Below the pieces are notes generated by a model, which ran no database searches, was not told where the DNA came from, and saw nothing but the letters and a program-made list of their open reading frames with translations. DNA of 60,947 nt, filler included, from Sphacelaria rigidula (lineage: Eukaryota): NCBI GenBank assembly GCA_964200075.2. It is 3 parts of 3 records of this genome, joined end to end, with 100 filler letters (N's around TTAATTAATTAA, not from the genome) between each part and the next. Parts side by side here need not be neighbours in the genome. Positions count along the whole stretch, not along the records: positions 20,352 to 40,599 come from CAXNAA020000553.1; 2 more parts are not named here. One strand, given 5' to 3'. A program made the position numbers and the translations under genes. Below are positions 1 through 60,947 of the stretch, one piece after another (positions within the stretch are counted from its first letter, which is position 1; the number at the start of each line of letters is the position of its first letter).

Positions 1-856
1 CTGGTAAGGAATAGCAGGGACGGTATTGGAATGGCGAGCCTACGTCTATGACCACGGGTTCGCGAGATTGGACTGATGTGCGGGAATAATAATAATAATA
101 AAAGCTACATAGCATGGCTGTGTGTACATACACTCGCAATTAGTGTATGGGATCTGTAACCAGCGGAAGCTGTCGAAGACTTCGATCCTCCTGCACAGTT
201 GGTATACGAATTGGGGGGCAAGAGGATAAGGTTTCGACACTTTCTGCTGCATCTCGAATCTCATTCACTGATACGGTGCAGTATATGGGATTTGAACGGC
301 AAAAGCTGCTCGAAAATTATCCCTTTTTTGCCCAATTTCAAGTATTGGCGGGCGATATGGGGATTTATTTCGAACAGCTTCGGCGTACAAATTCCATTTG
401 CGAGTGTACATGGGATTTGTACAGCCTCCGCTGTTCGAAATAAAAATCCTTTTTGCTCGATTTTGAATTTGGGATTAAGAATTATTTCCTACAGCAGAGG
501 CTGTACGAACTCCAGATTTTCACAGCACCTATTCCTTTAAAAGTCCAGGGGATTTCCATATTGACACAGACCTTCGAGGCCCCAAAATTCACAATCCTCT
601 AGAGGATTGTTAATACCCAAGATCCTCTAGCGGGGATTTCAAAACGGACGGAACCGAGGATGGCGCTTGGAAAATCCTCTACAAGGTAGCCGAATGGCCG
701 CTTGTGGCGTCCTCAACGTCAGCCGTAACATTGAGCTGCGAGCAACATGGGCGGTCTGAACACGACCCGACACAAAGTTCTGGGTCTCAAAGACGTGCGG
801 GTGGTGAGCACCAACCACTCTTCACGGACCAGTCCACGTCGCCATCAACTTGAGCG

Positions 857-1453
857 TCACGCCTGGACGAGCGTGCATACAAGACATAGTCGCCTACCTC
901 GAACTTCGGAAATTCCAGTAGAGGAACCCTCAGGTCTACGCGCATGTGTAGCGGTAACACACTCCCGCGCTCGAACGTGGAGACGTTCTTGCAAGTCCAA
1001 AACTCCTTGCAACGCACGATTAAGTTGACTATCATCCAAGACTTCACAGTCCCATTCTCCCGCCGACGAAGATGCCAACACCGAGAAAGACGTCCGAGGG
1101 GCGCGACCAAACATCACGTGGCACGGCGTACTATCGAAATGACGACGATACGCTGTATCGAGCGCCCATTGCACCGCAGGCAACACGTCCACCCACTCGG
1201 AAACCGCTCTACGCTGCTCGAGAAGAATAGAGCAAAGGACACGAACTACTTCCTTGACCATGCGTTCGCACGTGCCGTTAGACCACGGAGAAGACGCCAC
1301 CGCAAACTGGTGATCAATGTGCAAAGCCTCTCGCAATCGGGCCAAGATTGCATTCTTGAAATGCGTGGCGGCATCACTCACCCACACACGCGGCACCCCC
1401 AAAGTTTTGAACCAACTTAGCAAAAGTGCAGCAGTCGATTCAGCAGTACACAC
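857..1453 (-). pseudogene. Gypsy integrase core fragment
   Basis: SD..THF and SPWSNGTCERMVKEV motifs typical of rve integrase. Confidence 0.88.
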
Positions 1454-1829
1454 TGCTACTGATTACAGAGACACGAAGTTGCTCGAATCATTCGTAATTA
1501 CCAGAACACATCGAAACCCAGCATCCTCTGACAAACTCTAGGAAGCTAGCGGGCCACTCCTGCCCACGTACAAGAAGTCAAAATGAACGACTTCATTCGG
1601 CATGGTCCCGTGGGCCGTCTCACCGAGCGGGCGGGGAACAACATCGCCCGCCCTCGAGTCAGCACCGTGAAGACACTGGCGGACAAATTCGCGCACATGA
1701 GTTTCTATCCCCTGTCAAACAAAACAATTGTAAGCACACGAGCGTCGTAGTCACACCACGATTCCCGGCGTCGCGCACATGCGCGCAAATCATCAAACGT
1801 ACCTGCAACTGCCTGTCAGAATTCGGAAT

Positions 1830-3262
1830 TCACAAAACGCTTCGGCCACGCACATGCAAGCGAAACATACCTTCACTGTTCAAGGTAGCAGCAACAAGGT
1901 TCGACTCGACAGATTGCACATCCGCATCTTCGGTCCAAAGTTCTTTCCATTGCGCTTGGCGGACAACAGATTTGGACGGCATCAAGTCATCAGGTTCACA
2001 CGGATCATACACAGCCACAGTGCGCACGAGTGAAGCCGGAATGTTCACCCAACGCGAAAGCAAGTCACCCCACGCGTTACGGTCACCCGAAATATGGCAA
2101 ACCGAGTAACGATACTGGCCAAGAACACCTTCATAACCCTCCAAACGTTGTGCCAACGCCTTCGGCACGGACGTAACGCACGCTTCCGGGTTGAAAATAT
2201 ACACGAGGTTTCGGTGATCCATGAGAATATGCTCGCCATCCCACAAAAGATACCCCAAACGACGAAAAGTGCTCACGATAGCAAAACCTTCCTTGTCAAT
2301 TGTGGCCCAACGCAACTGCGAATCCTTGAAACTACCACTGAGGAGAGCCAGCTGTTCATGCGTCATATCCTCGACCGGCAAGCGTCTTTGCATTTCAACT
2401 TCAGGCACCTGCGTGACAAAACTTCCCCAATGGGAGTCAGATGTATCTGGAAACATCAACACCTGACAATCAGGACGAGGATGGAAAAGCGTCACGGCAT
2501 AAGCCACCAGATCCTTCGCTGCCGCCCAAGCCTCTAGACTGCCCTCCGTCCACGATGCAGGCGGAATAGCGCGGTTTTTTGCCACACGCTTCGTCCGCCT
2601 CGCAGCACCCGCCATGACTTCTTCGAGGAACCAACGTAAAGGAGCTACCAGTTCTGCCATACGAGCAACGATGTACGCGGTCAATTCACGGCCTGAGGGA
2701 ACTACATGAGTTCTGCGGCCGTTTCCGGGCGCCGCATGTCAGACAAGCCTTGGAATCTTGGCAGTGTCATGAGATACGCGTCCGTGTGAATACACTTTCC
2801 TAAACCACACGAGTTCACTAGCGGAAAAGCTACACTTGTGCGCAGCCGCAAACAAAACAACACACTCTGAACGAGCCAAGATGGCATCAAGTGTGTCTAG
2901 AAGTTCGTCTTCCGTGTCCGCGAGAAAAAACACATCATCCACCCATACCTTGCATTCTAAGCCGACGAGAAGTTCTGTCATGATGCCTTGAAATATGCCG
3001 TGACATTCAGCACGCCTTGCGGCACTCGCTTGGGGGTAAACAAGCCAAAAGGAGTCGTGATTGTGGAAATCTCCTGCGCCTCCTCCGCCAACGGCATCTG
3101 CCTGTAACGTTGGAGGAGGCCCAACTTGCCAAAAAAACGAGCACCCAACAAATCACGCATGTCCGACTCAGGGTTGGGTATCACACCCGGCGACTTCTCA
3201 ACCTGCTCATTCACGGCCTTGTAGTCGCGTACCAGGTGGAACGAGTCCTTCTTCGGAATCAC
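1830..3262 (-). pseudogene. Gypsy reverse transcriptase and RNase H fragments
   Basis: ORFs 2978-3262, 2739-2981 (WVDD) and 1830-2684 (RNase H motifs, DHRNL, N.WGDLLSR), separated by frameshifts. Confidence 0.88.
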
Positions 3263-3763
3263 TATAGTCGGACTGGATCACATCGCCTGCGAGTTCCGGA
3301 TCACCAACCCGAGCGCCACAGGAGCCGCCATACACGACGCCAACCAACTCAACTTCACCAAATCGTACTGCCCCGGCTTGGTCTTCACCGCGGATGCCCC
3401 AGGTTTTAGCTGAACACACATGGGCTCCACGCGCGCAGGGAGATCGCTCCGCAGCGCACGACGAAACTCGTCGACGCGGCGATGCAAGATGCAGCGCAGG
3501 CGCTCCGCTTTTGAGACGGTGAGGCCTTTCGCCACAGCATCTGTCACGCTCTCCTCCAGCGCGACCTTCCGAGCGGACTCCTCTTCCGCTGAATCCATAA
3601 ACATTTCCGGGCCGCGCTCTATCAAGCATTCCACCACCGCATCCCGCTCCTCGGTCACCTTCCCCCCAGCCTCCTGAAAAGCATCCACCGACAAGCTCAT
3701 GCGACGACTGCCCAAGAAGGTGGGCGTCTCCAAGCGCGGACCAAGCGGAGACGACACCGTCTA

Positions 3764-3990
3764 CGGTAGCCCGCCCAAAAAACCAGCCAAAAAGTGTCAC
3801 GAAAAAAATGGCCATAAAGCGCCTAATGTTTGGAATTAGGCTGCATGAAGCGCCTCATATTGGCGACATTGGCTAGAAAGAACCCAAGCGCGGGAATTTC
3901 CAGTTGCTCGTTGTGTTGGACTTTTCCCGTTTCGATTTACGTGAAGATTTTGCCTCCCAAAACCATGCACTTTTTTGGGTGGGGTTATCG
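3764..3990. mobile_element. MITE with TA target duplication inserted in the gypsy pol
   Basis: TA-CGGTAGCCCGCCCAAAAAA ... TTTTTTGGGTGGGGTTATCG-TA imperfect TIRs; a diverged copy lies at ~52095-52340. Confidence 0.75.
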
Positions 3991-6011
3991 TAGAAAGTGT
4001 CAGACATCCTTGTCTTCATGGAATCCGACAACCACGCATACGGGTCGACTCCAATATCCTGAAGCGTCGGAAACCCCTAAAAAATGACGCCATCCGACCC
4101 CGGCATGATCGCAAACGAGATCGGAGGCAACGACGCCGCCCCCCAGGAAGTCGTGAAAGCCAGCTGCAGTGGAGAAGTACGCTCCGTGACGGAAAGATGC
4201 TGATCCGACGCAATGACGGCCTGCCGGGCTCCGAGCGAAAACGGAATGCGCAGCGGCACACCCGAGAGAAGGCGCTCCAACATATCTATAATCTGCACCG
4301 ACAGATTCACATGACTCGTGAAGTGGGCGCCAGAATCCAACACAGCCCGAACCGCAATGACTCCACGCTCCCGTTGATTTGGAAGATACAGCTCCGCAGG
4401 AGCGTACTTGTCTGCAAACTCCACTGGCACTTCATTCGCCGACGGATGTGCCGCTATTCTCATTTGACGCCTCGGCTACGCAAGCTGCGCAGGCGAGGAC
4501 GCCCCGGCAGGTTCAAACGGCACCGCCGACGGGTACGACCCCCAGCCAGCGGACCAAGAATTTGGCGAACCTCCGACCAGCGCATCAGCAGGCGTTGCGC
4601 CTGGCGCTGCTGCCGGCGTCCCCACCGGCGTCACCACCGGCGCCACCACCGGCGTTGACGCAGTGTTCGACACTGTAGAAGTCGGTCCCACGTGCACCGC
4701 TGGTTGCGGAGCAGCAGCACCTGCGGCGGCGCCGGACCCAGAACTAGACCCATGATGCCGCCGCCGCCCCTGCTGCTGCTGCGCTGAGATCTTGACTGCG
4801 ACCTTCCACCGCCGGAGGATCCGCCGCCGCCACCACCCCGATCAGCTCATATTTTACCCTTGTGCTGTCGATGCTGATGGCCGGCGGCATGAGACTGCCC
4901 AGACTCTGCACCGGAAAAAGTTGGGCAATTGCGCGCGTAATGGCCGACCTGGCCACGGCGGTAGCAGGGGATGGTCGCGGCGCGGCCGGCCGATCTCGAG
5001 CCGTGGTGGCGCAAAGATTTCGGCGTGGAGGTGGACGACTGGCCGAACACCTCTATTTTCCGCCACTCCTTGGCCTCAGCCACGACGGTGTCCAGCACCA
5101 GGTTAGGGTCGGCCTTTCAATCTGTTTCGTGCTGCAACTTAACAAGCACGGCTTGCTCGCATTTTTGTGGCGTTAACCCCCCCACCAATGCCTTGGTGAT
5201 TACGGCAGCCGGGGCGGGAATAAACTCACCATCGGGGGAACGATATACTAGTCCCACGTTCAAATTTTGTTAGAAGCACTTGTCCAGATTTGACAAGATT
5301 GGCTCCACCCAGCCTAGCACCGTCTTCCCCCGAGAATCCATGGCGACAGCTTTGGCCACGGCCGCGGACACTTGGGTCATCTCCACCTCGGCGCCCGGCG
5401 CATGCCCAGATGCTTTTTGATCGCCGCAACCAATTGCGGCGGGGTTATTGTGCTCTCATCATGTTCCACACGAGCAAACACTCTTTGCACATGCGTCGGG
5501 ACTTGTTAAGCCATCGACACTATCTGATGTCGCACTGCACCCCCTGCGGTAGAGTGCTCCACACGTTTACTGTACTCCACGTACTTGATATAGGAAGTGC
5601 GAGATGCACTCTCGAAGTACCTATCCTCGTATTGGGGAGGTCGCAACTCTTGCCGCATAACCACGGGCGTCACGCTGGATGCCGCACGCGAGCCGGTCGC
5701 CGTAGCAGCAGCCGGCTACCTGCGAACCTTTCGCAGGCCAACGGACCGTCGCAAATTTCACACTTCACTCTTGCTTCGTCGCCGCACCACACAGTCGTAC
5801 GAGCCTCCAAACTCCCGCTGCACGCATCTTCAGCAAGTCTCCAGTCTGGATCAGTCACAAGCTAACCGCCTTTCTGCCGATCACCTCAGCTTGAACCCCT
5901 TCCACGCGTCCGTGGTATACTAGGTTGTTCACATCTACCAGACTCTTCCGCCGCAATTCTTCCAGCAGGTTCCGCTAGGTACTAGCTCTACACTAACACT
6001 AATATCGATAT

Positions 6012-6282
6012 TGTAACGCCAGCCAGAAGAAGAACTATTGGATCACTGCTGTTGAGAGACTTCCCAGTCTCACTGGCCTCATTTTCAGTTGTCAGCCTTT
6101 ACAACATTTTATTATATCCGGAGTTCCCTTGCAGGTACAGCCTCCTAGACCCGCAGGATATCAATATCGTGTCCCTGCCCGTTATATCCACAATCCTCCC
6201 AGAATCCTCCAGAACCCCCGTGCACCCGGTCATTATCCAGACCATCACTACCAACTCAACGTAACGGCGTAATTTCGTCACA
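6012..6282. repeat. Possible LTR (5' LTR of the gypsy element or a solo LTR)
   Basis: TGTAACG...CGTCACA termini just upstream of gypsy gag; no partner copy or TSD seen. Confidence 0.4.
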
Positions 6283-6480
6283 GGAATAAGATAGAAGGAT
6301 CGGAACTGTTAAATTGTCAGGGCTTTTAATATAGAATGCTACTGTTGTAAAGGCAGTCAGTGGAGCAATGAACGCTATGTCCGACGTCTCCCCCTGTGTG
6401 TGCACAACAAGGACACGAGTTTGCCATACCCCAGTTAAGGGAATGTATGAGACATCAAACACTCGTAAAGACCTTCTTGG

Positions 6481-6852
6481 TGTTGAGAAAGCCAGTAACA
6501 ACTGAGCTACCCAGTAAGCGCTGAGTCAGTAGCTCAGTGGTTGTTGGCCTTATCAACAAAAGCTAGGCAAAGTCCGGAGTTCGATTCTCACCCGTGACAC
6601 ATTTTTCTTTGTCAATTGATCACGGTCAGGAAACCCCCGATAACACTCCTTGCAGACCTCCGATGAATATTATTCCGGGCAAGTGAGCAACGCGTTGGTT
6701 ACAGGGGCTTCAACCCTGGGATGAAATCCAACGTCGTCGCTTAACAGCTAGACGGACTGCGTTCATTAGCTTTTATGTTGACGGAGACAATAACCATTGA
6801 GCTTCTTAGTCAGCGCTGACTGAGAAGCTCAGTGGGTCAATCCTTCTCAACA
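6481..6852 (+). mobile_element. Non-autonomous element with palindromic terminal repeats and tRNA-like Pol III boxes (copy A)
   Basis: Self-palindromic TG...CA repeats at 6481-6558 and 6776-6852 centred on AGCGCT; A-box TAGCTCAGTGG 6530-6540, B-box GAGTTCGATTC 6577-6587, T-run ~6602. Confidence 0.8.
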
Positions 6853-7028
6853 CCAAGAAGGTCTCCACGACCGTTTGAAATCTCATACATTCCCCTACGT
6901 GGGGTGCGGCAGACTCTTGTCCTTGTTGTGCAGACACAGGTGGAGACGTCGGGTAAAATCAACGATGACAAGAACGCCCCTCAAGTTGCGATTTGATCTT
7001 CTTATAGCCGCAACATCGTCCTTGCTGG

Positions 7029-7030
<2 letters not shown>

Positions 7031-7084
<54 letters not shown>
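7031..7084. repeat. (TG)n microsatellite
   Basis: Direct observation. Confidence 0.98.
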
Positions 7085-7086
<2 letters not shown>

Positions 7087-7121
7087 CAGTAGTGGTGACG
7101 GGGAAATCGCCCTGCTTTTCG

Positions 7122-7432
7122 ACGACAATGATTTTGTGAGATGCAGAGACCAGAGTAAGATTGAGAGCGAGAAGCGGTCAAATAATTAATGAAGTGTTTC
7201 AGTTCCGGAATGCCCCTCCACGAGGCCTGATACACTTTCTGCAAAAGCTTGCCACTGAAGCCTTTAATATCCCTGAGTAGGATATAGTAGGATGCGATGT
7301 GTAGCTGTAAGCACACGACAGTGTTACAGGCAAAGAAAAGCACACAAAGAATGAAAAATTGGCCAAGCTAGAACGAATAGTAAAACTCACCCTCAATCAG
7401 CACTGAATTCTCAATTTTACCACAGTATTCTT
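7122..7432. mobile_element. MITE-like repeat, diverged inverted copy of 59371-59676
   Basis: Shared internal blocks (GCTTGCCACTGA, ATCCCTGAGTAG, GGCAAAGAAAAGCACACA, TGGCCAAG) in reverse complement. Confidence 0.7.
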
Positions 7433-7532
7433 CAACGTGTTCTGCAGCACACAAAAGCGCTTCCCGTTCAAAAATAGAGGCAGAGAGAAATCAATATTTG
7501 CATTCGTCAGCACCACAGACAAGAGAAGATTA

Positions 7533-7780
7533 TAGAGTGATGCTGCGATAGGGTCAGCACTTTTACGGCCTGAGAGTAGAATTGTTAGGAACCCTTTATC
7601 TCATCCAAAACACGACTTTCGAAATAGGTGAGAGTACGCCAGGTTTTTCTTCCAATTTGCTAGGGATATCCCGAATGAATTTGCAAACGGGGATACCCTG
7701 ACCCATATTCTTGTGTAGTTCCTAATTTTAGGAACCGTTTTTGGCCCCAAAAGTGCAGACCCTATCGCAGCATCACTCCA
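7533..7780. mobile_element. Tc1/mariner/pogo-type MITE with TA TSD
   Basis: TA-TAGAGTGATGCTGCGATAGGGTC ... GACCCTATCGCAGCATCACTCCA-TA; relatives at 9750-9865 and 57406-57663. Confidence 0.85.
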
Positions 7781-8154
7781 TATCAGCCAAGATGCGGCAA
7801 TCCTGGGCACCTCGATTTTCTTCGGGGGACTGTGTAGCAATAAACCGCTTCCTTCACGTGACAAATTGGGAATGTGCTGGTAACATGATGCCAATCTGTC
7901 CAGCGACTAATCGCTGAGCGAGAACACACAAGGGACACGGGCGAAGAGCTTCCTCTCTGCCGTTGCTCCTCCGGTAGTTTCGTCATCGACACGCGCGTAC
8001 ACCGCCTTCATTCGGTGCACCTATCCACACGTGCGTAACTGTGCCAAACGTTTTTGCGAATATGCTTGCCCTTGGCACAACTGTTTCGCACAGAACCTGG
8101 ATTTTAGTTGCCCCACTTGAGCCTCATTTTCGTGTTCATTTCCATTTTTGAGGA

Positions 8155-8430
8155 TCCTCTGCTATTATGATGGATATCTCTGATGAATGTTTATACAATA
8201 AATGAATATATATATATCCTATATGGATATGTATCACGATAATACCAGACAAGAATCCACATCTATGGTGGATACCCATAGTAAACGTCGACATCTTTTT
8301 ATGGGATTCCATCACGATGAACATGGATACCCCAGAGGGGTATGGATACCCATGTCCATGGATAATGGGTGTCAGATCCATCGTGGACATCCCAGACGGA
8401 TATCCATGATCGACCTGATATCCATCCAAA
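8155..8430. repeat. Degenerate repeat rich in ATGGATAY/RTATCCAT motifs, in the spacer of the large inverted repeat
   Basis: Repeated atggatatc/atggataccc/atatccat motifs in both orientations. Confidence 0.55.
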
Positions 8431-9354
8431 TTATCAGTGTAACACACACACCGTCAAAGAAAATATATGTAAATAGTGCAAAGTCAGCCCTATATTTGCA
8501 CCGAACTACTTTCAACAATCAATTGTCAAGAATGGGGTTGAACGCGAAAATGAGGTTCAAACGGCATGAAATGGTGCCGAACAGTTACACCAAGGGAAAG
8601 CATCTTCCACCCAAACAATCTGTAGCACTTTAGCAGGTGTGGATGGGTGCACGGAACGAATGCGGCGTAAACGCGTGTCGATGACGATACCACCGGAAGA
8701 GCAACGGCGGAGAGGAAGCTCTTCGTCCACGTTCTTTGTGTGTCCTCGTTCGGTGGTTCCCAATCGCTCGAGAGATTGGCATTTGTTACCAGCAAACACT
8801 CAATATTCAATGTGCCGGCAAATCGTATAATATTGCTGCACAGCCTCCCAAAGAACATTGGGGTACCGAGGGGTGTCGCCTCTTGCCTGTGGAGCTCACC
8901 AATGCGAAGATCGATTTCTCTCTGTCCCTCTTTTTGGACAGGATGCGCCTCTGTGCGCTGCAGAACACGTCGTTGAAAAAGCAGGGCAGATTTCCCGTCA
9001 CCGCTACTGTTCTTTGTCACACACATGCCAGCGTTGCGGCAATAAGAGATCCAACCGCAACTTGGGGGGAGTGTTATTCATCGTTGATTTTTCCCGACAT
9101 GTGTACTTGTGCGTGCGCGACTAGGACAAGGCCATGCTACACGCCAGTTGGGGGGATGTATGATATATCAAACACTTCTGGAGACCTTCTTGTCATGTGG
9201 AGTGAAAACAGATACCTCTGGCGGTGACCAAACTATTGCAGGCGTGACCCAACATAGGGGTGCCGCCATGCTGTAATCTGGAGCACCCGTTGCGTGGGTG
9301 TGTGTGTTTTTCCAAACCTTGCACACGTCGGACAGATCAGGTCATGTCAGATCG

Positions 9355-9931
9355 TGAAAGAACGTGGAAATTCTTCATGTGGCGTGATATCTCGAGAAGA
9401 TGCACAGGGCTAGCACGAGGTGGCGGTAAAGCACGGTTGCTTGTCGAAAATACTGATATTGGAAATTGGCGCTGGTGTGGCCGAGAATCTCAGTGAAGAG
9501 GGTGAAGGCGAAAGATAGAATGGTAGGGTGTGGGAGCAACCCGCGAGTACCCTCGGGTCAATGCGCTACGCTAAGTTGTTGCTTATGGGAATATTCTTAC
9601 TTCTGAGAATCCTAGGGTTTTACATTAACCCTACAGAGTTCTAGAGAAGAAAGGAAAGAAAACCCTAGAACTTTACATTAAACCGACAGAGCCGGAAGTT
9701 CCGCTAACAATCTTAGAATTGTTGCAATCCTCTAAGGATGCGGAGGTTGTAGAGTGATGCTACGGTAGGGGTACAGAAATAATTTCTGAGGTTAAAATTG
9801 TTAGGAGCCCCTGAACCAGACAAAATTTCGCGAAAAAAGTGCACCCCTACCGTAGCATTGCTCTGTACTGCTATTTACCCGATATGAGCGACTATCGAGA
9901 AAACAGACTGATAGCAAATCTGCCTATATCG
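9355..9931 (-). repeat. Copia 3' LTR (contains a MITE insertion)
   Basis: Aligns with 15773-16229 from TGAAAGAACGTGG onward; right end approximate. Confidence 0.9.
9750..9865. mobile_element. Internally deleted MITE inserted in only one LTR
   Basis: TIRs TAGAGTGATGCTACGGTAGGGG / CCCCTACCGTAGCATTGCTCTG; absent at the matching site GGTTGTACTG in the other LTR. Confidence 0.88.
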
Positions 9932-10043
9932 ATGAATGCTACGGAGTGCGCCCCCGTGACGGAAGTTTTCTACAGAGAATACTAAATATGCACGCTGACG
10001 AATATTATAACCGATGCCCTGACCGTCCGAAGAAAAAAGAAGG

Positions 10044-10165
10044 AAAGGCGAAGCAAAAATACTCAGAATGCAGCCGTCTTTACGCTACACACAAAACGTG
10101 GTAGAAAAGGCGAAGCAAAAATACTCATGATACAGACGTCGTTACGCTACGTACACAAAAAGTAG
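10044..10165. repeat. Two ~60-bp tandem copies in the copia 3' non-coding region
   Basis: AAAGGCGAAGCAAAAATACTCA...TTACGCTAC repeated twice. Confidence 0.75.
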
Positions 10166-10192
10166 AACCACGAAGAAAAGCTGTAGAAGTCC

Positions 10193-11640
10193 TCAAGTTG
10201 AAAAATGGTGTCGTGGTAGCTTGTCCTGCTGGAGGTCTGTCCCCCTGAGGACGGCCGCAAGCATTGCCGTGAAGAGAAGCCTAGCCAAGAACTTGGTGAG
10301 GATGCCGCTGAGCTGACCCTTCGTGAAGACGTGGTCGATGGTGATCTTGTCTTCGGTGATATAATCTCGAAGGCCGGCGAACCTGATCGCGAGATCTTTA
10401 TTGCTCCTGCTGTTGTACGAGCCTTCTCCCGCGAGTAGTAGGGTGCCCTTGTTGTCGCAAAATATGCGGGCGCTACGGAAGGTCCTCCATCCGAGCTCTT
10501 CGAGGATGCCGCACAGGTAAAGGGCTTGTTTTGCGCAAGAGCTCATGGTAATCAGCTCCGCTTCGGTGGTAGATTGGGCTGAGATTTTCTGAACGCTAGC
10601 CGAGAAGTGTATGACACCCCCAGCAAAGAAGTAGATTCCTCCCGATGTAGACCTAGCCTTTTCCGGGTCGCCCGTGCTTTAAGAGGCGTCACAGAACCCG
10701 GTGAGCTCGAAGCTGCTGTTCCGGCTGTAGGTGATGTGAAGGTCAGGGGTGTCGCGCAGGTATCGCGGAATGCGTTTCACGGCCCCGATGTGTACTCAGG
10801 TTGCCTTGCCCATGAACCGTGTTGCCTGTGACGCTACGAAGCAGATGTTCACGCGGGTACACGGGTACAGGGAGATGAGAGACCCCACGATGCTCTGGTA
10901 GTCGGGGGTGTCATCCTTGTCAAGCGGCACGCTGCCTTCGGGCTACGCCGTTAGCTCGTTGCCGATTCCAGGTGTGTGCACTGCGTTGCAGTTGGACATG
11001 CCGCACGTTTTCATTAGCGGCAATACGTAGGGCATGCTGACGGTGCCGAGTTGCTTGTCCTGGATGATGTCGATCCCCAAGATTCTAGTGGCATCGCCAA
11101 AATCTATCATAGAAAACTTGTCCATGAGTGTTTCCAGGATTTTGGCCACGATTGCGGAATTGGGTCCGGTGATGAGGAGGTCGTCCACGTACAGAGAGAG
11201 AATGATGTAGTCGTCTCCGGTGCCCTTGACGTATACGCACGCGTTGCTCACGTTCGGTTTGAAGCCAAGTGCTCGCAGATCGTCAATGGTGCTGTTCCAT
11301 GCTTTTGGTGACAGCCGCAGCCCGTAGATGGACTTGTGCAGTTGCATGATGAGCGGTTGCCCCCGCGAGTTCTTCTTTTCGAACCCGGGTGTCTGCCGCA
11401 TGTAGACTTCCTCCTCGAGCTTCCCGTTGAGAAATGCCGTAGAGAAGTCCATGGCTGAGACGCTCCATCCGTCGGCAGCAGCGATGGCAAGAAGCAGACG
11501 TTGACTCTCGATACGGCAGACCGGCGCAAGTGTGTTGCCGCAGTTGCTGCCGTGCCTCTGCGACCAGCCCGTTCCGGCGATTCTGCCTTGAAATCGCCCA
11601 TCCATTTTTACCTTGAATACTCAGCGTGAGCCGATGATGC
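10193..11640 (-). pseudogene. Copia RT / RNase H remnants
   Basis: MDFSTAFLNGKLEEEVYM, LHKSIYGL, LYVDDLLITG, IFCDNKG motifs. Confidence 0.92.
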
Positions 11641-11644
11641 TATG

Positions 11645-12053
11645 TGTTACGGCGGGTATCGGCTATATATGTGCAGTAGGTTTTATTCCATTCGCATATT
11701 GGTGTTGTGTTGCATTTTGGCGGGCCCCTGGCCCCCCACAACTTTCAGCTACCCAGTCACTGTCGTTTAGCTACCCAGTAGCAGCACCTAATAACAAAAG
11801 CTATCAGTCAACACTTGGAGGTAACTCGCTTGCAAGCAAGTCAAGAGCACTTCCCTGCACGTGAAAGTGAGTCTATGTTATGCATTATGATTTAGTGCTG
11901 GTTTGGACTCGAGGGTCTGTGAGCCACGAGCTGGAGAGTTACTCCACTCGACTGCACTTATTCATTACGGCCGGCCGCTTGCTTATTGCAACCCCCGGCC
12001 CGGTGTGTTCCTTTAGAGTGATACCCACGTAACTTCGTGGCCAGTCCATCACA
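11645..12053. mobile_element. Solo LTR of another retroelement inserted in the copia RT
   Basis: TATG-TGTTACGG...CCATCACA-TATG (4-bp TSD); removing it restores the frame PPGHSIIGSR*VFKVKMDGRF. Confidence 0.85.
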
Positions 12054-12182
12054 TATGGCCTGGAGGAACTGCCTTCGGAGGGACCAGCTCGAAAACCTGG
12101 AGGTAGATGAAGCTCTGGTGCTCCTTCCGGGCGGCCGTCAGCCATTCCACAGAGTGAGGCGAGGCTTACCTCCTTGAAGGTG

Positions 12183-13460
12183 TTAGTTACAGGGATGGCC
12201 ACTGGAGAAGTGACCTTGTGTAGGTCCACAACGCTGATGTAGTGACTCACTTGTTGCATTAGCGAGTACGACTCTTGGCGTGCAGCGAAGTCCACGGCAA
12301 GCGCCAGCTTGGTTAGGGCCGGATAGAGAAAAATTCTTCGCGGCGGTAGCCGCGGGTTTAGGTGATGATGATGTTGCCGATCGTAGTTGCCGCGTAGAGC
12401 CGAGCGGTGCTTCGTTCGAGTTGTCTGCTGCGTCCAACTTGCTGATGCCGTTGAAAAAGTGGCCGTTGGTGTTGTCGTTGATGATACTGTCATCGGCATT
12501 GTTGCTGTCCAGCGCGACGTCCTCATAGATTGGGTCGTCGCTATCATCTTGCCCCCGAGCGCCGGTTGTGGTGTAAACAGCGACCGGCGGCGTCTCTATG
12601 AAAGTGACGTTGCGGGTGCTGATGACTTGCCCTGTGTGGCGGTCATAGATTCGGGAGGTAGGCTTATCGTTGTCGTAGCCGATAAGAACTCCTTCGCGCG
12701 CCCTAGGTTCTAGCTTGCGTAGATGCCCCTCATGGTGGACGAAGGCACGCGCCCCGATGGTGCGGAGGAAGGATCGATCGGCGTGCTTGCCGAACATCCT
12801 GTAGTAGGGGGTGCTCCCGCCAATAGTTTTGTTCGGCGGGCGGTTGAGGAGAAAAACGTAGTGGCCGCCATATTCCCCCAGAGGGACTTTGAAACCGCTG
12901 CGCCATTGAGAACGTCACCGGACCACGTCCATGATTGTGCGCCCGTCGCGCTCGCTGAGGCCAGCTTGCTCCGGCGTATTGGGCGAGCTGAACTGTTGGA
13001 AGATCACGGTGGACTTGTAGTACTCGCCGTAATAGCCGGCGATAAATTCGCCGCCACCGTCGGCCCATAGGTGCTGAGTTCGAAGTCCCAGCGGTATAGC
13101 CAAGTCTTGCACTTATTTGACGAGGATTGTGAGCGCTTTATCCTTGGTGAAAATGAAGTAGACGGCTTTGAGCTTGCTGTAGTGGTCGGAGTACTTCGTC
13201 ATGTACCTGAAGTTTCCACGCACCGGGGGCGTCACGGGTTCCAATAGGTTCGTACCGACCGATTGCAGCCTTTCGGAGATGATGGTTGAACCCGGCTTGT
13301 TTCGAATCAGCTGTCTGACGCCCTTGTTGATTTGGCAAACCTCGCTCGAGGTCAGCGAGTCGGTAAACTGAACACCCGTCTCCGCGATGTCCCGCGCCAC
13401 CGACACAGTGCGCTCGGTGGGATCTCCCAGGCGCTGGTGCCACGTGTTTGCCCCCACCGC
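12183..13460 (-). pseudogene. Copia integrase region remnants
   Basis: WHQRLG, DGGGEF, SPNTPEQAGLSERDGRTIMD, FLRTIGARAFVH..KLEPRAREGVLIGY. Confidence 0.9.
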
Positions 13461-13793
13461 CGGCATGCCGGTAGCCGGTTGCACCGGCAAAGGGGAAGTT
13501 AAAGTGGCTGGCAACCCCGACGTGGCCGTCAGTGCCGGCGTTGTTGCTGTGGAAGCTCTAGATGCCGCTGTGGCCCCGCTACGAATTAGACGTGAGGCCA
13601 CTGCTNNNNNNNNNNTCCGATCGGCAGTGTATGTCCAGAGATGACTCTAGTTGGAGAGGCTGCCTGCGCACGGGTCTTTATTGAAGGGGCTAGCTTGAGA
13701 TCGAGATAATCGATAGCGGGGCAGTCGATATGTTTTCGAAGTAGAATCTCGAACAGTGCGACGTCCAAGTATGACTGCTTGGCGACAACCGTG

Positions 13794-15560
13794 TTAACCC
13801 ACTTTGAGTGCCGCCGTGCCTCCCGAAAGCAGGTGACGCCCTAGCCCCGGTACGTTTACGGCCGGCAAGTAGATGTTATAGGTCGTGCCGCGGTCGTCGA
13901 TGGCGCTCACGGTGACAGTGGCCATGCTGACTCCGGCGAGAGTGTTGTTGCCGGCAACGACGATCGTCACCGGCGGGTCGAGCCGGTTGAAGTCGGACAT
14001 GCGCGATTCGATATCTCTAATGAGGTGGCTGTCGACGAAGTGTGACGAAGCTCCGCAGTCCGACGCCATGGTGAACTGGATTGGGTCTGGGTCTGGTGTC
14101 GAAGAGCTGGCTGCCAGGAAAGAGTAGCCAATGCCGGACGGGGGGGGGGGGGGGTACGGGGGCGGAATGTAGATTGTTATACGGTTTAGTCGTCGCTGAT
14201 GGCGCGGGCGTAGCCGCTGCCGCTGGAGCTGGGGGTGAAGCTGTTGCTGTAGTCGTACAGCCCACGGTGACAGCCGGGTTGGTCTGTCCTGAGTTCGATC
14301 TTCCGCCACTCCGACGTCCGTTATTGTTGCCGCGGTTCCGGCCTCCGCCACCGCCGCCGCCGGCGTTGTTGTTGTGGTTGTTGCTGTTGCTGTTGCTGTT
14401 GTTGTTGTTGTGGTTGTGGTTGTTGTTGTTGTTGTTGTTGTTGTTATTGTTGTCGTCGTCGCCACCATTGCGACTGGCTCCGTCGGTCCCGTTAGAGCCG
14501 TCGTTCTTTTGCCGTTGCTGCTTCATGCAGTCGACGTTGTCGTGGAGATGCGTTACGTGGTAGCTGCACGACAAGTTGCTTCTCCGGCCAGATGTGGATG
14601 GCGAGCCAGCGTCGTGATCGTTTTGCAGGATGAAGTAGGATGATTTCTTGTGTCTAGGCCTATTGCAGTGATCGCACATGCCCCGAAACGATGGAGTCGC
14701 CGTCATAGCGGACTCGCGCCATTTTGTGCGCGATGGCGCCGACGATTCACCGCGCGCCACGCGATTGGCGAACATGTTCCGAGCAGTGATCTCGATCTCT
14801 TTAAGCGTTATCTCGGGATCCCTCTCCGCCGCACAGCGAAGTGTCTCGTACTCACCAATCAGGCCCTCGAGAATGAGATCCTGCATGCGGGCGTCCGATA
14901 CGGGCTCGTTGATCTGCTCGAGCTCGTCCCGCTTTTGATGCATGGCCAGGATGTACTCGTACGGGTCTTGATCGGGCGCCTTAGCATAATCAAAATGCGC
15001 CGTCGTTGTGAGGAAAAAATGAGGGGTGCGTTTTGTTTAGAGCAGTCTACGCGGCTTGACCGTTCGGCTTTTGACCCTCGCGCGCGGCAAGGATACTTAT
15101 GAAGCTGTTGGTCGCTCCCTTGGTGGACAGCAGGAGGATGCTGAAGAGCTGCCTGTTATAACCATCCCAAGCGTCAAAATCTGATTAGTTGCTAATCGAC
15201 GGATGGGTGAACAGGTCGTCGGTAAGGATTGTTGGCGTGGGGATTTCCGTGAATCGCCCGCCGGGCAGGCCGCCCTCAGCTCCGATGGCCTCGGTTCTTC
15301 CGGTCCTCCCGAAGTAAGCGCTGGCGCCGGTGTCGCCTTCTGAGCCTCTCGTCCTGCGGGTTGAGACGGTTGGGCTGGTCGCAGTCCTGCAGAATCCTGC
15401 GCTCGTGAGTGACGGCGGGGCGAGACTGGCCGTCCAGAATCCAAGACTTTTCGCGATGACGAAAGTCAGCCGTTGCGCGGAGTGTCCTCCGCCACGGCAC
15501 GAAGTGGTGACCATCGAACTTGCCGATGTTCCTGATGAGTTGACAAGCCGCCGAAGTGGA
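13794..15560 (-). pseudogene. Copia gag-protease remnants
   Basis: LILEGLIGEYE (UBN2-like), degenerate CCHC knuckle, SDCGASSHF protease motif. Confidence 0.85.
14365..14460. repeat. (GTT)n-type trinucleotide repeat in copia gag (poly-Asn on the minus strand)
   Basis: Direct observation. Confidence 0.95.
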
Positions 15561-15758
15561 CTCTCCCATGACAGGCACTGGCGGTTGAACTAGAAGCAGT
15601 CGAAGATGGAGATGGTCTCTCGCCGAAGTTGTTCTAGACGAAAGTCTCTGGGGAAATGCGGTGGTCCTCGGAGGTTCTCCCTCGGAGGTGCTCCCTCGGA
15701 GGATGTGGCTTGAAGTGACAGACCTAGAAAAACGTCGATGCGATTTGCTGATCAAGGT

Positions 15759-15772
15759 CGAGACTCATAACC
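15759..15772 (-). promoter_or_regulatory. Copia primer-binding site, half-tRNA(Met) type
   Basis: Minus strand GGTTATGAGTCT directly follows the LTR CA; complementary to a CAU anticodon loop (cf. GGTTATGGGCCC of Drosophila copia). Confidence 0.75.
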
Positions 15773-16229
15773 TGAAAGAACGTGGAAATTCTTCATGCGG
15801 CGTGATATCTCGAGAAGATGCACAGGGCCAGCACGAGGTGGCGGCAAAGCACAGTTGCTTGTCGAAAATACTGATATTGGAAATTGGCGCTGGTGTGGCC
15901 GAGAATCTCAGTGAAGAGAGTGAAGACGAAAGATGGAACGAGAGGGTATGGGAGCAACCCACGAGTACCCTCGGATCAATGCGCTACGCTAAGTTGTTGC
16001 TTATGGGAATATTCTTACTTCTGAGAATCCTAGGGTTTTATATTAACCCCACAGAGTCCTAGAACAAAGAAATGAGAATCTTAGAACCTTGCACTAACCC
16101 GACAGAGCCGGAAGCTCTGCTAACAATCTTAGAATTGTTGCAATCCTCTAAGGATGCGGAGGTTGTACTGCTATTTAATATGGGCGACTATCGAGAAAAC
16201 AGACCGATAGCAAATCTGCTGTTATAACA
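15773..16229 (-). repeat. Copia 5' LTR
   Basis: TG...CA, homologous to 9355-9931. Confidence 0.92.
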
Positions 16230-18668
16230 AATCGGGGTCGGCTCATTTGGGGCATAGATCGTGACCTGTCCGAGGTGTGTTATCAACTGTCCACGTTTGT
16301 CCGATGGTGATCTGTAGAACCCGCATGACCCGTACATGATCGCCCAGTGACAAGCTGTACGACCTACGCCATACACACGCGTTCATGTACAACTGATCTG
16401 CAGAACTGTGTCATCCGCACCACATCATTACATAGTTGACATCTATACAACTCGACTTATTCAATGCAGCAGGTTGTCATACACCCGTACGATTCGCATC
16501 CATGTATACCAGAAGCTACCCCTTAACTATGGATCCTGAATCCAGTATACAAGAAACGGTTTCCCGCACCCGTAAGATTCGAATCCAGAATACAATGAAC
16601 AATTTTGCAGTATATTTCACCTTCTAACCTGCATGACCCGGGAACATCGTGCATGTCCACAAGTCAGTAGGTTGACAGTGTCAGCCTGGGCACATGGAAC
16701 ATGAAGCTCGTATATTTCTTCCGAGTCGTTATACTGCAGATGTGCACATATTTTTTCCAGGGCACTTATCTCTGCATGTCAAAAGTTGAGCCAGGCTAGT
16801 ACGACGGTGTTGAACAGCGTGGAGAGCTTTGATTTGACTTGACTTAGAGCAGGGCTCCTCACGTGGTCCCCCGTCGTCGTACTCGACTGGCCCGACGCTT
16901 GAATTTCGACGTGCCACGATCGTTGAATTTTGCAACGTGTAACGATAAGTGGTCTGTTTTTTCCCCCGAGGATCTGTAATGTCAGAGTTTGTCCACAACA
17001 AAAACCTGGACCCTAAAATCTAGTGTGCAGCCTCAGAAAAAAAAGAAGTTGACTGAAAAGCTAGGCTTTTACTTGTTATGCTAGCACGGGTTCTGTGTGC
17101 ATGTGACCCTTCATTATTTTCAAGATGATTTTTTTTCAAAAACCGTCCTGGCATAATAAGCAAACGCTTATTAGAAGCGCACCCCTACCCTTGAATCACA
17201 ATCCTCGCCCAGGACTAACTAGTGACGTGTACGGGTATCACTGTGGAAAATTGATCTGCTCGCATGCTCAACACGGTGTAGGTGTGGAAGAAACGGAATA
17301 TACCGCGAGCTCAGGAGCGAGGTCATCTCTCACAAGAAGCATCACGATGATGACAGCCGCCCCCATTCGCTTCACTCAGTCAGAAACCACAGCAGCGGCC
17401 TCTGAGCACTAGCATTAGCAGCGCAACAACAACGTCAACATCCGCAGAAGGGTAGCCCGATATGTTTGTTGTTGAGTCGGCGGGAAACAATGATAGCACT
17501 AGACCCAGAGGGTTGTGGTTCGTGTAGTAGATGAGACGTATGTTCAGTTGTTCCAGCGGCAGTACGGACGACTGTTTTCGCATTCCCTCGTTCAGGGTGC
17601 GCGCGCACTCACGCGTAGCGGGAGAAAGAAGAAACGATATGTTGCTATATGCTCAATTGAGTCATCATGACGCTGTTCAACCAGCGTCTGACAAATATTA
17701 CGCGTGAAGAGTCCTCAACGTATACATACTGCCAGCGTTAATGAAGCACGGATACCTCCCGCACGCGTTCCCGACGACCAGCCGTATGACCTGTGCGATC
17801 TGTGGTTGATCTGTATCTGTATGACGCGTTTAACCTACACACTTCTCGGTTGTTGACCTCTAGAATCCAGTCGCTTCGTGCACATATGCTGATGAACGAT
17901 ATGTATGGCATTGTGAATCGTACAAGTACGCTTCATGGTGATCTGTATGACCCGAGAATTCGTACGAACCTCACATTGTTGTTTTGTATGATCTATTGAT
18001 CTGTACACAATGTCCTTGGACACACCTGTGTGATCCGAATTAGGTGTCTCGCAACGCCAACAGCAACCAACAGCGGATTCTCGAAAATGGGGTTGAAACA
18101 AAATGAGTTTAAACTTTTAATCCGTGCTTCCCCTGACCTAAATTTATGTCAAATGACTTTCATACGGACGACCTCATCCCTCCCGACCTCCCTAAACCTG
18201 TTTCGGGGGATTTCTACCCTTCCGTTTCCCTAGAGCGTATGTGCGAAAGCATACTTTTGCCTAGATTTCGGGGTGAAAGAAGGACGTTTTTTGGCCCAAA
18301 AATCGTGCTTTGGCACATACCCGCGGAAGGCAATAAATCCCTCGAAATAGTTTAAGGGAGATCGGGAGGGATGGGGTCGTTCACATGAAAGGTATTTATC
18401 ATGAATTTGGGTCAGGGAGAACACGGCTTTTGAGTTGAACCTCATTTATTTGCTTTTCAACCTCACTTTCAGGAATCCACTATTAACCTGTGTGTCCTCA
18501 TAACCCGTACAAGATACGTCCCTCGTGATCGATGTTACCCGGATCACGAGTACCTTTCCATGACTGGTTGCACTGTGCCATTTGAATCGTGTCCTCCTGT
18601 GTGACCCCGGCTGGTGCGTCCACATATACCGAACGGTGTAAACCGCCGCCCAGAATAGACGGGACGAC

Positions 18669-18669
<1 letters not shown>

Positions 18670-18703
<34 letters not shown>
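18670..18703. repeat. (CA)n microsatellite
   Basis: Direct observation. Confidence 0.97.
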
Positions 18704-18706
<3 letters not shown>

Positions 18707-19293
18707 ACCTGCATAACTCAAATGACACGGGTAATGATATGTCCGACGTGTGAAAACAAGTAATTTGTACCCATCTCATCTATGTTTGAACTGCCATGAT
18801 CAGAATGAAACATGCCACTAGGCAGCGAAGTAGTCCACCTCTAGTCCACCTCTAGGAGAACTACGTACTCATGTTGACGACCGTGATTGGTTCTATTGGT
18901 CATTCCGCGCCTCTCGGGCCTCGTTCCTGGCTTCGAATCTTCTGCGGGAAACTTCCAGACACATGGTTGACTTGGTGAGCTTTTTGGCTGCTCTGCGGAC
19001 AGACACCCCCCCGTCAATAACTAACCCCCCCCGGCCACTTGAAACCTCCGAATGTCTCCCGACTGTCAGCCTGTGAAACTGTTCCGAGGCGACGCTTGCT
19101 GTCCAAGGGTTAAGCTCTCATAACTATTTGTCACCCGGATGAATTGGGTGATCCGCTTGTCTTATTCGTCGTCTAATCAAGGGGGAGATGCCCATCTGCT
19201 CAAAAGTTCGGCCAACTTTTCTTTTTGATTAAACACCATGTATGTGGAGTAATTACTATACCGTGCGGTGATAGTGTCCATACTAAATACTTC

Positions 19294-19531
19294 TGCTGAG
19301 ATAGCCCCCCCCCCCGAACCGGCCAAAAATGTGCACGGAGGCGATGATCATGAATGCCGTTAGAGCTCATTTCGTGCTGCACGGCGCGATGCATTGGGCG
19401 TTTTAGCTGAGCTCGGACTGCAACACGCCTCTCATGTGGGCGGAATTGCTGCAGACGAGCCCATTAGTGGAATCGCAGCCGGTTTGTCGGACGGTCTCCG
19501 GTGCACTTTTTGTGGGGGGGCTATCTCGGCA
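19294..19531. mobile_element. Possible MITE
   Basis: TGCTGAGATAGCCCCCC ... GGGGGGCTATCTCGGCA inverted termini. Confidence 0.55.
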
Positions 19532-19604
19532 TTAGTCTAAATTCTATACAAAACCCGGAACGATATATACAGCAGCCGATGATGACGATTTTTGGTGTGA
19601 GCGT

Positions 19605-19805
19605 GCTTACCCTGGAGCACGGGGGAAACGATCGATGCCCTCACCCTCACCTAATTCGCCATCTATCCATGGCGTACACAAGGTTCTATACTGAGCTCCA
19701 TGTACTTCTAGCAGAGGCGCTAAATAAATGCACTGAATATCTATTTCGTCTCTCAGTTTGAAAGTTGTGCGTTGAAATTTGGTGCAGAGAATCGCTGGGG
19801 CGTAA
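19605..19805 (+). repeat. Dispersed repeat, homologous to ~36636-36850
   Basis: Shared GGGGAAACGATCGAT, CATCTATCC, AGCAGAGGC, TCTCAG..TTTGAAAGT blocks. Confidence 0.65.
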
Positions 19806-20251
19806 CTACAAAACAACTCTCAAGAAGCTCTTTGAGATTATCTTCTTATTTCATGTCCCCAAAACAGCCTGGATTCGTTTTTGAGGTTCAACATTCAATT
19901 GAGGTTCAACGGACCATCGAAATTTCATTTTCTTTGTTCGGAAGGCTCGGGGTTCGCAACCGCTTTCGACCATGTGCCCCTAACCCAGAATTTTCTGCAC
20001 GGCAGCGAAAGAATGATGATGAGCAGTCCAACAGAAAAGCCGCCGTCATTCATTGTGCGGCATCTTCTGAGCGACCCCTGCGTCCAAGCGCTGGGGAACA
20101 CGTAACAAAGCATGCTGAAAATATGCTTCTTTAATCTAATCATTAAGGTTTCGAGCGCTTCTTGTTGAGTATCTGAGAGAGACTTCATACTGTTGCGCCG
20201 GCGACGACCGCCGTCAGCGAAACGATCCAATGCGGCGGCAGACGCCAACGA

Positions 20252-20351
20252 NNNNNNNNNNNNNNNNNNNNNNNNNNNNNNNNNNNNNNNNNNNNTTAAT
20301 TAATTAANNNNNNNNNNNNNNNNNNNNNNNNNNNNNNNNNNNNNNNNNNNN
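20252..20351. other. Scaffold gap with TTAATTAATTAA spacer
   Basis: 100-nt N block with a central TTAATTAATTAA, same layout as 40600-40699. Confidence 0.95.
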
Positions 20352-21223
20352 CCTGGTACCCTTATCCATATGCTCTCGTTGAATTTCGTGTCATCGATCA
20401 CTTCTATAATGTCACACAGGTATTCCCTGACTAAATACCCTACTCCCCCCGCTTCCCTGCTCTTGGACTTCTGTCCCTTCCGCTTTTTACCCATCCATGC
20501 ATAATCTTCAACTTTGCATCCCATCTCTACCCCCTCTTTCTCCCATGACTCTTGAATTCCTACTATATCTAGGTCGTGTTTACTCACTAGTTGCGCTATC
20601 TCTTCTCATTTGCGCTAGTCTGTGGCGAAGCCACACACGTTCCACGATCCTATTCTCAACTTCTTTTCCGAATCATTATCTGCTCTCTTCTTGTTCCCTA
20701 TCCTCTTCCCGTCTCTGTTACTTCTACTTTCCCTTGCTCGATTGTTCTGCCCCTTGCCGGTTTGGGCTTCGCCCATTTGTTTCGGTGTGATGTGTCCCCT
20801 CTCCTTCCCCTTTCGGGCATTTACGTGTTCCTGCCTCTCTTTCCCTCCGTTTGCTCGTGCACTACGTCTTAGGTTTGTGATTCCGTTAGCAATACATACT
20901 CTCCATCCTACCCTTCTGAGCCATGCCGATACGTTACTTGTTTCTATCCTTTCCCACTCCTTGCTCGCTCTCTGCTTCAGTGTGACTCTGAAGTACTCTC
21001 CCTCCCTTTCTACTTTTCCTCTTGTCAAACAGTATAATCCAACTCCATCGCATTTCTGCTTTAACTCTACTCTCGTCATGTCGCGACGGACTCCGAATAC
21101 CAGGACTACTAGTACCTTACCCGACCATTCTCTACTCCTCTATCCGCCCTTCCTTACCGCCACTCTCTCGACTTCCTTCGAGAGAATCTCCACCTTGTTC
21201 ATTTTCATTGCATTGGTGGGATA
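20352..21223 (-). mobile_element. LINE 5' part (APE endonuclease N-terminus), truncated by the gap
   Basis: LRIGSWNVCG, DIVGIQESW, AGGVGYLV motifs; paralogous to ~30833-31709. Confidence 0.9.
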
Positions 21224-23384
21224 TCTTCAACGTACTGGAATATCCCAATCCTAGTACTCGTTGGGGGTCTGACTCCTTTCAATTCTTTTGCTGGCTTACC
21301 GACACTAAATAATGTAGCCTGAAGCTAAGTTCGACACCTTTGACACAAGCACCCCACGTTTGTGCCAGGCGATCTTCGTGGTAAACCATCCAGGCGTCCC
21401 ACGATCGTATCTTCTACCTTCTTGCCCCGCTGCTGTACTGGTTACTTTCCTCCAGGGAGATCATTTTCCTCGTATAAGGTTCAAGGACGACTTGCATAAC
21501 ACAAGGTCTTCCTCACACCGGGATGTCCCGTACATCACTCTTCCCACTTCGAGTACGATTCACCATGGGTCGCTACTCCACTGATGCTTCCGAATAGACC
21601 TTCGCTGCCGAAAGCTTGGCCAACGATTCCCCCACACTTTGTACCAGCTTCTACCCTTCGAGATCTCAAGAAGTCTACGTACCGCTTGATGCTCCTTCTC
21701 GTAGGTCATGTGGTCGGCCATTGGCTTATTAAAGTGTTTGTTTCATGAGTGCAGTAGGTCTTGGCATTTATGTCGTGCATTGTCCACCCCTTCCCTTCAT
21801 GAGGCGCGTTTTGTACCTAATGTCGGAAATGTTTTGGAAATGGCTGACCAGACTTCCACCGCTCAATGGAAACCGGTGAGGTTTTACGGGTATCTCACCA
21901 CGAGACCCCAACCTCCATGTGAGTTTGACATGGAGGGGGTGATGACCCTACCCTCTCCGTACTGGTTATATCTTTCATACTTCAGATTTGCATGTAAGGT
22001 GGTCAACCTTCACGCCGTTGTTTACCTGTCTAGGTTCTGGATTAATGTTGTGTCACGTTAGAACTGATATTGTGGGGGAGGATCTCGGTTGTTTTCCGAC
22101 TTGATATGGAACAGTTATGGGCGCGCCTGACCCCCCGAAATGGGCCAAAAAGGTGTCACCGACCGATATCACGAACAGACACGAACAGACCGATTTCTGG
22201 AGCTTATCCAGGCTCGTGGAGTAAAATGCGCCTCACGTCATGGGAGTAATATGCGCCTCACTTCATCAGAAGAGAACGGCATGAATCCAAAATTCAAATC
22301 GAAAAAAAGTGGACTGCCGTCTCAAACCAGAACCCTACCGTTACTTCCGTTATTCCTCATATATTTCACGCCACTGCGTCACCTTTCGTCCACGCTCGCG
22401 ATACCCTGGCATGCAAGGAGGCTGATTGGGTTGAACCAACCCAACGCACACCGAGAACACTCGGGCAAGGGCGGTACATGCATTCCCTGAAGAATGTGAG
22501 GCCTTGGTAGATCCCAAATCGACTTCTGTGGCGCAGATTTCAACGAAAACGCGTTGTGCGCACCCGAGGTGTACACGGGACCGTCAGCCGTACTAACGTT
22601 CCGATTCTCGCTGTACGCACTCAAATCAAACAATATTAACCATGAACATTTGTAGCCCAACGCCGGTAAGTGAAACCAGGAAGCTGAACCATTTTTGGGC
22701 GGATCAAAGTTGGGTCAACATGATGTGCTCAACATGCGACAAAGCCGTATGTACTGATGAACTTCAGCGAGGCCGGCTCATACACAGACGAGTGGAGTGC
22801 AAATAGTCACTGGGTGTGTAATGTGGGCCGGGCGGGTGCTGGTCCACCACCTCGTCATGGTTTGAGGAGCTTGATTTATCGGCTGCCATGATTCCACAAC
22901 TTTTATCGGACGAACGACTATCGTTCCAAAGTGTATTTGTTGTTGCGTGGGCATGGCTTTTCATTTGATGAATGTGATATTGATTAGCTCTTTGACCGCG
23001 ACGGTTTGGTCACATGCTGAATCGGCATCATTTTCCACTTGAAAAAAGTATGCATGGCCCAGATGGACTACCCTCGCGGTCTAGGGGCTCATCGGACTCC
23101 AAAGATGTTGTTTTGCAAGAGGGAATGAAAACAAACGGTCGTCCGTCACCCACCATTGCCCATACAACAGATGCGTGTCTTAGGACGGGTGGGTCCACTG
23201 AAAGACATGATTGGGGCTTCGGTGCCATGTGGCTTCAGCGAGAGTGGACCAACGACTTTGTGTCGTCTGGGCGCAGTATACTTTCCCATTCGGGAGCGTG
23301 AGTCGGTCAATCTTGATCTTGGTGTGAAAACCGAAATCCGGATCTTTCACCGTTGCCGTGCTCCTAGCATTCTCCCAGCGTCCC

Positions 23385-23515
23385 AGAACGCGTTCTTGTC
23401 TAAGTCGGCGCCTGGGGCGCCGATTCGAGGTCTGGCAACGCACCCTTCGCCTACGAAACACATTGCATCCGCCTTGCCCGATGGTTCTCGGTATGCCTTC
23501 GTTAGGGCCAGTGTT
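23385..23515 (+). repeat. Dispersed repeat family (copies at ~53240-53420 and ~57850-58050)
   Basis: Shared TTGTCTAA..TCG..GAGGTCTGGCAACGCA..GGTTCTCGGTATG blocks. Confidence 0.7.
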
Positions 23516-24213
23516 TTAATTTGTTCTCTCCACTGCTGCGAAGTCGCGAAGATAATTCTTGCTTCTGGGGGCTCGGTCCAAGGTTCAAATTCTGCAACAT
23601 TCCACATATCCGATGTATCAACCATCTGCACTATCACGAGTCATCCATGGGTGTCATCTTTTCCGAATCCGTTACACAGGGGTGAGATTTTCGCGTTTTG
23701 TCGAGACCGGCGAGGGTTGGGGGTGCGTGTTTGCGATCACAGCCCAATCTGTTCCAGAGAATACTCATCGCCACAGCCATCGATTGGGATGCGACCTTTT
23801 GCATCCTCTGCGCCAAGACGACAGCTACAATTGTACAGGTTGAATTCTTTTATTTCATTAGGATGCGAGTTTTATAACGAATTGACTGAAGAAAACATAG
23901 TTTTGTGATTTTCTCGATCACCGTAACGTCTTAGGTAAAACGAACCGGTGAGACTGTAGCTAGGACAAATACACGCCGGTGCGTAGCCGAGCCACGCCGT
24001 GGTTCGTCCTCCTCCGGCACAAGGAAACTTCAAAAGCGTGCAATGGAAACCCTACTCAAATCGCAAGTACTTTGAGGGATTTTGCGGCGTGCATAGTCAG
24101 AGGATGAACGTGATCTCCGGTCTGTTCGCGCTTTCGGTCGGTGACATTTTTTGGGCTCACTTTGGGGGGTCAGGCACGCCCATAACAGTAGATCCGTTTT
24201 TTCGCGATTCCAC

Positions 24214-26610
24214 CTTCATGTTTGGGCTGTGTTTTGGCAAGTTCAAGAAAAAGGAGGGTGGGCTTCTATATTTCATGTCTATGTCCGGGCTGTGTTATGA
24301 CAGGTAAGCTTCTCTATTTTATGTCTGTATCCGGGCTGTGTTATGGTATGTTAAATAAACAGCAGGGTTAGCTTCTCTGTTTCACGCCTATGTCCGGGCC
24401 GTGTTATGGTAGGGTAAATAAAAAGCAGGGTTGTCTTCTCTATTTCATGTCTATATCCGGGCTGTGTTATGGTAGGTTGGAGAAAAAGGAGGGTCAGCTT
24501 CTCTGTTTCATGTCTATGTCCAGACTGTGTTATGGTAGTGTAAATCATGAGCAGGGTTGATTTCTCTGTTTCATGTTCATGTCCGGGCTGTGTTATGGTC
24601 GGGTGAATAAAAAGCAGGGTTGTCTTCTCTATTTCATGTCTATATCCGGGCTGTGTTATGGTAGGGTAAATGAAAAGCAGGGTCAGCTTCTCTGTTTCAT
24701 GTCTATGTCCACACTGTGTTAGTGTAGGTTAAAGAAAAAGCAAGGTTGATTTCTCTGTTTCATGTTCATGTCCGGGCTGTGTTATGGTCGGATAAATAAA
24801 AAGAAGGGTTGGTTTCTCTATTTCATGTCTATGTCCGAGCTGTGTTATGGTAGGTTGGAGAAAAAGGAGGGTCAGATTATCTATTTCATGTCTATATCCG
24901 GGCTGTGTTATGGTAGGTTGGAGAAAAAGGAGGGTCAGCTTCCCTGTTTCATGTCTTTGTCCGGGCTGTGTTATGGTCGGTTAAAGAAAAGGCAGGGTTA
25001 GCTTCTCTATGTCACGTCTATGTCCGGGCTGTGTTATGGTAGGGTAAATAAAAAGCAGGGTCAGCTTCTCTATGTCATGTCTATGTCTGGGCTGTATTAT
25101 GGCAGGTTGGAGAAAAAGGAGGATCAGATTCTCTATTTCATGTCTATATCCGGGCTGTGTTATGGTAGGTTGGAGAAAAAGGAGGTTAGCTTCCCTGTTT
25201 CATGTCTTTGTCCGGGCTGTGCTATGGTCGGTTAAAGAAAAGGCAGGGTAAGCTTCTCTATGTCACGTCTATGTCCGGGCTGTGTTATGGTAGGTTAAAA
25301 ATAAAGCAGGGTTAGCTTCTCTATGTCATGTCTATGTCTGGGCTGTATTATGGCAGGTTGGAGAAAAAGGAGGGTCAGATTCTCTATTTCACGTCTATGT
25401 CCGGGCTGTGTTATGGTAGGTTGGAGAAAAAGGAGGGTTAGCTTCTCTATTCCATGTCCATGTCCGGGCTGTGCTATGGTCGGTTGAATAAAAGGCAGGG
25501 TAAGCTTCTCTATGTCACGTGTACGTCCGGGCTGTGTTATGTTAGGTTAAATAAAAAGCAGGGTCAGCCTCTCTATTTCACGTCTATATCTGGGCTGTGT
25601 TATGGTAGGTTAAATAAAAAGCAGGGTCAGATTCTCTATTTCATGTCTATGCTCGAGCTGTGTTATGGTCGGTTAAATGAAGGGCAAGGTTAGCTTCTCT
25701 ATTTCACGTCTATGTCCGGGCTGTGCTATGGTCGGTTGAATAAAAAGCAGGGTTAGCTTCTCTACGTCACGTATACGTCCGGGCTGTGTTATGGTAGGTT
25801 AAATAAAAAGCAGGGTTAGCCTCTCTACTTCACGTCTATGTCCGGGCTGTGTTATGGTAGGTTAAAAAAAAAGGAGGATAAGCTTCTCTATTTCATGTCT
25901 ATGCCCGAGCTGTGTTATGGTCGGTTAAATGAAGGGCAGGGTTAGCTTCTCTATTTCACGTGTATGCCCGGGCTGTGTCATGGTAGGGTAAAGAAAAAGC
26001 ACGATTAGCTTCTCTATTTCATGTCTATGTCCGGGCTGTGTTATGGTAGGTTGGAGAAAAAGGGGGGTCACCTTCTCCTCTCAGTGTACATGTCTGGGCT
26101 ATGTCATGGTCGGTGAAATAGAAAGCAGGGCCAGCTTCTCTATTTCACGTCTATGTCCGGGCTGTGTTATGGTAGGTTGGAGAACAAGGATGGTCAGCTT
26201 CTCTATTTCATGTCTTTGTTCGGGCTGTGTTATGGCAGGTTAAAGAAAAAGGAGGGTTAGCTTCTCTATTCCATGTCTATGTCTGGGCTGTGTTATGGTC
26301 GCAAAGAAAAGGCAGGGTTAGCTTCTCCATTTCACGTTTATATCCGGGTTGTGTTATGGTCGGTTGAAGAAAAAGGCAGGGTTAGCTTCCTTATTTCATG
26401 TCCATGTCTGGGCTGTATTACGGTCGGTTCAAGAAAAAGGCAGAGGATTCTCTAGTTCATGTCTCTGTCCGGGCTGTGTTATGGACGGTTAAATCAAAAG
26501 GAGGGTTAGCCTCTCTATTCCATGTCTACATCCGGGCTGTGATCTGATAGGTTCGAGGAAAAGGGGGGTTATCTTCTCTATTTCATGTCTGTATCCGTGC
26601 CGTGTTGTGG
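24214..26610. repeat. 63-bp tandem satellite, about 37 copies
   Basis: Unit ~TCATGTCTATGTCCGGGCTGTGTTATGGTAGGTTAAATAAAAAGCAGGGTTAGCTTCTCTATT. Confidence 0.97.
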
Positions 26611-28379
26611 GAGGTGGAAAAAATGAAAAAATGGAAATTAAAAATCGAGAAAGGGGGAAATGTAGAGAAAAAGAGAAGGAAAACACTAATATGGAAGGAA
26701 AAAAAAGAATGGCTAAGGAAAAGGAAGTAGTAAAATCAGGGAAAAGAGCCCATCTTCGGTAGATCATGTCTGTATCCATATTGTGTGTTTCTGGGGGGAA
26801 AGAATGGAGTTGTTCGATATTTTTCATGTTGTGTCCGTTGGTCCGGGATTTTCTTTGTCTAGTGGCGGTCCCTGGTATATGTGCGGTGACAGTCTGTACA
26901 CTTGTCTACGTTTTGGTGGCTTGTTTACAGCGCCGTTGCCACTCGACGCCAAGCCTTTCGAGACGGAGCACCGTTTCTACTCTTACTAGAGACACCTTCA
27001 ACATTCCGGCGCTCATTACGTTTCTTCCTACATTACACAAGAACATTTTACATATCGTATCCTCGTCCTGTTTCGCCGTCTCTAGCCGCCATCTATCTCC
27101 TAGTACAACCATCGTTTTCTCCCTACTGGCTAATGCAACAAACGATTTTATGTCATCTTCGTTCACGTCCCGCATTTCATCCTCTAGCACGTCCCGTTCC
27201 TCCTTGTATAGTTCACATTCTGTCACTATATGACTTCTGCCCTCTATTCCCTTGCCACAGAGGCAGTTCCGTGCATCTACTTCCTCCTCCTTCCGACCAC
27301 TAGCATATCCTTTTTTGTTTTTTGGCAGGTACAGGTCCCCCACCCGAAATCGCAGTTTTAGATTATTCGCAGCGTTCATTGGGCCATGCAGATATGTTTC
27401 CATCTCTCTCTCAACCCCCCGTATATCTCCAGGTGTTCTTCCTCGTCTACCTTGCGTCTGAGCGCTTCTCTCTCTCTCATCTCTATCATATCTCTCACTT
27501 TTGCCTTGTACCCCACGCCTCCATCTATGGACAGTATTTCGTCTTGATTTCCTCCCATATCTTTCCATACTTTGTCGACTTCTCGATTCCACGTTATTCC
27601 AGCATACCCTTGCGCACCTTTCTTCCATACAGCCCTATCAGCTATGGCTGGCAGTCTCTTTATCTGCATGTTATTTACGCTATATTGTCATCGCACTTTC
27701 CTCATGTCTCTGTTTGTTTTAACTGAGAGCATTCCCAACTCTGCTCTCAATGCTGTATTACTCGTCGTCTTCGAGCGTCCGAGTATCTTCTTAGCTGCTG
27801 CCATCTGTACTGTTTCCAATTTCTTCACCAACAACTTCACGTTCCCCTCTCATACTTCTCCTGCATATTCCACCTTTGATACGATCACGTTCACCAGGAT
27901 ACACCTTTTAGTCCCAGTGTCGAGGTGCGGATCTCTGGGGATCACGTACATCCCGCCTAGCTTTGCCCCAACCTTCTCTATTACTTTGTTTATATGTGCT
28001 TCCCAAGAACAGTGTTTCGAGATATCTACACCAAGGTATGTATACTGGTGTACAATCGGCAGTTCCTCTTCTCCCCACTTCCATTTGAACTCTAACATGT
28101 GTTTCTTATCTTCGTGACGGACGAGTACCGCGCAGGTGTTTACGCTCGCTGTCACTCTCCATTCCCTAGTGCATTCTGCACATCGTCTATCTGTTTGTGC
28201 AATCCTTCTGCTGTTCCTGAAATCCTCACAAAATCATCTGCGAACATCGAACCTCGTATCAGAGATCTTCACCCAGACTCCTTGCTTTGCTGCTTCTATT
28301 GCTAGATTCAAGTCATTCATGAATACCTTGAATAAAGTGGGTGATAACGTACGTCCCTGTGCAACTCCTTGTAAGATAC

Positions 28380-28548
28380 CACACCTTGGACAACATATGG
28401 TCAATGGTTCAATAGACAAGAAACGTACTGCATTAAATATAGACCTATTGCGACTATTGTCGGCCGGCAATAGTTGCAATAGGCCTATACTTTATGCAGT
28501 ACAATTTTCGTATATTGCAACTATTGACCATATATTGTCCAAGGTGTG
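28380..28548. mobile_element. Foldback MITE (whole element is a hairpin), ~8-bp TSD, inserted in the LINE RT
   Basis: CACACCTTGGACAA...TTGTCCAAGGTGTG; arms pair to the centre GTCGGCCGGC; flanks TAAGATAC / TAAAGTAC. Confidence 0.88.
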
Positions 28549-30272
28549 TAAAGTACCAAAATATCTCGATATTTCCCCGTCTAGCACCATGGCACTTTTG
28601 GCACATTCTGGCATCTTCCTTTACCATCCTCCAAATCTTTCCTCTGACCCCCGTTCCCCACAGCTTTTTCCAGAGCCCGTTCCTCCATACTGCGTCATAA
28701 GCCTTTTGCACGTCCAGAAAGAAACAGTACGTTGTTAGCCCGGTGTCTTTCCCACCCTGAACAATCTTACCTGGTGTCTACACACTGTCTACGCAACAAC
28801 GGTTTGGTCTGAAACCTACTCGTCCCTCGCTGATTTTGTCTTCCTTTTTTAGCATCGTTCCTACTCCATCATTCAGAATCTCACGGAACGTTTTCCCTAC
28901 CGCCCTACCGTGTTCAGTAGCGCCATCCCTCTATAGTTTCCTGGGCCAGCCCGGTCTCATTTTTTGGAAATCTTGACTACTACTCCTTTTCTCCGCCTCC
29001 TGGGTGGCTACTCGTTTTTCCAGATCCAGATCCAGTTACACAGCATAACCACCATGGTAATCATTTCTTCCCTCCCGTAATCAGATATTCGTTCACGATT
29101 CCGTCTGCCCCTGGTGCCCTTTTGTTCTTGAGTCTAGCAGCACACTCCTTTACTTTCTCTCTGGTGAACTCTCGCTGCAATTCTGTCGAGCCACTATCCT
29201 CACATTTTGACGTCTCTACGTTTGCTTCTGCCCACTCGTTGACCTCTTTATCGAATTCCGTGTCGAACTTCGTGTCAGTTTTTGGTGTTCCCAGTTTACG
29301 GTAGTACTCGACTAGCACTTCTCTCTTCCCCTTCGAGCTACCGACCATTTTGCCGTTCTGTGCCCGTAGCGTGGCTATCCCCTTGTCCACCTTTCTTGCC
29401 TGCTTTTTTTCCATCACCCCTTTCATCCCTGCCCACATTTGTGTCATCCCGCCATCGGAATCTTCACTTGTGTTTTTCACTACATCTTCCCACACCCCCT
29501 TCTTTTTCTCTGTACCATAGTTTTACTTCCTTTCGAGCTTTAGTAGACTCCTCTCATCCTCCCGTACGTTTTACTCGACACGCATCTCGCGTGGGCCTCC
29601 CTCCTCACTCTTACAGCCTCTTTTACTTCCTCATCCCACCATTTGACTGCTCTGTTGCATACGATCAGTTTCTTCCACATGACTTTACTCGCTGTGTTCT
29701 CGACCAGCTGCTCCCATCCCTCTACAATCTGCGTTCCTGCCCGACTTCTCTCCATTGCGGTATCAACTGCACCTACGCGTTCCAACAGTTCGGAAGAATT
29801 CACTGCATTTTTGGCCATCTCTTCTTGGAGCTCTTGCTGTTTATCTCCCAAATCTAGTTTATCGATTCTTCATTTGTACAACTTCCTACCCCGCCTATTT
29901 CTTTCGACTCTCGCCTGTTGACTTTTCCCCCATGTTAGGCAGTGATATTTAGTTCTCCCGTCCTCCGGGGATACACGTACTCCCATGTCTTCACTATTTC
30001 CATTCTCTACCACTACATAGTCAAGAACGGAGCGTTCTCTCTCGTCTTTGCGGTTTCTAGTCCATGTCCATTGCGCGTCTGGCTTTAGTACGCTATCGTT
30101 TAGCGTCTTCATCTCGTTATTCTCAAGGAACTTGAACACTCCTACCCCGTTCGTGTACTCCTCGTATTTCCCAATGAGATCATCCGGTTGACCTGCTTTT
30201 CCTACCCTTACATTAAAATCTTTCGCTAACATTACTTCTCCTTACGTTTTATACTTGAGTATATCTGCTGCT

Positions 30273-30730
30273 TGTTAGATATACAACATATCCACTGAGC
30301 TAAATAGTCAGCGCTGACTAGCTAAACAGTCAGCACTAACCGTCTAGCTCAGTGGGTATGGTGAATATATAACAAAATTTCAACGGGGGCCCGAGAGCTG
30401 GTTACATTTATTGGACTACGGTGTTTACCCGAGGATTATCACCCCTCTAATCGGCGCTGCCCCAAGCGATTCGCCGGCTTACAGGCGGGAACATGTGTCT
30501 TCATCCTGACGGCTGACGATGTATACCATGCTTTTAGATGCGTATCCCAGACTTTTAGATGCGTATCCCAGACTTTTTCTCAGGTTGTTTTCCTTCTGCA
30601 GAAAAAAGCGTCGAGATAGTCTCGCAGGGATCGAACCCCGGTTGTACTTTTGTTAGATACATAACAAATTCACTGAGCTAAACAGTCAGCGTTGACTGTT
30701 GAGTTCAGTGGGTATGTTGTATATCTAAAA
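30273..30730 (-). mobile_element. Non-autonomous element with palindromic terminal repeats and tRNA-like Pol III boxes (copy B)
   Basis: Palindromic repeats 30273-30374 and 30651-30730; minus-strand TAGCTCAGTG then GGTTCGATCCC; flanks CTGCT / CGGCT; removal restores the LINE frame FGEVAADILKYK. Confidence 0.85.
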
Positions 30731-33700
30731 CGGCTACTTCTCCAAAGTTACGCTGAACATCGTTCACCCTACTCTTCGATTCTGGGGGCATATAGATGCT
30801 CCCCACGAAGAAGTCCTTCGTTCCTCGCTCTCCTGTTACCCTTATCCATATGCTCTCGTCGAATTTCGTGTCATCGATCACTTCTATACTGTCACACAGG
30901 TGCTCCTTGACTGAGAATCCTACTCCCCCCGCTTCCCTGCGCTTGGGTTTCTGTCCCTTCCGCTTTTCCTCCGTCCATTCGTACTCTTCAAGTTTGCTGC
31001 ATCCTTTTCCCGCCCCCTCTGTCTCCCATGACTCTTGAATTCCTACTGTATCTAGATGGCGCTTCCTTACTTGTTGGGCTATCTCTATTCTTTTGCGCTC
31101 GTCTTTGGCGGAGCCACACACGTTCCACGATCCTATTCTCAACTTCCTCTCCGAATCAATATCTGCTCTCTTGCGGGCCCCTATCATATTCTTGTGCCTC
31201 TTACTTCTACTTTCCCTTGCTTGATTGCTCTGGCCCTTGCCGGTTTGGTCTCTGCCTGGTTGATTCGGGTCGCTGTGTCTCCTCCCCTTCCCCTTCCGGG
31301 CATTTACCTATTCCTGCCTCTCTTTCCCTCCGTTTACCCGTGCACTACGTCTTAGGCTTATTATTCCGTGAGCAAAGCATACTCTCTATCCTACCTTTCT
31401 AACCCGTGCCGACACCTTACTTGTTTCTATCCCTGTCCACTCCTCGCTCGCGCTCTGATTTAGTGCGACTCCGAATTGTTCTCCCTTCCTTTCTGCATTT
31501 CCTGTTGCCAAACAGTATAATCCAACTCCATCGCATTTCTTTTTTACCTCTATTCTTGTCATGTCGCTACGGACTCCGAAGACCAGCCCTACTAGTACCT
31601 TACCCGACCACTCTTTACTACTCCATCCGCCCTTCCTTACCGTCTGTCTCTCGATCTCCTTCGAGAGAATCTTTAGCTTGTTTGTTCCAAGCGTATTGGT
31701 GGGATATAGTCCACGGGGGGATGACAATAGCGTACACTACTCGAAACTATCCGCACGACGAATCAGCATCGACAGGGAGGAGTTACAGCGACTTGTAGCT
31801 GAGTTTTAGAGGCCCCGGTGGCACAGAGGTGCACAGTACGCCGCAAGGTTGGGCTTGCGGCAAAAAGCCCATCCCAGGCTGATCACCTCACATCAAGTAA
31901 GTCGCACTTGCTTCCTCCCCGTCGAACCCTCAAATACCTCTCCGTGTCTTACTTCCCTGCGCGCAGTCACCGACACAGCGCTCTATACTGGCCTCATTTT
32001 GAGCTACCGTCTGCAACATATTTCAGAGCCGAAAAGCCCATTCATGGCGACCCTGCGTATATCTCTAGTCAGAGGGCCTCCATTTCGTCCTGGTTGTATC
32101 GTCGTGGGCGGTGCGTTTTGTTGAACGTATGGCTGAACACGCCCCCGCACAGGGTGGTTCCAGGCAACTGTGGCTCAACCACGAGTGGCTGCCAGCGTAT
32201 TTTAGATGAACACGACATATATATGTAAACAGAGAAGCTAGGGACCCCCCGAGAAGGGCGTCTTGCCTGCTTCTGGAAAGCACCAACGAACGAAGCACGT
32301 AAGGGTGCGCTATGTCGCCATTTTCCTCGGCATATGTAGCCACTCATATTCCATCGCGAGTGTGTGACCTAGCGGGCACACCTCTCAAATGCGCACAGCA
32401 AACGTGTTGGCGGTGGCACGAAATATTTCACATCTTGGTGGGCCATTTGCGCATTCTGCGGAGTCACGGGTCCTGATTCGACGGAGGCACAATTGCTCCG
32501 TACCTACGGCGGCACCGCCATACAACTTGGGCAAGTTTTGGAGACGCGCGCATTAGGTTGGGTAGGATGTCCATTGATGCTTTGCGCCAACCTCACAACC
32601 TTCCGAGTTTCAGCACTGGTACACACTTGTCACGCGCATAGGTGCCCACATCCCTTGCCCGACTTATCTCGTGCGAAAGCACCAGCGTCGAGCCCTCTCC
32701 ACTTATCTCTGAATCCCAACAACATTCGCGTGACTTTAGCGCCGATGCAACTCTAGTGTGCAATGCTAAAAGCTCGATGCGTGCCCAACCGCCGACGCAA
32801 CCACCGCGGGACGTGGGCGCTGGCAGCATGAACACTGTCAACTCGATATGAAAGGATCTACGTATCGGAGTGAACGGTGAACCTACGTTTTGTTCACGTT
32901 GCTCACGGTGGAATATGAAACGCGGAAGAGTGCCCAGGAGTTGGTCGCCCAGTGCCACAGTGTTCGAAACTCGTACCGTGTGATACAGTAGCCATCACGT
33001 GACGCGACGCTCTTGTTGCTAGTGTTGATGCTGACCCCATGTTTGTGTGTTTGTGACGCGCGCAGCTACTCATGAAACAGTAGTTCTTGGCCCAACACGT
33101 GACCATAAATATCCAAGAGTACCGTCGCACGCCGGGGTAAAAGGGAGGAAGAAGGGGCGAAGAAATCAAGTCCGCGGAAGCTCAACGTAGATCTATTGTT
33201 GCAGACAACAGGTTGAATTTGATTGACCGTCCCAAAGCGTTTATGACTTCGGGTTTCCCCCCAAATTGTGTGAGTGTATGTGACTGTAACTGTATGCACG
33301 AGTTGCACAAGACTTGTCCGGAGGTTCAGATGATCAGAGGTGGGGCTATCGCGCGAATCTCCGTTGAGAACGATCCCCCAACGACCTCCTACAGGAGGAA
33401 CAACCAACGGACAGCAATTGCACCGGGATTCTCCGCTAGCTAGTACTGTACTCGCATTGCACGGTGCTATGCCATGCGTTTGCAGGATCGAGGACCGGTC
33501 TAGTCGGATTGGGCACGCACCCCAACGGGACACGACCGGGCTTCGCGGTTTTGGGGATGGCGACGCAAGGAGTAGTGGCATTTGCGCGGCAGCGGTAATG
33601 ATGACGTCGGCTTCGCCGCTAACGGTCGGCCTACGGGCGTGTAAATTTCACCAAGGTGTGACTCCCTGCAACGTGACCTACAGATGGCGAGGTTTCCGAC

Positions 33701-34244
33701 ATCTCTGCCACAAAACATCAGATGGCGCCATGCCAATGTTGCGACTCTATGCACAACGAGCTCGTGCGTTGAATGTACTTGCACGGACACCGTCCCCGTA
33801 CATTACTCGAGGGATCCCTGGTGCTGTACCCCTTCCCTCTTCACGACCACGGTGCCGTGCACTCGGTGACGTGGGCTTTGACCTGGCCACCCAGAAAACT
33901 TGAAACCTGTCGGAAAACGTTTCATGGTTCCCTCAATGAGGACACACGAGATGATTAGAGCCCTCTTTCGACGGGATTCTGGAGATGACCATGAAGTCTG
34001 CGAGATCCCGGTTCTCATAAGGGTTCGGCGAAGGATAGGCACTAGGATATTGACGGCTGTTGTCCCCTGAAGTACTGCTGTAGCTTGTGCAGCGGGGAAT
34101 AAACACCGCGGCACCACAAGTAACCTGTACTCAAACCTGCGATGTAAGTAGGCGTGTTAATGAGAGCTCTTTGCAGCAGCTCTCTTTTTCGTGTATCAGG
34201 TTCGCCGAACTTGTCCGGACGATGTTCTGGTAGTAAAACATTAT

Positions 34245-34980
34245 AGGGTTAGCGTCATCATGCGATGCCTATGCCCGGGCTGGGTTATATTAGGTTGAAG
34301 AAAATAGTGGTCACCTTCGTCATTTCATGTCCATGTGCTGGTCGTTTCCCGGTAAGTTGAAGAAGAAAGTGGATAGCGTCGTTGATTCATGTCTTTGTCC
34401 GGGCTGTGGTGGGGTAGGCTAAAGGAAAGGGTGGTTAGCTTCGTTATTCCTTTGTCATTTCATGTCCACGTGCTGGTCGTATTCTGGTGAGTTAAAGAAG
34501 AAAGTGGATAGCTTCGTTGATTCATGTCTTTCTTCGGGCTGTGGTAGGGTAGGCTGATAAAAAGAGTGGTTAGCTTCGTTATTCCATGTCTGCGTCCAGA
34601 CTCTATTACGGCAGGTTGAAGAAAAAGTGGTTGGCTTCTTCATTTCATATCTTTGTTATGGCTGTGTTCTGGTAGGTCAAAGAAAGCAGAGCTCAGCTTC
34701 GCCATTCATGTCTATGCCAGCATGGCTGTGTTCTGGTGGGGTGAATAAAACAGTGGTTAGCTTCCCCATTTGATGTCAATGTCCGGGCTGTGGTTTTGTA
34801 GGTTCAAGAGAAACGTGGTTGGCTTCGTCATTTCATCTCCATGTCATGGCTGTGTTCTGGTAACTTCACGGAGAAAATAGTCAGCTTCGCCGTTTCATGT
34901 CCATGTCCGGGCTGTGTTCTGACGGGCTGGTTAAAAGAGGAAAGAAGTTAGCTTCGTCATTTCATGTATTTTTCTGGACT
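34245..34980. repeat. Second, more diverged array of the ~63-bp satellite (about 11 copies)
   Basis: Repeating TTCATGTC..TGTCCGGGCTGTG..GGTAGGT..AA.AAAA.GTGGTTAGCTTCGT. Confidence 0.9.
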
Positions 34981-37900
34981 GCCTGCTCGTTTTGGGTGCC
35001 ACCAATGATTTGATGCGCTATTGCACCACATCTACTATGTGCTGACACCCCTCCCGAGGATGGCAATATCTTGATACACAGAGCATGTGCAGAGACACAT
35101 CAAGTTGCTCTGTGCAGCTAAAATGCATGCCTACCAGTCTCGCAGGTTCTGGCAGCACAAACCCTTGCCGTAGATGAAAATATAGGAGTCAAATGAAAGG
35201 AAATCCCCTGCAAATGTTGCTCTATCCCGAGAGTTGATTGGTGCATCTTGGTCTTGAGCAATGGCTATTAGCTACTCGTACCTGCCTGCAGAGTTTCGGC
35301 TTGCCGGTATCCGTGCAGTTTCAGTCATCTTCGATAGCGCGTGTCGGACGGGCATAGTGGAAAAAACGACTTAGCTTGGTACAAGTGTCAAGAACTGTCC
35401 GGGCAGCTCTGGGGTAGGTGTCCATCGATAGTTTGTGCGATTCACGAGGTGAAGTTGAGTCAGACTTCGTTGACGACCTATTTTCAGAGACACATTACGG
35501 CCGTGTATCACCACCTTTGTGAGTGTGTGCTCTGTCCACTTCTTTGACCCCGTCACGTCTTGTTTCTGGGGTGGTGATGAAGAACTTGACACTGAATCGG
35601 GCATACCACACCGGGGGAAACGTGCATAACCGGCATGCAACGCTGTGGAGTGTTGCGCTGGCCTTCATGTACGAACAGGAGGCCGGAGATTAGCTGGTGA
35701 ACTTCAAACAAGAATACGTTGACGTGATATCTGCCTCCGGTGTGAGTCAGAGCGACCGTGTGCACCAAAAGCATGGTGTGAGGTCGAAAGAGCTTGGATC
35801 CGCGAGCAAGAACCATGCACGGCCACACTACCGTCCTCATCACGCTGCTTTGAGTGACTGTTTCAGCTTATCTTCTGTGCTCAAATACCAGGTATAGGCT
35901 TGCTATCTTTACCTCCACATCACTTTTGTACGGGATGGTTTACCTTATTGCTATTCGAAGCCGAGCCACATTTTCACCAGTGTACCAAGTCCCAACATGA
36001 CATACCGGGGGCGCAAATGAAAAAGCTGTGGTAAAAAAGATGAAAACACGAGCCGCAGAATACACCACTTTGTGAGCCTAAGAGCAGAGAGTCTTGGCCT
36101 CAACACGGGATCCTGAAAGGTGTGAACAAAATCTTACTACAGGAACGACCTGAGGTCGAAATTGTATACCCCGTACAATATTGCAGCTAGTACAAACATA
36201 CCTACCTTCGAACCGTTCAAAGGCATTGCACGTTTGACCCGGTACCAGCTGCAACGTTGCATTCAATTTCGACCCCAGTTCGTTCCCATATATAAATCTC
36301 CTTCTTATTTTTCAGGATCCCCTGCTCTCTAAACAATAGTTAGTCGGCATGTCCTGCTCGTATGTACGAGCTAGTCCAACCTGGAAACAGGTTCAAGGTG
36401 TCGAAGCAATATCTCATCGACACAGATGACTTGGGCCGCGACCCGCATGTTGTAATAGCCGTCCGCTCAAGGGCAAGATGCTCATCTGCTCAAAAGTATG
36501 GTACATTTTTTTCTCGTTGGCTCAACGCCGTGTCTAGTAATTCCTATATCACACGGAGATAGCGTCCATACTCAAGTCTGTATGAAGCCCTGAGCGATAG
36601 AAACAACAGCGGATAATGGTTTTTGGTGTGGACATTGCCCGGGGAACGGGGAAACGATCGATACATTTCCCTCGACTTAACTCGTCATCTATCCCGAAGT
36701 ATGGCGCACGTGAGGTTCCGTACAAATATCAAAATATTCATATATATTACGAGCAGAGGCCCTACTAACTGCATTAAAACCTGTACTTCGCGTCTCAGAT
36801 TTTGAAAGTCTTATTTTGAATTTTCGTATGGAAAAACGCCAGGGCATGATGAATAAAAAGAAGAACCCAATTTTTTCATCTTGTTCTGCATTTTTTCCAT
36901 TTATTTAAGGGAGTTTCAGGGGACGGTGACCTTTGTTCTTGCACCTTACACTCAGTTTTCAACCCCGATTTTTATATTGGTGATGTGAAACTTAGCATGC
37001 ATGGAGAATCGCGAAGCATACTGGAAAAAATAAAGTGAGCCTTTATTTCCTCATCTCCGGGAGAGCGAAGGGGGTTCTCGTGAAAAATGGTCTTCACTAC
37101 GAGAGTGTGTATACTGAAACGTTTCAATTCAAGAGAGACAAAAATCGACGTGTCCCATTTTTTGGTCCATCAATCCCTAGCGAGGTCCCACACAAAATTT
37201 CAAAATACAAGAAAGCACCAAAGCTGAGCCGGTAAGTGTACCCCCAAACTACTGTTCCGAGTTGCGACCGGCCCGGTTTCTAAATCCGCCTCACCTCAGT
37301 TTTTAGACTTGAAGTTTCAACTTTGGTACGGAGAATGAATACGATCGTAGGGCATAATGAAGAAAATTGTTTCGGGACCCAGAGCGTTTTTTCAAGTTAA
37401 CAGCATTTTGCTGAAGACTGGATACTAATGATTGCCCTTAATCCTTGAACCGCGAGGATAGGTCACTTGCTGAATCGGCATCAATTTCACTTGAAAATGT
37501 ATGCGTGATCCAGATGGACTAACCGCACCGCGATCTAAGGGTTAACTCACGAAAAAAGAAATAAGTCGGGGTTCCGAAAGCTTTTTTTTTCGCCATACCC
37601 AAGGATCTGTTGAAAAACATATTTCGGGACACGTAGGCCCCAAGATCGAAAATTCGAGTTTTTGAGAGGGAGGGAACCCAGCCTACTGTCCCCTACTTTA
37701 TTGTCGAGGCGTTGGCGGATGCGGTCAGCTGCCGTGTACAGGTATCCTTGGCATGGAGACCGCTGAGATGACGGACACACTGCCCCTCCAAGCCCATCGC
37801 CTACCACGATGATATTTATGGGATGATTTTCCGTGTCGTGTGCCTCGACTACTGTACCTACCACTAGTCCGGGCACATTTGGCGAGGCGTGACATGATAT

Positions 37901-40389
37901 TGTTACTTTGGGTACAAGCTGTCGTTGCCCTGCGCTTGTGTATTGTACATGGATGTGTGTGAGCGTTGCCGGCATCCGAGGTCATCGGGACAGGGCGGGC
38001 AAGGAGCAGAGAAGCAAATATATTAACCTCGCAAAACCCGCCAGACTTTTCGGTTTTTGTTAGTGTTGACCAATTTATTTCAACAATATCAACAACAAAT
38101 AAAAAACATGATGACAGTTTTCGAAAAAATGCGCTCCGTGAGGGGGCGGGGGGGGAGGTGCTCCGTGTCCGAAAAGTTTCTCTTGGACAGACCCTTGACA
38201 TGTCCTGTTCAATCTCTGCATCAAATATGAGCGTCCAACTCTCGAAATTGAGGTGGGGTGGAGCCTTCAAACTACAAGTTCAGGATCTAGGCTGGACCTG
38301 CTCGTATACACACGACATATATTGCGCAGTAAAGCTTGAGCTGTGTGTAAACGCGACTCGGGGCCGAGTATGGAAAATGGAAAGCGCGTGCTCATCTTGC
38401 ACACAGCGTGTACCTCTCGTGTGAAGTGTGAAGTGGTGGGGAAATACAGTATCGAGCATCACTCTGTGCGCTGCGGTGTTCAGAGTTGTGCCGGAGCTGT
38501 TGGAGAATATATCTGTGGATATGGAGGTGAAGGCTGACATGACCGTGGTTTCATGATTCATCGAGTCTGCCAGCTCCACCGTATGTCTTTCTTCGGGGAT
38601 GATAAACAACGGAACACTAAATCAGGCAGAACACTGGGAGGTACTCATACAGTTGTTTCGTACAACGCAGTACATTACAGTGTTCAATTCTCCAGGTGTG
38701 CTCACTCTTTCACTTGTTCTCTCTTGGGTATCCAGTCGCCTCTCGCCTCTGGTCTATCGAAATTCTGCCCCGTCCATGAGGCTCGTGCTAGAAGCAATTC
38801 TCGCAACCTCATCCCTGGTGCATCGCTGCACGCTGGTTGCTACGGACCGCAGGAGAGGTAGGTCAGTGACATCGGTGCCAGCACGTGCGTCATCGTCATG
38901 TGTCGCCTGCTCCCGCAGCCGTTTCATGAATCCAACAAATGGAACGAAGATAATGAGGACAGAGCTCCTACTACTGTAGTGCCCACACTCGTAGTGTACG
39001 CACTGGCGAGGGCACATGTGTTGTGCCTACCCATTTACGCACTCACTTACTGTCGATCCTACTGGAAATGTATCTTCTTATCGTCGCCGAGGTGGTCATG
39101 TTGGAACGGTCGTGGTCCGTGTGGGATACCGCGGATGACTCCCTTGAACCCTGCTGGTTCGATTTGTTTGCCCCAACCTGGAGGCACCCGCTTTGTGTCG
39201 TCTTCCGCGATCACACAGCACCCGACTACAACTGAAGCACCACAGAAGACATGATGAACGGCTGCACAACCATCGCGCGATTTTTTCAACTCTGTATAGA
39301 CGTACATTACGAGTACTGTGTATAGCACCTCGGATCGGTCTCGTCGTGGACTTCGTGGGCGTACGTCCTGTACCGTCTGCACTCCTTGTCGCCGATGCCC
39401 TCTTCAGAATACTAACACGTGCCATTAAGGATGACCAACAACACAATCTTGTACCAGTCTCGGTGCTGCGGGCAGCACCTCAAACATCGTGCTTTTCGCC
39501 TCGCCTGGCACAAGCTGCTCCGAGGAGAGAGAGGACGACGAGAAAGGGACCCGGAGGGCACAGAACAACGCCCCGCTTCACCTCCTCCGTGAAGAATATT
39601 CGCGGAACGATCCTGTGGCTTTTCGAACCCGATGACAGCGTGGCCGTTGCGGGCTTTCCCGAACCGTTGTAGTTCAAACAAACGGGGTGTACACTCGTAT
39701 GAATAGAACCAACCGGTGTGCCTCTGTCTGCTGACCATCACAGCTATTACAATAAGCGTGTCAAGCTTGTCATGAGAGCATACTTGGAAACTTCCAGGGT
39801 ACGGTAGACGGACCCGATGGCACAGGCGAAATTTCCCCGCTCTGGATCGCGGATTTGAAGGCTGCGAGAGCGAGAAGCGCAACAGGCAACGAAGGTGACT
39901 CCCAGCTGCTGCTACTCTTGTTTCTTCTTTCCGGACCGCTGCTGCTGCGCCTATAGCATCGCGCCCAACGCCCATTCCCTGTTTTGTTTTCAGCAGCGAC
40001 GACCGAGAACCTTCATCACTTGACAAAGCAACTTGCCTGGCGCCCACTTGCTCTGTCAAAGCAACCGCCGATTGAATAGTACGAGCTGGGCCAGCTGACC
40101 GTGACTTTTGAACGAAAAGTGGAGATACCATTATTGATCATTCAAAAGAGTTCAGCGCTGAAATTTGACACGACACTTTATCAACCCGCGCAACCCTATA
40201 TTATTAAAAGTGGTGCAGAGGAAAAAACAAACAAACAGGAAGTTAAAGCGAGTTGAAGCTCCAGCAAAAACAGGGAAAAACGACGACAACGCTCCAACAC
40301 ATACGGGCACTCGCGTCGACGACATCCTGGTGAAGCTTCGGCCAAAAATGCCTCAAATCGGGCTTTGCGTCGTACTTTTCGTGTGACAC

Positions 40390-40475
40390 GGCCGCGCCCG
40401 CTTAGTCAAGTGATACAGGAGACGCCAACTATGGAGGTCATGAGTTCGAATCCCGACAGATTCTTCTTTTTTTTC
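40390..40475 (+). mobile_element. tRNA-derived SINE-like remnant
   Basis: A-box-like TAGTCAAGTGA (40403-40413), GAGGTCATGAGTTCGAATCCC T-arm/B-box, followed by a T-run; no convincing cloverleaf. Confidence 0.55.
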
Positions 40476-40599
40476 CGTCCGTCGTTAAGGTCATGTATCA
40501 TGCAGTACATTTTTTTTCATTTTTTTCTTCATTCAGCGGCGGTGCCGTGTGTTACCAGGTTGGTCTGCACTTCACAGCGATATGCTCAAGTCGCGCTGA

Positions 40600-40699
40600 N
40601 NNNNNNNNNNNNNNNNNNNNNNNNNNNNNNNNNNNNNNNNNNNTTAATTAATTAANNNNNNNNNNNNNNNNNNNNNNNNNNNNNNNNNNNNNNNNNNNN
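40600..40699. other. Scaffold gap with TTAATTAATTAA spacer
   Basis: N block; likely hides the final GalE exon(s). Confidence 0.95.
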
Positions 40700-40927
40700 C
40701 CTGCTAAAATTGTTCGGCCCGAAGCCTACTGCTTATCTCGCATTTGGATGACAGCCTCCAACGAGTTACCTCATTTCCTGGTATCGCCTCTTGCACAGAC
40801 AGCCACGGGCTACACATGGCCTGACGGATGCCTCGCCATTTATCCCAAGGAGGGGGTTGAATCGTGACGGGACCACGCAGTAAGACACTCAAGAACACGC
40901 GCGCTGGAAAAAGTGATAATAACACAC

Positions 40928-47104
<6,177 letters not shown>

Positions 47105-50100
47105 GATGATGCAAGCGCCGTTCTGTTGCCGTTGGTGTGTATTCAAATGAGTAAATGGGGAGAAACAGCCGAGAGGAAACGAGAGACCGAGCAAGGGAGA
47201 ACCTGGTTGCTCGTCGAGTGGGCGTTGTGGGGGAGAGGAGGGTCGTGACGAAACAGGAAAGTTGCTTTCGAGCGAAATACTGCTTGCAGTACCTGCGGTA
47301 TACTTCGGTGGAAAATATGAGATCCGCAGTCCGAAAAATTACATATATATCTGAGAAAAGTCGTTACTTCACAAAACATGCTCCGCGGCCTGCGTGTACC
47401 GGCCGACTGACTCGTTGTAAAACAAACTACATGGGTGAACCCGTCACCACTGACTCTTGTTATGCTGAGTATGGATGGCCACGGTGTTTTGTTATATACA
47501 AGTATTGAACGGATAGACTGCCGTTTTTACCGTTCTCTGTGGCACTGTTCGTCTAATACCCTGTAACGATGACGTGTATTTCGTGAGAGTGAAGTGCTGC
47601 TTGTTGTCGCGCCGAGTGATGATGGCCTTTCCACTCTCAGTCTTTCGAGAACCAAGATGCTCATCATATCCCCAAATGTTGTGCCATGACGTGAAATATA
47701 TCTCGCCCTGGAATGTTGGTACCATTGCTTGATGTACGTTCTTCAGAATATGTTGACAAGGATCTCATCGAGATCTTCCGACCAAAAATGTGAAAATACG
47801 GAGATGAATGTAAGACCGCCTTTTTCATGATATTATATATAAACAATACCGTAGAGAACGAACATCGAGGCGATGGACAAACTTATCCACTCGCGGGTGG
47901 TATTCTCTGCCGCATCTCCTATGATACAACCATCATGATACTATGTTTGCTCGACTGTCTAGCATGATGTTCTTCGACGGTTTCGGAGTTTCTCGATTAG
48001 TGCGGGCGAGAGCTGGTGGGCGACCTGCAGTACTGTGCTATATACTCCGGGTTCCTCCGTACAAAAGGGACAGCTACCGGTGAGAATACGCGACGAAGTT
48101 TTACTATTATATAATACTTCTTCTGTAGTGCCGGACCATAACAATCAAGGTGTATACTTGAATGAAGAGGCACGAAGTGTTTGACGATTGATCGCAAGAA
48201 ATATGCGTGGAGGGCTCGTATCGGAAAGGGAGGGCATAACACCAGGTACAGGACGCAGGACAGCATAGCAGGTAGAGGAAGAGAGGACTGCAAACAATCG
48301 AACACACCTGCGAGTCATTGTATTGTCTCTGCTACTACTGGCTGTGTTCAGTAGTGCACTTCGTGTGTCGTCCTGTCTGTACAAAGTCAACGCTCAATTC
48401 ACCCACCACTTGCGGAAACACATTTATCGTCTTGGTTTTGCCCCGCGTAAGTTACCGCGCATAAGATAACATGATAACAGCGCAGCGTACCGCGCAATGC
48501 GGTGCTGGGCAGTACATCGTTCGCAGCGCGGAAATGAGGCACAAGTACATCCGTGCAGCCAGCTAACAATCTGTCTCGTCCCGTTCTTGTACTTTTGTTT
48601 TGCGTGCATGTCGAGGAAGCAAATGTGCCACCGACAGGCCGGTGCATGTACGAGTTTCGCATAGTATTAGTGAGTCAAATTACGGTTCTATTTCCGGCCA
48701 CAACTTTGACGGGTCGTCGTGGTTGTTATTCTCGCAGGGTCATTGCACTTTTTTTGAACGGATTTCGCGCATAATATACTAGGGAAGGAGAACATAAAAC
48801 AGCGAGACAAGAGACAGGAGGGGGGGAGACGCGAAAAGAGAGGCCGAAACAAATCCATTACTTCGAAGTTGTCAGTTGTTCAATGGTGAACGCCCAGCTC
48901 TCGGGAGTGTTTCGGCGATATACCTGAAAATCCAAGTACACACAGCTATATACGGAAAGGAGCAAACCAGATCTAGGGACACAGACGAGGGGCAGCCGGC
49001 AAGGCTCGCGCAGTACAGTCAGTGCTGTACAGTAGCTCCACCAAAAGACCACAGCAGACGCGAACTGGTGATGTGCTGTGCAGCAACGAGCTTCCGCCTG
49101 TGTGCAAATATATGGCGATGCCTGGGTTTAGCTGACTGTGCCTTCGCGTAGTTTCTTCTGTCAAGTCTCCCACTCACACACCGGAATATGAGATTTCGTG
49201 TCCTGAGCGCGTTGTTCTCGTCAACAGTAAAGATACCAGCACAGCTGAATGACAGGCAGATAGTGGCTTAGCTCTTTGTATTGCTGGCTGTCAAGCCGTT
49301 AACACTGATTTCCAAGGAAGGGGACGATGGCGCCAGGCAATACAGATTGTCTGGAGACGAGCGGGGCAACACACATGTTTATACGGCACGTAGCTATTCG
49401 AAGATATGTGGGAGCGGGGAGCGTTTGTGACCATATGTGAGTGTGGTACGCAAAGCAGCATGCCCGTGCCAGATGAGATGCACAAGCACAACAGTACAGT
49501 AGTAGTGTGATTATTCTCACACTGCGCACCTTTGATGATTCGAAGCTCTCGACGTCCTTCAGGCGGCCCAAGCACTTCTTGTGTTCTTGCTACACGCGCT
49601 ACTCTCACTGTGCGAAGAGGTTTTCTGTTGCTCAGCACAGCGGTGTAATGAATGGCTCGCTGCGGGTTGGATCGTCCAGTGTGTGTTGGAGTGGAGAACT
49701 GAATCTATTTCATTCGACAAGTGTTCGAATTTCCAACCAGCAAAACGAAACCGCTTCCTACAAACATTCACATCAGGCTGGATATACGTTGTTCAACACC
49801 CTATGTAAATAGTAAATACCCCACGAAGGCCGATAAGTGCTCTTAGTAAGGTACCACAGAGATAGAATGTAGTGCTTCAATCGGATAATCTTGACAAATA
49901 TATTTTCCTTCCCTCATGATAGATGATTTCCTGAACGTCATGGGTGGTACGGTGTCCATGTAACCGGGGTGACGCACCAACGCGGAGGGGGGTGTTGAAC
50001 AAAAATATGATTTTCCGGTGTCTTCATCTTTTGTTCCAAGAAGTGATTCCGCCGCATTTTTCGGGGGCTCCCACCTGTCCTTCGCCACGAACGATAACTT

Positions 50101-50280
50101 ATGCACCCCTTAATCCAAATACTACACCACACGACATCACTCCCTGTTAACCACCTCTCCACCCATCCAACACGTTCACCATTCTAGCAGCAGCCGGAAG
50201 TCGTAGGGACATCTAAGGAGTAGCCAACGAAAACCCCTCACGAGCTACTCTGTGCATCACCCCCCTTCCCCAATATCACC

Positions 50281-51423
50281 ATGTCTGCGCTAGAAAGCGG
50301 TACCGTGCCGACAGCCCTACGCGCGCTATATTCTAAGCATGGCCAGAATCAAGTATTTAGATACGTCGACAGTGGCATCGTGACAGGCGATGCCGTAGAT
50401 GCGCTGGTCGCCCAGCTCTCCGATGTCGATCCCGAGCGCATCAACGATCTCTTCCGTTCTACCGTCGGCGACAGCGGTGATGCAAAGCCGTCGTCGGCCG
50501 ACATGACGATGAAGCCCATCGAATCCTTTGTCAGCCTAGATTCGACCGCGGCGGACACCAAAGAGAAGTGGTACTCCACGGGGCTCAAGGCCGTGGCTGA
50601 GGGCAAAGTGGCTGTCGTAGTGCTCAGCGGGGGACAAGGCACGCGGCTCGGCTTCTCTGGGCCAAAGGGCATGTACAACATCGGTTTGCCTTCGCAAAAG
50701 ACGCTGTTCCAGCTTCAGGCGGAGCGACTGCGAAGGGTCTGCGCGCTGGCCGAGCAACGCTTCCCTAATGGCAGTGACGGAGCGTACGGCGCTGGTGACA
50801 AAGGCCGCATCAGCATCCCTTGGTATATTATGACAAGTCCGTTGAACGATGCCATGACACGCGAGTTTTTCTCGAAGAACAGGTACTTCGGCGTGGCCGA
50901 AACGGACGTGTTTTTCTTCCCGCAGGGTACCTTGCCGTGCATGTCGAACCCCGATGGCAAGATCATGCTCGAGAGCGCGGGGCGCGTGGCGATGGCGCCT
51001 GACGGAAACGGGGGGATCTACCCGGCGCTGCAGCGGACGGGCGCGCTCGCCGACATGCGGACGCGAGGGGTCGAACACCTGCACGTCTTCTCCATCGATA
51101 ATGCCCTCGTGAAAGTGGCCGACCCGTACTTCTTGGGGTATTGCATTCAGAGTGGCGCGGACTGCGGCAATAAGTCCGTGTGGAAGGCGGAACCCGACGA
51201 AAAGGTCGGGGTGGTCGTCAACCGTGGCGGCAAGCCCTGCGTCGTGGAGTACTCCGAAATGGATGCCGAGGCATGCGAACGGCGCGACGACTCGGGGAAA
51301 CTTGTGTTCGGCGCGGGGAACATCTGCAACCACTATTTCTCCCGGGCGTTCCTGGAAGACGTCGTGCTGCCTGGGATGGGCGACATGTATCATGTGGCGC
51401 ACAAAAAGATCCCCGCCGCCGAG
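50281..51423 (+). CDS. UAP1: UAP exon 1 (381 codons)
   Basis: Long GC3-rich ORF ending at a GTAAGT donor. Confidence 0.95.
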
Positions 51424-53956
51424 GTAAGTACTGCTTTTGTACAGTACAGGCAATTCGGCGCAACAGTGCTGTGGTACCATTTGTGTCCCTTGCCTAATGA
51501 CAGCTGACAGGGTTCGTTTTTCATCAGTTGCGACGTGGAGATGAAGCGCAATGGTACGACAACGCCGTGCAGTACAGAATCTTGCTCGTCCCCTTATGAT
51601 CTCGTGTTTTTCTCGCCTTTTTACTAATGTACTTGCTGTCTTCAGCAAAAAGACAATTTGAGATTGATGAATCATCGCCTGGGGTGAGACCAACTCTTGC
51701 GGGTTCGGGAGAAAAAAAAACTTGTTGAAAACTGCCTTTTGGGCCCTTCTACGTCGTCATACGCCCGAGAAGAGGGCTAGGCGGATGTTGATACCTTGGG
51801 ATGACTTGCTCAACTCGTTGCCCTGTCCGAACGATCTCAACGAGCAGAGCAAGTCATTCCAAGGTGTTAACATTCGCCTAGCCCTCTTTCCGTAAAAGCG
51901 ATGGAGAAGGGCCCCAAAGGCAGTTTGCAACATGATTTTTTTTCAAAACCCATGATAATTTGCCCATCTTTTTTTCAAATCAAATAAGGGAACACAGAAC
52001 GCCCCGCACTACTGAGGCAACAAAGGGGAGTGCTGCATAGGCCAATGCCAACGACGAGAGCTTGTCAACGTCACGATCATTCCCATTGGCGGGCAATGCC
52101 GCGATGATCCCCCTCAAAATCAGCCCCAAAATTGCCACGAAGAAAATGGACATACAAAGAACGCATGATTGCTGGTTTCAGACTGTATATGGGGCGTCTC
52201 ATGTGGGTGACATTGGCGAAAATGATCCCAAGCGTGGGAGGTCCCAGCTGCTCGGCGCGCTCAGCTTTTGTGATTTCCATTCAACGGTAGATTTTGCCTT
52301 CTCAAACTAGCCACTTTGGGGAGAGCAGCTATGGCGGCATCACTCTGGCAGTATTTTTTAATGCTGAAACTAATATCGTAACGAGTCGTCTGAGTGTGGA
52401 TACAAGAAGTGACCACAGCCATGGGAGAGTTTCAACCCTTGGAGCGCCCGTAGATGGATGACTGCACCGTTGTGGCTGTATGCCCCGCAGTTCTGCATCG
52501 AAAGCTGAACATGATGCCGATTCATCTGAAATTGAAATCGCTTCAACTTTCTGTTTTTTCGTTTCCTTTGCTGCTTCGAATATGTCCCGCGTATTGATAA
52601 TCTCGTGTCAAAATTTCAGCGCCTAGCTCCTGATATTAAGCGGTGGGTCACCTGACAACCGCCAACGGGAAGTGTTGCCCGGCCCAGCTCGTAGACGTTA
52701 CAGGGCTTTGCCAACCGTGTGAACTGCTATGGCTCGTGTTCCGAGGTTCTACCGCTGACAGTCCCGCAAGTTCTCGGAGGACAGCTTTCGTGCTGCTGGT
52801 CGTGACCATGCACGAATATTCCTCACTTGCGACATATGTATGGCAACGAGATTTTCTGATGTAGGTGTCAATTGCCGAACTGGATGATGACTGTAGGACA
52901 CAGATTGCCTGACCCACCGTGGCGGTGAAACGGTTGAACTTCATACACGAGCTAGGTAGGGGCTGAAAAACCACGAGACACACGTGACATGTTGTCACAG
53001 GGAAAGGGGGTGGCTCTTGCTGACGGAGAGAAGCTGCTCACCAACTATCGTTGAACGAGGGTCCGCCGTCAATATTGTTCCGAAATGATTATGCCTCGCG
53101 CCCGACCATTGGAATCAAAGTGAAGAGGAAGACAGTTTCACCCAGTAGAGTTCACCACTTGGAATGGTGAAGTTGACCCCACTTCGTTCTAGTCTGGACA
53201 CCGAAATCTTTGATAAGGACTGTGCTTCTAGCGTGCGCAGAACGTGTTTTGTCTAAATCGGCGCCTGCAGCGTCGATTTGAGGTCTGGCAACGCACATCT
53301 TTCACCCTCCCTGCCTGAGGGTTCTCGGTATGACTCGGTTGGGGTCAAGGTTAGGGCATGGATCAATTCGAAATCATAAATTTCCGAGAAAGGTCTTCAC
53401 CCTACTAAATGATGGAACTAACCTCGTTTCACCCTTACGTGCTTTTTTTATCGCCCTGCCCCCCTCCCATTCACCGTAGCTACCACCCTACTGTAACTAC
53501 CACCGTACCCCACGCCCGCCCCCTGGACCCCCCAACCAAAAACAGGGGCCGTCGGGGGACACTGTGAAACCGACAGCCAACAACGGCATCAAGCTCGAGT
53601 CGTTCATCTTCGACGTCTTCCCCTTGTCCCGAAACATGGTGCTCTTCGAAAGCCCCCGAGAGGACGAGTTCGCCCCCGTGAAGAACGCTCCGGGGACCCC
53701 GACCGATTCGCCCGACACCGCTCGCGAGATGATCTCGCGGCAGGCTCGGCGGTGGGCCGTCGCGGCCGGAGCTGAGCTGCAGACCGGGAGCGGCGGCGCG
53801 GGTGAGGCCGGTGGAGCCGGTAACTGCTGTGAAATTTCTCCGTTGGTTTCGTACGGCGGGGAGGGATTGAAGGACAAGGTGGGGTTCAAGAAGCTGTCCG
53901 TGCCGTTTTATCTCAAAGACGGGGGGGAGGAGGTCGAGGAGGAGGGAGGACGCTAA
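50281..53956 (+). CDS. UAP1: UDP-N-acetylglucosamine pyrophosphorylase, 517 aa: exons 50281-51423 and 53546-53956
   Basis: LSGGQGTRLG..PKG, WYIMTS, FFPQG, APDGNGG, VEYSE, GNICNH, HVAHKKIP | GIKLESFIFDVF, REDEFAPVKN, EISPLVSYGGEGL; GAG|GTAAGT donor and CAG|GGG acceptor in phase 0. Confidence 0.96.
51711..51944. repeat. Long intronic hairpin (foldback MITE or small-RNA precursor)
   Basis: ~110-bp arms with a ~17-nt loop at 51821-51837. Confidence 0.85.
52095..52340. mobile_element. Diverged copy of the MITE at 3764-3990
   Basis: Shared AAAATGG.CATA, GCG.CTCAT, GACATTGGC, CCCAAGCG.GGGA, AGATTTTGCCT blocks. Confidence 0.6.
53546..53956 (+). CDS. UAP1: UAP exon 2
   Basis: AACAG acceptor; GPSGDTVKPTANNGIKLESFIFDVF...TAA. 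Confidence 0.94.
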   Translation, partial: GPSGDTVKPTANNGIKLESFIFDVFPLSRNMVLFESPREDEFAPVKNAPGTPTDSPDTAREMISRQARRWAVAAGAELQTGSGGAGEAGGAGNCCEISPLVSYGGEGLKDKVGFKKLSVPFYLKDGGEEVEEEGGR

Positions 53957-54671
53957 TAAGGAATCCCAGGGATGTGAGATACATGTGAGTGAGGGTCGGT
54001 CTTTAACAGTACCCGATCCAGCAACAGGATGTTAACGTATTCACGCCCGACAATAATTGCCACAGGCCCATACTTTACGCAGTACATTTGTTTCTTGTAT
54101 ATCGCAACTGTTGACCATTTACTGTCCAGGATGTGAAACTTATTACTTGGGTGATTTACGCCGATGTAAGTGACATCACAGTGGAGCAATTTCAGCGTGT
54201 AAATTCGGCGAAATTATTCTGTTTGCTATGTAAAATTTGTTTTGTTTCGTTTTGGGGGAGGGGGGGCGTCAAGACATGAGAGAGGCCGCGCGTGAGCGGG
54301 AAATCTGTTTTGCTCTATGCCGCAGCCTCCGTCTCCTTCATAAGTGTTTGCATCTCTGTGTGCGTGTTTTTTTGCGTTTTTATTCCCTTGAGGGCGCCAT
54401 GCTGTGCCGTCTCCCAGATGGATGCTAGATTATTGATTGGTTGGTTGGTTGTCGTACGGTATATAATTTGGCCAGGGAACAATCGTATCTATTCAAATAC
54501 GGTATTTATTATACAAGGCGATGCATCGTGCTTTACCGCATGCATGGACTCGAATGAACTACTTTGACGTTACACGGTTCACGTACGCGTTTGACTTGTA
54601 CGGTCTGTATCCCAACTTTGTTGAGTGTAGGCGTATACAGTCTGTAAGTACATTGTACGCCGAAGTATATA

Positions 54672-55480
54672 CAGTGGGGGGCTTTCAGTAGTGCCGATTG
54701 AATAATGCGAACGACCTATATAATGCCAGTAAAATATCCGGGCACAGCCGGAGCTCGCAGTAGTGCCGGGCGGCACTACTGACAGATGACCCTCAACAGT
54801 GCCGGTTATCGCCGTTATCGGGTAGCCCGTAGCATCTACGCCCGAGCACAGCCACGGGAGGAGTCGTGTCTGGTTTGCTGCATCGGTGTGTTTTTTTCGA
54901 GGTCGTTTGTCTCTCTCTCTCCTTGTCTCGGTAGCCGGTAGGAAGTGAAAAGGGGTGTGGTTCATTCTTTCTCGCTCAATCCTGTTGGTGGGCGGCGTAC
55001 TCTTTCGTGAGTTTTTTTCCACACCAGATGCCGCACCTTCGTATTTGCGTCGGGTGCAGATGTGTCCCTGTTTTTCTTGTCGGGAAGGTTTTTCGGCATG
55101 AGCAACTTTTGTGGCCGTACTGCTGCTGTTGTGCTAGTAGGGAAGGAAATGATCAACGTGTGAACAGGATCAATCAAGTTGAATGTGAAGAACAAAAAAA
55201 ATCGGGTTTAGTCCTGCTACCCCGAAACCTTACGTGACGTATCCTATCGAAACCCCTTGAAACGCTCCTCGTCCGTTTTGTGCTTCCGTTGGTCCCACGA
55301 AGGGCAAACGTAGCACTGTACGAACGGACGGTCGTCAACAGTGCCAGAACCGGCACCACTGAGGTGTTCAGAGCCCTCAATTGCACCTGTTTTGGCACTT
55401 TTCAGAGTAGTGCCGGGCTCTCTGAGTAGTGCCGGTGTCCGTGGTGGACACATACCGGCACTACTAAGAGGCCCCCACTG
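54672..55480. mobile_element. Non-autonomous Tc1/mariner/pogo-type element with TA TSD
   Basis: TA-CAGTGGGGGGCTTTCAGTAGTGCCG ... CGGCACTACTAAGAGGCCCCCACTG-TA; subterminal AGTAGTGCCGG motifs repeated. Confidence 0.85.
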
Positions 55481-57405
55481 TATATAGATGAGGAAGCATA
55501 ACACCCGCCGTCGCTTGTCGTATGATGCGGGGCAGAGAAGGCATGCTCTCCTCACAGACGTACACACTTGCACCTCAAATTTGCAGGAGGATCCGAAACG
55601 ACTCATGCGCACTGGATCAAGTGCTAGGATTTTGCGCGTTTGACACGAGTTCCCAGCAACGCAGCCCAAGGTCAGGGAAGGAGGACGGAGAAGAGGGGAG
55701 AGTGAAGGGGGGGTGGGGGGGGTGGGGATTCCGTGATGAACTGACTAGTTTGTAGCACCAGTGTACGCATAATAACTCCGGTAAAAAAAAGGAAGGGGAA
55801 GAGGGGGATACTCTTCTATAATAGCTGTTTACTTCATGTCGAAAATGTGACAGGGTGGGATATCCCTCTAGTCGTCCCCCAGGGGGTGGTGTTGACCAAT
55901 TCGATGAATTCGGAATCATTTGCGCTTGGAAAAAGGCCGAGGGTGCTGAAAGTACTACGGCACACAGCGTATGTGCCACGGGATACACCCGGAGTCCTCA
56001 AGTGTATTTGCTGTACCGAGCTACCTGAGCGTACCTGGGATATCGAGCCCGAAGAATAGAATAGTTAGAGTAATGCGGGGTACCTCCGAGTATCGGCCGA
56101 GAAAAGATACTGGGGTATTTCAGGGCACCTGAAGCAGTATTTCTTACCTGTATGTCCTATCTACTTCAAGCACCTTTTGGAAATGAAGTGACTGTACGAC
56201 TTGAGCGTCGCTCTGCCAGCGTTCAAATTGTTGAAAGAGAGCGCCTTGACTTGCCCTTGTTGGTGGGTGGTTGGGTGGGGGGCGGGGCGGGGAGGGAAGG
56301 GGGGGCGTACTCATGTGTTGCTTGCCTTAGTCGTTTGGCCATTGACCACGTATCCCCTCCGAGACGGAGCACCGGGTGAGTGGGAGGGGGGCAGAGAAGC
56401 AGGGGAGGAGGTGATAGATGTCCGTGCTCTGACAAAACCTACGCATACGTACATTTGCACGTATGTACGTACTTGCGAAATTTTTAGTCGGAACACCCCC
56501 GAGTGATGAAAATATGTCCTTATAAATGAAAGTTTTTTTTCGCCGCTTCTTTTCGGTTTGTTCCAAGATTTTTCGTGATTTATTTATGTCTTTTCCACGA
56601 TGTCGGCTAGGAGACGCGGTGCACCTCGCTCGCGCTCGCTTGAGACGTGAAGGTGTAGAATGGGTTCTGCTCGACGTTATGAGGATATGATTGTCTTAAC
56701 AGAAATGAACGACAGGCTTGGTGTGAAAAAAGCAAGGCTAAGCGGTCACCACCACTGTTGTGAAATTGCCTTTTTTGTAAAGAGGCGTTGTTTTCAGTCT
56801 GTTGTGCGAAGGATTTCCTCGTGATAATGTTTGATCTCCGTTAATTCTGTTTGTACATGACAGAGATGCGGATATGTCGGCGATTTTCGATTCCGGGGGG
56901 AGGGGGGGGGGGAGGGAGTACCCATCTGTTGTGCTGCTTGCCTCGGTCGTTTGACCATTGACCACACATCCCTTTCGAGACGGAGAAGGTTTCGGGGGGG
57001 GGGGGTTGTAGAAGCAGACGGGGAGAACCGGGAGAATCGTGTTGTGTCTCACGTTGTGTTGAATTTTGTTCACATACAGAAAACCGTATTGTAGAGCACA
57101 TGAATCTAGAAGCTCGCTGGGGAGCCTGATGTCCTCGATTAAAAGTGATGAATAGATGTGGAATGTTCGCCCGAGGTGGTGGGACGTGTGAACGTTGCTC
57201 GTTTTACAACTAAGTTTATCGCATAGAACCTAACATCATGGTTCGGACACCAATATACCCACGGGCGTGTCGGGTATAGGGTATACATACCCGATATTTT
57301 GATACTTTGAGAAAAGTGGAGATCCGACCCATGCCCGAGGCACCAGTCACCCCAGGGCTGTTGTTCCCCTCTGTCAAGCCCGTACAAAGCGAAGTGCCTG
57401 ACTTG

Positions 57406-57663
57406 GATGCTACGGTAGGGGTGCACAAATATTTTTCTGAGGTTAGAATTATTGGGAACCCTTGATGTCACCGAAAACACGACTTATGAAATATGCGAGA
57501 GTACGCCAGGATGACTATTTCGATGTGCCAGGGATATCCGGAAGGAATTTCCAAACGGGGATGCCCTGACCCATATTCTTGAGCACCTATAACAGAATCG
57601 GCAGAAGACTCTGAACCAGACAAGATTTTGCGCAAAAAGTGCAAATCCACCATGGCATTGCTC
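57406..57663. mobile_element. MITE, same family as 7533-7780 and 9750-9865
   Basis: GATGCTACGGTAGGGGTGCAC start, shared GAGAGTACGCCAGG and CCCTGACCCATATTCTTG, GCATTGCTC end. Confidence 0.8.
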
Positions 57664-58069
57664 CTTGAGCAGGTGATGTGTGATTTTTTCAATGCCATAA
57701 AATCGGGTATACCCCCACCCGACATGCCCTTGTAAGATACGTACATGCACGCGATCGATGTATGTGGAGACTCAGCAATGCGGGCGTGTCTTTACCGGTA
57801 GAGTTTTATCACTTGGAAGGTACTTCAGTGGGGGTGCTGTGCTCCTAGCGTGCGCAAAACGCGTTTTTGTCTAAAATCGAGGTCTGGCAACGCATTCTTT
57901 GTCATGGAAACGCTTTTGAACCCTCCTTTGCCCGAGGGTTCTAGGGATGCCTTCTTCGTTGGGGTTAGGGTTAGGGTGATTAGAGTTTGTGTTGTTCGAA
58001 ATAATAAATTTCTAAGAAATACCCCATACCTACCAAATGGTGAACTAACCCCGTCTTCGCACATTTTTT

Positions 58070-58520
58070 CCCGATCGAAAAAGTGCGGTGGAAAAAAAAT
58101 TCCGATCTGATGGGTCGTAATTTCCAACTTAGATGACGTGGATGGCGTGAAACAAGGGTAATGACATATATATATATTGGTGGTGCACACTTGTTTCTGT
58201 TCCGATTGTCCTAAACTAGGATATATATGAAAATAATATAAAAATAAGTCGTCTGTGACCCACAGACGGTGCAGTTGGATATATATATACAAAATGTATA
58301 CGAAGTACATTGGTAGTGACTTGTGTCTGTTCCGATTGTGCCCCATACTAAAATATATATGAAAACAATCCCAGCTGCACCGTCTGTGTGTGACAAATGA
58401 TGACGAATATCCCAGCGAGTGCACTACCCATATATATAATATATATATATGTATATGTCATAAATTTTGACGTGAAATGACGACCTGTCAGATCGGAACC
58501 TTTTCCGTCGAAAAATATAT
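58070..58520. mobile_element. MITE-like inverted-repeat element; related short copy at ~41490-41630
   Basis: TTCCGATCTGATGGGTCG..ATGACATATA vs TATATGTCAT..CGACCTGTCAGATCGGAA. Confidence 0.6.
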
Positions 58521-59370
58521 TTATTTCCCGAAACATGGCCTGATGATGTCATCACATCGGAGTCATGCCACTCATGACCATCAGACAGGAGTATTTTGCC
58601 ATTTTGTGGTGTGATGACCGACCACGTCGAGTGGGAAAAATATCAATCCGACCATCTCTCGCGATTGGCATGGAACGGTTGTGAAGGACGTGCGTACTCT
58701 CTCTTCTCCTTCGCTTGACTTCGTGTGTACTTTCAATAGCACCCGCGCGGTTGGCGAGGTGTTGACTACTTTTGGCATCATATAAAACATTACCTACAGA
58801 CAACAGTACTGTAACCTCACGTAAGTCTGTGGTCGTTTTAAAACGTCTTCCGGATATGGAGCATCACCATCCAATCTATCCGTCATATATACTTACTACG
58901 TCACACACACTGTACTGTTGATGTGAAAGGTATTATATTTTTGTTGATGACACAATGAGCGAGGAAAGAAGCCAGGTATTCATACAAGTACGACACATCA
59001 AATCTTGCAGAATAATTGTGTTGAGTGAAGACATACAACTTTATTTTGCAGTACGGCATGACGTGCGTACTTGCGCTCAGGGACCGAAATCCGACTCATC
59101 GCATCTACTAGGGGTAGCGAACTGACGCAATCTACTTGAAGAGTCATCCTCCGGTCGGGGCGGGTGCGGGGGAACGAGAGACAATATCCCGACCAAACTA
59201 TTTCCCGCGGAAAATGGATCAGCCACGTTGAGATTTTGCTAAAGGCGGTGTAAAAGATCATTCGAAAGCGACCTCGCGTATCACGTCCGTATCCAGCTAG
59301 AAATCGATAGCTAGCTGCACGACGTTTCACCCCGGGTAAATACCCGCGCACAGATATGAATAAATGTATA

Positions 59371-59676
59371 CGTGACAACGTTTTCGTGAGATTGAGAGTA
59401 GAGCGCTGGAGAGTGGCTTTGATAAGTCGCTTTATCTTGGCCAGTTTTTTGTTCCGTGTGTGCTTTTCTTTGCCTCCATCACTGGCGTGTGCTAACAGCT
59501 ACACGTCGATATTCTACTCAGGGATTTCAAGCGCCTCAGTGGCAAGCTACTACAGAAAGCATATCGGACCTCGGGGAGAGGGGCATTTTGGAACAAAAAC
59601 GATTCATTCACCGATTAATTGATCGCTTTTCACTCTCAATCGTATCCTCTCTCAATCTCACGAAAACATTGTTACA
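59371..59676. mobile_element. MITE with ~28-bp TIRs and TA flanks
   Basis: CGTGACAACGTTTTCGTGAGATTGAGAG ... CTCTCAATCTCACGAAAACATTGTTACA. Confidence 0.85.
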
Positions 59677-60069
59677 TATGGCATGTACACGACATCCATG
59701 AACCCCCTTCTTTCATTCCAAAATTTCCCCTACCCCCACCGTCCCACGGGATTCCTATCTGGAGAAGATCGTATACAACGCCAGTACAAATCACCACCTA
59801 GGCTTATGAAAGAGTCTAACCACCTCTTAATGTTGAAAGATGATTCCTTTACAGACTCTTGTGGGAATTCGTCATTTCTCTGTGGTGGTTGCCATATCAC
59901 CCCCCCCCCCCCCCCCCCCCCTTACCTGCGTGGGGCCGGGAGGGTCATGTCGGAGGAGAGGCGGGTGGGGGAGGGGGGGGGAGATTGNNNNNNNNNNTTT
60001 CCAGCCTCTTGGGGGAATTCTTCTTTTCTCTTTGGGGGTTGCCATCTCCCCCCCCCCCCCCCCCCCACT

Positions 60070-60170
60070 TCATGAACGTGATGAGCGCCGGAATGTTGGA
60101 GGTGTCTTTATTAGGAATAGGAACGGTGCTCCGTCTCGAACGGGATGCGTGGTCAATGGTCCACGGTTAG
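60070..60170 (+). mobile_element. 5'-truncated LINE 3'-end fragment
   Basis: Matches the end of the LINE at ~26955-27020 (NVMSAGML.VSL...TVLRLER). Confidence 0.8.
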
Positions 60171-60218
60171 GATGAATCATCACTACTACGAATAACCGAA
60201 CCCACGATTTCTTCGGCC

Positions 60219-60665
60219 TTTGACGGTTTAAGTCAGCGCTCATTGGTCAGTATAGTCTAGTTGGTTGTCTCTTAAACTGTCACAAAAGTTGGTCGTGGGG
60301 GTTCTAATTTCCGTCCCTTTCACTCCGAGGAGGACGACTCTCCTTGCCAGCGATCTATCGACTGCCATCAGGACCTCTAATGTTGATACTCTCACCGTAC
60401 CCCAGAGTTACTCATCTCCCCCTCTCATTTCCAGAGTGTGTGCACTGCGGTTCTTAGCAGTACACTCCATATTAGCCACCAGGCTATACCCCACCCATTT
60501 TCTTTGGGCCAATTTTTCAAAAGGTTTTCTCTCCTCTTTTTTCCTTCAAAGAAAGTGCGTCCGTCGGGAATCGAACCAGCGACTAACGTTTGTGACGGTG
60601 CATGACAGAGCCAATTAAACTACTGACCAGTCAGCAGTCTAGTTGATTGTCTCTTAAACCGTCAC
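60219..60665. mobile_element. Non-autonomous element with palindromic terminal repeats and tRNA-like Pol III boxes (copy C)
   Basis: CGGCC TSD (60214-60218 / 60666-60670); partly deleted palindromes 60219-60284 and 60591-60665; inward-facing A/B-like boxes from both ends (TAGTCTAGTTGG; minus-strand GGTTCGATTCCC at 60566-60577). Confidence 0.8.
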
Positions 60666-60947
60666 CGGCCTGATTGCCCAAAAGGGAGAAAAAAGTTGAC
60701 CGCTGGTCCAAGGGGTATCCACTCAACTTTTGCGCCATTCCACGTGTTGTCGGAGCTGCGTGTACCTGGGTTGCAACGCTGAAAACAAAGCCTAGGGATT
60801 GATTCGTACGATTCGAATCAATTATTCTAAAACCAAGTAATTTCCAGACGACTCATTATTCGTCAGACCCTTGCAATGGTCACACGACCAAGGCAAGCAA
60901 CAAATGAGTGTCCCCCCCCCCCCACACCTTCATGAATCTCTTGGAGG

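Follow-up and report, generated by a model that had tools for sequence, protein, structure and literature searches.

Three copies (A, B and C) of one repeated non-coding element, 372–458 bp in length, were found in the window, the whole 60,947-nucleotide stretch of brown-algal DNA that was analysed. Each end of the element is a palindrome of 76–80 bp made of two arms of about 39 bp, and the TG…CA ends together with a 5-bp target duplication are the marks of a retroviral-type integrase. We tentatively propose, at a probability of roughly 0.45, that the element is transcribed by RNA polymerase III (Pol III) and moved by Copia-type enzymes, in a manner similar to Helenus but without a primer site or purine tract. 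As a whole, the window is repeat-rich eukaryotic DNA, with Gypsy, Copia and LINE remains and one UDP-sugar pyrophosphorylase gene, whose closest named relatives are from brown algae (Ectocarpus, 68–69%; Choristocarpus, 65%).

6481–6852, plus strand: copy A, whole element, 372 bp, with a perfect 9-bp terminal inverted repeat, TGTTGAGAA…TTCTCAACA
30273–30730, minus strand: copy B, 458 bp, within a LINE endonuclease frame
60219–60665, minus strand: copy C, 447–448 bp

The ends of all three copies read TG…CA or lie one change away from it. The terminal motif is TGTTG in copy A and TGTTA at the left end of copy B, and copy C is of a TGTGA type with one change per outer end. The terminal inverted repeats extend over about 100 bp at roughly 70–80% identity. 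Copy B is bounded by a repeat (30268–30272 and 30731–30735) matching at 4 of 5 positions, against a background rate of 0.0175. Since a codon of related LINE proteins recurs on both sides of the element at an offset of 463 bp, or 458 + 5 bp, the interrupted LINE frame independently confirms that the duplication is 5 bp long. Copy C has CGGCC on both flanks (5/5; background 0.0012), which requires that the last base of the element was lost; alternatively, this base was changed and not lost, and the flanking repeat is GGCC, 4 bp in length. The TG…CA ends and the 5-bp duplication had been overlooked in the sequence-only reading of this DNA, whose observation of a shared core at a fixed spacing proved to be real.

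No direct target duplication was found at the flanks of copy A.

6381–6480: host-repeat flank of copy A, an inverted copy of 6853–6952, identical at 85 of 100 positions

Since these flanks are inverted copies of each other, copy A was regarded as rearranged and devoid of a duplication. Its host is a high-copy repeat, which continues unbroken past 6479 in other contigs and from 9193 on, and one and the same host position borders both ends of the element, in opposite orientations. The flank pattern suggests that the symmetric ends underwent an exchange or that sequence was copied from one host arm to the other. The neighboring region at 6854–9192 is a nested fold-back with copy A at its left edge; its arms (6854–7038/9018–9192, 7435–7525/8880–8970 and 7784–8151/8526–8889) are 73–82% alike and other repeats are inserted in it. 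A very high-copy repeat at 6180–6283 ends abruptly at 6282–6284, with a summed contig depth of up to 117,000–122,000 in runs X1 and X3, and it was found in contigs of run X6 as well.

The palindromic ends of the three copies and their cores are as follows, where the head is the end with the complete promoter.

6481–6558: copy A head palindrome, 78 bp, axis between 6519 and 6520, fold z −6.19
6513–6526: copy A core, 14 bp, two mismatches
6776–6852: copy A tail palindrome, perfect core at 6808–6821, fold z −9.13
30651–30730: copy B head palindrome, core at 30684–30697 with one mismatch
30273–30374: copy B tail palindrome, 22-bp core duplication (30306–30319 and 30328–30341), B-box decayed
60591–60666: copy C head palindrome, half of the core deleted and 60629–60635 left
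60219–60284: copy C tail palindrome, core at 60231–60244, outer arm mostly deleted, B-box decayed

A conserved 14-bp core at the element ends, as had been described from the sequence, is indeed present: it is exact or carries at most two mismatches at five of the six ends and is halved at the sixth. The exact cores are those at 6808–6821 and 30306–30319, two mismatches occur at 6513–6526 and at 60231–60244, and only the left half is left at about 60629. With up to three mismatches allowed, there were 10 core matches compared with 2.32 expected, and 0 of 100 shuffles reached 10. For the four of the six ends that were folded, the z-scores were −6.2, −9.1, −10.1 and −5.0. Deletions or a duplication are located at or next to the core in three of the six ends, and the outer arm at the left end of copy C measures 19 nt versus 47 nt.

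Contigs of the same family were used to examine the head of copy A. Since most of them bear the bases of the perfect core, the core is a family trait and it is the copy A head of the window that is mutated. At the left end of copy A, family contigs of run X1 have C in place of A at 6516 for 437 of 546 depth and C in place of G at 6525 for 846 of 898. Three runs, which are either unlabelled or of DNA by record or by guess, each have 18–21 contigs with the changed base at 6525, and the head is common to about 20 related contigs per run. The summed contig depth of the head in X1, which is not a copy number, is 544–869 as compared with 29 in the unique flank. The likeness of the family contigs continues into the element.

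6607–6689, plus strand: copy A interior, common to many family contigs, with variation beyond about 6689

The X1 summed contig depth is 544–767 over this segment versus 133–225 at 6690–6779, and joints leave 6689. The interiors of A, B and C are unrelated by BLAST (best E 0.73), and these three copies, all of them old, are the only ones that were readable over their full length.

The promoter elements of the heads are listed below.

6530–6540, plus strand: A-box of the copy A head, pattern match
6577–6587, plus strand: B-box of the copy A head, pattern match
6602–6606, plus strand: T5 run, possible Pol III terminator of copy A
30680–30670, 30638–30628 and 30607–30602, minus strand: A-box, B-box and T6 of the copy B head
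from 60622, 60578–60568 and 60554–60548, minus strand: A-box, B-box and T-rich tract of the copy C head

The A-box at 6530, the B-box at 6577 and the T5 run at 6602 bear out the earlier description of a tRNA-type promoter pointing inward. The element is polar: in three of three copies, the full set of A-box, B-box and T-tract is found at one end. The B-box follows the A-box by 44–49 nt, and the T-tract is 81–83 nt from the axis in all three heads. The opposite end is an inverted copy of the promoter head in which 20–25 nt of the inner flank are repeated and the B-box is broken; on the inner side of the copy A tail, part of the head flank is kept with no B-box at the spacing seen in the head. 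The first base of the A-box is 10 nt from the axis and 7 nt after the hexamer in all eight arms of copies A and B, in agreement with the exact 7-nt gap between AGCGCT and the A-box noted previously. In copy C this distance from the axis is 13 nt (head) and 15 nt (tail), and in the metagenome locus L001 it is 9 nt. The outer half of each end had been considered an antisense copy of the RNA 5′ end, and it is indeed antisense to the promoter arm. A scan for A-box and B-box combined gave three pairs in the window, one per copy, versus 0.05 in shuffles; the scan pattern is close to the boxes of this family, and the count of three is valid for that pattern alone.

The predicted RNA showed no cloverleaf with an acceptor stem (fold z −0.4 to −1.3), and Rfam at E values up to 10 gave only weak matches, to three microRNA hairpins and one lncRNA. 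In copies A and B, the A-box is followed by a 7-bp hairpin with TG…CA-like ends; the hairpin at the equivalent position of L001 differs in sequence. The two short listed contig pieces of X6 (RNA by guess) over the head, with depths of 5.5 and 2, are no evidence on expression.

The sequence-only reading had placed the start of a tRNA-like RNA of about 85 nt at 6523 and on the axis of symmetry. The axis is in fact between 6519 and 6520, which puts 6523 at 3 nt downstream of the symmetry center, and the start itself was deduced from the numbering of mature tRNA for an RNA with no cloverleaf fold. Position 8 of a tRNA is counted from its processed (RNase P) 5′ end. Since primary transcripts carry a leader, a start at 6523 based on such numbering is unsupported. 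This leader is 10.4 ± 1.4 nt in yeast with CA at −1/+1, and five Ts end Pol III transcription there, according to the available part of PMC13451320. CA is present at exactly −10 in the A and B heads, at the base with which the core begins (6513 in A); 6520, at the axis, and 6523 are pyrimidine–purine steps as well, so that all three are candidate starts. The copy C head has lost its −10 region. By analogy with the yeast spacing, we infer that Pol III in this brown alga may start at 6513, the first base of the core.

We compared the arms for conservation and covariation. Each arm consists, in order, of the half-core, a 3-nt spacer, the A-box, a variable segment and a terminal pentamer (YAACA or TCACA). 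Among the eight arms of A and B, the conserved blocks are the half-core (50/56), the A-box (81/88) and the terminal five bases (35/40), and the weaker ones are the spacer (13/24) and the variable segments (30/48 and 31/56). As expected from the earlier proposal, the core (0.89) is better conserved than the variable arm parts (0.54–0.62), but not better than the A-box. The core is one of three conserved arm blocks and is not uniquely conserved.

The variable segments are identical at 154 of 231 positions (67%) among the arms of one element versus 120 of 616 (19%) between elements; the permutation p of 2e-4 for this likeness is overstated because it treats the 12 arms of three elements as independent. 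Arms within one end agree at 76 of 107 positions and arms of opposite ends at 159 of 214, with two end-specific paired changes in A and none in B. Three arms of copy C agree while its promoter arm deviates, a tendency shared by B but not by A. RNAalifold on the six ends, three of which are broken, found compensated changes in 4 of 18 pairs with a covariation term of +2.01, which gives no support for covariation at the level of structure. The covariation anticipated for the arms was therefore seen in part: the arms change together within an element as sets of four, but not end by end. The idea that fold-back synthesis shapes each end gained no support, since arms of the same end are no more alike than those of opposite ends. 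The palindrome may owe its origin to fold-back at each end, but the arm comparison does not point to fold-back as the process that maintains it. When the head and tail palindromes were compared in direct versus inverted orientation, the matches were 57 versus 58 of about 78 in A and 64 versus 62 of 80 in B, and the inverted likeness extends 20–25 nt inward past the palindromes.

Since one intact promoter is kept across unrelated interiors, we infer that the element moves through RNA. Copia enzymes are suggested by the curated families of Ectocarpus, where Copia has 5-bp and Gypsy 4-bp target duplications (PMC12477816, MOESM3), and by Table 1 in the accessible text of that paper, which has no Ginger superfamily. 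We propose that Pol III would initiate within the core of the head, with the first core base as the probable start, and would occasionally read through the T-tract to the tail. The self-complementary RNA could then fold back and prime synthesis, replacing the absent tRNA-primer site and purine tract. Template switching among the arms would restore the outer ends and prevent the four arms from drifting apart, and the product would be inserted by Copia integrase. If the RNA begins at the core, the core might serve as a terminal redundancy of the RNA, comparable to the 18-bp terminal duplication of Cassandra RNA.

There is no purine tract at the inner ends, where 4–7 of 15 bases are purines at six of six ends. 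The GGTTATG primer motif of the window's Copia (at 15764), the one motif type compared, is absent from the elements, and the head flanks do not begin with TGG. The Copia in question is a decayed copy on the minus strand at 9347–16219; its LTRs agree to about 92%, and its primer site at 15764 reads GGTTATGAG. The missing purine tract and the absence of the tested primer motif argue against an RNA route, as do several other observations. Most transcripts of A and B would be expected to end at the T5/T6 runs about 20–30 nt past the B-box, and no run of at least four Ts that could define the RNA end follows the tail core. The inverted likeness past the palindromes is not a product of LTR replication, and the head and tail palindromes match no better directly than when one of them is inverted, which further weakens an LTR-like route. 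If the RNA route is true, LTR-type replication can run without a primer site and purine tract. A more specific version, which we consider doubtful, is that of a primer-free Pol III retro-parasite in which the 14-nt core at both RNA ends would provide the strand-transfer redundancy and the fold-back primer, the ends would be rebuilt in every cycle by hairpin copying and the insertion would be carried out by Copia integrase. Alongside SINEs and TRIMs, such a parasite would add a third means of linking a tRNA promoter to a retrotransposon.

A real possibility, although a less probable one than the Copia route, is that the element is a cut-and-paste miniature of a Ginger-like DDE transposase, with the promoter being a relic or a TFIIIC-bound insulator. 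The inverted repeat of about 100 bp would have come from a tRNA-derived head folded on itself, with two attachment sites per end, and template switching at hairpins in DNA replication would keep the arms alike; the deletions or duplication at or by the core in three of the six ends indicate that hairpin events do occur at the DNA level. The ends fit TGTNR, and the available parts of PMC2836005 (Bao et al. 2010) give Ginger repeats of 40–270 bp and 5-bp duplications for TDD-4/5, although most Ginger groups there have 4-bp duplications. This explanation accommodates the inverted likeness past the palindromes and has no need of a primer site or purine tract. Curators have also put the tag 'possible Ginger?' on Ectocarpus DNA5-N1_Ec32 (TGTTG-CAACA, 502 bp, 5-bp duplication); apart from this query, neither the summary table for Ectocarpus nor its curated notes name a Ginger family. 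What a Ginger-like origin leaves unexplained is an intact promoter and T-tract at equal distance in three copies with unrelated interiors. If it is true, a transposon end has been built from a working tRNA promoter, and such an end is undescribed in the literature searched.

Two further explanations are considered improbable, the second more so than the first. The palindromes could derive from a small linear DNA whose covalently closed hairpins were opened, through resolution by a telomere resolvase at the central hexamer or through a nick where the arm ends, in the manner of parvoviral hairpin transfer, before an integrase captured it. This corresponds to the hairpin-resolution role that had been suggested for the core from the sequence. 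A spacer-less palindrome with a conserved 14-bp center would fit, as would the same core and A-box in metagenome contig L001 and the 20–25 nt inverted segment inside both palindromes, which may be likened to the inner segment of parvoviral ends. However, arms of the same end should then be most alike, which they are not (76/107 versus 159/214), no resolvase or Rep gene was detected among the ten ORFs scanned, and the promoter is left without a role. The other explanation regards the copies as chance head-to-head pairs of tRNA-derived SINEs or decayed tRNA genes that are not mobile as a unit. The A-box, B-box and T-run are SINE-like, and a separate tRNA-like head with a loose A-box, a B-box and a long T-run but no palindrome, which the scan missed, is located at about 40403–40470 and is possibly a SINE or tRNA remnant. 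Against chance pairing, three copies share one four-arm layout and TG…CA ends, with a 5-bp duplication in two, and about 20 related contigs per run have the head. No unpaired arm was found elsewhere in the window with the arm profile, and neither ARAGORN nor Rfam detected a tRNA in the element. The clean 458 + 5 bp insertion in the LINE frame largely refutes chance pairing. DIRS/Ngaro (0-bp duplication in Ectocarpus), Helitrons (0-bp duplication) and Dada, which targets small-RNA genes in the parts of the literature available, were set aside.

Among known systems, the window element would work most like Helenus/TRIMp3, as judged from sequence features, yet it departs from that group in having no direct LTRs with both boxes and no purine tract. 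The Helenus/TRIMp3, Cassandra and Ajax elements described in the accessible text of PMC10886601 (Kojima 2024) likewise have a short non-coding body, TG…CA ends and tRNA-derived boxes. Helenus is 311–1263 bp long and its A and B boxes do not make a working tRNA; Copia-dependent fungal families share the 5-bp duplication, and Cassandra RNA has 18-bp terminal duplications (PMC10886601, available parts). Three LTRs of Helenus shown there have T-rich tracts just past the B-box, as does the window element. TG…CA ends with a 4–5 bp duplication were found in two of the three copies. Helenus has both boxes in direct LTRs, a primer site and a purine tract, whereas the window element has palindromic ends with the B-box outside them and intact at one end; neither a purine tract nor the tested primer motif was found. 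The parts of PMC10886601 seen contain no stramenopile family of Helenus, and 'Ectocarpus' occurs 0 times in its supplement.

The tRNA-derived SINEs are similar in their A-box, a B-box 44–49 nt further on and a T-tract, and an internal type-2 Pol III promoter as in SINE2 was recognized by sequence match. The window element has symmetric integrase-type ends and a fixed short duplication in place of the LINE-like 3′ tail and variable duplication of SINE2, its far end is an inverted head, and self-BLAST gave no match between the element and the window's LINE. Ginger1 and Ginger2/TDD share TGTNR termini and long inverted repeats, plus a 5-bp duplication in TDD-4/5, but they encode a transposase, which the window element does not, and most make 4-bp duplications at preferred targets; 'palindrom' has 0 occurrences in the text of PMC2836005 on which this comparison draws. 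In KolobokP, each end is a unit bounded by short inverted repeats, as in the window element; its termini are RR…YY with 3–5 bp duplications, and the accessible text of PMC9587614 does not describe the units as promoter-bearing palindromes.

DNA5-N1_Ec32 of Ectocarpus sp. 7 is a non-autonomous element of 502 bp with a 9-bp terminal repeat and a 5-bp duplication (Dinatale et al. 2025, PMC12477816, MOESM3). It has 103 copies (MOESM4), one of them with changing small-RNA levels, and it is unclassified and without a known partner in Ectocarpus. It resembles copy A in its TGTTG-CAACA motif and 9-bp repeat, and also the window element in its 5-bp duplication, size class and brown-algal host. The comparison is by description only, and palindromic ends and a promoter are absent from its one-line note; 'palindrom' and 'tRNA' have 0 occurrences in the main text of PMC12477816. 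DNA5-N1_Ec32 may belong to the family of the window element, in which case the element is in a library without its anatomy being described. Of the 393 families in the Ectocarpus summary table, 94, or a quarter, are unclassified. The core string is absent from the literature searched, and the layout of the element is not described in the titles and abstract openings that were searched, with most subscription papers and Repbase outside this scope. With its palindromic ends, the element adds a new variant to the integrase-moved repeats that carry a tRNA promoter. Such repeats disperse Pol III promoters and hairpins and could feed small-RNA silencing; to our knowledge, the algae in question lack DNA methylation.

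A metagenome scan returned one locus, L001, with a perfect 46-bp palindrome at the contig start and the same core and A-box. L001 shares with the window only this palindrome and one 30-bp low-complexity match, and the perfection of the palindrome may be a product of the assembler. Its core suggests that, if real, the primer-free type of retro-parasite would not be confined to the genome of the window. A diverged tandem repeat occupies 70–740 of L001 (blocks about 440 and 245 bp apart), with a B-box-like motif near 315. Two scans of viral contigs gave 0 and 5 core loci and a scan of prokaryote genomes gave 11; these 16 were dropped as chance or unrelated, since no more than 14 of 33 positions were paired outside the core and none scored with the arm profile. 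In L002, L006 and L010, from one Dehalococcoidia MAG and near contig ends, the 14-bp core lies in a palindrome about 30 bp long with a hairpin nearby. They are copies of a bacterial repeat without the long arm, which is probably unrelated to the element.

Other repeats were observed in the window. A 63-bp tandem array of about 37 copies and a diverged second array occupy 24303–26615 and 34211–34981, and an inverted single unit of the 63-bp repeat lies near 42606–42675. A 170-bp spacer-less palindrome (85%) at 28380–28548 fills a gap in the LINE protein match and has a partial copy at 54038–54135. The UDP-sugar pyrophosphorylase gene has a 240-bp hairpin (80%) at 51711–51944, with coding sequence of the gene on either side; this hairpin could be a MITE or a small-RNA precursor. 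Additional fold-back elements are located at 18069–18484, 36104–36324, 44943–45130 and 364–444.

Follow-up and report, generated by a model that had tools for sequence, protein, structure and literature searches.

Small non-coding mobile elements with palindromic ends and a split tRNA-type promoter form several related families in Sphacelaria rigidula

SINEs derived from tRNAs carry a split promoter whose A-box and B-box stand at tRNA-like spacing, DIRS elements use a tyrosine recombinase and leave no target-site duplication (TSD), and older work on Xenopus describes elements that combine inverted repeats with Pol III boxes. Cassandra carries its Pol III boxes, 5S-derived A and C boxes, within its repeats and has a standard PBS and PPT (PMC7215508, PMC6934838). 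In Ectocarpus, which served as our comparator for transposable-element curation, the curators' table lists DNA5-N1_Ec32 as a non-autonomous, unclassified element of 502 bp with a 5-bp TSD and 103 annotated copies (PMC12477816); further comparison literature is given in PMC10045372 and PMC13570524. Here, we analysed a 60,947-nucleotide stretch of Sphacelaria rigidula DNA (the window) that carries three small inserts with palindromic ends, an architecture of which we found no description in the literature searched, a scope that left aside Repbase, Dfam and subscription journals.

The clearest insert, at 30273-30730, is 458 bp long and splits exactly the APE-type endonuclease frame of a LINE on the minus strand. 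The 5′ part of that frame (30736-31307), which was the target of the insertion, matches Pfam Exo_endo_phos, and, with the insert and a single TSD copy taken out, the frame resumes in register on the far side (29990-30271, one stop) and runs into a DFN-RVG motif. The flanks on the plus strand read CTGCT (30268-30272) and CGGCT (30731-30735) and match at 4 of 5 bases, so that both the divided endonuclease and the 5-bp duplication of the original prediction were confirmed. Elsewhere, the window holds a 63-bp satellite with more than 30 copies at 24177-26500, with related single units, inverted, near 42606-42675, and a 427-aa uninterrupted frame at 50224-51507 with a UDP-glucose pyrophosphorylase family match, whose intronless length is unusual for a repeat-rich eukaryote region.

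Both ends of the insert fold as hairpins (z -7.9 and -6.6; reached by 0 of 200 shuffles), as expected from their predicted palindromes. The left palindrome (30273-30374) is 102 bp long where the F1 family norm is 78 bp, because of a 23-bp duplication at its centre, and the right one (30651-30730; core 30684-30697) is 80 bp long and reads ...CTAAAA, a mutated form of ...CTAACA, so that the claimed TG...CA termini do not hold at this end. The self-complementary, conserved 14-bp core, AGTCAGCGCTGACT (30306-30319), has 524 exact copies in the genome, while a control sequence has 0. Pol III boxes, called against the general consensus for such boxes, lie where a split tRNA-type promoter had been proposed. 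An A-box stands in the inner arm of the left palindrome on the plus strand (30345-30355), where an intact B-box was found in 0 of 29 F1 copies; the usable, tRNA-spaced pair is on the minus strand (A-box 30671-30680; B-box GGTTCGATCCC, 30627-30637), followed by a T6 run (30602-30607) that may act as a Pol III terminator. Inside the palindromes lie a left inner inverted repeat (30375-30395, plus strand), which starts with an A-run and is degenerate in this copy, and a right one (30638-30650, minus strand), which ends in a T4 junction. In the interior, a half-core with a short stem-loop after it lies on the B-box strand (30428-30461, minus), and a 21-bp tandem duplication private to this copy is at 30531-30572 (plus). 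A separate 115-bp near-perfect hairpin was seen near an F1 copy (L002:2501-2615).

The original prediction saw the same architecture at 6481-6852 and 60219-60665; the plan is indeed shared, but the three copies belong to three families rather than one. The F2 copy (6481-6852, plus strand) has palindromes at 6481-6558 and about 6776-6852 and a B-box at about 6576-6587. It has no TSD; its left flank (6381-6480) is a 100-bp inverted duplicate of 6853-6952. What these flanks duplicate is the left end of a set of nested inverted repeats (6854-9192), whose three arm pairs suggest a fold-back element. The F3 copy (60219-60666, minus strand) has a half-deleted left palindrome, a B-box at 60567-60577 and the TSD GGCC at 60215-60218 and 60667-60670, where a 5-bp CGGCC reading also fits. 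Its host, at about 60045-60925, is a very high-copy repeat bounded by C-runs that resembles the description of Ectocarpus RTEX-N1. An unclassified Ectocarpus repeat, Sower (PMC3145265), was set aside as a candidate relative of the palindromic element, as by size it appears to be the same as RTEX-N1 in the table of PMC12477816.

Similarity searches of the genome with the three window copies returned 84, 174 and 598 candidates, of which the best 40 per query were scored; the second query took in a flanking repeat. Loci fetched by similarity, core position and junction patterns, a sample biased to well-preserved copies and counted without the duplicated locus C7604, fell into at least six related families (F1-F6), and F3 has three arm types (F3a, F3b and F3c) on one interior. 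Each end is built as arm, core and reverse arm, 74-90 bp in all, with TGT...ACA termini. Between families the arms share 26-36 identical bases of 39-45, and the core, terminal TGT/ACA and A-box are retained. Paired copies measure 219-917 bp, and their longest stop-free frame spans 67-75 aa. Taken together, these results indicate that the insert belongs to a real multi-family group of small non-coding mobile elements. The group may occur in other organisms, as a metagenome contig (L237:1-60) holds a truncated palindromic end with core and A-box, 33 of whose 39 bases agree with the F1 arm; the viral contigs searched gave 0 matches.

TSD length is family-specific. Exact 4-bp TSDs flank 7 of the 16 paired F3 copies, or 11 of 16 when one mismatch is allowed, and 5 of 9 F3 solo palindromes called by script, a count that keeps 3 truncated or one-sided elements, while an exact 5-bp TSD occurs in 0 of these 25. 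Among 8 paired F1 copies, 3 have an exact 5-bp TSD, 5 have one with at most one mismatch, and none has 4 bp. The one scored F4 copy has a 5-bp TSD, the one F6 copy a 4-bp match despite its TGTT ends, and no intact pair was obtained for F2 or F5. As a null, mismatched flanks gave a 4-bp match in 8 and a 5-bp match in 1 of 1,560 pairs. A consistent 5-bp TSD across the group was thus not borne out, the length being 5 bp in F1 and 4 bp in F3, whereas integrase-type ends as such were: TG...CA termini were found in 15 of 16 F3 and 6 of 8 F1 paired copies. The elements have been mobile. Contigs from 3 of 4 public runs join across the F3 copy of the window and skip 452 bases, which gives the empty target within its high-copy host repeat, and lone palindromes retain a TSD. 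Contigs from three runs presumed to be RNA also cover this copy, a coverage that speaks neither for nor against its expression. Tandem units with one palindrome in common occur in direct (L055, L038) and inverted (L043, C7162) orientation, and two elements (C552, C21274) show inverted flank duplications.

The split promoter recurs across the group. The A-box, kept in all families, lies 6-13 nt from the palindrome centre in 6 of 8 single-copy arm seeds, as it does in the majority arm of F3b; an intact B-box is present at one end in F1 and F2 and at both ends in F3, and the F6 B-box is visible by eye, with F4 and F5 giving no clear call. In 6 of 6 family interiors, the B-box strand carries the half-core and short stem-loop at a distance of 59-89 nt from the far end. 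On this strand, 33 of 40 F3 copies have no T4 across the interior, and the opposite strand has a run of at least T5 in 40 of 40. A run of at least T4 follows the B-box in 22 of 29 F1 and 8 of 12 F2 copies, and one lies downstream of 17 of 20 host tRNA genes, four of which have only T4, so that most F1 and F2 transcripts could end at about 90 nt. Compared with 20 host tRNAs, likeness is confined to the T-arm, for which F2 outscores all 30 shuffles when set against tRNA-Thr. No tRNA was predicted in the window by ARAGORN, the only Rfam matches, on three loci, were to hairpins and fell below threshold, no 5S rRNA similarity appeared in these three loci at E up to 1, and folding z-scores of the interior singled out neither strand. 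We rejected the interior as a tRNA-Glu relic or complement serving as a half-tRNA priming site, because its scores against 20 of 63 listed tRNA genes were in the shuffled range. At the repeat junctions we found no PBS, since both open with an A-run and not TGG, and no PPT before the other repeat, where the T4 junction is pyrimidine-rich on both strands; the lack of a clear PBS or PPT had been noted in the original prediction.

Our leading reading, to which we give somewhat less than an even chance, is that these elements are Pol III-driven parasites of LTR-retrotransposon machinery whose ends are each rebuilt by fold-back synthesis. Transcription would start near the centre of one palindrome, from the A-box in the inner arm and the B-box just inside, and some transcripts would read on to the far core, giving an RNA made up of the interior and the inner arm of each end. 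With neither tRNA primer nor PPT, reverse transcription would be primed by fold-back at the self-complementary cores, and at each end the inner arm would serve as template for the outer one. A hairpin-ended intermediate might then be nicked at the inner CA junctions and gap-repaired into two full palindromes with a TSD, a putative route from hairpin-ended cDNA to integrase substrate. The borrowed integrase would be Copia-type for F1 and F4, with TGTT ends and 5-bp TSDs, and Gypsy-type for F3, with TGTG or TGTA ends and 4-bp TSDs; solo palindromes may be short products or the outcome of recombination between left and right ends. Several observations stand against this model, among them the T-runs after the B-box in F1 and F2 and the predominance of one-arm over symmetric substitutions. 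In addition, the ends are alike across subfamilies, for which independent fold-back alone does not account, and the single F6 copy combines TGTT ends with a 4-bp match. A broader proposal, which we regard as doubtful, is that the group is a distinct class of Pol III-transcribed, non-autonomous retroelements in which fold-back priming at palindromic ends replaces PBS, PPT and LTR strand transfers, which switches between Copia and Gypsy integrases through its outer arm bases only, and which possibly integrates from a hairpin-ended intermediate.

We then turn to the source of the integrase. The genome holds 1,683 integrase candidates, of which the best 150 were scored and 50 loci examined. All 50 align to Copia or Gypsy pol except L121, an integrase alone at a contig end, and L150, which we discarded as an integrase-only element because it is a Gypsy that lost its RT (L150:1154-5876; gag and integrase, an internal RT deletion, no TGG-type PBS after the 5′ LTR). 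PPT and PBS motif scans at these loci gave mostly noise, and L233 was rejected as a chance match. Two Copia elements have a PBS that starts with GGTTATGAG (L141:2009-2020 and L152:2219-2230), presumably of the half-tRNA priming type. The 50 loci contained no element sequence, apart from a match to an unrelated insert in an F6 copy. One Copia in the genome has a 5-bp TSD and one Gypsy a 4-bp TSD, and the Ectocarpus curation table gives 4 bp in its Gypsy rows and 5 bp in its Copia rows where a TSD is stated (PMC12477816). Since TSD length and terminal bases sort as Copia versus Gypsy and no other class was seen in the 50 loci, the sequence comparison is consistent with the predicted borrowing of an LTR integrase. 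Long copies with the same ends that encode integrase or RT, for which the original prediction proposed a search, were not found: in 40 loci of about 10 kb, picked by core position, the sequence between paired cores contained no pol or transposase, and there was no autonomous partner with palindromic ends in these loci or in the 50 of 1,683 integrase candidates of this fragmented assembly.

Purine tracts preceding the F3 terminus were sought, with 86 matches against 38 for a control, and this search revealed an LTR family with a PPT, a PBS and 4-bp TSDs whose first 8 bases equal those of F3. Its members start TGTGACGG like F3, with TGTTAC variants; this likeness emerged from a query designed around the F3 end, and the numbers are small. 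No pol match was found in a 1.8-kb piece of a full element. The family has 235 candidates in the genome, among them a solo LTR in the window (11645-12053, plus strand; TGTTACGG/TGTGACGG start; 4-bp TSD TATG), a candidate helper type that is not part of a palindromic element and is nested in the window's degenerate Copia at 9347-16167 (minus strand; 405-bp LTRs, 92% alike). The window also has a Gypsy remnant at about 850-3850 (minus strand) with an RNase H domain in the frame that spans 1833-2738.

The same survey bears on a cut-and-paste origin. The elements could be MITEs of an unseen Ginger2-like transposon, in which palindrome and inner repeat together form a long TIR, the arm symmetry is maintained in the chromosome through cruciform or template-switch repair, and solos are minimal MITEs. 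Ginger2/TDD is defined by TGTNR termini and TSDs of 4 or 5 bp (PMC2836005), the element is TIR-bounded, and the curators themselves remarked 'possible Ginger?' on Ectocarpus DNA5-N1 (PMC12477816). However, no Ginger- or IS481-like transposase gene was seen among the 50 integrase loci, L121 being the one integrase-only locus, at its contig end; rve_3 had no match in the 150 scored candidates; no such gene lay between paired cores in the 40 loci; and the Ectocarpus table, as available, has no Ginger row bearing a transposase (PMC12477816). The A- and B-boxes, the strand-specific internal motif and the divergence of the F3a, F3b and F3c arms on one interior are also left unexplained, and we judge this origin rather unlikely.

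The pattern of substitutions within ends was analysed in 121 palindromes with both arms, against a permutation null. Substitutions common to both arms were in excess in F3a (37 observed, 7.4 expected), F1 (19, 7.7) and F2 (9, 2.7), and not in F3b (1, 0.2; n=6). In 19 two-ended elements (2 of 21 were dropped, their inner side being unrecognised), the arm pairs within an end shared 14 and 12 derived substitutions, where 2.0 and 3.9 were expected. Direct-repeat arm pairs shared 5 and 3 (2.5 and 5.2 expected), the outer-arm pair 4 (3.7 expected), and the inner-arm pair showed a small excess (7 against 2.9, p 0.015, one of six tests). Derived substitutions are therefore common to the arms of one end and not to direct-repeat arms, which makes these ends unlike ordinary LTRs. 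That one arm templates all four was discarded as the principal origin of symmetry (2 four-arm against 21 one-end events). This within-end homogenisation agrees with the predicted part of hairpin ends in copying; the same pattern would follow from template switching after insertion. Substitutions confined to one arm are far more frequent than symmetric ones (252 vs 37; 166 vs 19), and an allele that recurs may be found in either state, as at F3a position 7 (3 symmetric, 13 one-arm). Duplications near the centre, found in 9 of 96 complete palindromes, fit copying at birth or later conversion, and in a comparison of age and symmetry F1 leaned weakly to accumulation with age (rho 0.33, p 0.08), where the positive control failed in F3. 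Repair after insertion, as a Ginger-like origin supposes, is consistent with the within-end sharing, the one-arm alleles and the age data.

These counts weigh differently on an unusual TRIM, in which the palindromes would be ordinary LTRs, with U3 in the outer arm, R in the core and U5 in the inner arm. As in Cassandra, they would be copied from a Pol III transcript through normal strand transfers, here with priming of a non-canonical kind, and later conversion would restore the symmetry within an LTR. Such a TRIM accounts for left and right ends changing together between subfamilies, where no F3a/F3b chimaera was seen, and fits the terminal direct repeats, TG...CA ends, TSDs, solos with a TSD and tandem units on one palindrome (L055, L038); moreover, PBS-less TRIMs and LTR elements are known (PMC6934838). 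It also predicts direct-repeat sharing, but only 2 plus 1 exclusive events of this kind were counted against 21 within one end, PBS and PPT are absent at both junctions, and some tandem units and flank duplications are inverted. We consider it unlikely. A DNA-only route, in which cruciforms extruded with the help of Pol III factors are cut at the core into a dumbbell, an LTR integrase nicks the inner CA junctions and gap repair through the hairpins rebuilds both palindromes, would yield exactly the observed product with its outer arm copied from the inner arm, would account for the inverted flank duplications (C552, C21274) and would find no obstacle in T-runs, but it is very unlikely, as no resolvase or nuclease was identified, the F3 T-run strand bias and the strand-specific internal motif go unexplained, and LTR integrases normally act on their own cDNA inside particles.

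If the fold-back parasite reading is true, an RNA lacking PBS, PPT and true LTRs can be mobilised by the reverse transcriptase and integrase of LTR elements, and a single lineage of parasites 300-500 bp long can exploit both Copia and Gypsy. The categories of SINE, TRIM and MITE would then blur, and the elements would offer a minimal substrate for testing the requirements of LTR machinery. The alternatives, too, leave an architecture that we did not meet in the literature searched and that would be classed by curators among unknown DNA transposons. With hundreds of palindromes of 80-90 bp in one genome, local rearrangements are likely to arise from them.

Compared with known systems, the palindrome-ended element is not a SINE. 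By sequence it shares with tRNA-derived SINEs an apparent A/B-box promoter and T-arm similarity to host tRNAs; unlike them, it has fixed TG...CA at both ends, a short TSD of fixed length and terminal repeats, and neither a simple-repeat or LINE-like tail nor a variable TSD of the SINE type was found. An internal copy of terminal sequence recalls the internal complementary region of DIRS. Priming without a tRNA, which is conjectural here, has parallels in the Tf1 group and at the GalEa hairpin site (PMC6934838), although these self-priming elements retain ordinary LTRs and a PPT. TGTNR termini, bounding TIRs and a 4- or 5-bp TSD are shared with Ginger1, Ginger2/TDD and their MITEs; in contrast, the CCGG/CCGT target of Ginger1 was found in 0 of 12 exact F3 TSDs, a transposase-bearing partner was not found in the loci examined, and the Ginger description, in the part compared, has neither palindromic TIRs nor Pol III boxes (PMC2836005). 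The element works most like a TRIM such as Cassandra, yet lacks the PBS and PPT. Both are short and non-coding, with terminal direct repeats, TG...CA, TSDs, solos and repeat-sharing tandem units (PMC7215508, PMC6934838). Unlike Cassandra as described there, its tRNA-type boxes are split over repeat and interior and each repeat is a near-perfect palindrome. Its variants are common to the arms within one end and not between ends, there is no excess of direct-repeat sharing of the kind left by direct-copy repeats at insertion, and subfamilies change at both ends. Finally, the TGTTG-CAACA termini given for DNA5-N1_Ec32 are those of F2, and the table entry, our sole basis of comparison, describes a 9-bp imperfect TIR only, with no palindromes or promoter (PMC12477816); by that description, DNA5-N1_Ec32 may be a catalogued but undescribed relative.
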